From positions 248,001-312,000 of the forward strand of contig OZ025727.1 in the NCBI GenBank assembly GCA_964019335.1: a DNA stretch of 64,000 nucleotides, read 5' to 3'. Of the stretch, positions 1-64,000 are shown in pieces. The translations under genes were made by a program, and so were the position numbers. The notes under the pieces are model-generated. The model had not been told where the DNA came from and did no database searches. It worked only from the letters and a program-made list of their open reading frames with translations. Positions within the stretch are counted from its first letter, which is position 1. Each line of letters starts with the position of its first letter. Origin of the DNA: Diplonema japonicum. Taxonomy: Eukaryota > Protista > Euglenozoa: Diplonemea.

Positions 1-443
1 GCTGGATTTCGAAAACGTGACCCCGAAATCCCTTGGAGGGAAGCTAGGGGAGTTGGCAGAGGTGCGACAGAAGGCCAGGAGACTGCACACGGTGATGAAG
101 AAGGTGTGGAACACATGGGAACTAGGGAGACTGCAGAAGAAGGTGAAAGGAAGGAGGGCCTTCCCTGCTGAACCATGCAAGAGAGTACATACGCTGCGAT
201 CAATCGGAGGGACGAAGGCGGTGATCGGGTGGAGTAGAAGAGCAATCTTTGCATCAACGAAGACCAAGTACGACCTGGAGGAGCTGGGGAAGCAATGGGC
301 AAAGGAAAGAAGGGAAAAAGTAGCCAAGCTGGGGAGGAGGCCGGTACGACCACCGAAGAAGGAGAAACCGCTGCTGAAGGGGGATAGGTGCAGGTAGAGC
401 ATGAGAACAAGGGGGCGTCTCACAAAGACTTCCTTTAACTCAT
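1..443 (+). mobile_element. 3' end of a non-LTR (LINE-like) retrotransposon, subfamily A, with 3' stem-loop and T-rich tail
   Basis: ORF 17..397 (RRAFPAEPCKRVHTLRSIGG...IGWSRRAIFAS) is homologous to the C-termini at 38757, 45772-47237 and 48088. The last two link by homology to the RT-bearing fragment at 16632. Hairpin at 401-443, then poly-T. Confidence 0.8.
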
Positions 444-552
444 ATATATTTTTTTTTCTTTTTTCTTCATTCTAAAAAAATTGAACTTCCCTCAGGTTTT
501 TTTTTTTTTCTTTTTCAAAAAAAAAAAAAAAAAAAAAAAAAAAGGGAAACAT

Positions 553-1875
553 ATGGCATCCTACGACGTCGACTGCAACCCCACCACAACCTGTATCCTA
601 CCGCAAGAAGCTCCGATTATGGGAATCCCTGTAAAAGTCCCCCAACCCGACCAAGCAGCAACCTGTGAAGCATGGGAAACAACAGACAGAAAATGCCGAA
701 CATCCTTAACGTTAACAATCATGAGCTACTTCTGCATGTGGAGCGGTGTACTGCTGATAACAACGGGCTATAAAAAAAACGCAGGGACGGTGATGTACAT
801 CGCAGGAGCACACGGCTTCGTCTTCGCAAAAGCCAGCCTCGCAATGAACTACGTACCCCACGAATCACACAGCCCTTTAAAATACTTCATGGCGATGGTG
901 ACAACGATTCTGGGTGTGGTGGGGATGGCCACTGCAACAACGGAATGGTCGTACAGTTTGATTGTATTCGTCTGTTCGCAGACGTGGCTGATGTACGTAG
1001 TTGCGCTGCGAACGATTGCAGTTTTCTCGACCCCTCCAAGACGTGAAAAACCAAACCCGACTTTCTTCACATGTTACTGCGGTCTGACGCTGATGACTAT
1101 CGGGTACTGCGGGCTATGGACAAGCCTTTTTTTCGCACTTGCAGAAGTGAACCGTTTCGCACTAACATTGTCCGTCGTAAGCTCTCTTATAGGGGCTGTT
1201 GGAACAGCCTGCATGGTCTTCACATCCAACACGCACCACACCATCGTCAACACCGTTATGCTGTTCAACTCCGTTGCAGGTATTATATTAATATCTGTAT
1301 ACACCCCGCTTCTGTTCGTGACCGGTTATGTGAAACCGTGGGAAGTGTTGGGGCAGTGCTTTCTTGTAATGGAATGCACCACGGTCCTGTGTATGGGATT
1401 TGTGGTTACAATGGTGAACCGGGCTGGGAGGCGGTATCCCCCGGTGAGGTTTCTCGCTGGGGTCGTTGTTGGTGTTGTTATGCTTGTGGTTGGCGCTGCG
1501 ATTGTGTTTGTTTCTTTAAACACTGTTTTCCGTTCTTTACCTGGATGGCAGCTTGCGGTTTGCGGTATTTGTCTCTTTTGTGGTGGGTGCGGGTCGTTGC
1601 TCGTCACTGTGTGCCCGGATGATAGCAAGATTGTGACGGTGTTGGCTGGTGTTGTAGTTGTCATGTTGGTTGCTTTCACCTTCGCTTTCCTGTATCAGGT
1701 TTTCGACACAGAGTGCAACGGTCCTTTTTGGCTTTGTGTTCTGATTGTGTTTTACGATGCTGTGGTCTTGGGTGCTGTGTTCCTCGTTACCACTGTTGCC
1801 CGGGGGGCTGGGAGAAGTAGCCTGGTTCCCTCTCATGTGGGTGTGGTGGTTTTTGAACCACAGGAACAGGCATGA
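553..1875 (+). CDS. Multipass (~12 TM) membrane protein of unknown function, paralogue 1
   Basis: Long hydrophobic ORF. The first ATG after the A-tract is at 553; the called start at 481 runs through homopolymers. Collinear with 3380..4825 (APIMGIP/APVMGIP, YxPLxY, VPxxVGVV). Confidence 0.85.
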   Translation: MASYDVDCNPTTTCILPQEAPIMGIPVKVPQPDQAATCEAWETTDRKCRTSLTLTIMSYFCMWSGVLLITTGYKKNAGTVMYIAGAHGFVFAKASLAMNYVPHESHSPLKYFMAMVTTILGVVGMATATTEWSYSLIVFVCSQTWLMYVVALRTIAVFSTPPRREKPNPTFFTCYCGLTLMTIGYCGLWTSLFFALAEVNRFALTLSVVSSLIGAVGTACMVFTSNTHHTIVNTVMLFNSVAGIILISVYTPLLFVTGYVKPWEVLGQCFLVMECTTVLCMGFVVTMVNRAGRRYPPVRFLAGVVVGVVMLVVGAAIVFVSLNTVFRSLPGWQLAVCGICLFCGGCGSLLVTVCPDDSKIVTVLAGVVVVMLVAFTFAFLYQVFDTECNGPFWLCVLIVFYDAVVLGAVFLVTTVARGAGRSSLVPSHVGVVVFEPQEQA

Positions 1876-1884
1876 TCGAAAGGG

Positions 1885-1926
<42 letters not shown>

Positions 1927-2435
1927 AACTTTAAAGAAGGGCGTTACTGGCGGGTCTTCTTCTCTCTATTTTTTTTTTTTTTTTTTTTTTTTTTGCTTTC
2001 TTCTAGGGGCCTGCGGCTCTCGCGCGGAGTTTGCATTTTGATGTCCCCCCCCCGGATTTAAGTTGAAAAAAAAAAGTAATTTTTTTTTTTTTGCTTTTTC
2101 TCGTTGAGAAAATCTAAAAAAAGAGAGAGAAAAAAATACATTTTTTTCTGTTTTGTCTTCCTTCCCCCTTTTAAAAGAGCTTTTTTTTCAAACTTGTTTT
2201 TTTGTTTACTTGCATACCGGTTTCTTCTTTTTTTTAATTGTAATTCTTGAACCCGAAGCCTAGAAGGTGCGGGCCCTGAACACGCAAAATCAGGGCTTCG
2301 AGTTAAAGTTTTATTTTTTTTAAAAGTTTTATGTCCTCTTGTATGCAAATAAGAAAAAAATATAGCAAGACTTCCTAAAAAGAAATCTTGTGTCACATCT
2401 TTTTTTTTTTTTCCTTTTTTTTTCTTGGTTACCTC

Positions 2436-2935
2436 TCTTGGTTACCCGGGACTGTTGAGTTGCGCACCACTCATCCGCGCTCCAGTGAGGCTCACGCCAA
2501 CACCTTCGCGGCGCGGATCACGCACTCCTACGCATGCCACGGCTTTTCAATACCGGAGCACGGCCGACTATGGGTGGATCGCTTGAGCATCATCCATTTT
2601 CGGGACCGGTTCATTCGGCAGGTGAGTTGTTGCACACTCATTATCGGATGCCGACTTCCATGGCCACCGTCCTGCTGTCTAGATGAACCGACACCCTTTG
2701 TGGGATCTGATGAGCGACCACTCGGACACCTTAAGTCAGCTCTCGGTTCATCCCGCGTCGCCAGTCCTGCTTACCAGAAGTGGCCCACTTGGAACCAGGA
2801 TTCTACGTCAGGGTACAATTAAGATACCCCGAGTTCACGCGGAACACAGAAGAAGCTACAATTCGCCCCCTGTAATCAAGTAGATAGTTCATTCTTCGTT
2901 GCACACTTAACGCCACTTAGTGTCGCAATCAAAAC
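2436..2935 (+). mobile_element. 5'-truncated long variant of the ribozyme-headed short retroelement
   Basis: Starts TCTTGGTTACCCGGG..GAGTTG and ends CGCGGAAC.CAGAAGAAGCTAC...CCCCCTGTAATCAAGTAGA, as the 20562 and 54305 copies do, but with ~340 extra internal nt. Has its own 3' hairpin at 2887-2935. Confidence 0.7.
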
Positions 2936-3379
2936 CCCATTTCTTTTTCTTCTTCTCCCTTACTGCCCTATCTTTTCTCCATTTCTTTCCTCTTACTCAC
3001 TATACCGCTATTTTTCTTTTCTTCCTATATTACCCCCCCCCCCCCCCCCCCTTCAATTTACTTCATTCACTCCAGAAAATCCTAATTTCCTCTACACGTA
3101 TTCCAGCTGATTGTCGGTGGCTCACTGACCTGGTAAAAAGTGTCAAAATGTAACTAGTAGCCCTGCTACTTTTCAGATATGACCATGCAACCACGATTTT
3201 CTTCTTTTTTTTTTTTTTTTTTTTTCTTTCATACTTATTATACTTGAATGAAGTAAAATTTACTATTGAGGGCCCAAGTTAATTTTTTTTTTTTTTTTTT
3301 TTTTTCCCCCCCAATAAAAGAACAATCACTCACAAAAGGAACCCGGCCTTGGCCTACAGGGTGCTGCCAAGCCCTGATT

Positions 3380-4825
3380 ATGCCTAGCGAAATCGACATA
3401 GAAGATGGGGACTGCTGGGTACCACCCGAGCAGCCCACAGGCGCGCCTGTCATGGGCATACCAGAAGAAAAACTAGTGTCGATCCAACGTGCCCCGTGGG
3501 CCTCCCGAACATCAATCATGATCGCACTGACCGGCTACATTACACTCTGGTGCGGGGTTCTGTTATCAGTAACAGAAGTGAAAGAAGATATCGGTACCAC
3601 TTTAATAATGCTCGGGGCGCATCTTTTCGTTCTCGGTTCGGCGTGTCTTGCGGTGAATTACCACCACGAAGCGGTGTACACACCCTTAGCATACCTCACG
3701 GCCACTATCACTCTCGGAGCTTCAATATCATCTGCGGTACTATTGAGCGACAGATGGGACATATGTTTAATCGTAGGCGCCGACTGCATGGCGTGGATAG
3801 GCTTTGTGATCCTTCGGCGAACAGCTGCTGTCGCACAACTGCCCCCTGCGTACCAACCAGTCACGGAACCAAGATATTGTATGTGTAAGTCTGGGATTAT
3901 AAGCGTGACGTTTGGTTATGTATTGTGCTGGGCAGCTCTTTTTGCGTCGCTTGCTGGGCAGCCCAGCGCGGCAACGGGTGTTGGAATGCTGGGTGTCGCG
4001 CTTGGAGGAACCGGTGCCGCATGTCTTCTCTTCATCCGTACCCCTTTAAACAAACACGTCAACTGGGCAGCACTGTCCCTTGGAATTCTCGGAACCGTTC
4101 TTATCACGATGTTCTGCTCGCTGTACTACTTCGCCGACGTGTCTTCCGCTGATGATCTCACCCCATGGGCACTTTCTGTTGAAGTCGGGACGGGGCTTCC
4201 AATGACCGTTGTTCTTTTACTGGTTAACAGAACAGGGAAGGTGTATAAAGCAAGCTCCTTCCCTGCGGGTTTGGTAGTGTCCGTTTTAGGCGTTGTTGCG
4301 GGGTATTCTCTGTTATGGGCGGCTCTCTTTTCCCTGGTTAAGGACGGCCTTCCGGGCGATGTTCTTTTTGTAACAGGGCTTTCCAGTAGTATAGCAGGAT
4401 GGGGTTCTTTGTCTGTAATCATTACGCTGTATGACAGGCTTGTCGTTTCTGTTTTGCAGGTCACGTTGGGTGGCATATTGCTGTGTTGTACTCCTTTGTA
4501 CATATATCTGACGCTGTTGAACAATGTGGATAATTTTGTTGGGTTGATGTTTCTTTACGCGTGTTTCACATGTGGTGTAGCCTTCGCTGTGTTTGGGACA
4601 CGAGTTCTTACAAAACGTGAAGCCGACGATACCGGTGGAGCAAATGATGAGAACCTCCTCTTAAGCAACACTGTTCCACAGGTTGGTGTTGTTATCGTAC
4701 CTGCTGTATCATCCCGATCTGCGGAGGAAGAAGAATTCGGGTCCTCGATGCCTGAGGTTTACCAGCAGCAGCGGGATGGGGTCGAGGCGCCTTTGATGAG
4801 ATCTTACTTCACCACATACAGCTGA
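3380..4825 (+). CDS. Multipass (~12 TM) membrane protein of unknown function, paralogue 2
   Basis: Hydrophobic ORF, probable start MPSEIDIE at 3380. Three internal GYxxxW motifs (GYITLWCG, GYVLCWAA, GYSLLWAA). Confidence 0.85.
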   Translation: MPSEIDIEDGDCWVPPEQPTGAPVMGIPEEKLVSIQRAPWASRTSIMIALTGYITLWCGVLLSVTEVKEDIGTTLIMLGAHLFVLGSACLAVNYHHEAVYTPLAYLTATITLGASISSAVLLSDRWDICLIVGADCMAWIGFVILRRTAAVAQLPPAYQPVTEPRYCMCKSGIISVTFGYVLCWAALFASLAGQPSAATGVGMLGVALGGTGAACLLFIRTPLNKHVNWAALSLGILGTVLITMFCSLYYFADVSSADDLTPWALSVEVGTGLPMTVVLLLVNRTGKVYKASSFPAGLVVSVLGVVAGYSLLWAALFSLVKDGLPGDVLFVTGLSSSIAGWGSLSVIITLYDRLVVSVLQVTLGGILLCCTPLYIYLTLLNNVDNFVGLMFLYACFTCGVAFAVFGTRVLTKREADDTGGANDENLLLSNTVPQVGVVIVPAVSSRSAEEEEFGSSMPEVYQQQRDGVEAPLMRSYFTTYS

Positions 4826-5818
4826 AGCCTATATATATATATTTTATTTTATTTTATTTACCCCCCTCTCATTTTTTTTTTTGTTTTTTTGTGACAAAAG
4901 AAAAACCGGGCTTTTTTCTTGCTTTGAACAAGACAAGCGGCTTTTATCCTACATCTACAGAGGTTAAATCCCCCCCCCCGGGCCGTGTGCAAACAATCAA
5001 TCCAACTTTTCTTTAAATTTGTTTTTAACAATATTATTGTTCGAGGACTAAAAAAAAACAAGTTGATAACAGCGTAATGAGCTATTTTACATTAGGTAGA
5101 ATTTTCCGCTCGCGCACAAACAATTGAAGCGCCGAACTAGCTTTTTTTTTTTTTTTTTTGTAGAAACCCGCGCGGTAGCTGCACTCACTCTGGTGAATTC
5201 ACCCGTAATAGAAATTCTTGTCAGAAAAGGGGGAGGGGGGAAAGAAAGGTCTTCGAATGGAGAAAGTATATATTTCCTTCTTCTTTTTTCCCCCCCCTCT
5301 TCTTTTCCCCCTTATTCTGCTTTTTTTTTTTTCCTGTCTCTTCGAACCTTCTTAGCTCGAGAGGAAGCGCAAAAAAAAAAAAATCTTTAAAAAGAAAAGA
5401 GATTTACTGCAGAAGATCATGTTTATTGGGAGGGAGGGGCGCGAGACTAAATTTAAATGGCAAAAGAAAAAAAAAGGAATAAAAAAAATAACAAAAAGAA
5501 CACAAAATAAAAATGAAGAAAAAAAAAAAAATAAGGCGAGCGCTTCCATCCCTCCCTCATTTCTGTTTCACTCTGTTCACCCTCGATCTACCTTCTACGA
5601 ACACAAAAAAAAAGAACACGGGGAGGGAAAGGAAAAAAAAAAAAAAAAAAGAGAGAGGCAAGTGGGTGGAGGGGGGGGGAGGTAATACTGATGCAAATAT
5701 AATGTCTCTCGTCTTCGTGTCCCCTCTCCCCCCTTTATGGTCATCGTTCGTTTTCATATAGTCTTTTTCTACCATTTGTTATCCTTTCAAAAAATTCGTA
5801 CAGAAAAAAAAAAAGAAA

Positions 5819-7009
5819 ATGTTGCTGCTTGCCATGTGTTGTTGCGCTGGTGTTGTCCACCCTGCACCGATACCACCTTTGCTAACAGGTGATATTAGCA
5901 CAGTAATAGTGTATGGTGTGTCCACCACCAACAGCAAGGGAAAGGCAGTATATGACCGTGTTAATCAAAGGCAGGCCAAGCTGACCTATGGCGGCGCAGG
6001 GTTTAAGGTGCCCGCATCTTGGGAGGGAACCCCGAAAGAGATCTTAGAGAAGTCGTTCTACTTTTTCGGCCCGGACATGTTCCTGCAGCTTAACTCCCTA
6101 AATTATCCCCAGCCACCGCAGAAGGCCTTCCCTGATGCATTCGAATGGGTCCCCGCAACCTCCTTCGTCAGGAACACCACCATCGACAACATCGCAGTGC
6201 AGGAGTACTTCCTCAACGCCTCGTCGGGGACTTTCTACTACTACAGTACCCCCGATGGTGTTCCTGTCAGAACGGCAATGACCCTTCCACTTCCTGGTCT
6301 CCCTGGGGCCCCTGTTATCCCCATCTTCATCCAAGACACGTACAGCAACGTCAGCTACACAGTGGACCCCACAGTCTTCACTTCATTCAACAGAACGGCA
6401 GCCCTGGACCCTCCTGTGTGCGCTGGACCGAGCAACCCCCCACCCGTCACCCTTGACATGTACATCTTCCACCCGCGTGACAACGTCACCATCAGCAACC
6501 AGGACACTGCCGATATCATGGGGGACACGAACTTCGTGTGTCTGGATGCCCTGTCGAACCACACGGCTCAGGACCACTACGATGTGGCATCGTGGTACAA
6601 GGTGGAGGTTCTTCCTGTTTGGGGTCAGTACCAGCTGTGCAATGGGTACCCTGGGCAGTGCATGGGGTCGAACACACACCTTGTCGGAAGGGAGCTTGCC
6701 TTCGGCGTGACACAGTTTGGGGGACAGTGCAACGAGGAGGATGCCAATGAAGTTGGTGTGTGGTGGTCGATGCCTGCTGATGGGGAGTGCAAGGAGGGAC
6801 AGGTTCCTTCTGAGGGAGTGTGCTCGTGGAGGGTGGTTCGCAGGGTGAAGACGATCGATGCTGTGAAGTGCCTGTTTGGGGAGCTGGGGATGCTTGACTC
6901 GTGCAGGAAGGAGCAAAGGCCTCCCTACCCAGTGACCAGCGATATGTACAGGCGGGCCTTCACAGAGGACAGCGTGGCGCAGAGGGGCTGCCCTCCCATC
7001 AACCCGTAG
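5819..7009 (+). CDS. Family A secreted protein, copy 1 (ependymin/LolA-like N-domain + conserved Cys-rich C-domain)
   Basis: Signal peptide MLLLAMCCCAGVVHP and several N-x-S/T sequons. Five intact paralogues in the window. Fold call rests on motif resemblance only. Confidence 0.9.
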   Translation: MLLLAMCCCAGVVHPAPIPPLLTGDISTVIVYGVSTTNSKGKAVYDRVNQRQAKLTYGGAGFKVPASWEGTPKEILEKSFYFFGPDMFLQLNSLNYPQPPQKAFPDAFEWVPATSFVRNTTIDNIAVQEYFLNASSGTFYYYSTPDGVPVRTAMTLPLPGLPGAPVIPIFIQDTYSNVSYTVDPTVFTSFNRTAALDPPVCAGPSNPPPVTLDMYIFHPRDNVTISNQDTADIMGDTNFVCLDALSNHTAQDHYDVASWYKVEVLPVWGQYQLCNGYPGQCMGSNTHLVGRELAFGVTQFGGQCNEEDANEVGVWWSMPADGECKEGQVPSEGVCSWRVVRRVKTIDAVKCLFGELGMLDSCRKEQRPPYPVTSDMYRRAFTEDSVAQRGCPPINP

Positions 7010-7337
7010 GACGCGAAAAATGTTTTTTTGTGTGGTAGCTCTCTTCTTGGTCTTTATTTCTTTGAATTCTGAAAAAAAGAAATAAAGGTCTGAATACTTT
7101 TCCTTTCCTTCTATCCGGCAAACGCTTTTACATACAAAGATTTTTCTTTTAGTAGCATCTTAAGTAAAGCATGCATACGTGTTTTCCCTCCTTTGTGGAA
7201 TTGCGTTTGTTTTTCATTAATGTTTCGACTTCATCCTCAGGGACGCCCATTACTATCTTACTCTGTTTCCCCCTATTTTCCGTTCCTCTCCTCTGTTCTG
7301 TTCGCTCTGTGAGCATGACGAGGATCATCTTTGAATT

Positions 7338-7376
7338 CGGGTGGAGCAGGAGACCACCGAAGAAGGAAACCCGCTG
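7338..7376 (+). mobile_element. Tiny internally deleted LINE relic
   Basis: CGGGTGGAGCAGGAG-ACCACCGAAGAAGGA joins two segments (GWSRR and PPKKE) of the subfamily A C-terminus at 227-370. Confidence 0.4.
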
Positions 7377-7487
7377 GTGCTTATATTGTTATGAATGTTT
7401 GCTGCCCTTCATTCTGTTTCGCTCCGCAGCAGTTGGTCGGGTAAGGATTGTATCAAATAGGTCCCCCCCCCCCCCCCCCCCCCCCAT

Positions 7488-10400
7488 ATGCATGTGCAGC
7501 TGTTGTTGGCGGTGCTGTCACTGGGGCAACTCGACCCCCCAGCGTGCAATGGGGTCTACAGCATTGACACAGCAGCTGAATCGGGTACATTGAGGTACCC
7601 TAACAGCGGGCAGTACGCTAACAATGCAGACCTCTGCTGGCGTATCAAGTCGACGAAGTGGATCCGGCTGGAGTGGGTGTCTCTGGACATCGAGGACATC
7701 ACAGAGTGTGTAAAACTTTCGGATTGCGCTTCTTCGGATCCCTGCAGTCTGACAGAGTCATGTGGCAACGACGCTCTCATCGCTTATGACACTTCGAACT
7801 TCCCAGGGATGACCTTCTGCGGGATGGCAGCAAGTAATATCATCTGGCAGCCAACTTCAAAGGGCGATGTGGTGTTCAGGTTCAAAAGCAACTCCAAAAC
7901 AACAGGACAGGGCTTCACTGTCAAATGGTCCACCTGCGAAGTGAAACCCGACACTGGCTACTCCGTGGAGAGGGCCCCTCGTTGCGGTGGGCAGATCGAA
8001 CATATCTTGACCAACCCCACAGGCACACTGAGTCACCCTGCGAAAGGCGGGGAGTATCGTACTGGTGAGAACGAATGCTGGCGGATACTCTGCAACGGAC
8101 AGCTCTCCCTCACGTGGAAGAATTTCGATTTAAGACGCGGTACTAACATCGGCTGCCATGAGGATAAGGTCACCATCTACGACAGTGAGGAAGTCGAGCA
8201 CACACTGTGCCACAAACTTGCACTCACTGTGTACCCTCCTGGTGATATCGTCATCAACTTCTTCTCTGATGTCTGTGAAGTCAGGTTTGGTTTTATCGTG
8301 TCGTGGTCGTGCGGGGCATGGGACTACCCTACCCCTCCGCAGAAGGGTACCCTTGTCGGTGCTGACTGCAGAGTTTATTCCAGTGACTTCTCCACTTCGG
8401 CTGGCAACCTTGCTTATCCCTCCACTCCTGGCTTGTACGGCAATAGTATCAAATTATGCTGGCGCATCCAGTGTGGCGGGCAGCTCACCCTCACCTATCA
8501 CGAGATGGACATTGATCTGACCACGAAGTGTTTCCGTGACCATCTTGCATTCGAGCAGCAAGGGCTTGTGCGTTCTGACTTGTACTGCGGTACAGTCCTT
8601 CCTGACTACCAGCCTCCCATAAGGGGCGACCTTGTTGTCTACTTTAGGAGTGACGGTATTAATTCGGGAGAAGGATTCAACCTGTCGTGGGTGTGTGATG
8701 ACTCACCGGACCCTCCTGCCCCATCAAACCCTGGAATGCAGCCCCCGGCAACACAGCCGCCACCTTTGACAGCCTGTCCCATACCCGCCACATCTGCACC
8801 GGATACTCTGGCACCTCCAACTGATGCACCTGCCACAGCTCCACCTACTGACCCTCCCACAACACCATTTCCACCAACGGACCCTCCCACAACTTCAGCT
8901 CCATCAACAAGTGCTCCCTTAACCCAAGCTCCACCAACTTCAGAACCGGTCAAGGACACAACCGCCCCCACGACACCACGCCCCGACACCCCAACGTTCG
9001 TCCCTGTGACTGTGGCACCCCCCACCACAGGACCGACAGCGGTGCCAACAAGGAGCCCTGGGATTGTTCCAACACCCGCCCCCCCGACAGAGACGACAGA
9101 GACCCTCAACAAGACGGGGATCGAGGAGGTTCTGACGAGCACTGGGAAGACTGTGATCCGCACAACGGACGGCGGGGTGACAGTGGTGGACAAGACTGAG
9201 GGTGGTGGTGGTGGTGGTGGGTTCGGCGGCTCGGTGACTGTCCCTGGAGGCCCTCAGACTGCGGTGAAGGTGAGCGGAAAGACTCTGGTGATGGGGTCAG
9301 CGAACGGGACCGTGTCCATCGTTGACATTGAGAAAACCCCCCCCACTGTGAAGGGGAGCTGGACGGCGACGGGGGAGGTGCGGAGCATCGCCATCGGGAG
9401 GTCCCTGCTGGCGGTGTCGGACAGTGCTGGGCTGAAGATCGTGTCCCTCCGGAACCCCGAGCTTCCCATCCTGATGGGGGAGCTGAAGGTGGGCTACATG
9501 CAGGAGATGGGGTTCACGGAGGACGCGACCTTCCTGTTCGGGGTTCCCGAGGGCTCTGGGGAGGTGCTGATGTTCGACGTGAGGGACCCGACGCGGCCCT
9601 CGCTGAAGTACAGCTTGGAGGTGAAGATCCCCGTGTCGAGCGTGAGGGTGGGAAGGGATGAGGTGTTCGTGTGCGACTCGGAAGGGCTGAAGCGCTTCAA
9701 CACGGGGACCCTGCCCCCTTCCCTCGCCCTCTCGCAACCGGGGGCGTGCGGGCTCCTTGCGGCGACACACGAGAGGCGGTACCTGTTCGTGTCGGACCCC
9801 GTGACAGGAGGGGCCGCCAATGCGAAGCGCATCACACAGTACTCCCTCGACCCCTCGTTAACAGCGGACGGGCTCCTCTTCTCAAGGGGACCTGTTCTCA
9901 GCATGGAGGTGTCGGCGGACGACCGGTACCTCTACGTTGCGGACAGCCTGGGCCTGCAGGTGTTCCCGTTGGTGCGGACGAACCCTGGGCGTCTTGACAA
10001 CCCTTTGCTGAAGTTGCTTCGATCAGTGAGGACGGGAAGGAGGGCAAACGGGGCGAAGGTTTTGGACAAGTCACAAATGGTGATTGCAGCTGACGACGAG
10101 GGGCTCAGCAGCTTCTTCAACATCTTCGACTCGAAGAACTCGGATGGGAGGAAGAAGTGGATCACTGGTGGGGCGACAGCTGTGGAGACATCTCTGGACG
10201 GACGGTGGGGTTTCTACGGGAAGGGGAGTGCTGTGACTGTGTTCGAGGTGGTGACGCTGAACACTGTGACGACTGTGGCGACACCTTCTGAGGTGCGGTC
10301 AATGACACGGTTCGCTGGTGTGCTGTACGTCACCTGCAAAGATGGTGTCTACAGCTACAGTCTGAATGACCTTCCACAGGTCTCGTTCCTATCGACGGTG

Positions 10401-12530
10401 CTGACGAACACAGTCGACGCGGTGTCCTCTTCCTCTGTGAACGGGACGCTTTGGTATGTGGCAGACGGTGCGGCAGGCCTCAAGGTTTACAACACCACCT
10501 TCTCTACCACACAACCCATCATCGCTGTTGGGACTGTGGGCGAGGTACGCAAGGTTGTTCCTTTCAAGCAGTACCTCCTTGTGGCCAATGGGGTCGATGG
10601 GCTGAAGCTGTACAAGGTTGACACAGAGTCGAGGGTTGCAGAGCTGCTTGCCCGTCTTGAGACTTCTGAAGCGATCTACGACGTTGTCCTCGAACCAGAG
10701 ACGATGAAGGGCTACATGGCGGAGGGCAGGCGGGGGGTCTCCTCCTTCAACTTCGAAATACTTGACAAGATCACTGTCACAAGCACAGTGGACCTCGTTG
10801 ACTCCGTCTTCCTTTCCCTGACTGATTACGGGGATGTTAGCTACCTACTTGTGGGGGACTCGGGCCTTCTCTCTGTTATTGAACTCATCAAGGAGGTACC
10901 GATGTATCTGGAGAGCCCGTGGCCTGAGTACGCTGTAGGGGTGGGGTTCGAGACGAAGCTGACACCGAAGGAGGTTGCGAGCAAGGAGGCGACCTCTGTG
11001 GAGGTGAAGTCGGTTGTGCGGATCGCAAGCGGTCGGGAGGCGGCTTGGCCTGAGTGGCTGGAGTACTCGGACCCCCTGCTGCTTCGGGGGACTCCTCCAA
11101 AGGAGCTGACTGGGCAGGAGGTGGTGTTGAAGTTCGCGGTGGAGCTCCCGAACGGGGCAGTTCACGAGGTCTTCTACACGCTGTCGATCGTACCGAGTCT
11201 GAAGGTTCGGAACGAGCTTGGGAAGCCACAGGTGGTGACACCGGCGAACACTGGGGTGGCGACGCTGCAGCTGGAGGTACCTCGGTCGGGAGAGTTCCTC
11301 CCGGAGCAGGGGGCTGTGTCGGTGACATCGAAACCTGTTGAAGGGAGCCTGCGGGTCTACGGTCCTGTTCCCGACCTGAACGACTTCCTGAAGGGGCTCC
11401 GGTTCGACCTGAAGGAGCCTTCGGAGAACCTGTCGAGGGTGACGCTGCTGGTGACGGACGACGTGAACCAGGGGGCTGTGCAGTACAACATCACGGTGGC
11501 GGACCTGAAGTTCAACATGCGTCCTGTTTTTGAGGGCAACAAAAACAACACCAACAACAACAACAACTGGGACCCAACAGCGACAACAGGACAAGGCTTT
11601 CGCTTCCAACTGGTTCCTATCCGGGTGTCGGACCCCGATGGGGACGCGCTGACCCTGTCTGCTGTGGAGGTGGGTCGGCAATCCCTCCCCGGGTGGCTGG
11701 AGCTGGACCCGTCTGGCTACTTCTACGGGGAAGCGACGGTGGAGGATGTGGGGACGGTTGAGATCAACCTGACGGCGAGGGACACCTACGGCGGGGAGAC
11801 GTCTCGGGTCTTCAAGCTGCGGGTGAAGCGCTCCTTCTGGGACCTGTTCTGGTACGTGTTCTCAATTGTGGCCCCGATCGTGTCTGGGCTCGGGATGCTG
11901 TACGGGGCTTGGGTGTACTACTCCCTTTTGTGGAACAACTTCGGGGGGAGGTGGTACTACTGGGAGGTCCCTCCTTCCCTGTTGTTGACCGGGGAGTGGT
12001 ACCACGCGGAGAGGAAGAAGAAGAAGAAGAAGGGGTCGAAGAAGGAGAGCAGGAGGATTGACCCGGAGAGCGTGCGAGAGATCCGGATGATGCGGCACAT
12101 CAAACACTCCCTCGGGCAGAAGGTGCGGTCCCGGCTGAGGTGGGTCCTTCCCTCGGCGTACCTCCGGCACGAGCGACAGGAACCACTGGTGAACGGCGAC
12201 AACCTCACCCCTTGGATCGAGTACAACGAGCTCGCCCACACCTTCCGCCTTCTCTACGATGAGATCGACGACGACGACGCGGGCATCTACTACCTCATCG
12301 TCTTCGGCCGCTTCGACGACATCCTCCAGGAGATCCGCCTCGAGCCCGCCGTTGTGAAGTCCCAGGAGCACAGGCTTCGCACAGCTCCGAAGGACTCTGT
12401 GAGCTTCAAGGACCTCATTGTTGAAGAGGCTGAGGTCGGGACCCCTTTGAGCCCCAATCCTTTGGGGTACAGGAGGATGTCGTTCTTGAAACCTGAAACA
12501 CAAAGTGAGGCAGACGTCCTGCTCTTGTAG
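7488..12530 (+). CDS. Family B surface protein, copy 1: 3xCUB, P/T stalk, LVIVD-like beta-propeller, cadherin/He_PIG-like Ig, TM, cytoplasmic tail
   Basis: CUB motifs (SGTLRYP..Y.NN..CWRI, FCG, FRFKS..GF) three times. PTDPP/PATAP repeats. YVADS.GLQVF, YVADGAAGLKVY, FDVRDPTRP. SDPDGDALTLSA..LPGWLELDP..G..TVEDVGTVEINLTARD. TM VFSIVAPIVSGLGMLYGAWVYY followed by a Lys run. Confidence 0.92.
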   Translation: MHVQLLLAVLSLGQLDPPACNGVYSIDTAAESGTLRYPNSGQYANNADLCWRIKSTKWIRLEWVSLDIEDITECVKLSDCASSDPCSLTESCGNDALIAYDTSNFPGMTFCGMAASNIIWQPTSKGDVVFRFKSNSKTTGQGFTVKWSTCEVKPDTGYSVERAPRCGGQIEHILTNPTGTLSHPAKGGEYRTGENECWRILCNGQLSLTWKNFDLRRGTNIGCHEDKVTIYDSEEVEHTLCHKLALTVYPPGDIVINFFSDVCEVRFGFIVSWSCGAWDYPTPPQKGTLVGADCRVYSSDFSTSAGNLAYPSTPGLYGNSIKLCWRIQCGGQLTLTYHEMDIDLTTKCFRDHLAFEQQGLVRSDLYCGTVLPDYQPPIRGDLVVYFRSDGINSGEGFNLSWVCDDSPDPPAPSNPGMQPPATQPPPLTACPIPATSAPDTLAPPTDAPATAPPTDPPTTPFPPTDPPTTSAPSTSAPLTQAPPTSEPVKDTTAPTTPRPDTPTFVPVTVAPPTTGPTAVPTRSPGIVPTPAPPTETTETLNKTGIEEVLTSTGKTVIRTTDGGVTVVDKTEGGGGGGGFGGSVTVPGGPQTAVKVSGKTLVMGSANGTVSIVDIEKTPPTVKGSWTATGEVRSIAIGRSLLAVSDSAGLKIVSLRNPELPILMGELKVGYMQEMGFTEDATFLFGVPEGSGEVLMFDVRDPTRPSLKYSLEVKIPVSSVRVGRDEVFVCDSEGLKRFNTGTLPPSLALSQPGACGLLAATHERRYLFVSDPVTGGAANAKRITQYSLDPSLTADGLLFSRGPVLSMEVSADDRYLYVADSLGLQVFPLVRTNPGRLDNPLLKLLRSVRTGRRANGAKVLDKSQMVIAADDEGLSSFFNIFDSKNSDGRKKWITGGATAVETSLDGRWGFYGKGSAVTVFEVVTLNTVTTVATPSEVRSMTRFAGVLYVTCKDGVYSYSLNDLPQVSFLSTVLTNTVDAVSSSSVNGTLWYVADGAAGLKVYNTTFSTTQPIIAVGTVGEVRKVVPFKQYLLVANGVDGLKLYKVDTESRVAELLARLETSEAIYDVVLEPETMKGYMAEGRRGVSSFNFEILDKITVTSTVDLVDSVFLSLTDYGDVSYLLVGDSGLLSVIELIKEVPMYLESPWPEYAVGVGFETKLTPKEVASKEATSVEVKSVVRIASGREAAWPEWLEYSDPLLLRGTPPKELTGQEVVLKFAVELPNGAVHEVFYTLSIVPSLKVRNELGKPQVVTPANTGVATLQLEVPRSGEFLPEQGAVSVTSKPVEGSLRVYGPVPDLNDFLKGLRFDLKEPSENLSRVTLLVTDDVNQGAVQYNITVADLKFNMRPVFEGNKNNTNNNNNWDPTATTGQGFRFQLVPIRVSDPDGDALTLSAVEVGRQSLPGWLELDPSGYFYGEATVEDVGTVEINLTARDTYGGETSRVFKLRVKRSFWDLFWYVFSIVAPIVSGLGMLYGAWVYYSLLWNNFGGRWYYWEVPPSLLLTGEWYHAERKKKKKKGSKKESRRIDPESVREIRMMRHIKHSLGQKVRSRLRWVLPSAYLRHERQEPLVNGDNLTPWIEYNELAHTFRLLYDEIDDDDAGIYYLIVFGRFDDILQEIRLEPAVVKSQEHRLRTAPKDSVSFKDLIVEEAEVGTPLSPNPLGYRRMSFLKPETQSEADVLLL

Positions 12531-12693
12531 CTTTGCTACTTTGGGTGCGTTGTGCAAGTAGGTGGCACTATATTTTCTTTTTATTATCTGGTGTGGTTCT
12601 CCTCATGCCTACGAAGGCGACGTGCGATATATTGTATGTATACACACCCATCTTATTATTCTGGAATTCTTGACAAATTATCTTGCTTTGGCT

Positions 12694-12751
12694 CGCTGCT
12701 GAAGGGGGATAGTAGTGGATACACAAAGGGGCAATCTCGTCCTTTCGCATC
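12694..12751 (+). mobile_element. LINE 3'-terminal relic with hairpin
   Basis: CGCTGCTGAAGGGGGATAG matches 369-387. It is followed by an AAAGGGGC/GTCCTTT hairpin and a pyrimidine tract. Confidence 0.5.
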
Positions 12752-13024
12752 TTCTTTTACAGAGGAGTTAGTTGTTATACTTTTCTTCTCTCTTACACAG
12801 GGACTGAACCGTTTCTTTCTGCACTTGTTATCGTCTATGGAAAGCTCTCTCCTGTGGACCCCCCCTATCCGGACAGGAGCAATTCTCGGGCAGTGTTCTC
12901 CTGTTTTCTTTTTCACTCCTATGAGTCTTTAGTTCAGGGGGGTAACAGCATTTTGTTTCACGGAGAACATAGGGGCCGGTTCGCCTATAGCTCTTTAGGT
13001 GGATATGACTTTCCAGAGGTGGTT

Positions 13025-13148
13025 GACTTTTGGAAATTCGGGGTCCGTGTTTTCCTTTTCCTTTGGGGTCTTTCCCCTTCACAGATGAAGCATCCCCGCC
13101 CTGCCAATCTCATCATATTGGTGGTGGTAGGGGTGGGAGTTTTGCACA
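13025..13148 (+). repeat. Conserved downstream element shared by family B copies 1 and 4
   Basis: TTTTCCTTTGGGG..TCACAG.TGAAGCAT.CCC.GCCC...TATTGGTGGTGGT...TTTGCAC recurs at 54140-54256. Confidence 0.7.
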
Positions 13149-14056
13149 CTTCGACACATCCCTCTCTTTTTTTTTTTTTTTAAAGCATTCGGCCTTGTCT
13201 AGGCGTGAGGACCAGCAGTCGCATCTTTTGGCTTCGGCAGTAAAGAAAAAAGATGCCCGCTCCCACCCTCGAGTCGCGCCATGGTGCACAAGTTAGAAGC
13301 TTGCTTGTGTGTCCGTTTTTGGCATTAAAAGATCGAGTTCTTTTTTTTCCTTCTTTTTTTTAATTAATTCAAATTCAACTTTTGAGCAGAAAAATGAGGA
13401 AACAAAACACTGCAAAGCTCTTAAAATTTCATCTTTTTTTTGGTCTTGTTTCTTCTTTTGGAATACAAAAATGAAAAAAAGAAAAGTCAATTAGAAAGAT
13501 TTTAAGAGATTTACAGTTGCGTAGTCAGCTCAGTTTTGCCCGTGGTAGAAAGCAAAAAAAAACGAAAAAAAGAATCTTTTTTTTTTTAAACCCTCTTGCC
13601 ACCTAAAGTCATTTTCACCTATTGCCGCCCCATTGGGTATATTGCCACTGGTAGCAATAGGTGAAGAATCATGCATCTTTCTTAAGGAGCTGAATCCCTT
13701 TTTAGTTTTTTTCTTTTTACACCCACAAGTGTCCAGTAGAAACTGCCGAGCTCTTCCCTTCGAAGGGGTCTTGTGGATCAGCATAACGCGGTATTTCTTT
13801 GTGGGCACCCAAAAAAGTTCTCAAATGACAATTCTTATCCTTGCACACGACGTCTTTTTTTTTCCTTCTTTTTTTCTTTTTTTTTAAACACGAGGGAGTT
13901 CTTTCTTGCTGTTGTGAATACGTTTTCATGGAATTGAACACAATAGATATCTTTTTTGGAAGGGGTCCTCTCCCGTGAGTTGAGACCTACGGGCTTTTTC
14001 AAGGGAAAAAAAAAAAAAAAGGACTTTACCTTAGAAATCGCAAAAAAAACAACTAT

Positions 14057-14167
14057 AAGTAGACAAGAAGGGGCGTTCTAAACGAGGAGTCTCCTTATCT
14101 CATCTGTTATTTCTTTCTTTTCTTGAACAGTGAGCACCTCCATGCACACTAAAACCTTATCAAATTT
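14057..14167 (+). repeat. Retroelement-type 3' hairpin relic plus GAACRGTGAGCACC motif (copy 1)
   Basis: AAGTAGAC, then hairpin 14061-14100, a T-tract, and TGAACAGTGAGCACC...TTATCAAATTT, which is also seen at 21891 and 47299. Confidence 0.55.
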
Positions 14168-15026
14168 CTTTTTCTTTTTTTTTTTTTTTTTTTTTCACAT
14201 GAACAAGAAAAAACAATATATGAGCTCGTCCGGACGAAAATGTCAACACTTTTTTGGGCACCTCCGAAAATTTCTTGTTTTGATTATTTGAGCAAAAAAA
14301 GGGCAGCATGCAACCATAGGATGACGACATACATGGTGTACCTGTTGCCGTTCTTTCAATTGCGATACTTGTTTTGCCATGAGGGTGGCAGGCTTTGCAA
14401 CCGGCTGCCCCCGGGAAGCGAAAAATAGAGGTCAGAAAAACGTCGAAAAATGTTTAAAATGCAATTTTATTGCTTAAAATGCAGCATCTAGGGTGCAAAA
14501 GATTGGTGTTCAAGCGCACTTGTGACCCCTGGGTACAACCCAGGTTTTTCCTTTTCTTTTGCACTCATAATACTTTAAAAGTGAAATTTCTGCTTTTTTA
14601 AAGGGTTTTAAAGGGATTTTAGCCTTAAATAGGCCAAAATGGCACTTTAAGGGTAAGTTCTCCCCACCCCATTTTAATAGTGATTTAGAGTCCAGCCCAC
14701 CCAAAATGGCCCCAAAGGTTTCACAGATTTTCAATCTGCGTCCATTCCTCCTGTCGCTTTTCACGGAAAAACGAAAATAAAAAAAATGGAGTCTGGGTTA
14801 TTTGTAACTTCCAAACTGAATCGTTTGCCAAAAACCATTCTAAAACACCTGCACGTGCGTTTAAAAAATAAAACAAACGGCGAGCATTTTGATTATGGAG
14901 TTCACACAAAGTGGTGTCGGGTCGGACTACTTTTTTACTTAGAAATTTAACGGGGGTTTTCTGCCGCATAGGAGGGTCTTTTGTTGATATTTTTTTTCGG
15001 AGCTCGTATCGATATTGATCCTTAAT

Positions 15027-15122
15027 GGGAGAGACTGCGACCGATGTTCGCGCGGATGCCATTCCATGGCTGAAAGGCTAACCCAACGGCGGCACCATTA
15101 CCGCAGTCTACGATAGGCACCA
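15027..15122 (+). repeat. GC-rich element upstream of family A copy 2
   Basis: GACTGCGACCGATGTTC..CGCG.GATGCC, CCC.ACGGC.GGCACCA and CAGTC.ACGAT.GGCACCA recur in the same order at 23573-23695. Confidence 0.65.
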
Positions 15123-15324
15123 TGCTATTTTTAAAAAAAAAAAAAAAAAAAAAAAAGGCAACTTTTCTCTTTTTCTTCAACCCTTAGGGATTCCTCTTTT
15201 TCTAGCTTAGTACTGTTGCATCCCCTATCTTCCCCAGTATTATTTTTTGGCGGTGAATAGAGAAAAAAAAAAAAAAAAAAAAAAAGGGAAAAAGTTACGT
15301 TAAAGTTCAAAAGGCGGGTGTTTA

Positions 15325-16518
15325 ATGTTACTGTTCGCGGTGTGCTGTGCTGCGGGGTTGGTCCACCCCGAACCGATTTCGCCGTTGCTGACGGCCAACA
15401 TCCAGACGATTCTTGTTTCTTTCGGTGGCAACAAAAGCAGCAAGGGGAAGCTGGTGTACAGCAGGGAAAACCAACTGCAGGCTAAAATATCCTCAGGGGA
15501 AGCAGGGTCTTTTGTTCCCACATCTTGGGAAGGAACCCCTAAAGGTGTCATCGAGCAGGCAAACTATAACTACGGGACTCAGACGTACTGGCAGCAGAAC
15601 AACAGAAACTACGAGGCTCCGGCATCCCCATCGTTCCCCGACATGTTTGCGTGGGTCCCCGCAACAAGCTTCGTCAGGAACACCACCATCAACAACATCG
15701 CAGTGCAGGAGTACTTCCTCAACGTCTCTACGGTTGGTGAGTTTCGCTACTTTTGCACCCCCGAGAACACCATTGTAAGGACGGCCATGAACATCACTGC
15801 CCCTGGCCTCCCTGGGGCCGAGAGCTTCCACACCTTCGTCCAAGACACGTACAGCAACGTCAGCTACACAGTGGACCCCACAGTCTTCACTTCATTCAAC
15901 AAAACGGCAGCCCTGGACCCTCCTGTGTGCGCTGGACCGAGCAACCCCCCGCCCGTCACCCTTGACATGTACATCTTCCACCCGCGTGACAACGTCACCA
16001 TCAGCAATCAGGACACTGCCGATATCTTGGGGGACACGAACTTCGTGTGTCTGGATGCCCTGTCGAACCACACGGCTCGGGACCACTACGATGTGGCATC
16101 GTGGTACAAGGTGGAGGTTCTTCCTGTTTGGGGTCAGTACCAGCTGTGCAATGGGTACCCTGGGCAGTGCATGGGGTCGAACACACACCTCGTCGGAAGG
16201 CAGCTTGCCTTCGGCGTGACACAGTTTGGGGGACAGTGCAACGAGGAGGATGCCAATGAAGTTGGTGTGTGGTGGTCGATGCCTGCTGATGGGGAGTGCA
16301 AGGAGGGACAGGTTCCTTCTGAGGGAGTGTGCTCGTGGAGGGTGGTTCGCAGGGTGAAGACGATCGATGCTGTGAAGTGCCTGTTTGGGGAGCTGGGGAT
16401 GCTTGACTCGTGCAGGAAGGAGCAAAGGCCTCCCTACCCAGTGACCAGCGATATGTACAGGCGGGCCTTCACAGAGGACAGCGTGGCGCAGAGGGGCTGC
16501 CCTCCCATCAACCCGTAG
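15325..16518 (+). CDS. Family A secreted protein, copy 2
   Basis: Paralogue of 5819..7009; C-half nearly identical at DNA level. Confidence 0.9.
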   Translation: MLLFAVCCAAGLVHPEPISPLLTANIQTILVSFGGNKSSKGKLVYSRENQLQAKISSGEAGSFVPTSWEGTPKGVIEQANYNYGTQTYWQQNNRNYEAPASPSFPDMFAWVPATSFVRNTTINNIAVQEYFLNVSTVGEFRYFCTPENTIVRTAMNITAPGLPGAESFHTFVQDTYSNVSYTVDPTVFTSFNKTAALDPPVCAGPSNPPPVTLDMYIFHPRDNVTISNQDTADILGDTNFVCLDALSNHTARDHYDVASWYKVEVLPVWGQYQLCNGYPGQCMGSNTHLVGRQLAFGVTQFGGQCNEEDANEVGVWWSMPADGECKEGQVPSEGVCSWRVVRRVKTIDAVKCLFGELGMLDSCRKEQRPPYPVTSDMYRRAFTEDSVAQRGCPPINP

Positions 16519-16631
16519 GACACGAAACTTATTCTTTTGTACGAAATAGTCGATTTTACAAAAGATACTTTTAAAAGAAAGAGAGTTCATGTCTAGGAAT
16601 GCTATATTCGCGGGGTTTCTTTTTTTTTTTT

Positions 16632-18416
16632 CAGGGGATGTATTCCCAGATCACAAGGAGGTTCAAGTACCCCATAGGAGTAGGTGACACGTTTGAGGCC
16701 ACAAACGGAATCCTCCAAGGGTGCCCGTTGTCGGTCATTGTCATCAACGCCCTGCTGTCCATCATGATACGGGCCATCGAGCAAGTAGCGCCGGACGCCG
16801 AGGTGCTAGCATATGCTGACGACGCTTACCTGTTAGCGAAGCTACGCGACTCCCTACAAGCAGCGGTCGAAGGGACTCTGGAGTTCTGCGACCTGACTGG
16901 CATGAAGGTCAACGAGGAAAAGACGGTTGGCTTTGGCACCGCAGAGGGTTACAAGTCGAGAGTCGTGGGAGACCGTACGGCGAATAGGAAAGGCTCGGTA
17001 GTTGCTGTACCTTACAAGACGGTGACGGACTAAAGGGCTTGGCGTGAGGATCAACACGCGCAGGACAGGAACGAAATGGAACAGACCATCCACGGATGCA
17101 CTTGACTCACTAGACCGGCTAGGGTGCACGAGATTAGCTTTCGAGACCAAAGCACACATGGTCAGCACGACAGTACTCCCGTCATGCCTCTACAGCGGGC
17201 CGTTCTCTCCCCCATGTGACGAGACACTCAAGAAGTTGTCAACGAGGGTAACATGCAATCTGTGGGGCCCGCATCATCGTGGACGATCTCCAACCGCGGT
17301 CAACACGGTCCTCTTGAAGGGGCACACCAGCGACCCCCTCTCCTATGTGATATACCACTCCCTGAAGGTAGTGTCCAGAGCGCTTGACGACGAGAGACTG
17401 CGACAGAGATGCACACGGATCGCTGCGGGGTGCGGCACGGGGTCCATCCCAATGGGGCCAGTAGGCAACCTGATCTGTCGGTGGCTCCCCTACATAGGGT
17501 GGAGCTGGACGCAGCTGCTAGACTGTAGGAACAAACCCTGGGCCGAGCGCGGGCACGCCTTTAGGGACGCGGTGAGGAAAGCCCGGAGCAGGTCACTGGC
17601 GAACGAAAGAAGCACAGTGAAGGGGATGGAGGCGGGAGCGGATCCCAAAACCAACCAACTGTGGAAGACAGCCAAGGACCCACTCATGTCCTACTGCCTG
17701 AGACGGGTGATCGCCGGAGGGGTCCCCTACCTTAGCCCGCATGCAGGTACGAGTCAAAGGAGCGTCCCCCTGGCACCAGAAGGAGATGGCACCGAGGAAG
17801 ACGGGGACAGCATAGACCACGTCCCAACGACGGAAGTACCACGCACACAAGGGTTCAGGTGTGACCTGTGTGAGTCACCACACCCGGACACGGTAACCTT
17901 ACTCCGCCATCAGCTCTACGAGTGTGCCTGCGCACGGGACGAGCTGGCACAGGACGGTTTGGAACCGCTGCGCGACAGGACGGGATGGCCCCTGTGTCTT
18001 GAGCTACACGCAATACTGCCGAGAGGACATGCCTTTGCATACCTGGAAAAACTGCAACGATACTTGGCCGTGGTGGTTGAGAAGCGGGACGTGGAGCTCG
18101 TGCAGAAGGAGGACGTCAACACACAGCCGCTACCGTGGGAACGAAATGTAGTAGGAAAGAGATGCCCCGTTCCGATAGCAGGCGAGCTCGAGGGAGTGGG
18201 TGGGGTCCTGTCCCAGTACCTGAACCCGCTGCTACAATGGTTGTCACAGCTGCGCTGGGTGGAGAAGGACACCACCTCGGAGGTGTCGGCGGTGGAGCTA
18301 GCCATTGACTTCGAATGGACGACCGGGAAATCATTAGGAGGCCTGCTGGAAGATAGGGCACGCAGAATCAAGGCCCTAATCGTAAAGATAAACGCAGCGT
18401 GCAGGGCACGGAAGAA
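16632..18416 (+). mobile_element. Non-LTR retrotransposon fragment: partial reverse transcriptase + C-terminal CCHC region; frameshifted and truncated at both ends
   Basis: RT motifs GILQGCPLS, YADD, GMKVNEEKT, and GLGV after a frameshift near 17031. Zinc motif CDLC..H...EC, plus WPLCLELHAILP and VSAVELAIDFE. Confidence 0.88.
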
Positions 18417-18465
18417 CCGAGGCAAAAATAGGCCTACCGAGGCATATTATTTAACGGAAACCCCT

Positions 18466-18552
18466 ATTACTTCACGGAAAACAGGCCATTATTTCACCGT
18501 GAAGTAATGGGCCCCCCAGTGCGTGAAGTAATTTCTGAAGAGTGAAATAAAA
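18466..18552. repeat. MITE-like terminal sequence next to the truncated LINE end
   Basis: GTGAAGTAATTTCTGAAGAGTGAAATAAAA (18523-18552) matches the right arm at 54756-54787. Internal ATTACTTCAC/GTGAAGTAAT inverted motifs. Confidence 0.55.
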
Positions 18553-18617
18553 TAAAAAAAACACCCCCCAAAAAAAAGTTACGAAAACATTGTTTTTACC
18601 CCCCAAAAAAAGTAATC

Positions 18618-20228
18618 ATGATGGACTACTGTGACGTTACGCATTTTGACGTCGAACTCCCGCAGTTCAAGGTAGTGTGGGTTGGGGAGGAGGACGGCAG
18701 CGATGCAGATACATACCAAGAGTTCCTGAGGAGGTACAAAGGAGAGGTAGTGAGGGTGGATGGTGAGGGTGGGATGATTGCTGAGCTCGAAGAGGGCAGG
18801 GTGGGGTGGGTGGTCGGTGGGGGCGATGCTGCCGCACGAGCTGCACAGGACAACAGTTTCATACAACTGGGAGAGCCTCCGGTGGAAGATGATGAAGAAA
18901 CAGAACCAGAGACCGAACCCCCATTCGTGCTCTTCTTAGACAACCCTTCCTGCATCTTCGGGAACGACAAGTACGACGCCTCTGAACTACCCTCTGTGGC
19001 AGAGTATCTACACGGAGGTTCCATGGAATTCTGTCGTGGAAGAAATCCGAACATCTTTCGTGGGCCGTACGGGAAGCACCGGACCTGCTTGAAGAGGTTT
19101 CTCAAAGCAGTAGATGAGCACATGACCCCAGAGCCGGACACACCTCTCCTTGTCACGGAAGCTCCAGACGACTATAAAGGCTTAAACGCAGTACTCGCTG
19201 CCGAACTACAGCTGGCCTTCCCGCAAAACCCCAAATACTACACTTGCCCCGAGGCGCTCACCCTCCTCACCCACGGGCAGACCTCTGGCATTGTTGTCAC
19301 CATCCAGGGCAGCTACGCCAAGGTGGTTCCCATTCTGAACGGCGAGCCTCTCGTCAACTGCATCACCATCCATGACGGGTTCGAGTTACCTGTCTGGGAA
19401 ACCCATGTGGCCCATGTCCTCCCTGGTGCAAAGGCCCATTCCCTTCGCACTGCCATCGCAGCGAAGGATTTGAGCGTCTTGCTTCTGGACACCTATGGGC
19501 GATGCAAGTCCGAGGAGTTCTATTCACTGTTGCAGCACCCCGACTTCCCCCCCGAATGCAGTGAGCGTTCGTGGCTGGAGTGCGAGAAGGTGTTCTGCCA
19601 ATCGATGGGTAGAATAGTGCGCAGGTCGTTCGTTTCCTCTGATGAGAAATCAGAAACGATCGTGATGACAGGCCTCACCGAGAAGATCCACGAGTGTGTA
19701 AGGCTGCTCCCCAAGGCTGTGCTGATGAAGGTGTGCAAGAGGGTTGTGCTGGACGGTCCTGGGGCGGACATCCGTGGGATGTGTGAGCGTGTGGAGGAAG
19801 AACTGTTCCCCGACTGGACCATCGGAGGGGCACCTGAGAAGGGTGTCTCGAACGGGCTTGTGCGGCAGCAGCAGGCAGGGTCGCGGTTCTACGAGGTGAG
19901 GGACACTGTGTACAACCTCAAGAGGCTCACAGCGACGCAGGGGGGGACAGTGCAAAGCATCGCATCACTGCACCCCCCCACACCCCCCACATTCTCAAGC
20001 ATCCCTCCCGATGCTGTGCAGAACGTCCTCTCTTTCCTGAGCCCTCTTCTTTCCTACACAGACGGGCACAGGGTCACACGAGGACCTCTGGGGCAGAGCA
20101 CCCGGCAAGCATACCTCGGGGGTCTGGTTGCCGTGGAGAGGACGTCGAGGGAGGCCATCGCAGAGGTTTCCAAGTTGGACAGCAGGAGGGGCGTCCGTGT
20201 GCTCATGGAAACTGGTTCCCAACTATAA
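18618..20228 (+). CDS. Divergent actin-like (actin-related) protein with F-box-like insertion
   Basis: PLLVTEAP; LLTHGQTSGIVVTIQGSYAKVVPILNG (actin [27 protein letters not shown]); VVLDGPGADIRGMCERVEEEL (actin [20 protein letters not shown]); AYLGG. Confidence 0.8.
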   Translation: MMDYCDVTHFDVELPQFKVVWVGEEDGSDADTYQEFLRRYKGEVVRVDGEGGMIAELEEGRVGWVVGGGDAAARAAQDNSFIQLGEPPVEDDEETEPETEPPFVLFLDNPSCIFGNDKYDASELPSVAEYLHGGSMEFCRGRNPNIFRGPYGKHRTCLKRFLKAVDEHMTPEPDTPLLVTEAPDDYKGLNAVLAAELQLAFPQNPKYYTCPEALTLLTHGQTSGIVVTIQGSYAKVVPILNGEPLVNCITIHDGFELPVWETHVAHVLPGAKAHSLRTAIAAKDLSVLLLDTYGRCKSEEFYSLLQHPDFPPECSERSWLECEKVFCQSMGRIVRRSFVSSDEKSETIVMTGLTEKIHECVRLLPKAVLMKVCKRVVLDGPGADIRGMCERVEEELFPDWTIGGAPEKGVSNGLVRQQQAGSRFYEVRDTVYNLKRLTATQGGTVQSIASLHPPTPPTFSSIPPDAVQNVLSFLSPLLSYTDGHRVTRGPLGQSTRQAYLGGLVAVERTSREAIAEVSKLDSRRGVRVLMETGSQL

Positions 20229-20467
20229 GTGTTGAATTCCGCCCTAGCCTAGCCTTACCACCTTTCGGGGGCCATGTTTCCGATCCGTTGAAATGAGGAA
20301 ATATCTGAATCCCGTAGGTAGGTCTTGTGAGTGGCTGCTTCAACGGGGGCTAAGTTCAGCTCGGCCGGTGAGCGCAAAAACGTACCTTAAATAAGAGTTT
20401 TCTTTTTTCCTTTTTTTTTCTCTTTTTTTTCAAGCTGAAAGGACTGAAGGTAGGCACGCCACCGGCG

Positions 20468-20505
20468 GGCCGTTGCTAACCACTTCGTTCCTGTCATAGT
20501 GAATT
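20468..20505 (+). repeat. 38-bp dispersed motif, copy 1
   Basis: GGCCGTTGCTAACCACTTCGTTCCTRTCATAGTGAATT; one mismatch to 38663-38700. Confidence 0.8.
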
Positions 20506-20561
20506 TTTTTCCGGTGGGAGGGGGTCCGAGAGGGGTCCTGTATCTCTTTTTTTCTTTGGAA

Positions 20562-20686
20562 GGTGGTGGGGATAACATGGAAATATAAGAAGTACATCAG
20601 ATGTGTTGTACGCTGTTGACCTCCCCGTCGGTCATCACCGGTAGCGCCCGAGTGGATGCAGATGCTCAGGGTGACGAACAGGCAGC
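20562..20686 (+). ncRNA. HDV-like self-cleaving ribozyme, family 1, complete
   Basis: P1 GGUGGUG(20562-68)/CAUCACC(20633-39). P2 GCUGUUG(20612-18)/CAGGCAGC(20679-86, one bulge). P3 ACC/GGU around L3 UCCCCGUC. P1.1 CC/GG(20640-41). P4 CGCCCGAGU/GCUCAGGGUG. J4/2 ACGAA with putative catalytic C20675. Confidence 0.82.
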
Positions 20687-20876
20687 AAACTGCACGAGCG
20701 CAGAATCTTGGTTACCCGGGGCGCCCCGGCTAGGGCTGAGTTGTACACCGCACGCATTAAGGACACAGCGCGGAACGCAGAAGAAGCTACTGCTCGGCCG
20801 AGGAGCACCCCCTGTAATCAAGTAGACTGTGCCTGCAGTTGCTTGAACGCCAGGCGGTTTATAAGCAACCAAAGTC
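20562..20876 (+). mobile_element. Ribozyme-headed short non-autonomous retroelement (SINE/SIDE-like), copy 1
   Basis: Closely similar to the 54305 copy from ribozyme G1 to CAAGTAGAC. Unique 3' hairpin at 20825-20876, then a (TTC)n/T tract. Confidence 0.78.
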
Positions 20877-21454
20877 ATTCTTCTTCTTCTTTCTTTCTTC
20901 TTTTTTTTTTTACACTACCTAGCTCCCTAAATGACAAGGAGGTAAGCGGTGAGAATGGTCATTCTGCAAAACCGTTTCAAATAAGTAAGAAGGGGCGATA
21001 GGTGTTTCTGGTTTTATTTATTTTATTTATTTATCCACGTTTCTTTCCAAGCACAGCGCAAAATATTCTTTTGATATATTCTTTTTGTTGTTTTCGTCCA
21101 TTCAACACCACCCACGTTGTCACACAGAGAATCACACACAAAAAAGCACCACCTCGAGAGGTGTCTTACAGCGGGCGCCATCTGGAAGCATGTCCACAAG
21201 CAACGAGCTGACCTGATAGGTGCGGCTGACTGCTTCTTCGTGGGCCGTAGACAGGTATCCACGAGGCACCGAAGTTACTGGACAGCACTCGTATGACCTG
21301 TACAGTCACGGTACTGTCTTTCGACAGCAGAACATTCACCCCACTACGGACAGCCGCCTTCGTCGACAGGTTCCACATGTTCACCTCGACCTGCCCTGCG
21401 TTCTCGTAGGTGTCTTGTGGAGCGAAGTTCAGATCCAGCGTCGTCGGTAAGTAC

Positions 21455-21760
21455 GAAGCAGAGGGCACGAAACTCCACGTTGCAGCAGCAACAGGCCACA
21501 TCGATTCTGTGAAGCATGATGAAGCAGCCTTGGGCGGCCACGTTGCTATTGTGAAGTACCTCATCGATGTATGCAAGCAGAGCCCTGATACGGTGTGCCA
21601 CGTCAAATCTACACTGCTCTCCATGCTGCTATCGTGAGTACCTCATTGAGGTTCATCATCCTGGTGTCAAGGACATCTACAGCAATGACCCTTAGCAGGG
21701 CAACATTCCCATGCTCTGGGAACACTCTTGTGATGGATTACCTCATCGAGGTTCATCATC
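21455..21760 (+). pseudogene. Decayed ankyrin-repeat gene
   Basis: TKLHVAAATGHIDSVK and AALGGHVAIVKYLID, plus out-of-frame EYLIEVHH / DYLIEVHH repeats, interrupted by stops and frameshifts. Confidence 0.6.
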
Positions 21761-21890
21761 AAGTCCAGTAGTATAGATATCTTGAAACGGATCACTTTGT
21801 CTATTATTTCCTGAGTTATAGATCCACTGAAAACATTGCACCGCAGGCACCAGACAGCAACCGCAGAACGGTGACCGATTAGTGTGGATT

Positions 21891-21940
21891 TCTTCCTGAA
21901 CAGTGAGCACCCACCCGCACACCCGAAATTTATCAAATTT
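21891..21940 (+). repeat. GAACRGTGAGCACC motif, copy 2
   Basis: TCTTCCTGAACAGTGAGCACCCACCCGCACACCCGAAATTTATCAA is almost identical to 47299-47346. Confidence 0.8.
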
Positions 21941-22063
21941 AGTGTGGGTTCAGCCCATTTTATTTTGGCACGTCGTTAAGAGAGCCTTAGGAAGTATTGG
22001 ACGATTCAGTTCAACAGAATTGACAAAAAAAAAAAAAAAAAAAAAAAAACGGGAAAGGGGAAA

Positions 22064-23263
22064 ATGGTTTTATTCGCTGCCATGTGCTGTGCTGCATGGG
22101 CAGTCCACCCTGCTCCTGTGCCTCCTTTGCTGACTGCTGACATTGAAACGGTTATGGCTGAAAAGAACGCCTTCAAAGGCACCACGAAGGGCAGGGTAGT
22201 CTACGATCGCAATAAAAAGCTGCAGAGCAAGCTGGGTATTGGCAACGCTGGTGTAACTGTCCCAGCTTCTTGGGAAGGAACGGCAAAAGGGACAATGGAG
22301 AGCGCGTCGTACTACTTCGGGACAGAGGTGTTCGTTCAGATGAACGAAAGGAACTACATTCAGCCTCCCTCGAAGATTTACCCTGACCTCTTCGAGTGGG
22401 TCCCTGCGTCCTCCTTCGTCAGGAACACCACCATCAACAACATCGCAGTGAGGGAGTACTTCCTCTATGTCCCCGACGTCGGTGAGTTTCGCTACTTCAG
22501 CACCCCCGAGGACACCATTGTAAGGACGGCCATGAACCTCTCTGCCCCTGGCCTCCCTGGTGTTCCCCGTGTTCACATCTTCATCCAAGACACGTACAGC
22601 AACGTCAGCTACACAGTGGACCCCACAGTCTTCACTTCATTCAACAAAACGGCTGGACTGGACCCTCCTGTGTGTGCTGGACCGAGCAACCCCCCACCCG
22701 TCACCCTTGACATGTACATCTTCCACCCGCGTGACAACGCAACTCTTGTCAATCAGAACACTGCCGATATCATGGGGGACACGAACTTCGTGTGTCTGGA
22801 TGCCCTGTCGAACCACACGGCTCGGGACCACTACGATGTGGCATCGTGGTACAAGGTGGAGGTTCTTCCTGTTTGGGGTCAGTACCAGCTGTGCAATGGG
22901 TACCCTGGGGATTGTATGGGGGCTGAAAATAAACGCATTGGAAGGGAGCTTGCCTTCGGCGTGACACAGTTTGGGGGACAGTGCAACGAGGAGGATGCCA
23001 ATGAAGTTGGTGTGTGGTGGTCGATGCCTGCTGATGGGGAGTGCAAGGAGGGACAGGTTCCTTCTGAGGGAGTGTGCTCGTGGAGGGTGGTTCGCAGGGT
23101 GAAGACGATCGATGCTGTGAAGTGCCTGTTTGGGGAGCTGGGGATGCTTGACTCGTGCAGGAAGGAGCAAAGGCCTCCCTACCCAGTGACCAGCGATATG
23201 TACAGGCGGGCCTTCACAGAGGACAGCGTGGCGCAGAGGGGCTGCCCTCCCATCAACCCGTAG
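22064..23263 (+). CDS. Family A secreted protein, copy 3
   Basis: Paralogue; carries private patches NATLVNQN and DCMGAENKRI inside the otherwise constant half. Confidence 0.9.
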   Translation: MVLFAAMCCAAWAVHPAPVPPLLTADIETVMAEKNAFKGTTKGRVVYDRNKKLQSKLGIGNAGVTVPASWEGTAKGTMESASYYFGTEVFVQMNERNYIQPPSKIYPDLFEWVPASSFVRNTTINNIAVREYFLYVPDVGEFRYFSTPEDTIVRTAMNLSAPGLPGVPRVHIFIQDTYSNVSYTVDPTVFTSFNKTAGLDPPVCAGPSNPPPVTLDMYIFHPRDNATLVNQNTADIMGDTNFVCLDALSNHTARDHYDVASWYKVEVLPVWGQYQLCNGYPGDCMGAENKRIGRELAFGVTQFGGQCNEEDANEVGVWWSMPADGECKEGQVPSEGVCSWRVVRRVKTIDAVKCLFGELGMLDSCRKEQRPPYPVTSDMYRRAFTEDSVAQRGCPPINP

Positions 23264-23572
23264 GACGCGATAAATCCTTAAGGACACCTTGGAAGGTGAA
23301 GCACAAAATTAGAATCAATCTTTTTACTCTTTTGGTGGCAAGATGGGCTTTGCCTGATGGTGATGAGCCGTCCTGCGCCACCATCCCCGAGATACCTCTT
23401 ACATGCAAACACATAATAATCAAACGTAATGCAAGAATTACTAAAAGTGTCTAGCCAGCTTTTTTTTCCCAAAAAAGTTTGTGCGTACGAGACCTCCTGA
23501 GGACCTGGGTGCACCACAAACAAACACGGACAAGAGACCCTTGTTCTCGTCAACCCAAACAGCTCCCTATTT

Positions 23573-23695
23573 GGAGGGACTGCGACCGATGTTCTTCGCG
23601 CAGATGCCGTCTATGAACCCCGACGGCCGGCACCAGGATGCAAACGCAGAATGGCAACAGGCACGTGTAGGATCCCCAGTCCACGATGGGCACCA
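23573..23695 (+). repeat. GC-rich element upstream of family A copy 4
   Basis: Homologous to 15027-15122. Confidence 0.65.
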
Positions 23696-23952
23696 ACCAG
23701 CGCACCGCAAAATAGATCGAGTTTTTTCTTAACCTCCTTTGACTCAATAACAAATACCGGATTTGGAACATAATAATTACGCAGCAGCATAAATGCACGT
23801 TGTACTGGTCGTCCTCATCTACACAACAAATAAGAAAGATATGAATAGTTTCGGTACGTATTCCCTATCTCCTCCCTCTCTCTTTTTAGTTTTATACTTT
23901 TGTACGTCATGCAAGCAGGCAAAAGGGAGAAGAAGAAAAGGAGAAAAGAAAA

Positions 23953-25146
23953 ATGTTATTACTCGCCATGTGTTGCGCTGCAGCAGGGGCCGTCCACCCT
24001 GCACCGGTATCACCTGCGCTGACAGCTGACGTCGTCTCCCGTAACATTTTCTCTGGATCGTCCAGAACTGAAAAGGGTATTGTGACCTACGATCGGTTCA
24101 ACCAGAGACAGGCAAGGCTCATGAATGATGATGCAGCAACCAGAGTGCCTGTTTCTTGGGAGGGAACACCAAAGGCTGTGATGCTTACATCAAACTACTA
24201 CCTGGGCCTAGATGTGTTTCTGCAGCTGAACGACAGGAACTACCCTCAGGCACCGCAGAAGGCCTTCCCCGACATGTTCGCGTGGGTCCCCGCAACAAGC
24301 TTCGTCAGGAACACCACCATCAACAACATCGCAGTGCAGGAGTACTTCCTCAAAGCCCCGTCGGGGACTTTCTACTACTACAGCACCCCCGATGGTGTTC
24401 CTGTCAGAACGCACATGAATCTCACCATCCCAGGCCTTCCAGGCCAGCCACCCGTGAGGGCTGTCCTCCAAGACACCTTCAGCAACGTCAGCTACGCAAT
24501 AGACCCCACAGTCTTCACTTCATTCAACAGAACGGCAGCCCTGGACCCTCCTGTGTGTGCTGGACCGAGCAACCCCCCACCCGTCACCCTTGACATGTAC
24601 ATCTTCCACCCGCGTGACAACGTCACCATCAGCAACCAGGACACTGCCGATATCATGGGGGACACGAACTTCGTGTGTCTGGATGCCCTGTCGAACCACA
24701 CGGCTCAGGACCACTACGATGTGGCATCGTGGTACAAGGTGGAGGTTCTTCCTGTTTGGGGTCAGTACCAGCTGTGCAATGGGTACCCTGGGCAGTGCAT
24801 GGGGTCGAACACACACCTTGTCGGAAGGGAGCTTGCCTTCGGCGTGACACAGTTTGGGGGACAGTGCAACGAGGAGGATGCCAATGAAGTTGGTGTGTGG
24901 TGGTCGATGCCTGCTGATGGGGAGTGCAAGGAGGGACAGGTTCCTTCTGAGGGAGTGTGCTCGTGGAGGGTGGTTCGCAGGGTGAAGACGATCGATGCTG
25001 TGAAGTGCCTGTTTGGGGAGCTGGGGATGCTTGACTCGTGCAGGAAGGAGCAAAGGCCTCCCTACCCAGTGACCAGCGATATGTACAGGCGGGCCTTCAC
25101 AGAGGACAGCGTGGCGCAGAGGGGCTGCCCTCCCATCAACCCTTAA
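23953..25146 (+). CDS. Family A secreted protein, copy 4
   Basis: Paralogue; closest to copy 5, with shared flanking blocks. Confidence 0.9.
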   Translation: MLLLAMCCAAAGAVHPAPVSPALTADVVSRNIFSGSSRTEKGIVTYDRFNQRQARLMNDDAATRVPVSWEGTPKAVMLTSNYYLGLDVFLQLNDRNYPQAPQKAFPDMFAWVPATSFVRNTTINNIAVQEYFLKAPSGTFYYYSTPDGVPVRTHMNLTIPGLPGQPPVRAVLQDTFSNVSYAIDPTVFTSFNRTAALDPPVCAGPSNPPPVTLDMYIFHPRDNVTISNQDTADIMGDTNFVCLDALSNHTAQDHYDVASWYKVEVLPVWGQYQLCNGYPGQCMGSNTHLVGRELAFGVTQFGGQCNEEDANEVGVWWSMPADGECKEGQVPSEGVCSWRVVRRVKTIDAVKCLFGELGMLDSCRKEQRPPYPVTSDMYRRAFTEDSVAQRGCPPINP

Positions 25147-25261
25147 AACGCGAAAAGTGGTTTTGTACGAAATAGTCGATTTTACATTTGCATCTTTTTA
25201 AAAAAGAAGATCCCGTTTTTGCATTGTATCTCGTGTTTTTAAGTGCTGAGTGTTTTTTCAA

Positions 25262-25369
25262 GGTGGTGGGGATAACATGAAAATATTTGAGAAAAATATC
25301 AGATGTGTTCGCTGTTGACCTCCTCGTCGGTCATCACCGGTAGCGCCCGAGTAGAAGATCATAATGCAG
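25262..25369 (+). mobile_element. 3'-truncated ribozyme-headed element (HDV-like family 1, lacks J4/2 and the 3' strand of P2)
   Basis: GGTGGTGGGGATAACATG...GACCTCCTCGTCGGTCATCACCGGTAGCGCCCGAGT; homology ends in the P4 loop. Confidence 0.78.
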
Positions 25370-25550
25370 GCTTCAAGTGGGATGCCCTAACGTCGTTTTT
25401 TTTTTCTTTTCGTTTTCTCATCAAAACACCAGATACCAATAGGGGTGTTTTTCTATTCGTTATTACTGTTTCGATGCAATACTGCTTTTACTGATTCTTT
25501 TTGAATTTGAATTTTTTTTTGGGGGGGGTTTTTTTTTGTTGCTGACCCTC

Positions 25551-25685
25551 GTCGCTCGGAGCGAGGAGGAAGCTGAACTCACGGATAGAGGGAGGACGGA
25601 CAGGGCGAAGGGGGCGCTCAATTGCGATGTTTGTGATGCTACGACGGTAGCACGGTCAGGCTGGGAGTGCGAGATCTCAAGCTGA
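25551..25685 (+). mobile_element. Possible degenerate LINE zinc-knuckle relic
   Basis: Reads ARSEEEAE..ALNCDVCDATTVARSGWEC, resembling GRSEEEED..GFECDLC..YEC of the 45765 ORF. Confidence 0.3.
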
Positions 25686-26028
25686 CCCCGCAGCTCAGGG
25701 AGAACAGTGACCAGGTACTGCACAAGGCGGTGGGCAGTTGCTTCCTATCGTAGTGTGAATTGTTTTTTCCCCCCTCCGGCATACATTGATGAAAAAAAAA
25801 AGGGAGGGAACCACGTCCAAGAAGCTTTTTCACAGTTTCTTTTCTTTCTTTCTTTTTTTTTTTCCTTAACCTCTTTTGACTCATATGACAAATACCGGAT
25901 TTGAATCGTATGAATAGTTTAGTTCGCATGGAGCCCCCTCTCTCTTTATAATTTTGTACTTTTGTGCGTCACATCAGCATGAGAAGAAAAGAAGGGAGAA
26001 GAAGAAAAGAACAAGGAGGGGAAAAAAA

Positions 26029-27228
26029 ATGTTATTACTCGCCATGTGTTGCGCTGCAGCAGGGGCCGTCCACCCTGCACCGGTATCACCTTTGCTGACA
26101 GCTGACGTAGCCTCCCTTACCATTTACTCTGGATCGTCCTTCAGAAAGTACGAAAAGGGTTATGTAGTCTACGATCGCGCTAACCAGCAACAGGCAAGGC
26201 TCATGAATGATGATGCAGCAACCAGAGTGCCTGTTTCTTGGGAGGGAACACCAAAGGCTGTGATGCTTACATCAAACTACTACCTGGGCCTAGATGTGTT
26301 TCTGCAGCTGAACGACAGGAACTACCCTCAGGCACCGCAGAAGGCCTTCCCCGACATGTTCGCGTGGGTCCCCGCAACAAGCTTCGTCAGGAACACCACC
26401 ATCAACAACATCGCAGTGCAGGAGTACTTCCTCAAAGCCCCGTCGGGGACTTTCTACTACTACAGCACCCCCGATGGTGTTCCTGTCAGAACAGACATGA
26501 ATCTCACCATCCCAGGCCTTCCAGGCCAGCCACCCGTGAGAGTTGTCCTCCAAGACACCTTCAGCAACGTCAGCTACACAGTGGACCCCACAGTCTTCAC
26601 TTCATTCAACAGAACGGCAGCCCTGGACCCTCCTGTGTGTGCTGGACCGAGCAACCCCCCACCCGTCACCCTTGACATGTACATCTTCCACCCGCGTGAC
26701 AACGTCACCATCAGCAACCAGGACACTGCCGATATCTTGGGGGACACGAACTTCGTGTGTCTGGATGCCCTGTCGAACCACACGGCTCAGGACCACTACG
26801 ATGTGGCATCGTGGTACAAGGTGGAGGTTCTTCCTGTTTGGGGTCAGTACCAGCTGTGCAATGGGTACCCTGGGCAGTGCATGGGGTCGAACACACACCT
26901 TGTCGGAAGGGAGCTTGCCTTCGGCGTGACACAGTTTGGGGGACAGTGCAACGAGGAGGATGCCAATGAAGTTGGTGTGTGGTGGTCGATGCCTGCTGAT
27001 GGGGAGTGCAAGGAGGGACAGGTTCCTTCTGAGGGAGTGTGCTCGTGGAGGGTGGTTCGCAGGGTGAAGACGATCGATGCTGTGAAGTGCCTGTTTGGGG
27101 AGCTGGGGATGCTTGACTCGTGCAGGAAGGAGCAAAGGCCTCCCTACCCAGTGACCAGCGATATGTACAGGCGGGCCTTCACAGAGGACAGCGTGGCGCA
27201 GAGGGGCTGTCCTCCCATCAACCCGTAG
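26029..27228 (+). CDS. Family A secreted protein, copy 5
   Basis: Start MLLLAMCC at 26029 by analogy with copy 4. Confidence 0.9.
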   Translation: MLLLAMCCAAAGAVHPAPVSPLLTADVASLTIYSGSSFRKYEKGYVVYDRANQQQARLMNDDAATRVPVSWEGTPKAVMLTSNYYLGLDVFLQLNDRNYPQAPQKAFPDMFAWVPATSFVRNTTINNIAVQEYFLKAPSGTFYYYSTPDGVPVRTDMNLTIPGLPGQPPVRVVLQDTFSNVSYTVDPTVFTSFNRTAALDPPVCAGPSNPPPVTLDMYIFHPRDNVTISNQDTADILGDTNFVCLDALSNHTAQDHYDVASWYKVEVLPVWGQYQLCNGYPGQCMGSNTHLVGRELAFGVTQFGGQCNEEDANEVGVWWSMPADGECKEGQVPSEGVCSWRVVRRVKTIDAVKCLFGELGMLDSCRKEQRPPYPVTSDMYRRAFTEDSVAQRGCPPINP

Positions 27229-27299
27229 GACTTTTTAATAAAAAGTCTTTTTTCCTTTTTAGCACAAGTACGCTGGGTATTCTTTCTAATTACTGTAAA

Positions 27300-27365
27300 G
27301 TGAAAAACTCCCGGACAACCGTCAGGATTATTTTGACGTCCGGGAGTTTGTCCGACATTTTTCAC
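27300..27365. repeat. Short palindrome/hairpin
   Basis: AAACTCCCGGAC/GTCCGGGAGTTT perfect 12-bp inverted repeat, with GTGAAAAA/TTTTTCAC termini. Confidence 0.55.
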
Positions 27366-27888
27366 GTTTTTGCAGTATTTCTTAACTTTTTTCCTTCAGA
27401 GATGTGTATCGGTAGGTAGGTAGCCATAGGAGGGAAGGCCTTAAGTGGGATGCCCTTAACATCGCTTTTTTTTTTTCTTCTTGTTTCATCAAAACACCAG
27501 ATACCAATAGGGGGGGGGGGGGGGGGGGTGGTGGTGTTTTTCATTCTTACTGTTTCGATGCAATACTGCTTTTACTGATTCTTTTTGAATGAACTTTTTT
27601 TTGTGGGGGGGGGAAGAAAAAAAAGAAGAAACAAGCTTTTTTACCCCTGCTTCAATGGTTGTCACAACTGCACTGGTGGGAGAAGGACACCACCAGCCAA
27701 GATGTGAAGAGAAAAAGCAGCTTTGGAAAAGTAAATAACCCCCCCCCCCCCCGACCTCCTTTTTTTTCCTATCTCTTTTTTTTTAAGTATTGATATGTTG
27801 GTTTTTCTTTTTTTTCTTTTTTTTTTCGCATACACAAAAAAAAAAGGAGGGGGTGGGCTAAAATATAAAATACAAAAAAGAAAAAAAA

Positions 27889-28353
27889 ATGCCTCTCCCA
27901 GCGAGACGCCCTTGCGGAAGCCTCATGGACACCTACGGGGAGGACTTCACCGACATGTCTTGTTCTTCTTCAAGCTTAAGCAGTGCGTCTGTCATGTCAG
28001 CCGGTAGTGTAACAAGCCAAGAAGTCGTGAAGGAGTACATAAGGCTGAAACATGAGGAAGAGGGCCCTCTGCGTAGTGGCTCCGGAAGGAGTAGAGGCAC
28101 TGCTGGAACAAAGACTTCTTCCTCCTGGGCCCACGAGCCTCTGGAAGGGGTCTTTCGCTCGGGCTTCTTCTGCAGTGACTTCAGCGCAAGGAGCAAGTCT
28201 TCATCCTGTGTCCACTTCCCACAAAGAAAGACGAAGTTCTCCCCTCCTGGAGTAGAGGACACACTCCGATCTAGAAAAGAGGTAACAACACCAGGCCCTG
28301 GATCGTACACCCCTGTATACAGCGTATTGTCGCGGGTTTCACCCTTTGCTTAG
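27889..28353 (+). CDS. Small Ser-rich protein with one C-terminal PGPGxY (SHIPPO/PG-rich-like) motif
   Basis: 154-aa ORF with mixed-base composition bounded by homopolymer tracts; TPGPGSYTP. Confidence 0.55.
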   Translation: MPLPARRPCGSLMDTYGEDFTDMSCSSSSLSSASVMSAGSVTSQEVVKEYIRLKHEEEGPLRSGSGRSRGTAGTKTSSSWAHEPLEGVFRSGFFCSDFSARSKSSSCVHFPQRKTKFSPPGVEDTLRSRKEVTTPGPGSYTPVYSVLSRVSPFA

Positions 28354-28606
28354 AATTCTTTTTTTTTTTTTTTTTTTTTTTTTGTGTTGTTTTTCTTTTT
28401 TTTTTGTTTTTTTTTTTTCTTTTTTTCTTCTTTTTTTCCTCCCCCTTCTATTTAGACATTGTAAAAGAATATAAAAAAAAAAAAAATCTCCCTTTTTTTT
28501 TTTTTTTTTTTTTTATTTTTTTTTTTTATTCTCAAACAAAAAAGATTTTTTCCACCAAAAAAAGGGGGGGGAAGGGGGCCCCTTTAGAAAAAAAATAAAA
28601 TAAAAT

Positions 28607-29575
28607 ATGTCGGCTAAAACAACGCTATTCTACTTATCAGTGTGCAGCATTGCGTCCGGACAGGTATACGACATAATGTACACGGACATAGTACAGGACC
28701 AGTACGCATACTGGGGGGTGACAGGCTTTGGAACACCAACCTGCTGCCAGGCAACCTACATATACGGATCCGGCCTGAACCCGACACAAGGCTATCTAGC
28801 AGTGAACAAAAGCTACTTAATAGCATGGGTGGGCGACCCTTTAACGAACACTCACGAGCAGCTATTAGGCGTTAACAAAGGCCCCGGAGAAAATGTCTTC
28901 TCACAGATATACAGAGGAGATGTCTACCGGTATTTCTCAATAGGCAAACCACCGTCTTCACCTTGTGTTGGCGAGAACAATCTGACTGCACTATACGCAC
29001 GGAATGACAACAGAGCTGAGATAATTTTTGGGTGTCTGGACATTACATCAGGTATTACTTTTGCGATATCCTCGAGGATGGACCCATACAGAGTCGCAGA
29101 TCAAGGTGGATCAGGCCACTTCAAGTTTGGAGGAGGGTTATATGATTCTGAAAGGGATGTTTTGTGGAGTACCTGGCATCAGGATATTCCACCTTATTCT
29201 CACGTTCAGGTGCGTATTAATGGGAATGGTAGTGGGTTTCAAGAAGTAGCTTCGGAGGAGGCGACATATGGGGATTACTGTGTGTTTTCTAAGGAATTTC
29301 TTTACTACCCGTGTTTGGTGTCGGGGTCCTTGACCGGGCCTTACGGGTACTTCAGCCCCACCACGTCGTCCTTCACGCAAATCCCCGGGGGTGATTTGAC
29401 TATTACTACTTTCGCGCAGGTGGCAAACACTACCGTTGCTATCGCTATCACGAGTGATTTTAGCGTGTATTCTATTAATTTGCAGTCTGGTGTCGTTACC
29501 CCGGCTGGGCGGCTTCAAGGTACTTATCTGCCTTCTTACTCCAAGGGTATTCTTGTTGCGTTTGGTGGAAAGTAG
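28607..29575 (+). CDS. Predicted secreted protein of unknown function
   Basis: 322-aa ORF with signal-like N-terminus (TLFYLSVCSIASG), several sequons and beta-rich composition. Confidence 0.75.
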   Translation: MSAKTTLFYLSVCSIASGQVYDIMYTDIVQDQYAYWGVTGFGTPTCCQATYIYGSGLNPTQGYLAVNKSYLIAWVGDPLTNTHEQLLGVNKGPGENVFSQIYRGDVYRYFSIGKPPSSPCVGENNLTALYARNDNRAEIIFGCLDITSGITFAISSRMDPYRVADQGGSGHFKFGGGLYDSERDVLWSTWHQDIPPYSHVQVRINGNGSGFQEVASEEATYGDYCVFSKEFLYYPCLVSGSLTGPYGYFSPTTSSFTQIPGGDLTITTFAQVANTTVAIAITSDFSVYSINLQSGVVTPAGRLQGTYLPSYSKGILVAFGGK

Positions 29576-30133
29576 AGGGGGTGTGGTTGGGGGGGGGTGA
29601 ATAGCAACATATCGTGCGTGAAAAAAAAAAAGAAAAGAAAATTTGCAAGTTGGGGGGGGGGGGGGGGGGGGTGTGCGTATTTTTTTTTGTTCTATTTTTT
29701 TTTTTTGATATTCTTTCTAAAATTTTGAAACAGAAAGTCCAGTGGTTCGACCTCCTGTCTTTTGATTCTTTCCTATTAAAGGTACTGAATGAAAGAGAGA
29801 TTCGAGTAAAAACTTTAAAAAAAAAAAAAGAAAAAAAAAAACCACCATTTATTCACGCAATGTAATCCTTGTGCCACGCTCTTGAAAAAGCAAAAAAAGA
29901 ATTCTTTTCTTTTGTTTTTCGTTGTGAATAAAAAATCAAAGCTATACATGAAATTCTGCTTTTTCTTTTTTTTTTTTTTTTTTTTTTTCTTTTTTGCATG
30001 AACAAGAAAAACAATATATTGATAATGAATTGTTATTGCTAAAAAGAGTTGTGGTAGCATTGTTGGGCTTCTCTTTCTACAGGTTAATCCCGCTGTGCAC
30101 AAACAACATTTTTTATATATATCTTTTCTTCTC

Positions 30134-30168
<35 letters not shown>

Positions 30169-30792
30169 TAATGGTAGCATGCAGTATTTATCTCAGGATT
30201 TATATTGCGAACAAGTGCTAAAACCTGACTCTTCCCTCCTTTTTATTTTGTGTAGTCCGGACGGAGCAACAATGCAACAAATTCACAAGGTGAAAACCCC
30301 CCTTTTCTTAACGTGTGTTTGAAGGAAGGGGATTCTGGTAAAAAGAGTTGCATGCCTTGCACACTGTCATGCCTTCTGCTTTTAAGTATTGGTGGTAAAC
30401 ACAGTGTGAAATTAAGGGGAACTGAAAAGGAGTACAAAAAGTGTATTAAAAAAAAAAAAAAAAAAAGTGCCAAAAAAGAAAACGTCTGAGTGGTGTTAAA
30501 TTTATTTTGAAGCAACAACGAAACACCCCCCCCCCCCCCCCCCCGCACTTTCCTTTCCAGCTCGGACAAGGCCCCCCCTCTCTCCATCCATGCCTTTCTT
30601 TGCAAGGTACCTGCTGGACGATTCTGTATTCCTTTTTTTTCTCTTGTTTCTCTTTTTTTTTTTATCTTTTTCTTTTTTTTTTTTTTTCTCCTTGTAATTG
30701 TGAGGAAATACCAACAGACAAAAGGGATACTGGGAGGGTGTGTGTGTGTGGTGTGGGGGAAGGGGGGGAGAAAAAAAAATAGTGTTCAAAAA

Positions 30793-33700
30793 ATGTATAT
30801 ACAACTATTACTGGCAGTGTTGTCCCTGTCACAGTTAGACCCCCCAGAATGCGGTGGTGTGTACAACCTGGACACAACGGCAACATCAGGTACAGTTCGA
30901 TATCCCTTCAGCGGGCAGTATGAGAACAACGTGGGCAGCTACTGCTGGAGGATTAAATCTACGAAATGGATCCACCTCACCTGGAAAACAGTGGACATCG
31001 AGGACTACGCCGAGTGTGCAAGAGTACTGCCCTGCGGTTACGGGTCATGCCCCTACCTGTTCCAGCAGCACACCTGCGACAATGACGCTCTCATTATGTT
31101 CGATTCTTCCGGCGATGCTGGCATGGAAATCTGCGGGATGAACGCTCAAAACATACTCTGGCAGCCCTCCGTAGCCGGTGACATCGTCTTCAGATTTCGC
31201 AGCGACGGTGACACAGTTGGGTTGGGGTTCAATGTTCAGTTCTCCACCTGCGATGTGAAACCGGACACCGGCTTCGCTGTTAAAAAGGCACCACGTTGCC
31301 AGTCACAAATCAACAATGTAACTACAGACCTCACCGGTACACTGAAATACCCAGAGACGGGGAATTACGACGGTGCGGTGAGTACCTGCTGGAGAATACT
31401 CTGCAACGGTCAGCTGACCCTCACGTGGAAGAAAGTCGATTTGGACACATCTGGCATCGGGTGCAACCACGACAGAATCACCATCTACGACACAGAGGAG
31501 ATCGGGCACACATTGTGCAGTGTCCCCATCGATCCCATGGTGTATCCTCCCGGAGAACTCGTCATCCACTTTGGTTCTGATGTCTGTGCACACAAATCAG
31601 GGTTCGAAGTCGATTGGTCGTGCGGGGCATGGAACTACCCTTCCCCTCCGCAGAAAGGAAGCCTTATTGCATCCGACTGCAACATCTACACGAAAGATTT
31701 TTCGGACTCAACTGGCTACCTCGCACACCCGGACACACTAAACACACAATACGGGCCAAATGAACATTTCTGTTGGCGTATTCAATGTGGCGGCCAGCTC
31801 ACTCTCACCTTCCACGAGCTTGAGATTGAAAATGTTTCCGGTTCAAGTCCGTACTGCTCCGACCATCTCATGTTCGAGCAGGACATGCTTGTCAGATCTG
31901 AGTACATCTGTGGTGAGGTAGGAATCCTCCCAGACTACCAGCCGCCTAAGAGGGGTGACCTTGGTATTCACTTCGTCAGCGACACGAATTCCAACCTTGG
32001 AGGGTTCAACTTCTCATGGGTCTGTGACAACTCACCGGACCCTCCTGCGCCTTCGGATCCTGGAATGCAGCCTCAGGCAACGTTGCCCCCTCCTGTGACT
32101 TGTTATGTTCCAACCAATGCCCCGCCAACAGATGCGCCCACAGCAGTGCCGATGACAGCGACGCCAACTACAGCGCCTGATACCATGCCCCCTGATACAG
32201 CTATGCCGCCTGGTTCTACGTTGTCACCAGCAACACCTTCCCCTGACACTTCAGCTCCATCAACAAGTGCTCCTTTAACCCAAGCTCCACCAACTTCAGA
32301 ACCGGGAGCCGCCCCCACGACACCACGCCCCGACACCCCAACGTTCGTCCCTGTGACTGTGGCACCCCCCACCACAGGACCGACAGCGGTGCCAACAAGG
32401 AGCCCTGGGATTGTTCCGACACCTGCCCCCCCGACAGAGACGACAGAGACCCTCAACAAGACGGGGATCGAGGAGGTTCTGACGAGCACTGGGAAGACTG
32501 TGATTCGCACAACGGACGGCGGGGTGACAGTGGTGGACAAGACTGAGGGTGGTGGTGGTGGTGGTGGGTTCGGCGGCTCGGTGACTGTCCCTGGAGGCCC
32601 TCAGACTGCGGTGAAGGTGAGCGGAAAGACTCTGGTGATGGGGTCAGCGAACGGGACCGTGTCCATCGTTGACATTGAGAAAACCCCCCCCACTGTGAAG
32701 GGGAGCTGGACGGCGACGGGGGAGGTGCGGAGCATCGCCATCGGGAGGTCCCTGCTGGCGGTGTCGGACAGTGCTGGGCTGAAGATCGTGTCCCTCCGAA
32801 ACCCCGAGCTTCCCATCCTGATGGGGGAGCTGAAGGTGGGCTACATGCAGGAGATGGGGTTCACGGAGGACGCGACCTTCCTGTTCGGGGTTCCCGAGGG
32901 CTCTGGGGAGGTGCTGATGTTCGACGTGAGGGACCCGACGCGGCCCTCGCTGAAGTACAGCTTGGAGGTGAAGATCCCCGTGTCGAGCGTGAGGGTGGGA
33001 AGGGATGAGGTGTTCGTGTGCGACTCGGAAGGGCTGAAGCGCTTCAACACGGGGACCCTGCCCCCTTCCCTCGCCCTCTCGCAACCGGGGGCGTGCGGGC
33101 TCCTTGCGGCGACACACGAGAGGCGGTACCTGTTCGTGTCGGACCCCGTGACAGGAGGGGCCGCCAATGCGAAGCGCATCACACAGTACTCCCTCGACCC
33201 CTCGTTAACAGCGGACGGGCTCCTCTTCTCAAGGGGACCTGTTCTCAGCATGGAGGTGTCGGCGGACGACCGGTACCTCTACGTTGCGGACAGCCTGGGC
33301 CTGCAGGTGTTCCCGTTGGTGCGGACGAACCCTGGGCGCCTCGACAACCCTTTACTAAAGCTGGAAGGTACAGTCCGTACAGGGACGAAAGCAAATGGGA
33401 TGAAGGTTTTGGACAAGTCACAAATGGTGATTGCAGCTGACGACGAGGGGCTCAGCAGCTTCTTCAACATCTTCGACTCGAAGAACTCGGATGGGAGGAA
33501 GAAGTGGATCACTGGTGGGGCGACAGCTGTGGAGACATCTCTGGACGGACGGTGGGGTTTCTACGGGAAGGGGAGTGCTGTGACTGTGTTCGAGGTGGTG
33601 ACGCTGAACACTGTGACGACTGTGGCGACACCTTCTGAGGTGCGGTCGATGGCATTGTACGCTAATATACTGTACGTCACCTGCATAGATGGTGTCTACA

Positions 33701-35865
33701 GCTACAGTCTGAATGACCTTCCACAGGTCTCGTTCCTATCGACGGTGCTGACGAACACTGTCGACGCGGTGTCCTCTTCTTCTGTGAACAGGACGCTTTG
33801 GTATGTGGCAGACGGTCGGGCGGGCGTTAAAGTTTACAACACAACCATCTCCACCACACAACCCATCATCGCTACCAACACAGTGGGTGAGATACGCAAG
33901 GTTGTTCCTTTCAAGCAGTACCTCCTTGCGGCAGATGGGGTCGATGGGCTGAAGCTGTACAAGGTTGACACAGAGTCGAGGGTTGCAGAGCTGCTTGCCC
34001 GTCTTGAGACTTCTGAAGCGATCTACGACATTGTCCTCGAACCAGAGACGATGAAGGGCTACATAGCTGAAGGCAGGCGGGGGGTCTCCTCCTTCAACTG
34101 CGGAACACTTGACAAGATCACTGTCACAAGCACAGTGGACCTCGTTGACTCCGTCTTCCTTTCCCTGACTGAGTACAGTGGCTCTGGGTACATCCTTGCT
34201 GGGGACAGAACTGGCCTTCTCTCTGTTATTGAACTCATCAAGGAGGTACCGATGTACCTGGAGAGCCCGTGGCCTGAGTACGCTGTAGGGGTGGGGTTCG
34301 AGACGAAGCTGACACCGAAGGAGGTTGCGAGCAGGGAGGCGACCTCTGTGGAGGTGAGGTCGGTTGTGCGGATCGCAAGCGGTCGGGAGGCGGCTTGGCC
34401 TGAGTGGCTGGAGTACTCGGACCCCCTGCTGCTTCGGGGGACTCCTCCAAAGGAGCTGACTGGGCAGGAGGTGGTGTTGAAGTTCGCGGTGGAGCTCCCG
34501 AACGGGGCAGTTCACGAGGTCTTCTACACGCTGTCGATCGTACCGAGTCTGAAGGTTCGGAACGAGCTTGGGAAGCCGCAGGTGGTGACACCGGCGAACA
34601 CTGGGGTGGCGACGCTGCAGCTGGAGGCACCTCGGTCAGGGGAGTTCCTCCCGGAGCAGGGGGCTGTGTCGGTGACATCGAAACCTGTTGAAGGGAGCCT
34701 GCGGGTCTACGGTCCTGTTCCCGACCTGAACGACTTCCTGAAGGGGCTCCGGTTCGACCTGAAGGAGCCTTCGGAGAACCTGTCGAGGGTGACGCTGCTG
34801 GTGACGGACGACGTGAACCAGGGGGCTGTGCAGTACAACATCACGGTGGCGGACCTGAAGTTCAACATGCGTCCTGTTTTTGAGGGCAACAAAAACAACA
34901 CCAACAACAACAACAACTGGGACCCAACAGCGACAACAGGACAAGGCTTTCGCTTCCAACTGGTTCCTATCCGGGTGTCGGACCCCGATGGGGACGCGCT
35001 GACCCTGTCTGCTGTGGAGGTGGGTCGGCAATCCCTCCCCGGGTGGCTGGAGCTGGACCCGTCTGGCTACTTCTACGGGGAAGCAACGGTGGAGGATGTG
35101 GGGACGGTTGAGATCAACTTGACGGCGAGGGACACCTACGGCGGGGAGACGTCTCGGGTCTTCAAGCTGCGGGTGAAGCGCTCCTTCTGGGACCTGTTCT
35201 GGTACGTGTTCTCAATTGTGGCCCCGATCGTGTCTGGGCTCGGGATGCTGTACGGGGCTTGGGTGTACTACTCCCTTTTGTGGAACAACTTCGGGGGGAG
35301 GTGGTACTACTGGGAGGTCCCTCCTTCCCTGTTGTTGACCGGGGAGTGGTACCATGCGGAGAGGAAGAAGAAGAAGAAGGAGAGCAGGAGGATTGACCCG
35401 GAGAGCGTGCGAGAGATCCGGATGATGCGGCACATCAAACACTCCCTCGGGCAGAAGGTGCGGTCCCGGCTGAGGTGGGTCCTTCCCTCGGCGTACCTCC
35501 GGCACGAGCGACAAGAACCACTGGTGAACGGCGACAACCTCACCCCTTGGATCGAATACAACGAGCTCGCCCACACCTTCCGCCTTCTCTACGATGAGAT
35601 CGACGACGACGACGCGGGCATCTACTACCTCATCGTCTTCGGCCGCTTCGACGACATCCTCCAGGAGATCCGCCTCGAGCCCGCCGTTGTGAAGTCCCAG
35701 GAGCACAGGCTTCGCACGGCAGAGAAGGCGTCTGTGAGCTTCAAGGACCTCCTCGAAGAGGCTGAGGTCGAGACCCCTTTGAGTCCCAACCCTTTGGGGT
35801 ACAGGAAGATGTCGTGCTCTTTGAATCCTGAAGCACAAAGTGAGGCAGACGTCCTGCTCTTGTAG
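30793..35865 (+). CDS. Family B surface protein, copy 2 (most divergent CUB head)
   Basis: Start MYIQLLLAVLSL at 30793 by homology; same architecture as 7488..12530. Confidence 0.92.
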   Translation: MYIQLLLAVLSLSQLDPPECGGVYNLDTTATSGTVRYPFSGQYENNVGSYCWRIKSTKWIHLTWKTVDIEDYAECARVLPCGYGSCPYLFQQHTCDNDALIMFDSSGDAGMEICGMNAQNILWQPSVAGDIVFRFRSDGDTVGLGFNVQFSTCDVKPDTGFAVKKAPRCQSQINNVTTDLTGTLKYPETGNYDGAVSTCWRILCNGQLTLTWKKVDLDTSGIGCNHDRITIYDTEEIGHTLCSVPIDPMVYPPGELVIHFGSDVCAHKSGFEVDWSCGAWNYPSPPQKGSLIASDCNIYTKDFSDSTGYLAHPDTLNTQYGPNEHFCWRIQCGGQLTLTFHELEIENVSGSSPYCSDHLMFEQDMLVRSEYICGEVGILPDYQPPKRGDLGIHFVSDTNSNLGGFNFSWVCDNSPDPPAPSDPGMQPQATLPPPVTCYVPTNAPPTDAPTAVPMTATPTTAPDTMPPDTAMPPGSTLSPATPSPDTSAPSTSAPLTQAPPTSEPGAAPTTPRPDTPTFVPVTVAPPTTGPTAVPTRSPGIVPTPAPPTETTETLNKTGIEEVLTSTGKTVIRTTDGGVTVVDKTEGGGGGGGFGGSVTVPGGPQTAVKVSGKTLVMGSANGTVSIVDIEKTPPTVKGSWTATGEVRSIAIGRSLLAVSDSAGLKIVSLRNPELPILMGELKVGYMQEMGFTEDATFLFGVPEGSGEVLMFDVRDPTRPSLKYSLEVKIPVSSVRVGRDEVFVCDSEGLKRFNTGTLPPSLALSQPGACGLLAATHERRYLFVSDPVTGGAANAKRITQYSLDPSLTADGLLFSRGPVLSMEVSADDRYLYVADSLGLQVFPLVRTNPGRLDNPLLKLEGTVRTGTKANGMKVLDKSQMVIAADDEGLSSFFNIFDSKNSDGRKKWITGGATAVETSLDGRWGFYGKGSAVTVFEVVTLNTVTTVATPSEVRSMALYANILYVTCIDGVYSYSLNDLPQVSFLSTVLTNTVDAVSSSSVNRTLWYVADGRAGVKVYNTTISTTQPIIATNTVGEIRKVVPFKQYLLAADGVDGLKLYKVDTESRVAELLARLETSEAIYDIVLEPETMKGYIAEGRRGVSSFNCGTLDKITVTSTVDLVDSVFLSLTEYSGSGYILAGDRTGLLSVIELIKEVPMYLESPWPEYAVGVGFETKLTPKEVASREATSVEVRSVVRIASGREAAWPEWLEYSDPLLLRGTPPKELTGQEVVLKFAVELPNGAVHEVFYTLSIVPSLKVRNELGKPQVVTPANTGVATLQLEAPRSGEFLPEQGAVSVTSKPVEGSLRVYGPVPDLNDFLKGLRFDLKEPSENLSRVTLLVTDDVNQGAVQYNITVADLKFNMRPVFEGNKNNTNNNNNWDPTATTGQGFRFQLVPIRVSDPDGDALTLSAVEVGRQSLPGWLELDPSGYFYGEATVEDVGTVEINLTARDTYGGETSRVFKLRVKRSFWDLFWYVFSIVAPIVSGLGMLYGAWVYYSLLWNNFGGRWYYWEVPPSLLLTGEWYHAERKKKKKESRRIDPESVREIRMMRHIKHSLGQKVRSRLRWVLPSAYLRHERQEPLVNGDNLTPWIEYNELAHTFRLLYDEIDDDDAGIYYLIVFGRFDDILQEIRLEPAVVKSQEHRLRTAEKASVSFKDLLEEAEVETPLSPNPLGYRKMSCSLNPEAQSEADVLLL

Positions 35866-36324
35866 CTTTGCTACTTTGGGTGCGTTGTACGTGTTGGTTG
35901 GGCTGTCTTTCATTTTACTTTATTAATTCATAGTTGTTAGGTTAAGTGTGACAAGTTATTTTTGTGCAGTTCTTCTTTTTAACATCGAGCATTTTTAATT
36001 TCACGTGCTGCTGATACCGTGTTCTTCTGCGTGCCAACGGGAAATTTCCCAATTTGGCTGCGACAGCGATACATATCTCGACGTAAAATTGTTCTTTTTT
36101 TTTCCACGGTGGATGAAATTATAAAGTTACCATTGCTTTTGTCTTTGTGTCCGAGGAGACATCCGAACATATAATAGACAAACCGTTGGTTCGCAGCACT
36201 GAAGGAGTGGTTCTAATTTTTCTTTTGCAAGAACGAGTCTAAACAAAGGGGAACGTTGGCAACGTGTTTCGGGTTGACAAACTTCTCCAGGTTTTACCCG
36301 TCACGCCAGTTCCTCTTTTTTTTT

Positions 36325-36530
36325 TTGTTACAAATATTTATCTTTCAAAAAATGATTTTATAACTATATGCAACTTGTGCCGAGCAAAAAACTTTCGCAG
36401 CTTTTTAAAAATCTTTTTTGCTCGTGCGAACAACAAAAAAGTAAAATGCCTCCACGGCCCCGCCGTTACGGCACCGCGTTCCGCGGTCCTGAAGCGAACA
36501 ACAAAGACATATAGTCATAAAGAATTATTT
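36325..36530 (+). repeat. Downstream element shared by family B copies 2 and 5; this copy has 68 extra nt
   Basis: GTTACAAATATTTATCTTTCAAAAAATG...CATAAAGAATTATT recurs at 63560-63703. Internal CGAGCAAAAAA/TTTTTTGCTCG stem. Confidence 0.85.
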
Positions 36531-37119
36531 TTTTTTAACCGAGGACACATGCAAAAAAAAAAAAAACGTGTATTTTTCTATTTTTTCATTTGTACCCCCT
36601 GGTGATGCACGGTAAGAATCACTTTTATTTACCACTTTTATTTTGCGAAAGTGTAAGCGGCTATGTTCGGCACGAAACAATGCTTTTCCCACGAGGAGCC
36701 GTTGAAAGACACAGAGTAGTTAGTTTTGTTCCCCCCCCCCCCCCTTTGTGTTTTTGTACACATGAAACGGAATGTAGTGAATCCTTACCAGGCGTCTTAT
36801 TGGGAAAGCTCTCTCCTGGGGGCCGCTCCCATCATGTGCGTGGGTGTTTTGTGGGAAACACCCCTGACTGGTGGTAATCTACAACTTTACATGAATATAC
36901 TTTTAAAAAAAAAGCGTACCTGCGGGCGCCTGCAACACTTTCTGACATGTGTGGTTGCTTGACACCCGACCCGAGAAATCTTAGATTTTTCGATCCTGTT
37001 CGGGGGGGGGGGGTCACATGGGGGTGGTAAAGTGGGTTTTTTCAAATTCGGAAATGCAGAACACTGGAGCCGCTTAAACCATGTAAAACACCCCTTTCTC
37101 CACCAGAAAATCGATTTCC

Positions 37120-37502
37120 GCCCGGTACGTTTCACTTTTGGGCACCTACAAGGCATTATTTTGCATTTTTAAAACTGGTGACCACGGTTTGGTACCTGGC
37201 CTGTTGTCTCCCCTGTAGTTTCTGAGTTTTCTGAAAATTTTAGAATTTGACCATGGTTTGTTCCACCCTTTGAACACGGCTCTTTAGGACGCCGCTACCG
37301 TTTGAACGGCAGAGTACTGTCTTACATTGTCCGATTGTGAATCTTCTGTGTTTTGCGCGGCATTTCTGATGAATATCTATCATTTACCCGAGGTTGGGAT
37401 GGTAAGTTTGTTTTTGCAGATATTTCAGGTACCAAACTGTGGTCACTGTTTTCAAAAATACAGATACATCATTAACAAGTGCTCAGAAATGCTCTAATCC
37501 GG
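37120..37502. repeat. Decayed foldback/inverted-repeat element
   Basis: GTGACCACGGTTTGGTACCTG (37178-37198) versus CAGGTACCAAACTGTGGTCAC (37426-37446): 20 of 21 positions complementary, with weaker complementarity extending outward. Confidence 0.6.
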
Positions 37503-38662
37503 CTAATCCGATTCTGGGCACGCCGTAAACCCATCGCAATGCTCAATCCGAGTAAGCGGTGGAGTCCTGGGTCGAAATTTTATCAATCTCAGCGTCCTTT
37601 TGCTTGTTTGTCTCTTCTTGGATGACGTCTGTGAGCTTCTTATAAAAAAGCCGAAAGGAATAATCATTTTGCGTCGTCAGGTTTCTGCGTACCACGGGAC
37701 AGCTTTTTTTCTCCCCACTGGCCTATTTTATGGTCTCTATGGGTACCAACTCCCTTGCCCATGAAGGTTGGACCTCGTCCGTAGCTGTTTTGGCTTTACC
37801 TTTGCGTTTTTTGGGAACAATTTGGACACAGTATGCACACCCGTTATTTTGCGTTTTTAGCCTATCTACTCGGATTTGGGACCCACTTGGTGGGTGGATA
37901 ACAAGGTAAAGTGATGCAGCGCAGCATGAAATGCAGTTGAAAATAACTCCTCACTATAGTCGTTCTTGGAGATCCAGGGGTCGTGGGGACGAAAAAGTAC
38001 ATAGAGAAAAAAACGATTTTTCAAGACGACAAATATTTGCGCCTTGGAGTGTTATGGGTTAAAAAACTTTTTTTTTTCACGCTTAACCACGTTTTTTAGG
38101 ACCATGTGTACGGCCGTACGCCGTAGCCCTGGGGGGGGGGGGCTATGTTGGCAAGAAACGGGGAAAGGTTTTCGTTTCCGTTTCCGATATCTTTCTTGCC
38201 CCCATGTGGTTCCGGCTTAGTGCAAGAACTCTCGTACGCCAGGCGGTTTATGAAACAACAACTGAACAAAAAAAAAAAAAAAGAAGCGAAGTAGCACACG
38301 GTACGTAACCCCAGGGTACACTTGTGTGCATTCAAATAATATGTCAGAAAAAAAAAAAGTAAATCTGTGAGAAACGAACAATTGTTTATCTGTCACGTGC
38401 ATGGGGCGTCGCATCCCCCTACCTTTTGTGTGGATTTCCTTGTCACTGTATTTCGTATCCGTTACGTTGGGGTAGGAGAAAAAAAAAGGGGGGGGGAGAT
38501 GTAGTCATCCCCCCTTTTTTAAAATCACTGTAAACAAAAAATGCCGGCCGTACAACGATTTTTTACCAGCTCCCATATGAGATAAGTTGTAAAGTCGGGA
38601 GGTTCGCTCCCCCCCCCCCCCCCCCCCCGATTGTTTTTCAGTATTCTTTTTCTTTTTTGGGA

Positions 38663-38700
38663 GGCCGTTGCTAACCACTTCGTTCCTATCATAGTGAATT
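38663..38700 (+). repeat. 38-bp dispersed motif, copy 2
   Basis: See 20468-20505. Confidence 0.8.
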
Positions 38701-38756
38701 TCTTTTTCTCTTTTCCTCCTCTTTCATAAGCAAAAGAAATGTCTTTTCTTTTTTTT

Positions 38757-39061
38757 GAAGGTGAAAGGAAGGAGGGCCTTCCCAGCTGAGCCGAGCACAA
38801 GGGTGCACACACTACGATCCATCGGGAAGACAAAGGCGGTGATCGGATGGAACAGGAGGGCGATATTTGCATCACCGAAGACCAAGCATGACCTAGAGGC
38901 GTTGAAAGGACAAAGGGCAAGAGAACGAAGAGAAAAAGCGGCCAGGCTGGGGAGAAGGCCGGCAAGACCACCAAAGGAGGAGAAGCCTCTGCTGAAAGGG
39001 GATAGGTGCAGGTAGAGGATGAGAACAAGGGGGCGTCTCACAAAGACTTCCTTTAACTCAT
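38757..39061 (+). mobile_element. 5'-truncated LINE 3' end, subfamily A
   Basis: KVKGRRAFPAEP...PLLKGDRCR*. 3' hairpin 39019-39061 is identical to 401-443. Confidence 0.8.
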
Positions 39062-39145
39062 ATATTTTTTTTTCCACTTCTTTTTCTTTCCTTTTTTGCA
39101 GTTTGCTGCTTTGTAGTTCAAACCAAACAGGTTCTCTCCCCTCAT

Positions 39146-42100
39146 ATGTATGTGCAGCTGTTGTTGACTGTGCTGTCACTGGGGCAGCTCAACCCCTCAA
39201 AGTGCAGGGGGGTCTACAGGAGAGACGCAGCAGCTGAATCGGGCACATTGAAGTACCCTAACTCCGGCAATAACTACCCGAACAATGCAGACTACTGCTG
39301 GCGTATCAAGTCGACGAAGTGGATCCGGCTGGAGTGGGTGTCTTTGGACATCGAGGACATCACCGAGTGTGTAAAGGCTGACAGCTGCGGTTTCAATCCT
39401 CCCTGCACTCAGCATTCAGCATGTAGCGACGCTCTCATCGCTTATGACACTTCGAACTTGTCAGGGATGACCTTCTGCGGGATGGCAGCAAGTAATATCA
39501 TCTGGCAGCCCACCTCAAAGGGTGATGTGGTGTTCAGGTTCGTCAGCGGCCCCAAAACAACAGGACAGGGCTTCACTATCAAATGGTCCACCTGCGAAGC
39601 GAAACCCGACACTGGCTACTCCATAAAGATGGCCCCTCGTTGCGGTGGGCAGATCAAAAATATCTTGACCAACCCCACAGGCACACTGAAGCATCCTGTG
39701 ACTGGGAAATATGATCATGGTGAGAACATATGCTGGCGGATACTCTGCAACGGACAGCTCTCCCTCACGTGGAAGGCTGTTGATGTAAAAAGCAACACTG
39801 ACATCGGCTGCAATAAAGACAAGGTCACCATCTACGACAGTGAAGAAACTGAACACACACTGTGCAGAATGCCTCTCGATCCTATTGAGTACCCTCCTGG
39901 TGAGATCGTCATCAGCTTCTTCTCTGATGTCTGTGATAACGGTAATGGCTTTGAGGTGTCGTGGTCGTGCGGGGCATGGGACTACCCTACCCCTCCGCAG
40001 AAGGGTACCCTTGTCGGTGTTGACTGCAACGCTTATTCCAGTGACTTCTCCACTTCGGCTGGCAACCTTGCTTATCCCTCCACTCCTGGCTTGTACGGCA
40101 ATAATATCAAATTATGCTGGCGCATCCAGTGTGGCGGGCAGCTCACCCTCACCTATCACGAGATGGATCTTGATGATGGCGTGAATTGTGATAACGACCA
40201 TCTTGCATTCGAGCAGCAAGGGCTTGTGCGTTCTAACTTGTACTGCGGTACAGCTATTCCTGACTACCAGCCTCCCATAAGGGGCGACCTTGTTGTCTAC
40301 TTCAGAAGTGACAGTTCGCAGCAAAAACAAGGATTCAACCTGTCGTGGGTGTGCGATGACTCACCGGACCCTCCTGCCCCATCAAACCCTGGAATGCAGC
40401 CCCCGGCAACACAGCCGCCACCTTTGACAGCCTGTCCCATACCCGCCACATCTGCACCGGATACTCTGGCTCCAACTGATGCACCTGCAACCCCAGCCCC
40501 TGCCACAGCTCCACCAACAGACCCTCCCACAACACCATTTCCACCAACAGACCCTCCCACAACACCAGCTCCAGCAACAGGCCTTCCTGCAACCCCAGCT
40601 CCAGCAACAAGTGCTCCTTTAACCCAAGCTCCACCAACTTCAGAACCAGGCACTCCAGACACAGCCGCCCCCACGACACCACGCCCCGACACCCCAACGT
40701 TCGTCCCTGTGACTGTGGCACCCCCCACCACAGGACCGACAGCGGTGCCAACAAGGAGCCCTGGGATTGTTCCAACACCCGCCCCCCCGACAGAGACGAC
40801 AGAGACCCTCAACAAGACGGGGATCGAGGAGGTTCTGACGAGCACTGGGAAGACTGTGATTCGCACAACGGACGGCGGGGTGACAGTGGTGGACAAGACT
40901 GAGGGTGGTGGTGGTGGTGGTGGGTTCGGCGGCTCGGTGACTGTCCCTGGAGGCCCTCAGACTGCGGTGAAGGTGAGCGGAAAGACTCTGGTGACGGGGT
41001 CAGCGAACGGGACCGTGTCCATCGTTGACATTGAGAAAACCCCCCCCACTGTGAAGGGGAGCTGGACGGCGACGGGGGAGGTGCGGAGCATCGCCATCGG
41101 GAGGTCCCTGCTGGCGGTGTCGGACAGTGCTGGGCTGAAGATCGTGTCCCTCCGAAACCCCGAGCTTCCCATCCTGATGGGGGAGCTGAAGGTGGGCTAC
41201 ATGCAGGAGATGGGGTTCACGGAGGACGCGACCTTCCTGTTCGGGGTTCCCGAGGGCTCTGGGGAGGTGCTGATGTTCGACGTGAGGGACCCGACGCGGC
41301 CCTCGCTGAAGTACAGCTTGGAGGTGAAGATCCCCGTGTCGAGCGTGAGGGTGGGAAGGGATGAGGTGTTCGTGTGCGACTCGGAAGGGCTGAAGCGCTT
41401 CAACACGGGGACCCTGCCCCCTTCCCTCGCCCTCTCGCAACCGGGGGCGTGCGGGCTCCTTGCGGCGACACACGAGAGGCGGTACCTGTTCGTGTCGGAC
41501 CCCGTGACAGGAGGGGCCGCCAATGCGAAGCGCATCACACAGTACTCCCTCGACCCCTCGTTAACAGCGGACGGGCTCCTCTTCTCAAGGGGACCTGTTC
41601 TCAGCATGGAGGTGTCGGCGGACGACCGGTACCTCTACGTTGCGGACAGCCTGGGCCTGCAGGTGTTCCCGTTGGTGCGGACGAACCCTGGGCGCCTCGA
41701 CAACCCTTTGCTGAAGTTGGTTCGGACTGTGCAAACAGGAAGGAGGACAAACGGGGCGAAGGTCTTGGACAAGTCACAAATGGTGGTCGCAGCTGACGAC
41801 GAGGGGCTCAGCAGCTTCTTCAACATCTTCGACTCGAAGAACTCGGATGGGAGGAAGAAGTGGATCACTGGTGGGGCGACAGCTGTGGAGACATCTCTGG
41901 ACGGACGATGGGGTTTCTACGGGAAGGGGAGTGCTGTGACTGTGTTCGAGGTGGTGACGCTGAACACTGTGACGACTGTGGCGACACCTTCTGAGGTGCG
42001 GTCAATGACACGGTTCGCTGGTGTGCTGTACGTCACCTGCAAAGATGGTGTCTACAGCTACAGTCTGAATGACCTTCCGAAGGTCTCGTTCCTATCGACG

Positions 42101-44215
42101 GTGCTGACGAACACTGTCGACGCGGTGTCCTCTTCCTCTGTGAACGGGACGCTTTGGTATGTGGCAGACGGTGCGGCAGGCTTCAAGGTTTACAACACTA
42201 CTTTCTCCACCACACAACCCATCATCGCTGTTGGGACTGTGAGTAAGGTTTACAAGGTTGTTCCTTTCAAGCAGTACCTCCTTGTGGCCAATTGGGTCGA
42301 TGGGCTGAAGCTGTACAAGGTTGACACAGAGTCGAGGGTTGCAGAGCTGCTTGCCCGTCTTGAGACTTCTGAAGCGATCTACGACGTTGTCCTCGAACCA
42401 GAGACGATGAAGGGCTACATGGCGGAGGGCAGGCGGGGGATCTCTTCCTTCAACTTCGGTACACTTGACAAGATCACTGTCACAAGCACAGTGGACCTCG
42501 TTGACTCCGTCTTCCTTTCCCTGACTGAGTACAGTGGCTCTGGGTACATCCTTGCTGGGGACAGAACTGGCCTTCTCTCTGTTATTGAACTCATCAAGGA
42601 GGTACCGATGTACCTGGAGAGCCCGTGGCCTGAGTACGCTGTAGGGGTGGGGTTCGAGACGAAGCTGACACCGAAGGAGGTTGCGAGCAGGGAGGCGACC
42701 TCTGTGGAGGTGAGGTCGGTTGTGCGGATCGCAAGCGGTCGGGAGGCGGCTTGGCCTGAGTGGCTGGAGTACTCGGACCCCCTGCTGCTTCGGGGGACTC
42801 CTCCAAAGGAGCTGACTGGGCAGGAGGTGGTGTTGAAGTTCGCGGTGGAGCTCCCGAACGGGGCAGTTCACGAGGTCTTCTACACGCTGTCGATCGTACC
42901 GAGTCTGAAGGTTCGGAACGAGCTTGGGAAGCCGCAGGTGGTGACACCGGCGAACACTGGGGTGGCGACGCTGCAGCTGGAGGCACCTCGGTCAGGGGAG
43001 TTCCTCCCGGAGCAGGGGGCTGTGTCGGTGACATCGAAACCTGTTGAAGGGAGCCTGCGGGTCTACGGTCCTGTTCCCGACCTGAACGACTTCCTGAAGG
43101 GGCTCCGGTTCGACCTGAAGGAGCCTTCGGAGAACCTGTCGAGGGTGACGCTGCTGGTGACGGACGACGTGAACCAGGGGGCTGTGCAGTACAACATCAC
43201 GGTGGCGGACCTGAAGTTCAACATGCGTCCTGTTTTTGAGGGCAACAAAAACAACACCAACAACAACAACAACTGGGACCCAACAGCGACAACAGGACAA
43301 GGCTTTCGCTTCCAACTGGTTCCTATCCGGGTGTCGGACCCCGATGGGGACGCGCTGACCCTGTCTGCTGTGGAGGTGGGTCGGCAATCCCTCCCCGGGT
43401 GGCTGGAGCTGGACCCGTCTGGCTACTTCTACGGGGAAGCAACGGTGGAGGATGTGGGGACGGTTGAGATCAACTTGACGGCGAGGGACACCTACGGCGG
43501 GGAGACGTCTCGGGTCTTCAAGCTGCGGGTGAAGCGCTCCTTCTGGGACCTGTTCTGGTACGTGTTCTCAATTGTGGCCCCGATCGTGTCTGGGCTCGGG
43601 ATGCTGTACGGGGCTTGGGTGTACTACTCCCTTTTGTGGAACAACTTCGGGGGGAGGTGGTACTACTGGGAGGTCCCTCCTTCCCTGTTGTTGACCGGGG
43701 AGTGGTACCATGCGGAGAGGAAGAAGAAGAAGAAGGAGAGCAGGAGGATTGACCCGGAGAGCGTGCGAGAGATCCGGATGATGCGGCACATCAAACACTC
43801 CCTCGGGCAGAAGGTGCGGTCCCGGCTGAGGTGGGTCCTTCCCTCGGCGTACCTCCGGCACGAGCGACAAGAACCACTGGTGAACGGCGACAACCTCACC
43901 CCTTGGATCGAATACAACGAGCTCGCCCACACCTTCCGCCTTCTCTACGATGAGATCGACGACGACGACGCGGGCATCTACTACCTCATCGTCTTCGGCC
44001 GCTTCGACGACATCCTCCAGGAGATCCGCCTCGAGCCCGCCGTTGTGAAGTCCCAGGAGCACAGGCTTCGCACGGCAGAGAAGGCGTCTGTGAGCTTCAA
44101 GGACCTCCTCGAAGAGGCTGAGGTCGAGACCCCTTTGAGTCCCAACCCTTTGGGGTACAGGAGGATGTCGTTCTTGAAACCTGAAGCACAAAGTGAGGCA
44201 GACGTGCTCTTGTAG
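39146..44215 (+). CDS. Family B surface protein, copy 3
   Basis: Same architecture as 7488..12530. Confidence 0.92.
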   Translation: MYVQLLLTVLSLGQLNPSKCRGVYRRDAAAESGTLKYPNSGNNYPNNADYCWRIKSTKWIRLEWVSLDIEDITECVKADSCGFNPPCTQHSACSDALIAYDTSNLSGMTFCGMAASNIIWQPTSKGDVVFRFVSGPKTTGQGFTIKWSTCEAKPDTGYSIKMAPRCGGQIKNILTNPTGTLKHPVTGKYDHGENICWRILCNGQLSLTWKAVDVKSNTDIGCNKDKVTIYDSEETEHTLCRMPLDPIEYPPGEIVISFFSDVCDNGNGFEVSWSCGAWDYPTPPQKGTLVGVDCNAYSSDFSTSAGNLAYPSTPGLYGNNIKLCWRIQCGGQLTLTYHEMDLDDGVNCDNDHLAFEQQGLVRSNLYCGTAIPDYQPPIRGDLVVYFRSDSSQQKQGFNLSWVCDDSPDPPAPSNPGMQPPATQPPPLTACPIPATSAPDTLAPTDAPATPAPATAPPTDPPTTPFPPTDPPTTPAPATGLPATPAPATSAPLTQAPPTSEPGTPDTAAPTTPRPDTPTFVPVTVAPPTTGPTAVPTRSPGIVPTPAPPTETTETLNKTGIEEVLTSTGKTVIRTTDGGVTVVDKTEGGGGGGGFGGSVTVPGGPQTAVKVSGKTLVTGSANGTVSIVDIEKTPPTVKGSWTATGEVRSIAIGRSLLAVSDSAGLKIVSLRNPELPILMGELKVGYMQEMGFTEDATFLFGVPEGSGEVLMFDVRDPTRPSLKYSLEVKIPVSSVRVGRDEVFVCDSEGLKRFNTGTLPPSLALSQPGACGLLAATHERRYLFVSDPVTGGAANAKRITQYSLDPSLTADGLLFSRGPVLSMEVSADDRYLYVADSLGLQVFPLVRTNPGRLDNPLLKLVRTVQTGRRTNGAKVLDKSQMVVAADDEGLSSFFNIFDSKNSDGRKKWITGGATAVETSLDGRWGFYGKGSAVTVFEVVTLNTVTTVATPSEVRSMTRFAGVLYVTCKDGVYSYSLNDLPKVSFLSTVLTNTVDAVSSSSVNGTLWYVADGAAGFKVYNTTFSTTQPIIAVGTVSKVYKVVPFKQYLLVANWVDGLKLYKVDTESRVAELLARLETSEAIYDVVLEPETMKGYMAEGRRGISSFNFGTLDKITVTSTVDLVDSVFLSLTEYSGSGYILAGDRTGLLSVIELIKEVPMYLESPWPEYAVGVGFETKLTPKEVASREATSVEVRSVVRIASGREAAWPEWLEYSDPLLLRGTPPKELTGQEVVLKFAVELPNGAVHEVFYTLSIVPSLKVRNELGKPQVVTPANTGVATLQLEAPRSGEFLPEQGAVSVTSKPVEGSLRVYGPVPDLNDFLKGLRFDLKEPSENLSRVTLLVTDDVNQGAVQYNITVADLKFNMRPVFEGNKNNTNNNNNWDPTATTGQGFRFQLVPIRVSDPDGDALTLSAVEVGRQSLPGWLELDPSGYFYGEATVEDVGTVEINLTARDTYGGETSRVFKLRVKRSFWDLFWYVFSIVAPIVSGLGMLYGAWVYYSLLWNNFGGRWYYWEVPPSLLLTGEWYHAERKKKKKESRRIDPESVREIRMMRHIKHSLGQKVRSRLRWVLPSAYLRHERQEPLVNGDNLTPWIEYNELAHTFRLLYDEIDDDDAGIYYLIVFGRFDDILQEIRLEPAVVKSQEHRLRTAEKASVSFKDLLEEAEVETPLSPNPLGYRRMSFLKPEAQSEADVLL

Positions 44216-45290
44216 CTTTGCTACTTTGGGTGCGTTGTAAAGGTAGGTTGGGCTGTAATTTTCGGCTTGGGGGGAGGAGGGGTGATTATGTTAACTTGCT
44301 GCAAACCCTTACTCCTCCTCATTTTTCAATGCTTCCAACAGCAAAGTACCTTACAGGTAGGACGGAGCCCCCCATATCAGTGCCCCACACCGGCTGTCCC
44401 TGGCTGTCCCTGCTGTTTTTGCCGTGTTTCTCCCCCAGAAACCACAGGGAAAACGTCCGATCGGGATATACATAACGAAGACCAAAAAGAACAAAGTAGC
44501 AATTCCTTTGCACGAAAAGTGACGCCCACCGTCAGTCCAGAGTATCTGCTCCATTTTTTTCTTTATTTCTTTAACTCATCCACTTTTGATACCCCCCTCC
44601 CTCCCCCCCACTTGAAAGTGCGATCGAGGTCGAAAGAACGACCGAAAACGTAAAAAAGAAAAGTACTACATATTTAAAGGGTCGGGAAAAGTACTGTTCA
44701 ACCTGCTGGGACGCTAGTAGGAGCCATTGAAGGGTGCCTCTCGCCTATTTATTATACGATGAGGACAGCACCTGGAGGAGTCGCGGGATATGTCCGAAAC
44801 TGAGATATATCTAGTACTGACCATACCCCTCCCCTTTTTAGGGCATGCGGCTTTCGTCAGGGAGCCTGCATGTTAATTTGAATTTAAAGCCCCATAAGGT
44901 TCCACCCCCCCCCCCCCCCCCTAGAAACAGGAATACGTTTCCATATTTTTTTTGGGGGGCGTTTCCCCTAGATATCTGTAAAAATAAGGAAACCAGTTTT
45001 TCTGCCAACATAGCCGCCGCCCCTCCCATTTTGAACACTTGGGCACGTGTTCTTTTTTCTTTTTCTTTTTCTCTGCTCTATTTCAATTCTATCACACAAG
45101 ATGGATGGTCTGTCATGAGATGCAGGCTTGCTTTTTTATTGCATCTTTCTTTTCAACGTTTTAATCAGTGATTTGTTTTCTCTTTGCTCCTTTTTCTTTT
45201 TTTTTTTCTTCTCTTTTTTTTTTTTTTTTTATGTCGCCTGATCAAATGAGGGAAAGGAAATTCTCCGCTTCTAAAAAATAAAATAAAAAA

Positions 45291-45436
45291 GGCTGGGCGG
45301 GACACAAACGACAAGAATATGAACGCGCAACAGGCAACGGCAGAGGAAGCCGCGCAGCGTGTCTCGTGTACTCCTCCACGTGGCCCCAGCTGGATCTCGT
45401 ATGTGTGAAAACAAAATTCCCCCGGGGTTGCGTACA
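45291..45436 (+). ncRNA. HDV-like ribozyme, family 2, probably decayed
   Basis: P1 GGCUGGG(45291-97)/CCCAGCU(45385-91) with G1-U wobble. J1/2 stem CGGGACAC/GUGUCUCG. P2 UGUAC(45367-71)/GUACA(45432-36). P3 UCC/GGC with one mismatch. L3 UCCACGU. GG at 45392-93. P4 AUCUCG/CGGGGU. J4/2 is only UGC. Confidence 0.6.
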
Positions 45437-45771
45437 AGTAATAACTGCGATAGCGACAGCGGCATTACTCCCTAAGATGCGGGTCATCCACCCACTCCAT
45501 AATCTAAGTCAATGTTTCTCCCCCCCACCCTCTTTCCCCATCCCCCACCCCCGGGATGCCAAAAGGTCAGGCGCTTTTTTTTTTTTTTTTGGTTTTTTAT
45601 TTAATTCTGAGCAGCTCTCTTAAAGAATTTAGGCCGGAAGATAAAAATCAGGTTTCACTTTATTTCACGGGCGTGAAAATAAAGTATCTGATTTTTTTCC
45701 TCATGTTTTTAAGCCAAACGTTGCTGGGCGTGAAAATCAGGTACTTTATTTCACGCCCAGCAAAATGGGAA

Positions 45772-47291
45772 ACAGCAGCCCGTTCTCCCCTCCGAGTGAT
45801 GAGACGCTGAAGAAGCTAACAACGAGAGTGACCTGCAACCTATGGGGGCCTCACTTCCGAGGACGATCGCCTGCAGCGGTGAAAACGGTTTTGCTGAAAG
45901 GACACATCAATGACCCGTTGTCCTACGTCATCTGTCACTCGCTAAAAGTGATATCGAGCGCGCTGGAAAGGACAGGTCTTGGACAGAGAGTGCGACGAAT
46001 AGTGCAGGGGTACGGCTCACAGAGGACCCCCTTGGGACCGGTGGGGAATCTGATATGCAGGTGGATGCCGAGAATCGGATGGGACTGGGAGAAGATGGAA
46101 ATAGCCACAGAACTTGAGTGGCCCAAGCGAGGAAGCGCCTTCAGGGCGGCTGTAAGGGCAGCCAGGAGTGCGACACTAGCAACGGAACGGAAGACGGTCA
46201 GCGGACTCGGGGAGGGAGCAGATCCCAAAACGAATGACCTCTGGAGGACAGCTAAAGATCGCCATCTAGCTTTCTGTATCAAGAGGGTAATCGCGGGAGG
46301 GATCCCCTACCTGAGTCCGTATGCCAAAGCAGGACCAAAGTGTGTACCCCCCAATGAGGACGACGAGTCCGAGGGACGGAGCGAAGAAGAGGAAGATCAA
46401 GACGAGCCAGCGGCGCAGGAAGGACAAGACGAGGCGGGATTTGAATGTGACCTCTGCCCGACCAAGCATGCGGACACAGTATCACTGCTACGCCACCAGC
46501 TGTACGAGTGCCCGCCGGCACGAGAGGAGCTGATACGGGAGGAGATGGAACCACTGCGCGACAGGACGGGATGGCCGCTCTGCTTCGAGCTGCATGCCAT
46601 CCTACCAAGGGGGAACGGGTTCGAACACCTAGAGAAGCTGCAGCGATACCTGGCAATGGTGGTGGAAAAGCGGGACGAAGGGCTGATGCAGGCAGAAGGC
46701 GGCAACAAGAAGCTACCATGGGAGCGAGAAGTGACAGGCAAAGTGACCCCGGTACCGACGACAGCACAGCTGGGGACAGTGGCGGGACTGCTGGAGCAAT
46801 TCGGGGAACCACTACTGGAATGGATGGGAAAGCTGCGATGGGTGGAGGGCGACACCGACTCGGAGGTTTCGGCAGCTGAACTTGCACTCGACTTTGAGGA
46901 GACAACCGGTAAGTCACTGGGAGTCTACAACATGCAGAGGAAGGCACGCAGAATCAAGCTGTTGGTGGAGAGAGCCAACGCAGTGTGCAGAACGAGACGG
47001 ATAAGACGCCCCTTCCCAGCGGACGGGGCAAAGAGGGTCAAGTCGCTCACAGCGATCGGAGGCAAGGCTGCAATAGGCTTTAACAGGAGACCGATCTTCG
47101 CATCAAGACAGACAGCGCAAAAGCTACAGGAGTTGAAAGGGACATACAAGAAAGAACGCGTGTCGAAACTACGAAAAGCTTTAAAGGCGACAGTAGGAAC
47201 GAAGGCTATGCTCCAGAAAGGGAGCATTAATAGATAGGAACTCACACCACAAGAGGCTGTCCTCGAGTGGGATTGTCTTTTACTATGAGTT
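45772..47291 (+). mobile_element. LINE C-terminal half (no RT), subfamily B, open 490-aa frame, with 3' hairpin
   Basis: Collinear with the 17190-18416 protein (SPFSPP.DETLKKL..RVTCNLWGP, GPVGNLICRW, CDLC..H..EC) and continues to ..LQKGSINR*. Hairpin at 47239-47291. Confidence 0.85.
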
Positions 47292-47298
47292 TTTTTGT

Positions 47299-47346
47299 TC
47301 TTCCTGAACGGTGAGCACCCACCCGCACACCGAAATTTATCAATTT
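47299..47346 (+). repeat. GAACRGTGAGCACC motif, copy 3
   Basis: Directly follows the LINE tail; matches 21891-21940. Confidence 0.8.
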
Positions 47347-48087
47347 TCTTTTTTTTTTTCTCTTTTTTTTTGTTTTTTTTGAGTGCTTAAAAAGTGCCTG
47401 ACCTTTTTTGGCATCCCGGGGGGTGAGGAAAGAGGGGGGGGGGGGGGGGGAATTGATAATTTGATTGGGCATGAAGCAATTTACGCAATTTAGCTTTTGA
47501 TGTTAGCTCAAAAGGCTGAAACTCGGGAAGAACGGAATGTGAGTAGCTCACCCTAAGGTCTAACAATGACAAAAAGGAGCGCCGCTCGTGAAACTAATGA
47601 AAATGCTAGATAGAGAAATTTTTAAAATTTTTTATTTTAGGTTTTTAAAAATAGAGAAAAACAGCGTACACGGTAACCAAATAACTTTTTTCCACTCAAG
47701 TCTGTAAGCAGAATTTCCACCACTGTTTATGCGGGAGCAAGCTACCCCCCCCACCAAAGACCCAAATTCTCCTCTTTTTAGTGAACATGAGATCTCTTTT
47801 GTTGTAACTTTCACCCACTTATTTTTTTTTCCCTTTCTAATTATGTTGACAAATGGGGAGCAAGGGCCGCCAGATAGTCGAACGGGGAGTCATTACCCTG
47901 TGAAGCTTGACGGTCTCCACTGAACCGGCTTCGGGTTTCTGATGTGTTCAAGCCGTGGAGGAGGGTCGAAACCTAGGAACGAAACTGGTGCCTTGCGATT
48001 TGTCAAAGTGTCTCTGTTAAAGTATTTCTTCACCTAATTTCTGGCCATATAAGAAAAAGTAGCTCTTTCTCATTTATTTTATTTTAT

Positions 48088-48422
48088 GGCCCTAATCGTA
48101 AAGATAAACGCAGCGTGCAGGGCACGGAAGAAGCGACGCCCCTTCCCAGCGGATGAGCAGAAAAGGGTGAAATCCCTCATCGCCATAGGAGGAAAGGCAG
48201 CTATAGGCTTCTCCAGGAGGCCCATTTTTGCTACCCAGTCCACGCACGACAAGCTGATGGATTTGAAGGCCGCCTACAAGCGGGATCGCATCACACGACT
48301 CCGCAAGACGCTCACAGCCACAATCGGGATGAAAGCAACGCTCCAGAAGGGGAGTATTAACAGATAGACCCCCCCCTCCCATAGGGCGGCCCTCTAGCGG
48401 GGGGCTTGTCCTGTACTTTGAG
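48088..48422 (+). mobile_element. 5'-truncated LINE 3' end, subfamily C
   Basis: ALIVKINAACRARKKRRPFPAD..LQKGSINR*. First 45 nt are identical to 18372-18416. Hairpin ATAGGGCGG/TTGTCCTGT. Confidence 0.8.
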
Positions 48423-48905
48423 TTTTATAGAAAATTAGCATAACCCTTCTCACTGAACAGAGAAGAACAGCAAAGCAAGGAAGGAAAGGAGGAAAAAGGC
48501 TGGATGGTTTAAAAGATTCAAGAGCGGCCTGTAGCCCGAACCAAACCGGAGTGCGAGGAAAGTCAGAGCACGTAGGTGTGAGACAAGACAAGGAAGGCCC
48601 TTGAAAGGAATGGAACCGAGCACAAAGGGGAGGGGAGGGCCGCAGCATTAATCGGATAAACCAGAAAGGAAAAGAAAAAGATGCCGTGAAAAGGGGGGTG
48701 CTAATGATTTGTACTTTACAGGAATTGACGGAAAGAGTAGTGGCTGGGAGGGCTTTCGGGCCTGACGGCTGATGCAGAGGGTGCGCGTTGACGGCCTATT
48801 ACCGATATACGTCCACCTTAAAAAGCTCTTCTCTTCTTTTTTTTTTTTGTAGTTTGCTGCTTTGTAGTTAATTTAAACCAAACAGGTCCCCCCCCCCCCC
48901 CCCAT

Positions 48906-51900
48906 ATGCATGTGCAGCTGTTGTTGGCGGTGCTGTCACTGGGGCAGCTCGACCCCCAAGCGTGCAATGGGGTCTACAGCATAGACACAACAGCTGAATC
49001 GGGCACATTGAGGTACCCTAACATCGGGCAGTACGAGAACAATGCAGACTACTGCTGGCGTATCAAGTCGACGAAGTGGATCCGGCTGGAGTGGGTGTCT
49101 CTGGACATCGTGGACATCACTGGGTGTGTAGCGACTGACTCGTGCTCTGCATTATACCCCTGCAGGCAGAATTCAAAATGCAGCAGCGACGCTCTCATCG
49201 CTTATGACACTTCGAACTTCCCAGGGATGACCTTCTGCGGGAGTGGGGTAAGTAATGTCACCTGGCAGCCCACCTCAAAGGGTGATGTGGTGTTCAGGTT
49301 CAAAAGCAACTCCAAAACAACAGGACGGGGCTTCACTGTCAAATGGTCCACCTGCGAAGTGAAACCCGACACTGGCTACTCCGTGGAGAGGGCTCCTCGT
49401 TGCGGTGGGCAGATCAAAAATATCTTGACCGACCCTACAGGCACACTTAAGTACCCTGCTGCTGGCTCGCAATATGATTCTGGTCAGAACGAATGCTGGC
49501 GGATACTCTGCAACGGACAGCTCTCCCTCACGTGGAAGGCTGTTGATGTAAAAAGCGACTCTACCAGCGGCTGCAATAAAGACAAGGTCACCATCTACGA
49601 CAGTGAAGAAACTGAACACACACTGTGCAGAATGCCTCTCGATCCTATTGAGTACCCTCCTGGTGACATCGTCATCAGCTTCTTCTCTGATGTCTGTGAT
49701 ACCGGTAGTGGCTTTGAGGTGTCGTGGTCGTGCGGGGCATGGGACTACCCTACCCCTCCGCAGAAGGGGACCCTTGTCGGTGTTGACTGCGGCATTTATT
49801 CCAGTGACTTCTCCACTTCGGCTGGCAACCTTGCTTATCCCTCTGTTCCTGGCTTGTACGGCAATAATATCAAATTATGCTGGCGCATCCAGTGTGGCGG
49901 GCAACTCACCCTCACCTATCACGAGATGGATCTTGATGATGGCGTGAATTGTAATCACGACCATCTTGCATTCGAGCAGCAAGGGCTTGTGCGTTCTAAC
50001 TTGTACTGCGGTACAGCTATTCCTGACTACCAGCCTCCCATAAGGGGCGACCTTGTTGTCTACTTCAGAAGTGACGATTCGCAGCAAAAACAAGGATTCA
50101 ACCTGTCGTGGGTGTGCGATGACTCACCGGACCCTCCTGCTCCATCAAACCCTGGAATGCAGCCCCCGGCAACACAGCCGCCACCTTTGACAGCCTGTCC
50201 CATACCCGCCACATCTGCACCGGATACTCTGGCACCTCCAACTGATGCACCTGCAACCCCAGCTCCACCAACGGACCCTCCCACAACACCATTTCCAGCA
50301 ACAGACCCTCCTGCAACCCCAGCTCCACCTACAGACCCCCCTACAACCTCAGCTCCAGCAACAAATGCTCCTTTAACCCAAGCTCCACCAACTTCAGAAC
50401 CAGGCACTCCAGACACAGCCGCCCCCACGACACCACGCCCCGACACCCCAACGTTCGTCCCTGTGACTGTGGCACCCCCCACCACAGGACCGACAGCGGT
50501 GCCAACAAGGAGCCCTGGGATTGTTCCAACACCCGCCCCCCCGACAGAGACGACAGAGACCCTCAACAAGACGGGGATCGAGGAGGTTCTGACGAGCACT
50601 GGGAAGACTGTGATTCGCACAACGGACGGCGGGGTGACAGTGGTGGACAAGACTGAAGGTGGTGGTGGTGGTGGGTTCGGCGGCTCGGTGACTGTCCCTG
50701 GAGGCCCTCAGACTGCGGTGAAGGTGAGCGGAAAGACTCTGGTGACGGGGTCAGCGAACGGGACCGTGTCCATCGTTGACATTGAGAAAACCCCCCCCAC
50801 TGTGAAGGGGAGCTGGACGGCGACGGGGGAGGTGCGGAGCATCGCCATCGGGAGGTCCCTGCTGGCGGTGTCGGACAGTGCTGGGCTGAAGATCGTGTCC
50901 CTCCGAAACCCCGAGCTTCCCATCCTGATGGGGGAGCTGAAGGTGGGCTACATGCAGGAGATGGGGTTCACGGAGGACGCGACCTTCCTGTTCGGGGTTC
51001 CCGAGGGCTCTGGGGAGGTGCTGATGTTCGACGTGAGGGACCCGACGCGGCCCTCGCTGAAGTACAGCTTGGAGGTGAAGATCCCCGTGTCGAGCGTGAG
51101 GGTGGGAAGGGATGAGGTGTTCGTGTGCGACTCGGAAGGGCTGAAGCGCTTCAACACGGGGACCCTGCCCCCTTCCCTCGCCCTCTCGCAACCGGGGGCG
51201 TGCGGGCTCCTTGCGGCGACACACGAGAGGCGGTACCTGTTCGTGTCGGACCCCGTGACAGGAGGGGCCGCCAATGCGAAGCGCATCACACAGTACTCCC
51301 TCGACCCCTCGTTAACAGCGGACGGGCTCCTCTTCTCAAGGGGACCTGTTCTCAGCATGGAGGTGTCGGCGGACGACCGGTACCTCTACGTTGCGGACAG
51401 CCTGGGCCTGCAGGTGTTCCCGTTGGTGCGGACGAACCCTGGGCGTCTTGACAACCCTTTGCTGAAGTTGGTTCGGACTGTGCAAACAGGAAGGAGGGCA
51501 AACGGGGTGAAGGTCTTGGACAAGTCACAAATGGTGGTCGCAGCTGACGACGAGGGGCTCAGCAGCTTCTTCAGCATCTTCGACTCGAAGAACTTAGATG
51601 GGAGGAAGAAGTGGATCACTGGTGGGGCGACAGCTGTGGAGACATCTCTGGACGGACGGTGGGGTTTCTACGGGAAGGGGAGTGCTGTGACTGTGTTCGA
51701 GGTGGTGACGCTGAACACTGTGACGACTGTGGCGACACCTTCTGAGGTGCGGTCGATGACACGGTTCGCTGGTGTGCTGTACGTCACCTGCAAAGATGGT
51801 GTCTACAGCTACAGTCTGAATGACCTTCCGCTGGTCTCGTTCCTATCGACGGTGCTGACGAACACAGTCGACGCGGTGTCTTCTTCCTCTGTGAACGGGA

Positions 51901-53990
51901 CGCTTTGGTATGTGGCAGACGGTGCGGCAGGCTTCAAGGTTTACAACACTACTTTCTCCACCACACAACCCATCATCGCTGTTGGGACTGTGAGTAAGGT
52001 TTACAAGGTTGTTCCTTTCAAGCAGTACCTCCTTGTGGCCAATTGGGTCGGTGGGCTGAAGCTGTACAAGGTTGACACAGAGTCGAGGGTTGCAGAGCTG
52101 CTTGCCCATCTTGAGACTTCTGAAGCGATCTCCGACGTTGTCCTCGAACCAGAGACGATGAAGGGCTACATAGCTGAAGGCAGGCGGGGGGTCTCCTCCT
52201 TCAACTTCGAAACACTTGACAAGATCACTGTCACAAGCACAGTGGACCTCGTTGACTCCACCTTCCTTTCCCTGACTGATTACGGGGATGTTAGCTACCT
52301 ACTTGTGGGGGACTCGGGCCTTCTCTCTGTTATTGAACTCATCAAGGAGGTACCGATGTACCTGGAGAGCCCGTGGCCTGAGTACGCTGTAGGGGTGGGG
52401 TTCGAGACGAAGCTGACACCGAAGGAGGTTGCGAGCAGGGAGGCGACCTCTGTGGAGGTGAGGTCGGTTGTGCGGATCGCAAGCGGTCGGGAGGCGGCTT
52501 GGCCTGAGTGGCTGGAGTACTCGGACCCCCTGCTGCTTCGGGGGACTCCTCCAAAGGAGCTGACTGGGCAGGAGGTGGTGTTGAAGTTCGCGGTGGAGCT
52601 CCCGAACGGGGCAGTTCACGAGGTCTTCTACACGCTGTCGATCGTACCGAGTCTGAAGGTTCGGAACGAGCTTGGGAAGCCGCAGGTGGTGACACCGGCG
52701 AACACTGGGGTGGCGACGCTGCAGCTGGAGGCACCTCGGTCAGGGGAGTTCCTCCCGGAGCAGGGGGCTGTGTCGGTGACATCGAAACCTGTTGAAGGGA
52801 GCCTGCGGGTCTACGGTCCTGTTCCCGACCTGAACGACTTCCTGAAGGGGCTCCGGTTCGACCTGAAGGAGCCTTCGGAGAACCTGTCGAGGGTGACGCT
52901 GCTGGTGACGGACGACGTGAACCAGGGGGCTGTGCAGTACAACATCACGGTGGCGGACCTGAAGTTCAACATGCGTCCTGTTTTTGAGGGCAACAAAAAC
53001 AACACCAACAACAACAACAACTGGGACCCAACAGCGACAACAGGACAAGGCTTTCGCTTCCAACTGGTTCCTATCCGGGTGTCGGACCCCGATGGGGACG
53101 CGCTGACCCTGTCTGCTGTGGAGGTGGGTCGGCAATCCCTCCCCGGGTGGCTGGAGCTGGACCCGTCTGGCTACTTCTACGGGGAAGCAACGGTGGAGGA
53201 TGTGGGGACGGTTGAGATCAACTTGACGGCGAGGGACACCTACGGCGGGGAGACGTCTCGGGTCTTCAAGCTGCGGGTGAAGCGCTCCTTCTGGGACCTG
53301 TTCTGGTACGTGTTCTCAATTGTGGCCCCGATCGTGTCTGGGCTCGGGATGCTGTACGGGGCTTGGGTGTACTACTCCCTTTTGTGGAACAACTTCGGGG
53401 GGAGGTGGTACTACTGGGAGGTCCCTCCTTCCCTGTTGTTGACCGGGGAGTGGTACCATGCGGAGAGGAAGAAGAAGAAGAAGAAGGGGTCGAAGAAGGA
53501 GAGCAGGAGGATTGACCCGGAGAGCGTGCGAGAGATCCGGATGATGCGGCACATCAAACACTCCCTCGGGCAGAAGGTGCGGTCCCGGCTGAGGTGGGTC
53601 CTTCCCTCGGCGTACCTCCGGCACGAGCGACAGGAACCACTGGTGAACGGCGACAACCTCACCCCTTGGATCGAATACAACGAGCTCGCCCACACCTTCC
53701 GCCTTCTCTACGATGAGATCGACGACGACGACGCGGGCATCTACTACCTCATCGTCTTCGGCCGCTTCGACGACATCCTCCAGGAGATCCGCCTCGAGCC
53801 CGCCGTTGTGAAGTCCCAGGAGCACAGGCTTCGGACAGTCGAGAGAGAGTCAGTGAACTTTAAGGAACTTATCCTTGATGAGGCTGAGGTCGAGATAACT
53901 GTGGACTGTAACCCTTTGGAGTACAGGAGGATGTCGTGCTCTTTGAATCCTGAAGCACAAAATGAGGAGGGCAAGGTTATGTATTTGTAG
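48906..53990 (+). CDS. Family B surface protein, copy 4 (divergent extreme C-terminus)
   Basis: Same architecture as 7488..12530. Confidence 0.92.
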   Translation: MHVQLLLAVLSLGQLDPQACNGVYSIDTTAESGTLRYPNIGQYENNADYCWRIKSTKWIRLEWVSLDIVDITGCVATDSCSALYPCRQNSKCSSDALIAYDTSNFPGMTFCGSGVSNVTWQPTSKGDVVFRFKSNSKTTGRGFTVKWSTCEVKPDTGYSVERAPRCGGQIKNILTDPTGTLKYPAAGSQYDSGQNECWRILCNGQLSLTWKAVDVKSDSTSGCNKDKVTIYDSEETEHTLCRMPLDPIEYPPGDIVISFFSDVCDTGSGFEVSWSCGAWDYPTPPQKGTLVGVDCGIYSSDFSTSAGNLAYPSVPGLYGNNIKLCWRIQCGGQLTLTYHEMDLDDGVNCNHDHLAFEQQGLVRSNLYCGTAIPDYQPPIRGDLVVYFRSDDSQQKQGFNLSWVCDDSPDPPAPSNPGMQPPATQPPPLTACPIPATSAPDTLAPPTDAPATPAPPTDPPTTPFPATDPPATPAPPTDPPTTSAPATNAPLTQAPPTSEPGTPDTAAPTTPRPDTPTFVPVTVAPPTTGPTAVPTRSPGIVPTPAPPTETTETLNKTGIEEVLTSTGKTVIRTTDGGVTVVDKTEGGGGGGFGGSVTVPGGPQTAVKVSGKTLVTGSANGTVSIVDIEKTPPTVKGSWTATGEVRSIAIGRSLLAVSDSAGLKIVSLRNPELPILMGELKVGYMQEMGFTEDATFLFGVPEGSGEVLMFDVRDPTRPSLKYSLEVKIPVSSVRVGRDEVFVCDSEGLKRFNTGTLPPSLALSQPGACGLLAATHERRYLFVSDPVTGGAANAKRITQYSLDPSLTADGLLFSRGPVLSMEVSADDRYLYVADSLGLQVFPLVRTNPGRLDNPLLKLVRTVQTGRRANGVKVLDKSQMVVAADDEGLSSFFSIFDSKNLDGRKKWITGGATAVETSLDGRWGFYGKGSAVTVFEVVTLNTVTTVATPSEVRSMTRFAGVLYVTCKDGVYSYSLNDLPLVSFLSTVLTNTVDAVSSSSVNGTLWYVADGAAGFKVYNTTFSTTQPIIAVGTVSKVYKVVPFKQYLLVANWVGGLKLYKVDTESRVAELLAHLETSEAISDVVLEPETMKGYIAEGRRGVSSFNFETLDKITVTSTVDLVDSTFLSLTDYGDVSYLLVGDSGLLSVIELIKEVPMYLESPWPEYAVGVGFETKLTPKEVASREATSVEVRSVVRIASGREAAWPEWLEYSDPLLLRGTPPKELTGQEVVLKFAVELPNGAVHEVFYTLSIVPSLKVRNELGKPQVVTPANTGVATLQLEAPRSGEFLPEQGAVSVTSKPVEGSLRVYGPVPDLNDFLKGLRFDLKEPSENLSRVTLLVTDDVNQGAVQYNITVADLKFNMRPVFEGNKNNTNNNNNWDPTATTGQGFRFQLVPIRVSDPDGDALTLSAVEVGRQSLPGWLELDPSGYFYGEATVEDVGTVEINLTARDTYGGETSRVFKLRVKRSFWDLFWYVFSIVAPIVSGLGMLYGAWVYYSLLWNNFGGRWYYWEVPPSLLLTGEWYHAERKKKKKKGSKKESRRIDPESVREIRMMRHIKHSLGQKVRSRLRWVLPSAYLRHERQEPLVNGDNLTPWIEYNELAHTFRLLYDEIDDDDAGIYYLIVFGRFDDILQEIRLEPAVVKSQEHRLRTVERESVNFKELILDEAEVEITVDCNPLEYRRMSCSLNPEAQNEEGKVMYL

Positions 53991-54139
53991 TTGATCGAAT
54001 TAATATTTTCCAGAAGCTTGCTATCACCCGTGTACCCCCTTATTCACTTGTAAGCATGTGAATTACTTTTTGTTCAGTTGCGGTGTTTTATTTCACAGTT
54101 TTCGTAGAACTCTTATGGTCCAACTGTCCATGTGTCATT

Positions 54140-54256
54140 TGACTTTGTGAATTCAGGACTATATTTGTTTTCCTTTGGGGTTTTCCCCCATCACAGTTGA
54201 AGCATTCCCTGCCCCGAAACACAACACGTATTGGTGGTGGTGGTGGGCTTTGCACT
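54140..54256 (+). repeat. Conserved downstream element, copy 2
   Basis: Homologous to 13025-13148. Confidence 0.7.
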
Positions 54257-54304
54257 GCCACATTATGTTCTTGTTTGTTTGTTTTGTTTTTTTTTATTTA
54301 ACCA

Positions 54305-54438
54305 GGTGGTGGGGATAACATGAAAATATAAGAAAAACATCAGATGTGTTGTTCGTTGTTGACCTCCTCGTCGGTCATCACCGGTAGCACCCGAGTGGAA
54401 GAACGTAACGCAGATGCTCAGGGTGACGAACAGGCAGC
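54305..54438 (+). ncRNA. HDV-like self-cleaving ribozyme, family 1, complete
   Basis: P1 GGUGGUG(54305-11)/CAUCACC(54376-82). ACC-UCCUCGUC-GGU (54362-75). GG at 54383-84. P4 CACCCGAGU/GCUCAGGGUG with a longer loop. J4/2 ACGAA (C54427). P2 GUUGUUG/CAGGCAGC. Confidence 0.82.
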
Positions 54439-54628
54439 AAACTGCACGAGCGCAGAATCTTGGTTACCCGGGACGCCCCGGCTGGGGTTGAGCTATACAC
54501 CGCACGCATTAAGGACACGACGCGGAACGCAGAAGAAGCTACAACTCGGCCGCGGTGCGCCCCCTGTAATCAAGTAGACAGTTCTTGTGCAGGGCGCCGC
54601 CAACACCGGCCTCCTTTAACTCATATAT
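54305..54628 (+). mobile_element. Ribozyme-headed short non-autonomous retroelement, copy 2
   Basis: Body matches 20562-20827. The tail ends TCCTTTAACTCATATATA, like LINE subfamily A. Confidence 0.78.
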
Positions 54629-54629
54629 A

Positions 54630-54787
54630 TTTTATTTCATTCCTTCTGAAATTACTTCACTATTTATGGACTACTTTTACAAGCTTACCAAGCTCCCCAA
54701 AAGACTCGTGCGACTGGCCGCGCCTTAGTTAACAAACATCTTTTACCGCCTTGTTGTGAAGTAATTTCAGGAAGTCGTGAAATAAAA
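54630..54787. mobile_element. MITE-like element with ~31-bp imperfect terminal inverted repeats
   Basis: TTTTATTTCATTCCTTCTGAAATTACTTCAC (54630-54660) versus GTGAAGTAATTTCAGGAAGTCGTGAAATAAAA (54756-54787). Confidence 0.6.
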
Positions 54788-54794
54788 CACTTAC

Positions 54795-54915
54795 CTATTC
54801 GCCAAGGAATGACTCTACCGCCTCTCGGTCCCGCATTTTCTTACCTCGGGTCCTCGATGGTAAAATGCGGAACCTCGAGGTAAACGGTAAAAGTCATTAC
54901 GTTGTTGGCAAATAG
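54795..54915. repeat. ~120-bp imperfect palindrome
   Basis: Nested pairs CTATT/AATAG, GCCAA/TTGGC, AATGACT/AGTCATT, TACCG/CGGTA, CCTC/GAGG, CCGCATTTT/AAAATGCGG. Confidence 0.65.
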
Positions 54916-54936
54916 CTATTCTTTCTCTCTCTCTCT

Positions 54937-54971
<35 letters not shown>

Positions 54972-56510
54972 CTTTTATTTTTATTTCTCTTAATTTCATT
55001 CAAATGCAACCCGTGGAAGAGTCGTTAGCTGACATTATTTCATCCTAAAGAAAAAGAAAAAAAGAAACATGCTTGTTCTAACCGCCGTTAGTCCATTCTT
55101 GAGCTGAATTATTTTTTTACAGCACGTCACCCGCACAAGTGGGTAGACATTTTTGCAAGATGAAAGTGTCCTCTCTCTCCACATTATTTTACTGTAAAAC
55201 GAAAAAGAAATCCGGCAGAGAAAAATATTCCAAGGCTTTTTTTTTTTTTTTTTTCTTCCCCCCCCGGGAGTTTGCCACTCCGGTATTTTTCTCTGGGTCC
55301 GTTGTTGTATAGCAGTTAAGGTCATTGCGATCAGCACCCAGATTCTGAGGGTGTCCATGTTTTGCCCAGTATTTGGGGGAAGAAGACTGACGTTGTTCCA
55401 GTCAGTGTCCAGAGGGGGCTCAGTACTACCTAAGATCAGCTGCGGAGGTGAGCTAATGGCTTTTTTGTCCTAAGGCCACGGAATTACCTAATAGCATCAT
55501 TGGGAGCACGCTTTTACAGATTTATTTTTTTTCACAAAGAGTTTTCTAGATGGCCTCACTGGAGAATTTGATTCCCCAGTTTGGAGCATTCGGGGGTCTG
55601 CCACCCTAGGCAGATAACTTCTTTTTCAAGGCTTAAAATTGTTTTTTTTTTCTGCAAAGCCTTGTTCTTCAGAATATGGCTTTTTGGTGCACTTTACCGC
55701 AAATGGCTCCCGTCCTTTTTAGGGGTTAAGGGAACTGGGAAACAAAAGAAATGTACTTTTTTATTTTGCTTTATCGAACATTCTATAAAAAAAAAAAAGA
55801 AAAAAAAAAAGGACCTGTCAAAAAATCTCTTAATTTTGTCCTGAAGAAAAAAATGTCACGGAAAAAAAACTTTTTATTTAAAAAAGGGAAAAAAAAAAGA
55901 ATGCCTTTTTTTTTGGTCTTTTTTTTTTTCTCATCACCTCTCTTTCCCCTAGGGACACGATCACAAAATGAAAGGCCAAATAAGATTCGTTTTTTTTTTT
56001 TCTTTTTTTTTCTTTTTTTTTTTCCTGGTACATCCTTAGTCTTCCGGAAAGGAATTAAGAGATTTTCTTACTGTGAAACAAATCAATTATGCCAGCCTCG
56101 TGAAGAAAGTGAATTAGTGACCATATTTCTCTTTTTTTAAAAAAAAAAAAGAAAATATATTTCATGTTTTTCTTTTTTTCATATCAACTCCTCACTTGTG
56201 TTTTTCTGGTATAAAACAAAACAAAAAAAAGGGGGGGGGGAAAGGAAAAACCCAACAAAAACAGTGCGGGTGTACCATAAGGCCATGGGTCTTCACCCTT
56301 CCCGAAATCTTCAACTCAGGTTTCCCACCATTAGCTTAGCTTATGGTCTCAGAACCGCCCAGTCATACCCTAGCTTGTTTAAATGTCTCGCTCTCCCCAC
56401 CACCCCTCTTTTATAAGGCAGAAAGAAGGAAAATAAAAAAAAAGAACTAGTTTTCTCCTTCTCTTTTCTTTTTTTTTTTTTTTTTTTTGAACGTACAAAC
56501 AACGGCCAGC

Positions 56511-56543
<33 letters not shown>

Positions 56544-56777
56544 AAATTTGTGGGAAAGGGAACAGTTCTCTCTGAATCTGAGAAACCTAGTTCTTGGTAC
56601 TTCCATGGGCTACTGGAGTCGTGAGGGGGCTTTGTTCCCCGTGCAGATCTTGGCGGTGACAATTGCCCCTTCACTTAAATGGAGGTTAAAAACTAGTTGG
56701 TAGCAGCATAAATTGTGCACAAACAAGTGAAGCCCCCAAACTAGTTTTTCCTACCCGCGGGGGGGGGGGGGGGGACA

Positions 56778-57780
56778 ACGTACAAACAACGGCCAGATTT
56801 CTTTATTTTTTTTAATTTTCACATTTTTTTTTTTTTTTTTTTTTCCCTTCCCAAACTCGAGCGAAGAAATGTCAGCATTTTTCCTTCTGTGTGTGATGTC
56901 AGTACACCTTGAAGTAGCACTGGGAGGCGTTGTTTCTTTTTTGCTTGAACTACAAGGGAAAAAAAAAAGAGAATTGTATGAATTTCTTTTTTTCTAAATG
57001 CTTCTTCTTTTTTTTTCTTTCCTCTTTTTCTTTTTTTTTTTTTATATCTTGTTTTTGCTACAAAAAGAAAACAAGTGCTATGAAAAGAACGCTTTCCCCC
57101 CCCCCTTTTTTTTTGTCCGGACTTAACTTTTTCTGCAGGATAAATCCACGAACAAGGCAATAAACCTCACAACTTTTTTTTTTTTTCTTTTTCTTTTTTT
57201 CTTCTCCCTTACCAAACTCGAGCGACGAAATGTCAGCATTTTTCCTTCCGTGTGTGATATCAGTGCAACTGAAGTAACACTAGAAGGCGCTGTTTCTTTT
57301 TTGCTTGAATTACCGCGGAGGGGAGGAAAAGAGAACCGAAAAGAAAATTGAGTCGCGAGGCTGCGATTTGTTGTCCGGATTCAACTTTTTCTGCAGAATT
57401 AATTCACAAATTCACAAACCGCTAACTTTCTTTCTTTCTTTCTTTCTTTCTTTTTTTTTTTTTTTTTTTTTTTGCTAAAGGCAGCTTATTCAGTTTATCG
57501 GCTTTGCACAAAAAAAAAAAAAAAAAACCGTTTTTATCTACATCGGTTGCACAAACAACAAACAGCCGACCTTTTTTTTTTTTTTTTTCCGAAATGTCAG
57601 CTTTTCCCCTTCTGTGTGATATCTGTACACTTGAAGTAGCACTGGGGGGGGGCGCTGCTTCTTTTTTGCTTGAACTACGTGGGGAGGGGGGAGAAAAAAA
57701 AGGAAAAAAAAAAAAAAAACAAGTCACTATACTACGTTTTTGGTCCGATTTTAACCTTTCTGCTGGATACGTTCAGAACT
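56778..57780. repeat. Three degenerate tandem units (~370-bp period) upstream of family B copy 5
   Basis: Core GAAATGTCAGC.TTTT.C.TTC.GTGTGAT.TC.GT.CA..TGAAGTA.CACT.G..GGCG.TG.TTCTTTTTTGCTTGAA.TAC at ~56866, 57227 and 57591. Each is followed by GTCCG.A.T.AAC.TTT.CTGC. Confidence 0.8.
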
Positions 57781-58142
57781 TTAAAAAAAAGCAGCAATTG
57801 ACCGCGCAATATATATTTTTATATTTTTTTTTTTCTTCCAAAAGAAGAATCATTGCCTCGAGTCTAACGATGGCATGCGAGTTTTTAGGGGGTTTATAAA
57901 CTTTTTTTTACAAGTTTAACTACCCCCTTACATACGCAATAGCAAAAAAAAAAAAGACCTATATGGTGAGCGCGGAGAGGGCAAAAAGAAAAAAAAAGGC
58001 GCAAACCTTAACCCTTTAGGCGGCCAAAACGCTTCGGGGTTTAAAAAAAAAAAAGAAATGTCTAACTTCATTTATATTCTTTCTTTCTTTTTCTTGCTTT
58101 TTTTTTTCTTTCTTCTTTTTTTTTTTTTATGCAAAATCCGTC

Positions 58143-58187
<45 letters not shown>

Positions 58188-58217
58188 AGGGCATTCCCCG
58201 TTCCAAAAATCTAAAAA

Positions 58218-61200
58218 ATGCAAATACAACTGTTGTTGGCGGTGTTGTCACTAAAACAGCTCGACCCCCCAGCGTGCAATGGGGTCTACAACACCGACAC
58301 AGCAGCATCATCAGGCACAGTAAGGTACCCTGCTAGCGGGCAGTACGCAGCAGATTTAAGCTACTGCTGGCGAGTAAAATCGGCGAAATGGCTCCGTCTG
58401 GAGTGGGTATCCGTGGACATTGAGGACATGACGCAGTGCGTCCTGTCTAGAAGCTGCGGCTCGTCGGTGCCCTGCGAACAACGTGGTACATGCGACAGCG
58501 ATGCACTAACAATTTTCGACTCCTCAGGGCTTCCAGGGATGCAGTTCTGCGGCAGAGCAGCACAAGGCATCACTTGGCAGCCTTCCACTCAAGGCGACAT
58601 AGTATTTTGGTTCAAAACCAACCATGTCGTGTCAGGACTGGGTTTCACCGTCAAATGGACCACCTGCGACGCAAAACCCGACACTGGGTACACCGTCACG
58701 CGAGCCCTTCGATGCGGGGGGCAGATCCCTAATATCAAGGACAACCCCACAGGCAATTTAGACTACCCTCTCACCACCGGGAACTATGAAAACGGTGAAA
58801 ACATATGCTGGCGGATACTCTGCAACGGACAGCTCTCCCTCACGTGGAGTACGCTTAACGTCTACACAGATGGTGTTGGCTGTAACCATGACAGGGTCAC
58901 CATCTACGACAGCGAACAAGTTGCGCACACACTGTGCAAAAAGCCTCTCGATCCCATTGAGTACCCTCCTGGTGAGATCGTCATACACTTCGGTTCTGAT
59001 GCTTGTAACACCTGGAGCGGGTTCGGCTTGTCGTGGTCGTGCGATGCTTGGGACTACCCTACCCCTCCGCAGAAGGGGACTCTCCTCACTTCCGACTGCA
59101 ACGTCTACTCCGGTGACCACTCGTCCTCGACCGGTAGCCTTTATCACCCCGCCATCGCTGGGCAGCCGTATGGTGTTGGTGATAAGTTGTGCTGGCGCAT
59201 TCAGTGTGGTGGGCAGCTTAACCTCACGTTTCACAAGATGGACATCGAAGAAGAACGGAATTGCTTGGCTGACCACCTCGTGTTCGAGCAGCACGGGCTT
59301 GTGTGGTCGGAGTATTACTGCGGTACAGTTTTTCCTGACTACCAGCCTCCCATAAGGGGCGACCTTGTTGTGCATTTTAAGAGTGATTCAATCTCGTCGC
59401 TGACGGGGTTCAACTTTTCTTGGGTGTGCGATGACTCACCGGACCCTCCTGCTCCACCAAACCCTGGAATGCAGCCCCCGGCAACACAGCCGCCACCTTT
59501 GACGACCTGTCCCACATCCTCTCCTACAGCGACTCCGACAGCTGCGCCGGATACCCCGGCCCCGTTAACTGATGCGCCTGCAACCGACGCACCTTCCTCG
59601 CCAGCTCCACCTACAGACCCTCCCACAACTTCAGCTCCACCTACAGACCCTCCTACAACTTCGGCCCCGTCGACAGATGCTCCTTTAACCCAAGCTCCAC
59701 CAACTTCAGAACCCGGCACAACCGGTCTACCAGACACAGCCGCCCCCACGACACCACGCCCCGACACCCCAACGTTCGTCCCTGTGACTGTGGCACCCCC
59801 CACCACAGGACCGACAGCGGTGCCAACAAGGAGCCCTGGGATTGTTCCAACACCCGCCCCCCCGACAGAGACGACAGAGACCCTCAACAAGACGGGGATC
59901 GAGGAGGTTCTGACGAGCACTGGGAAGACTGTGATTCGCACAACGGACGGCGGGGTGACAGTGGTGGACAAGACTGAAGGTGGTGGTGGTGGTGGGTTCG
60001 GCGGCTCGGTGACTGTCCCTGGAGGCCCTCAGACTGCGGTGAAGGTGAGCGGAAAGACTCTGGTGACGGGGTCAGCGAACGGGACCGTGTCCATCGTTGA
60101 CATTGAGAAAACCCCCCCCACTGTGAAGGGGAGCTGGACGGCGACGGGGGAGGTGCGGAGCATCGCCATCGGGAGGTCCCTGCTGGCGGTGTCGGACAGT
60201 GCTGGGCTGAAGATCGTGTCCCTCCGAAACCCCGAGCTTCCCATCCTGATGGGGGAGCTGAAGGTGGGCTACATGCAGGAGATGGGGTTCACGGAGGACG
60301 CGACCTTCCTGTTCGGGGTTCCCGAGGGCTCTGGGGAGGTGCTGATGTTCGACGTGAGGGACCCGACGCGGCCCTCGCTGAAGTACAGCTTGGAGGTGAA
60401 GATCCCCGTGTCGAGCGTGAGGGTGGGAAGGGATGAGGTGTTCGTGTGCGACTCGGAAGGGCTGAAGCGCTTCAACACGGGGACCCTGCCCCCTTCCCTC
60501 GCCCTCTCGCAACCGGGGGCGTGCGGGCTCCTTGCGGCGACACACGAGAGGCGGTACCTGTTCGTGTCGGACCCCGTGACAGGAGGGGCCGCCAATGCGA
60601 AGCGCATCACACAGTACTCCCTCGACCCCTCGTTAACAGCGGACGGGCTCCTCTTCTCAAGGGGACCTGTTCTCAGCATGGAGGTGTCGGCGGACGACCG
60701 GTACCTCTACGTTGCGGACAGCCTGGGCCTGCAGGTGTTCCCGTTGGTGCGGACGAACCCTGGGCGCCTCGACAACCCTTTGCTGAAGTTGGTTCGATCA
60801 GTGAGGACGGGAAGGAGGGCAAACGGGGCGAAGGTTTTGGACAAGTCACAAATGGTAATTGCAGCTGACGACGAGGGGCTCAGCAGCTTCTTCAACATCT
60901 TCGACTCGAAGAACTCGGATGGGAGGAAGAAGTGGATCACTGGTGGGGCGACAGCTGTGGAGACATCTCTGGACGGACGGTGGGGTTTCTACGGGAAGGG
61001 GAGTGCTGTGACTGTGTTCGAGGTGGTGACGCTGAACACTGTGACGACTGTGGCGACACCTTCTGAGGTGCGGTCGATGACACGGTTCGCTGGTGTGCTG
61101 TACGTCACCTGCAAAGATGGTGTCTACAGCTACAGTCTGAATGACCTTCCGCTGGTCTCGTTCCTATCGACGGTGCTGACGAACACAGTCGACGCGGTGT

Positions 61201-63305
61201 CTTCTTCCTCTGTGAACGGGACGCTTTGGTACGTGGCAGACGGTGCGGCAGGCTTCAAGGTTTACAACACCACCTTCTCTACCACACAACCCATCATCGC
61301 TGTTGGGACTGTGGGCGAGGTACGCAAGGTTGTTCCTTTCAAGCAGTACCTCCTTGTGGCCAATGGGGTTGAAGGACTAAAGCTGTACAAGGTTGACACA
61401 GAGTCGAGGGTTGCAGAGCTGCTTGCCCGTCTTGAGACTTCTGAAGCGATCTCCGACGTTGTCCTCGAACCAGAGACGATGAAGGGCTACATGGCAGAGG
61501 GCAGGCGGGGGGTCTCCTCCTTCAACTTCGAAACACTTGACAAGATCACTGTCACAAGCACGGTGGACCTCGTTGACTCCGTCTTCCTTTCCCTGACTGA
61601 TTACGGGGATGTTAGCTACCTACTTGTGGGGGACTCGGGCCTTCTCTCTGTTATTGAACTCATCAAGGAGGTACCGATGTACCTGGAGAGCCCGTGGCCT
61701 GAGTACGCTGTAGGGGTGGGGTTCGAGACGAAGCTGACACCGAAGGAGGTTGCGAGCAGGGAGGCGACCTCTGTGGAGGTGAAGTCGGTTGTGCGGATCG
61801 CAAGCGGTCGGGAGGCGGCTTGGCCTGAGTGGCTGGAGTACTCGGACCCCTTGCTGCTTCGGGGGACTCCTCCAAAGGAGCTGACTGGGCAGGAGGTGGT
61901 GTTGAAGTTCGCGGTGGAGCTCCCGAACGGGGCAGTTCACGAGGTCTTCTACACGCTGTCGATCGTACCGAGTCTGAAGGTTCGGAACGAGCTTGGGAAG
62001 CCGCAGGTGGTGACACCGGCGAACACTGGGGTGGCGACGCTGCAGCTGGAGGCACCTCGGTCAGGGGAGTTCCTCCCGGAGCAGGGGGCTGTGTCGGTGA
62101 CATCGAAACCTGTTGAAGGGAGCCTGCGGGTCTACGGTCCTGTTCCCGACCTGAACGACTTCCTGAAGGGGCTCCGGTTCGACCTGAAGGAGCCTTCGGA
62201 GAACCTGTCGAGGGTGACGCTGCTGGTGACGGACGACGTGAACCAGGGGGCTGTGCAGTACAACATCACGGTGGCGGACCTGAAGTTCAACATGCGTCCT
62301 GTTTTTGAGGGCAACAAAAACAACACCAACAACAACAACAACTGGGACCCAACAGCGACAACAGGACAAGGCTTTCGCTTCCAACTGGTTCCTATCCGGG
62401 TGTCGGACCCCGATGGGGACGCGCTGACCCTGTCTGCTGTGGAGGTGGGTCGGCAATCCCTCCCCGGGTGGCTGGAGCTGGACCCGTCTGGCTACTTCTA
62501 CGGGGAAGCAACGGTGGAGGATGTGGGGACGGCTGAGATCAACTTGACGGCGAGGGACACCTACGGCGGGGAGACGTCTCGGGTCTTCAAGCTGCGGGTG
62601 AAGCGCTCCTTCTGGGACCTGTTCTGGTACGTGTTCTCAATTGTGGCCCCGATCGTGTCTGGGCTCGGGATGCTGTACGGGGCTTGGGTGTACTACTCCC
62701 TTTTGTGGAACAACTTCGGGGGGAGGTGGTACTACTGGGAGGTCCCTCCTTCCCTGTTGTTGACCGGGGAGTGGTACCATGCGGAGAGGAAGAAGAAGAA
62801 GAAGAAGGGGTCGAAGAAGGAGAGCAGGAGGATTGACCCGGAGAGCGTGCGAGAGATCCGGATGATGCGGCACATCAAACACTCCCTCGGGCAGAAGGTG
62901 CGGTCCCGGCTGAGGTGGGTCCTTCCCTCGGCGTACCTCCGGCACGAGCGACAAGAACCACTGGTGAACGGCGACAACCTCACCCCTTGGATCGAGTACA
63001 ACGAGCTCGCCCACACCTTCCGCCTTCTCTACGATGAGATCGACGACGACGACGCGGGCATCTACTACCTCATCGTCTTCGGCCGCTTCGACGACATCCT
63101 CCAGGAGATCCGCCTCGAGCCCGCCGTTGTGAAGTCCCAGGAGCACAGGCTTCGCACGGCAGAGAAGGCGTCTGTGAGCTTCAAGGACCTCCTCGAAGAG
63201 GCTGAGGTCGAGACCCCTTTGAGTCCCAACCCTTTGGGGTACAGGAAGATGTCGTGCTCCTTGAATCCTGAAGCACAAAGTGAGGCAGACGTCCTGCTCT
63301 TGTAA
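58218..63305 (+). CDS. Family B surface protein, copy 5
   Basis: Same architecture as 7488..12530. Confidence 0.92.
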   Translation: MQIQLLLAVLSLKQLDPPACNGVYNTDTAASSGTVRYPASGQYAADLSYCWRVKSAKWLRLEWVSVDIEDMTQCVLSRSCGSSVPCEQRGTCDSDALTIFDSSGLPGMQFCGRAAQGITWQPSTQGDIVFWFKTNHVVSGLGFTVKWTTCDAKPDTGYTVTRALRCGGQIPNIKDNPTGNLDYPLTTGNYENGENICWRILCNGQLSLTWSTLNVYTDGVGCNHDRVTIYDSEQVAHTLCKKPLDPIEYPPGEIVIHFGSDACNTWSGFGLSWSCDAWDYPTPPQKGTLLTSDCNVYSGDHSSSTGSLYHPAIAGQPYGVGDKLCWRIQCGGQLNLTFHKMDIEEERNCLADHLVFEQHGLVWSEYYCGTVFPDYQPPIRGDLVVHFKSDSISSLTGFNFSWVCDDSPDPPAPPNPGMQPPATQPPPLTTCPTSSPTATPTAAPDTPAPLTDAPATDAPSSPAPPTDPPTTSAPPTDPPTTSAPSTDAPLTQAPPTSEPGTTGLPDTAAPTTPRPDTPTFVPVTVAPPTTGPTAVPTRSPGIVPTPAPPTETTETLNKTGIEEVLTSTGKTVIRTTDGGVTVVDKTEGGGGGGFGGSVTVPGGPQTAVKVSGKTLVTGSANGTVSIVDIEKTPPTVKGSWTATGEVRSIAIGRSLLAVSDSAGLKIVSLRNPELPILMGELKVGYMQEMGFTEDATFLFGVPEGSGEVLMFDVRDPTRPSLKYSLEVKIPVSSVRVGRDEVFVCDSEGLKRFNTGTLPPSLALSQPGACGLLAATHERRYLFVSDPVTGGAANAKRITQYSLDPSLTADGLLFSRGPVLSMEVSADDRYLYVADSLGLQVFPLVRTNPGRLDNPLLKLVRSVRTGRRANGAKVLDKSQMVIAADDEGLSSFFNIFDSKNSDGRKKWITGGATAVETSLDGRWGFYGKGSAVTVFEVVTLNTVTTVATPSEVRSMTRFAGVLYVTCKDGVYSYSLNDLPLVSFLSTVLTNTVDAVSSSSVNGTLWYVADGAAGFKVYNTTFSTTQPIIAVGTVGEVRKVVPFKQYLLVANGVEGLKLYKVDTESRVAELLARLETSEAISDVVLEPETMKGYMAEGRRGVSSFNFETLDKITVTSTVDLVDSVFLSLTDYGDVSYLLVGDSGLLSVIELIKEVPMYLESPWPEYAVGVGFETKLTPKEVASREATSVEVKSVVRIASGREAAWPEWLEYSDPLLLRGTPPKELTGQEVVLKFAVELPNGAVHEVFYTLSIVPSLKVRNELGKPQVVTPANTGVATLQLEAPRSGEFLPEQGAVSVTSKPVEGSLRVYGPVPDLNDFLKGLRFDLKEPSENLSRVTLLVTDDVNQGAVQYNITVADLKFNMRPVFEGNKNNTNNNNNWDPTATTGQGFRFQLVPIRVSDPDGDALTLSAVEVGRQSLPGWLELDPSGYFYGEATVEDVGTAEINLTARDTYGGETSRVFKLRVKRSFWDLFWYVFSIVAPIVSGLGMLYGAWVYYSLLWNNFGGRWYYWEVPPSLLLTGEWYHAERKKKKKKGSKKESRRIDPESVREIRMMRHIKHSLGQKVRSRLRWVLPSAYLRHERQEPLVNGDNLTPWIEYNELAHTFRLLYDEIDDDDAGIYYLIVFGRFDDILQEIRLEPAVVKSQEHRLRTAEKASVSFKDLLEEAEVETPLSPNPLGYRKMSCSLNPEAQSEADVLLL

Positions 63306-63559
63306 GCAGTGGTAGAGGTTGTTGTTCATCTGAATTGTGCACAGCTACAGGCAGGAGGCGGTCGACCGCTGTGATTGCTGATAAAGGTTGGCTCCGGAAT
63401 TAAAGCAACTAAAGCAACTATGATAAAAGGAATATCTCACGTACACATACCATTTGAGACAGCTGAGCAGTTTTCAGCTTTTGGTGGTCACAATGCTTTC
63501 TAAGAATCTTGTCTAGATAGTTAAATTTTATGCTTTACCGATTCCCTTTTTTTTTTTTT

Positions 63560-63703
63560 TTTTGTTACAAATATTTATCTTTCAAAAAATGATTTTAAAA
63601 CTATATGCAACTTGTGCCGAGCAAAAAACTTTCGCAGCTTTTTAAAAAAACCTTTTTTGCTCGTGCGAACAACAAAGACATATAGTCATAAAGAATTATT
63701 TTT
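63560..63703 (+). repeat. Downstream element, short (empty) form
   Basis: Matches 36325-36530 but has a single GCGAACAACAAA (63665-63676). Confidence 0.85.
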
Positions 63704-64000
63704 GTTATTTTCTAAACGGAAAAGAAGGAGATGTTCCGCTATTCTTTTCTCTGAGTTTATTTTTACCTCCCTCTTTACTCTCTCCGGTCCTCGCTAGTTG
63801 GTTTCACGCCCAAGCTGAATAGATACTGCGACGGGCCTAAGGCACCACCACGACAGAAGGATCCAACGCTAGATGAGTTGACTGTGTTAGGCGATCCTGT
63901 CACATACTGCAGGTTCCCTCAAAGACATCTTTTTTCTTCTTTTAAAACCAGAGTGGAATTTTAAAGAAAATTACGAAAGAACATACTCAAGTTTTTCCTT

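What the first reader, a model, noticed from the sequence alone, without database searches (positions are those of the whole stretch)
20562..20686. HDV-like ribozyme defines the exact 5' end of a dispersed short element
Seen: all elements of the HDV nested double pseudoknot occur in the right order (7-bp P1, stem-containing J1/2, P2, 3-bp P3, L3 UCCYCGUC, P1.1 CC/GG, P4, J4/2 ACGAA). Similarity among the three copies (20562, 25262, 54305) starts at the predicted scissile bond (A|GGUGGUG), and upstream flanks are unrelated. Differences between the two complete copies preserve pairing (P4 CGCCC vs CACCC against GGGUG; P2 C vs U against G) or fall in loops, including a 9-nt indel in the P4 loop. 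Known: HDV-like ribozymes make the 5' ends of R2 and L1Tc/ingi-type retrotransposons. Inference: a ribozyme-headed SINE/SIDE-like family that excises itself from host read-through transcripts.
Basis: partly seen in the sequence, partly recalled or inferred. Interest (0 to 1): 0.92.

Follow-up and report, generated by a model that had tools for sequence, protein, structure and literature searches.

The report
Ribozyme-headed SINE in a euglenozoan genome
A roughly 320-base jumping element, present about 800 times in this protist genome, starts with an HDV-type self-cutting RNA fold that most likely trims the element free of the long host transcripts it rides in; elements of this kind are already known, so this is a new and well-supported example.

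Summary
Window 20562-20686 threads onto the HDV double pseudoknot. The predicted cleavage site is the exact 5' end of a ~320-nt retroposon. At least 746-814 copies exist in the genome, and 46 of 50 inspected copies start at G1.

A strict descriptor gives about 0.8 chance hits per Mb per strand. So a coincidence with the first base of the repeat is not a chance event.

The same genome holds other retroelement families with the same invariant core but different, complementary P1, P2 and P4 helices. These include a homologous ~535-nt SINE, called F5 here. On a model-built alignment of SINE, F5 and F2:
- 93.5% of cells pair.
- 9 pairs change on both sides.
- Slid controls pair at only 26-45%.

5'-truncated copies keep the 3' end, so the + strand is the RNA sense. 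Copies lie in T-rich tracts, end in T-rich tails, and follow the gene strand. Four copies carry the host spliced leader fused exactly to G1.

No Rfam HDV model reaches threshold, and cleavage itself is untested because no reads could be laid.

Verdict: a genuine HDV-like ribozyme heading a SINE, working like NARTc/RIME/SIDER and R2 SIDEs. It is a new member of a known kind.

First readers of this scan flagged the same family in other windows of this genome.

The parts
20562..20568 (+). P1 5' strand (GGUGGUG). The predicted cleavage is immediately 5' of G20562.
   Evidence: It is also the first base of 46/50 copies.
20569..20611 (+). Expanded J1/2 (43 nt) with a peripheral hairpin, 20592-20596 pairing with 20607-20611.
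   Evidence: In this hairpin GUACA/UGUAC (copy A), GUACA/UGUUC (majority, one U.U mismatch) and AAACA/UGUUC (A-U restored) all occur.
20612..20617 (+). P2 5' strand (GCUGUU), followed by one unpaired G at 20618.
20619..20632 (+). P3 (ACC/GGU) enclosing L3 (UCCCCGUC). The L3 CC at 20623-20624 is the P1.1 partner.
   Evidence: ACC-UCCnnG..-GGU is invariant in five families.
20633..20641 (+). P1 3' strand (CAUCACC) followed by the P1.1 GG.
20645..20673 (+). P4: CGCCC/GGGUG plus GAG/CUC with a bulged A. The 9-nt indel of other subfamilies lies in its loop.
20674..20680 (+). J4/2 (ACGAACA). The candidate catalytic C is at 20675.
   Evidence: C-N-R-A is kept in all five families.
20681..20686 (+). 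P2 3' strand (GGCAGC).
20687..20823 (+). Non-coding body shared by all subfamilies.
20824..20876 (+). 3' module 'a'. It is a hairpin and one of at least three interchangeable 3' modules. Its last 44 nt also occur as solo copies.
20877..20911 (+). T-rich (pyrimidine) tail.
54305..54438 (+). Ribozyme of the second complete copy (subfamily with 3' module 'c'). Candidate catalytic C at 54427.
54439..54632 (+). Body and 3' module 'c' of the second copy, followed by a short T-rich end.
25262..25410 (+). Third copy. It has an intact 5' end, P1, P3, L3 and P1.1. The P4 3' strand, J4/2 and P2 3' strand are missing, and it ends in a T run. It cannot form the complete ribozyme.

Best explanation
**What it is.** The element is a promoter-less, non-autonomous non-LTR retroposon (SINE) of a euglenozoan with spliced-leader trans-splicing. 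Its first 125 nt form an HDV-like self-cleaving ribozyme.

**Shown here.**
- The fold, its covariation, and the exact 5' boundary at the predicted cleavage site.
- The RNA sense, and reverse transcription from the 3' end.
- Insertion in T-rich tracts.
- Orientation that follows the gene strand.

**Inferred mechanism.**
1. Copies sit in sense inside unidirectional gene clusters and are transcribed as part of long host read-through transcripts.
2. The ribozyme cuts just 5' of G1 and gives the RNA a defined 5' end with no host sequence.
3. The 3' hairpin module plus U-rich tail is recognised by the reverse transcriptase of a LINE.
4. The U-rich tail pairs with the A-rich bottom strand of a sense-strand poly(T) tract for target-primed reverse transcription.
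5. This puts the new copy back in sense orientation, ready to be co-transcribed again.

Copies that carry the spliced leader fused to G1 are best read as retrocopies of RNAs that were trans-spliced at an AG just before G1 and escaped cleavage.
For: **Fold.** All HDV elements are present in order. L3 (UCCYCGUC) keeps the U, CC and G positions of HDV L3, and J4/2 keeps CGAA; the HDV comparison is from my own knowledge.

**Chance level.** About 0.8 strict hits per Mb per strand, against an exact match to the first base of the repeat.

**Copy number and boundary.** 746 and 814 copies, controls 0. 46/50 copies start at G1 with unrelated flanks.

**Other families.**
- The pattern ACCTCC-N4-5-GGT-D-N6-GG has 261 hits against 49 in the control. 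The hits fall into recurring families.
- F1, F2, F4 and F5 thread fully, each with its own complementary P1 and P2. In F1, F4 and F5 the fold starts directly after a T-rich flank; in the F2 copies only one (L080) has a short T run nearby.
- The F3 core lies 3.6-4.3 kb upstream of the RT domains of LINEs with 2036-2134-aa frames.

**Model search.** A model built from SINE copies alone finds F5 end to end at E about 5e-6, and F2 at 0.014-0.08.

**Covariation**:
- 93.5% of cells are paired, against 82.8% in shuffles (0/500 shuffles reach it).
- 9 pairs change on both sides (1/500).
- The covariation score is 0.358 against 0.169 (0/500).
- Slid controls pair at 26-45%.
- P2 was not part of the model's structure, yet it shows 2 double changes.

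**Rfam on the sister families.** Sub-threshold hits of three HDV-family models fall on the right strand and place in F2, F4 and F5.

**RNA sense and reverse transcription from the 3' end.** 5'-truncated copies start at nt 126 and nt 190, and solo 44-nt tails keep the 3' end.

**Flanks and tails.** Upstream flanks are 66% T against a 27% background. Tails are 6-53 pyrimidines.

**Orientation.**
- The longest flanking ORF is on the same strand in 24 cases and on the opposite strand in 6.
- There are 10 strand switches in 76 neighbouring pairs among the first 100 listed copies (counted by eye).
- All three window copies share the strand of all long ORFs.

**Spliced-leader-fused copies.**

**Precedent.** PMC3185411, PMC4035085 and PMC3414825.
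Against: - No Rfam HDV model hits the SINE itself, even at E up to 10.
- The MFE fold is no more stable than shuffles (z = +0.92). This is expected for a pseudoknot, but it gives no support.
- The first P1 pair is G-C, not the G.U of HDV.
- An unpaired G lies between P2 and P3.
- Within the SINE family there is little variation. The covariation therefore rests on about three lineages, and on an alignment fitted to P1, P3 and P4.
- No partner LINE was found.
- Four of 50 copies keep a spliced leader upstream of G1, so cleavage is not always complete, if it occurs at all.
Confidence: 0.82

Rival explanations
1. The 5' end is made by transcription initiation at G1 from an internal promoter, as proposed for Pr77 of L1Tc, or by Pol III with the 3' T run as terminator. 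On this reading the HDV-like fold is a relic or serves another role.
For: The element ends in a T run, which is what a Pol III terminator looks like. In L1Tc the same 77 nt are reported to act as both promoter and ribozyme (PMC3383444). Nothing here rules out both roles together.
Against: - The catalytic-core positions are invariant across five families whose helices differ. A promoter would not demand that.
- Elements with long open frames also start with the core and sit in T tracts. These are not Pol III templates.
- Copy orientation follows the gene strand, as expected for dependence on read-through transcription.
Confidence: 0.08
2. The exact 5' end is made by spliced-leader trans-splicing at an AG just before G1, not by a ribozyme.
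For: Four of 50 copies carry the spliced-leader exon fused exactly to G1, preceded by a T run. Upstream flanks are polypyrimidine tracts.
Against: - If splicing made the ends, daughter copies would carry the leader. About 90% do not.
- The dinucleotide before G1 is AG in only 1 of 30 copies, and mostly AA or TA.
- This reading does not explain the conserved fold or its covariation.
Confidence: 0.04
3. The HDV resemblance is a chance match in a repeat.
For: No Rfam hit. The MFE z-score is not significant.
Against: - The descriptor's chance rate is about 1e-6 per position, against an exact match to the repeat's first base.
- Other families in the genome show the same architecture.
- Covariation and slid controls.
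Confidence: 0.02

Closest known systems
L1TcRz / Pr77 ribozyme of L1Tc and its non-autonomous relatives NARTc, RIME and SIDER in trypanosomatids (PMC3185411, PMC4035085, PMC3383444)
   Same: - An HDV-like ribozyme forms the first nucleotides of LINEs and of short non-autonomous elements in a euglenozoan with polycistronic transcription and trans-splicing.
- It releases the element RNA from co-transcripts.
- Many dispersed copies lie near or inside gene clusters.
   Different: - I recognised no similarity to the Pr77 hallmark. I recalled Pr77 from memory and ran no alignment, so this is not a test.
- Length is 125 nt, with a 43-nt J1/2 insert, against 77 nt.
- The elements end in T-rich tails and lie in poly(T) tracts, not in poly(A) tails.
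- The host's spliced leader is not a trypanosomatid one.
- Several ribozyme families with different helices coexist in this genome.
R2 ribozyme and R2 SIDEs (short internally deleted elements) of Drosophila (PMC3414825, PMC3774820)
   Same: - A 5' HDV-like ribozyme makes the exact 5' end from a host co-transcript.
- A 3' structure is needed for protein binding and target-primed reverse transcription.
- Non-autonomous derivatives keep both ends.
   Different: - R2 is site-specific for 28S rDNA, whereas these copies are dispersed.
- No parent LINE with the same ends was found, so 'internally deleted' is not shown.
Genomic HDV ribozyme and the Rfam HDV-like families (RF00094, RF02682, RF01787)
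   Same: - The same order of P1, P2, P3, L3, P1.1, P4 and J4/2.
- L3 UCCYCG.
- J4/2 CGAA.
- P1.1 made of two C-G pairs.
   Different: - The first P1 pair is G-C rather than G.U.
- J1/2 is long.
- There is one unpaired G between P2 and P3.
- Rfam models do not reach threshold. There is no hit for the SINE, and E is 0.27-9 for the sister families.

Membership tests
HDV-like self-cleaving ribozymes | Nested double pseudoknot: P1, P2, P3, P1.1 and P4 in the canonical order, with the cleavage site at the 5' base of P1. | tested here: met
   A descriptor written here finds 20562-20686 and 54305-54438 and nothing else in the window.
HDV-like self-cleaving ribozymes | Catalytic cytosine in J4/2 followed by purines (C75-G-A-A in HDV). 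| tested here: met
   ACGAACA, with the C at 20675 and 54427. C-N-R-A is kept in five families. This shows presence only, not function.
HDV-like self-cleaving ribozymes | L3 with U...G (the reverse-wobble positions) and two C that pair with GG after P1 (P1.1). | tested here: met
   UCCYCGUC followed by GG. UCCnnG is invariant in five families, and P1.1 is C-G in 8/8 distinct rows.
HDV-like self-cleaving ribozymes | G.U wobble as the first P1 pair. | tested here: not met
   G1-C in the SINE and F5. F1 has G.U, F2 has A-U and F4 has C-G. From my own knowledge this is a common feature, not a universal one.
HDV-like self-cleaving ribozymes | Helices supported by compensatory change. | tested here: met
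   9 pairs change on both sides, 93.5% of cells pair, and slid controls pair at 26-45%. Caveats: about three lineages, and an alignment fitted to P1, P3 and P4.
HDV-like self-cleaving ribozymes | Match to a curated Rfam HDV-family model at the gathering score. | tested here: not met
   No hit for the SINE at E up to 10. Sister families score 15.7-22.5 bits against gathering scores of 37-50.
HDV-like self-cleaving ribozymes | Mg2+-dependent self-cleavage that leaves a 5'-OH. | not testable with these tools
   No RNA reads were available. This needs a bench assay.
Non-autonomous non-LTR retroposon (SINE/SIDE) | Short, non-coding, many dispersed copies with a fixed 5' end, with 5'-truncated copies that keep the 3' end. 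| tested here: met
Non-autonomous non-LTR retroposon (SINE/SIDE) | 3' end shared with an autonomous LINE partner. | tested here: inconclusive
   Three or four alternative 3' modules exist. Searches with modules a and b returned only SINE copies and solo tails. The one complete LINE in hand ends in a T run but has a different tail.
Non-autonomous non-LTR retroposon (SINE/SIDE) | Target-site duplications. | tested here: inconclusive
   Both flanks are T-rich, and no empty paralogous site was found.
Pr77-hallmark elements (L1Tc/ingi clade) | The conserved 77-79-nt Pr77 signature at the 5' end. | not tested
From memory the sequences are unrelated.

The most novel reading that the evidence does not exclude
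The genome may run a whole retroelement system without promoters or poly(A). In this reading, U-rich 3' tails prime on sense-strand poly(T) tracts. Every new LINE or SINE copy then lands in sense inside a polycistronic unit. Diversified HDV-like ribozymes make all the 5' ends, in competition with spliced-leader trans-splicing at the same nucleotide, as the leader-fused retrocopies suggest.
Probability: 0.4. Interest if true: 0.75.

Novelty: new member of a known kind. Interest (0 to 1): 0.58.

Why it matters
- It extends ribozyme-headed retroposons beyond trypanosomatids and animals, to a euglenozoan with a non-trypanosomatid spliced leader. An earlier agent of this scan suggests a diplonemid.
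- It gives a natural set of about five HDV-like ribozyme families with one shared core and different helices, which is useful for structure-function work.
- It offers a concrete, testable model of how promoter-less elements keep themselves in the transcribed orientation.
- About 800 sense-strand self-cleaving sites lie in or near 3' UTRs. These could affect the stability of host mRNAs.

Tried and rejected
- **Rfam.** A gathering-score scan of the window, and permissive scans of both copies, found no HDV model.
- **MFE folding of the 125 nt.** It recovers P1 and P4 but is not more stable than shuffles. It is uninformative for a pseudoknot.
- **Reads.** Afterwards I sent no query holding those letters to any search tool. 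Local scripts did read the whole window file, and loci L001 and L031, as BLAST subjects.
- **Opposite-strand reading** (an element ending in CCACCACC plus an A run). Rejected, because truncated copies and solo tails keep the T-tail end.
- **'SINE body derives from antisense 28S rRNA'.** Rejected. Window 2468-2840 is a 373-nt piece 100% identical to the rDNA array, sitting inside one 5'-truncated SINE copy. It is a chimera, not the ancestor.
- **Partner LINE.** Searches with 3' modules a and b gave only SINE copies and solo tails.
- **Target-site duplications and empty sites.** None was resolvable.
- **MAFFT alignment of SINE with F5.** It misplaced P1, so I used a covariance-model alignment instead.
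- **Organism.** The last 19 nt of the spliced leader equal the Leishmania leader. The whole leader is 2 nt from 'Euglenozoa 14' in PMC3795323. The species was not identified here.

Full report
**Observation**

The window holds three copies of one element, at 20562, 25262 and 54305. Their similarity starts at GGTGGTG and their upstream flanks are unrelated.

I wrote a descriptor for the HDV fold:
- a 7-bp P1;
- a 5-8-bp P2;
- a 3-bp P3 around an L3 of 7 to 9 nt in the strict version (7 or 8 in the relaxed one) with CC at positions 2-3;
- GG directly after P1;
- a P4 stem;
- a J4/2 with C-N-R-A.

It returns 20562-20686 as the only hit in both strands of the window. A relaxed version adds 54305. 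The 25262 copy lacks the 3' half of P4, J4/2 and the P2 3' strand.

**Chance**

In 5 Mb of first-order Markov sequence with this genome's composition, the strict descriptor hits 4 times and the relaxed one 21 times. That is about one hit per million positions. The observed hit starts on the first base of a repeat family.

**The family**

- The genome assembly (62.5 Mb, 132 contigs) has 746 matches to the 27-nt P3-L3-P1' core and 814 to the first 27 nt. Each count allows up to 3 mismatches, and the reversed-pattern control gave none.
- Of 50 distinct copies in fetched loci, 46 start exactly at G1. Two are short by 3 or 6 nt.
- The element is about 320 nt: ribozyme, a shared body, one of at least three unrelated 3' modules that each fold into a hairpin, then a tail of 6-53 pyrimidines, mostly T.
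- The 20 nt upstream are 66% T, against a 27% background.
- Copies truncated at nt 126 or 190 keep the 3' end. So do many solo copies of the last 44 nt of module a. The + strand is therefore the RNA sense, and reverse transcription starts at the T-tail end.

**Independent support for the fold**

A pattern for the core that excludes the SINE's own P1' has 261 hits against 49 in the control. The hits fall into recurring families. I fetched 20 examples.

Four families thread completely, and each has its own complementary P1 and P2. F1, F4 and F5 start right after a T-rich flank; the F2 copies do not, apart from a short T run near L080:

| Family | P1 5' strand | Note |
|---|---|---|
| F1 | GGGGACC | compact, 76 nt |
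| F2 | AGGGGTC | |
| F4 | CAGGGGG | |
| F5 | GGTGGGA | |

ACC/GGU, UCCnnG in L3, GG, and C-N-R-A are invariant across them.

F3 has one mismatch inside P1. Its core lies 3.6-4.3 kb upstream of the RT domains of LINEs with 2036-2134-aa frames.

F5 heads a second short element of about 535 nt with a T tail. It is clearly homologous to the SINE ribozyme in its loops and junctions.

A covariance model built only from seven SINE copies, with P1, P3 and P4 as its structure, finds F5 end to end at E about 5e-6 and F2 at 0.014-0.08.

On that alignment, with P2 and P1.1 added:
- 93.5% of cells pair, against 82.8% in shuffles (0 of 500 shuffles reach it).
- 9 of 28 pairs change on both sides (1 of 500).
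- The covariation score is 0.358 against 0.169 (0 of 500).
- Sliding the partners by 1-3 columns drops pairing to 26-45%.

P2 was not in the model's structure and still shows two double changes. One is C-G in most SINE copies, U.G in the 54305 copy and U-A in F5.

Caveats: there are only about three lineages, and the alignment leans towards P1, P3 and P4.

Three Rfam HDV-family models give sub-threshold hits on the right strand and place in F2, F4 and F5 (E 0.27-9). They give none for the SINE itself.

**Host and context**

All long ORFs of the window are on the + strand, as are the three copies.

Four of 50 copies are preceded by a 38-nt sequence fused exactly to G1, itself preceded by a T run:
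- It ends in CAGTTTCTGTACTTTATTG.
- The same sequence, followed by GT, occurs in one locus (L045) as a gene-like copy.
- Those last 19 nt are the 3' end of the Leishmania spliced leader.
- The whole sequence is 2 nt from a euglenozoan leader listed in PMC3795323.

The host is therefore a trans-splicing euglenozoan. An earlier follow-up agent of this scan names a diplonemid; I did not test the species. Diplonema papillatum has unidirectional gene clusters, a 39-nt leader and thousands of scattered 28S fragments (PMC10161547). This fits what is seen here.

Copy orientation follows large strand domains:
- Among the first 100 listed copies, only 10 of 76 neighbouring pairs on the same contig differ in strand (counted by eye).
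- The longest flanking ORF is on the element's strand in 24 loci and on the other strand in 6.

**Mechanism**

Shown:
- the fold and its covariation;
- the boundary at the predicted cleavage site;
- the RNA sense;
- 3'-primed copying;
- T-tract context;
- sense bias.

Inferred:
- Copies are transcribed as part of host read-through transcripts.
- The ribozyme cuts 5' of G1.
- A LINE reverse transcriptase recognises the 3' hairpin.
- The U-rich tail primes on the A-rich bottom strand of a sense-strand T tract, which returns the new copy to the sense orientation.

The leader-fused copies are most simply retrocopies of RNAs that were trans-spliced at an AG directly before G1 and were not cleaved. 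They show that G1 is an RNA-level junction and that cleavage, if it occurs, is not always complete. How the RNA 3' end is made is unknown.

**Comparison with what is known**

The logic is that of L1Tc/NARTc/RIME/SIDER (PMC3185411, PMC4035085) and of R2 and its SIDEs (PMC3414825). The differences are:
- sequence;
- a long J1/2;
- G-C as the first P1 pair;
- T tails in place of poly(A);
- several coexisting ribozyme families;
- the host lineage.

I found no paper in the held library on ribozymes in bodonid or diplonemid retroelements. I file it as a new member of a known kind.

**Limits**

I worked beside that stretch afterwards.
- The partner LINE and target-site duplications remain open.

Noticed in passing
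L003, L012, L017, L027 (about 38 nt before the element start); gene-like copy in L045: The spliced-leader exon is fused base-exactly to G1 of the SINE and preceded by a T run, in 4 of 50 copies. These look like retrocopies of trans-spliced, uncleaved element RNA. The first leader bases vary between copies.
   Followed up: partly
window 2427-2950: A 5'-truncated SINE copy whose middle is replaced by a 373-nt antisense piece of 28S rRNA (2468-2840), 100% identical to the rDNA array on contig C119. Other 28S pieces are scattered in the genome.
   Followed up: partly
L074-L094 (contigs C1, C2, C6, C7, C8, C11, C12, C14, C23, C25, C27, C28): At least five other retroelement families (F1-F5) begin with an HDV-like core ACC-UCCnnG..-GGU-P1'-GG, most of them after a T-rich flank. 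F3 lies upstream of the RT domains of LINEs with 2036-2134-aa frames. F5 is a ~535-nt SINE-like element.
   Followed up: partly
L073 (C52:154700-164600): LINEs in a head-to-tail array with a 7661-nt period. A 1040-aa frame and a 1429-aa frame are in the same reading frame, separated by one stop codon. The unit ends in a T run. No HDV core was recognised at its start.
   Followed up: partly
L055-L060: Solo copies of the last 44 nt of 3' module a (hairpin plus CCAAAGTCATTCTTCTT), each in a T-rich tract. One sits in every unit of a 2516-nt tandem repeat on C63.
   Followed up: partly
L095, L096: Older relatives with the same first ~80 nt but with P1.1, P4, J4/2 and part of P2 deleted. They carry many CG-to-TG/CA changes, and L096 has internal tandem repeats of the body.
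   Followed up: no
window 1-456 and 38757-39073: Another dispersed element that ends in the same terminal motif as SINE 3' module c (CCTTTAACTCATATAT plus a T run).
   Followed up: no
P3 is irregular, with 2 extra nt before P1'. My descriptor did not accept it.
   Followed up: partly
L006:880-993: An element starting after a T run with GGGGGCGGAGGTAACATGGATATATAAGAAGTAC. This resembles the SINE's J1/2, and the SINE model matches it at E about 1e-3. It has no recognisable HDV core.
   Followed up: no
window 7488-12530, 30700-35865, 39146-44215, 48906-53990, 58218-63305: Five paralogues of a ~1700-aa protein. The one scanned (7488-12530) has a CUB domain and a He_PIG Ig-like domain. SINE copies lie 116-334 nt after stop codons of neighbouring genes.
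   Followed up: no
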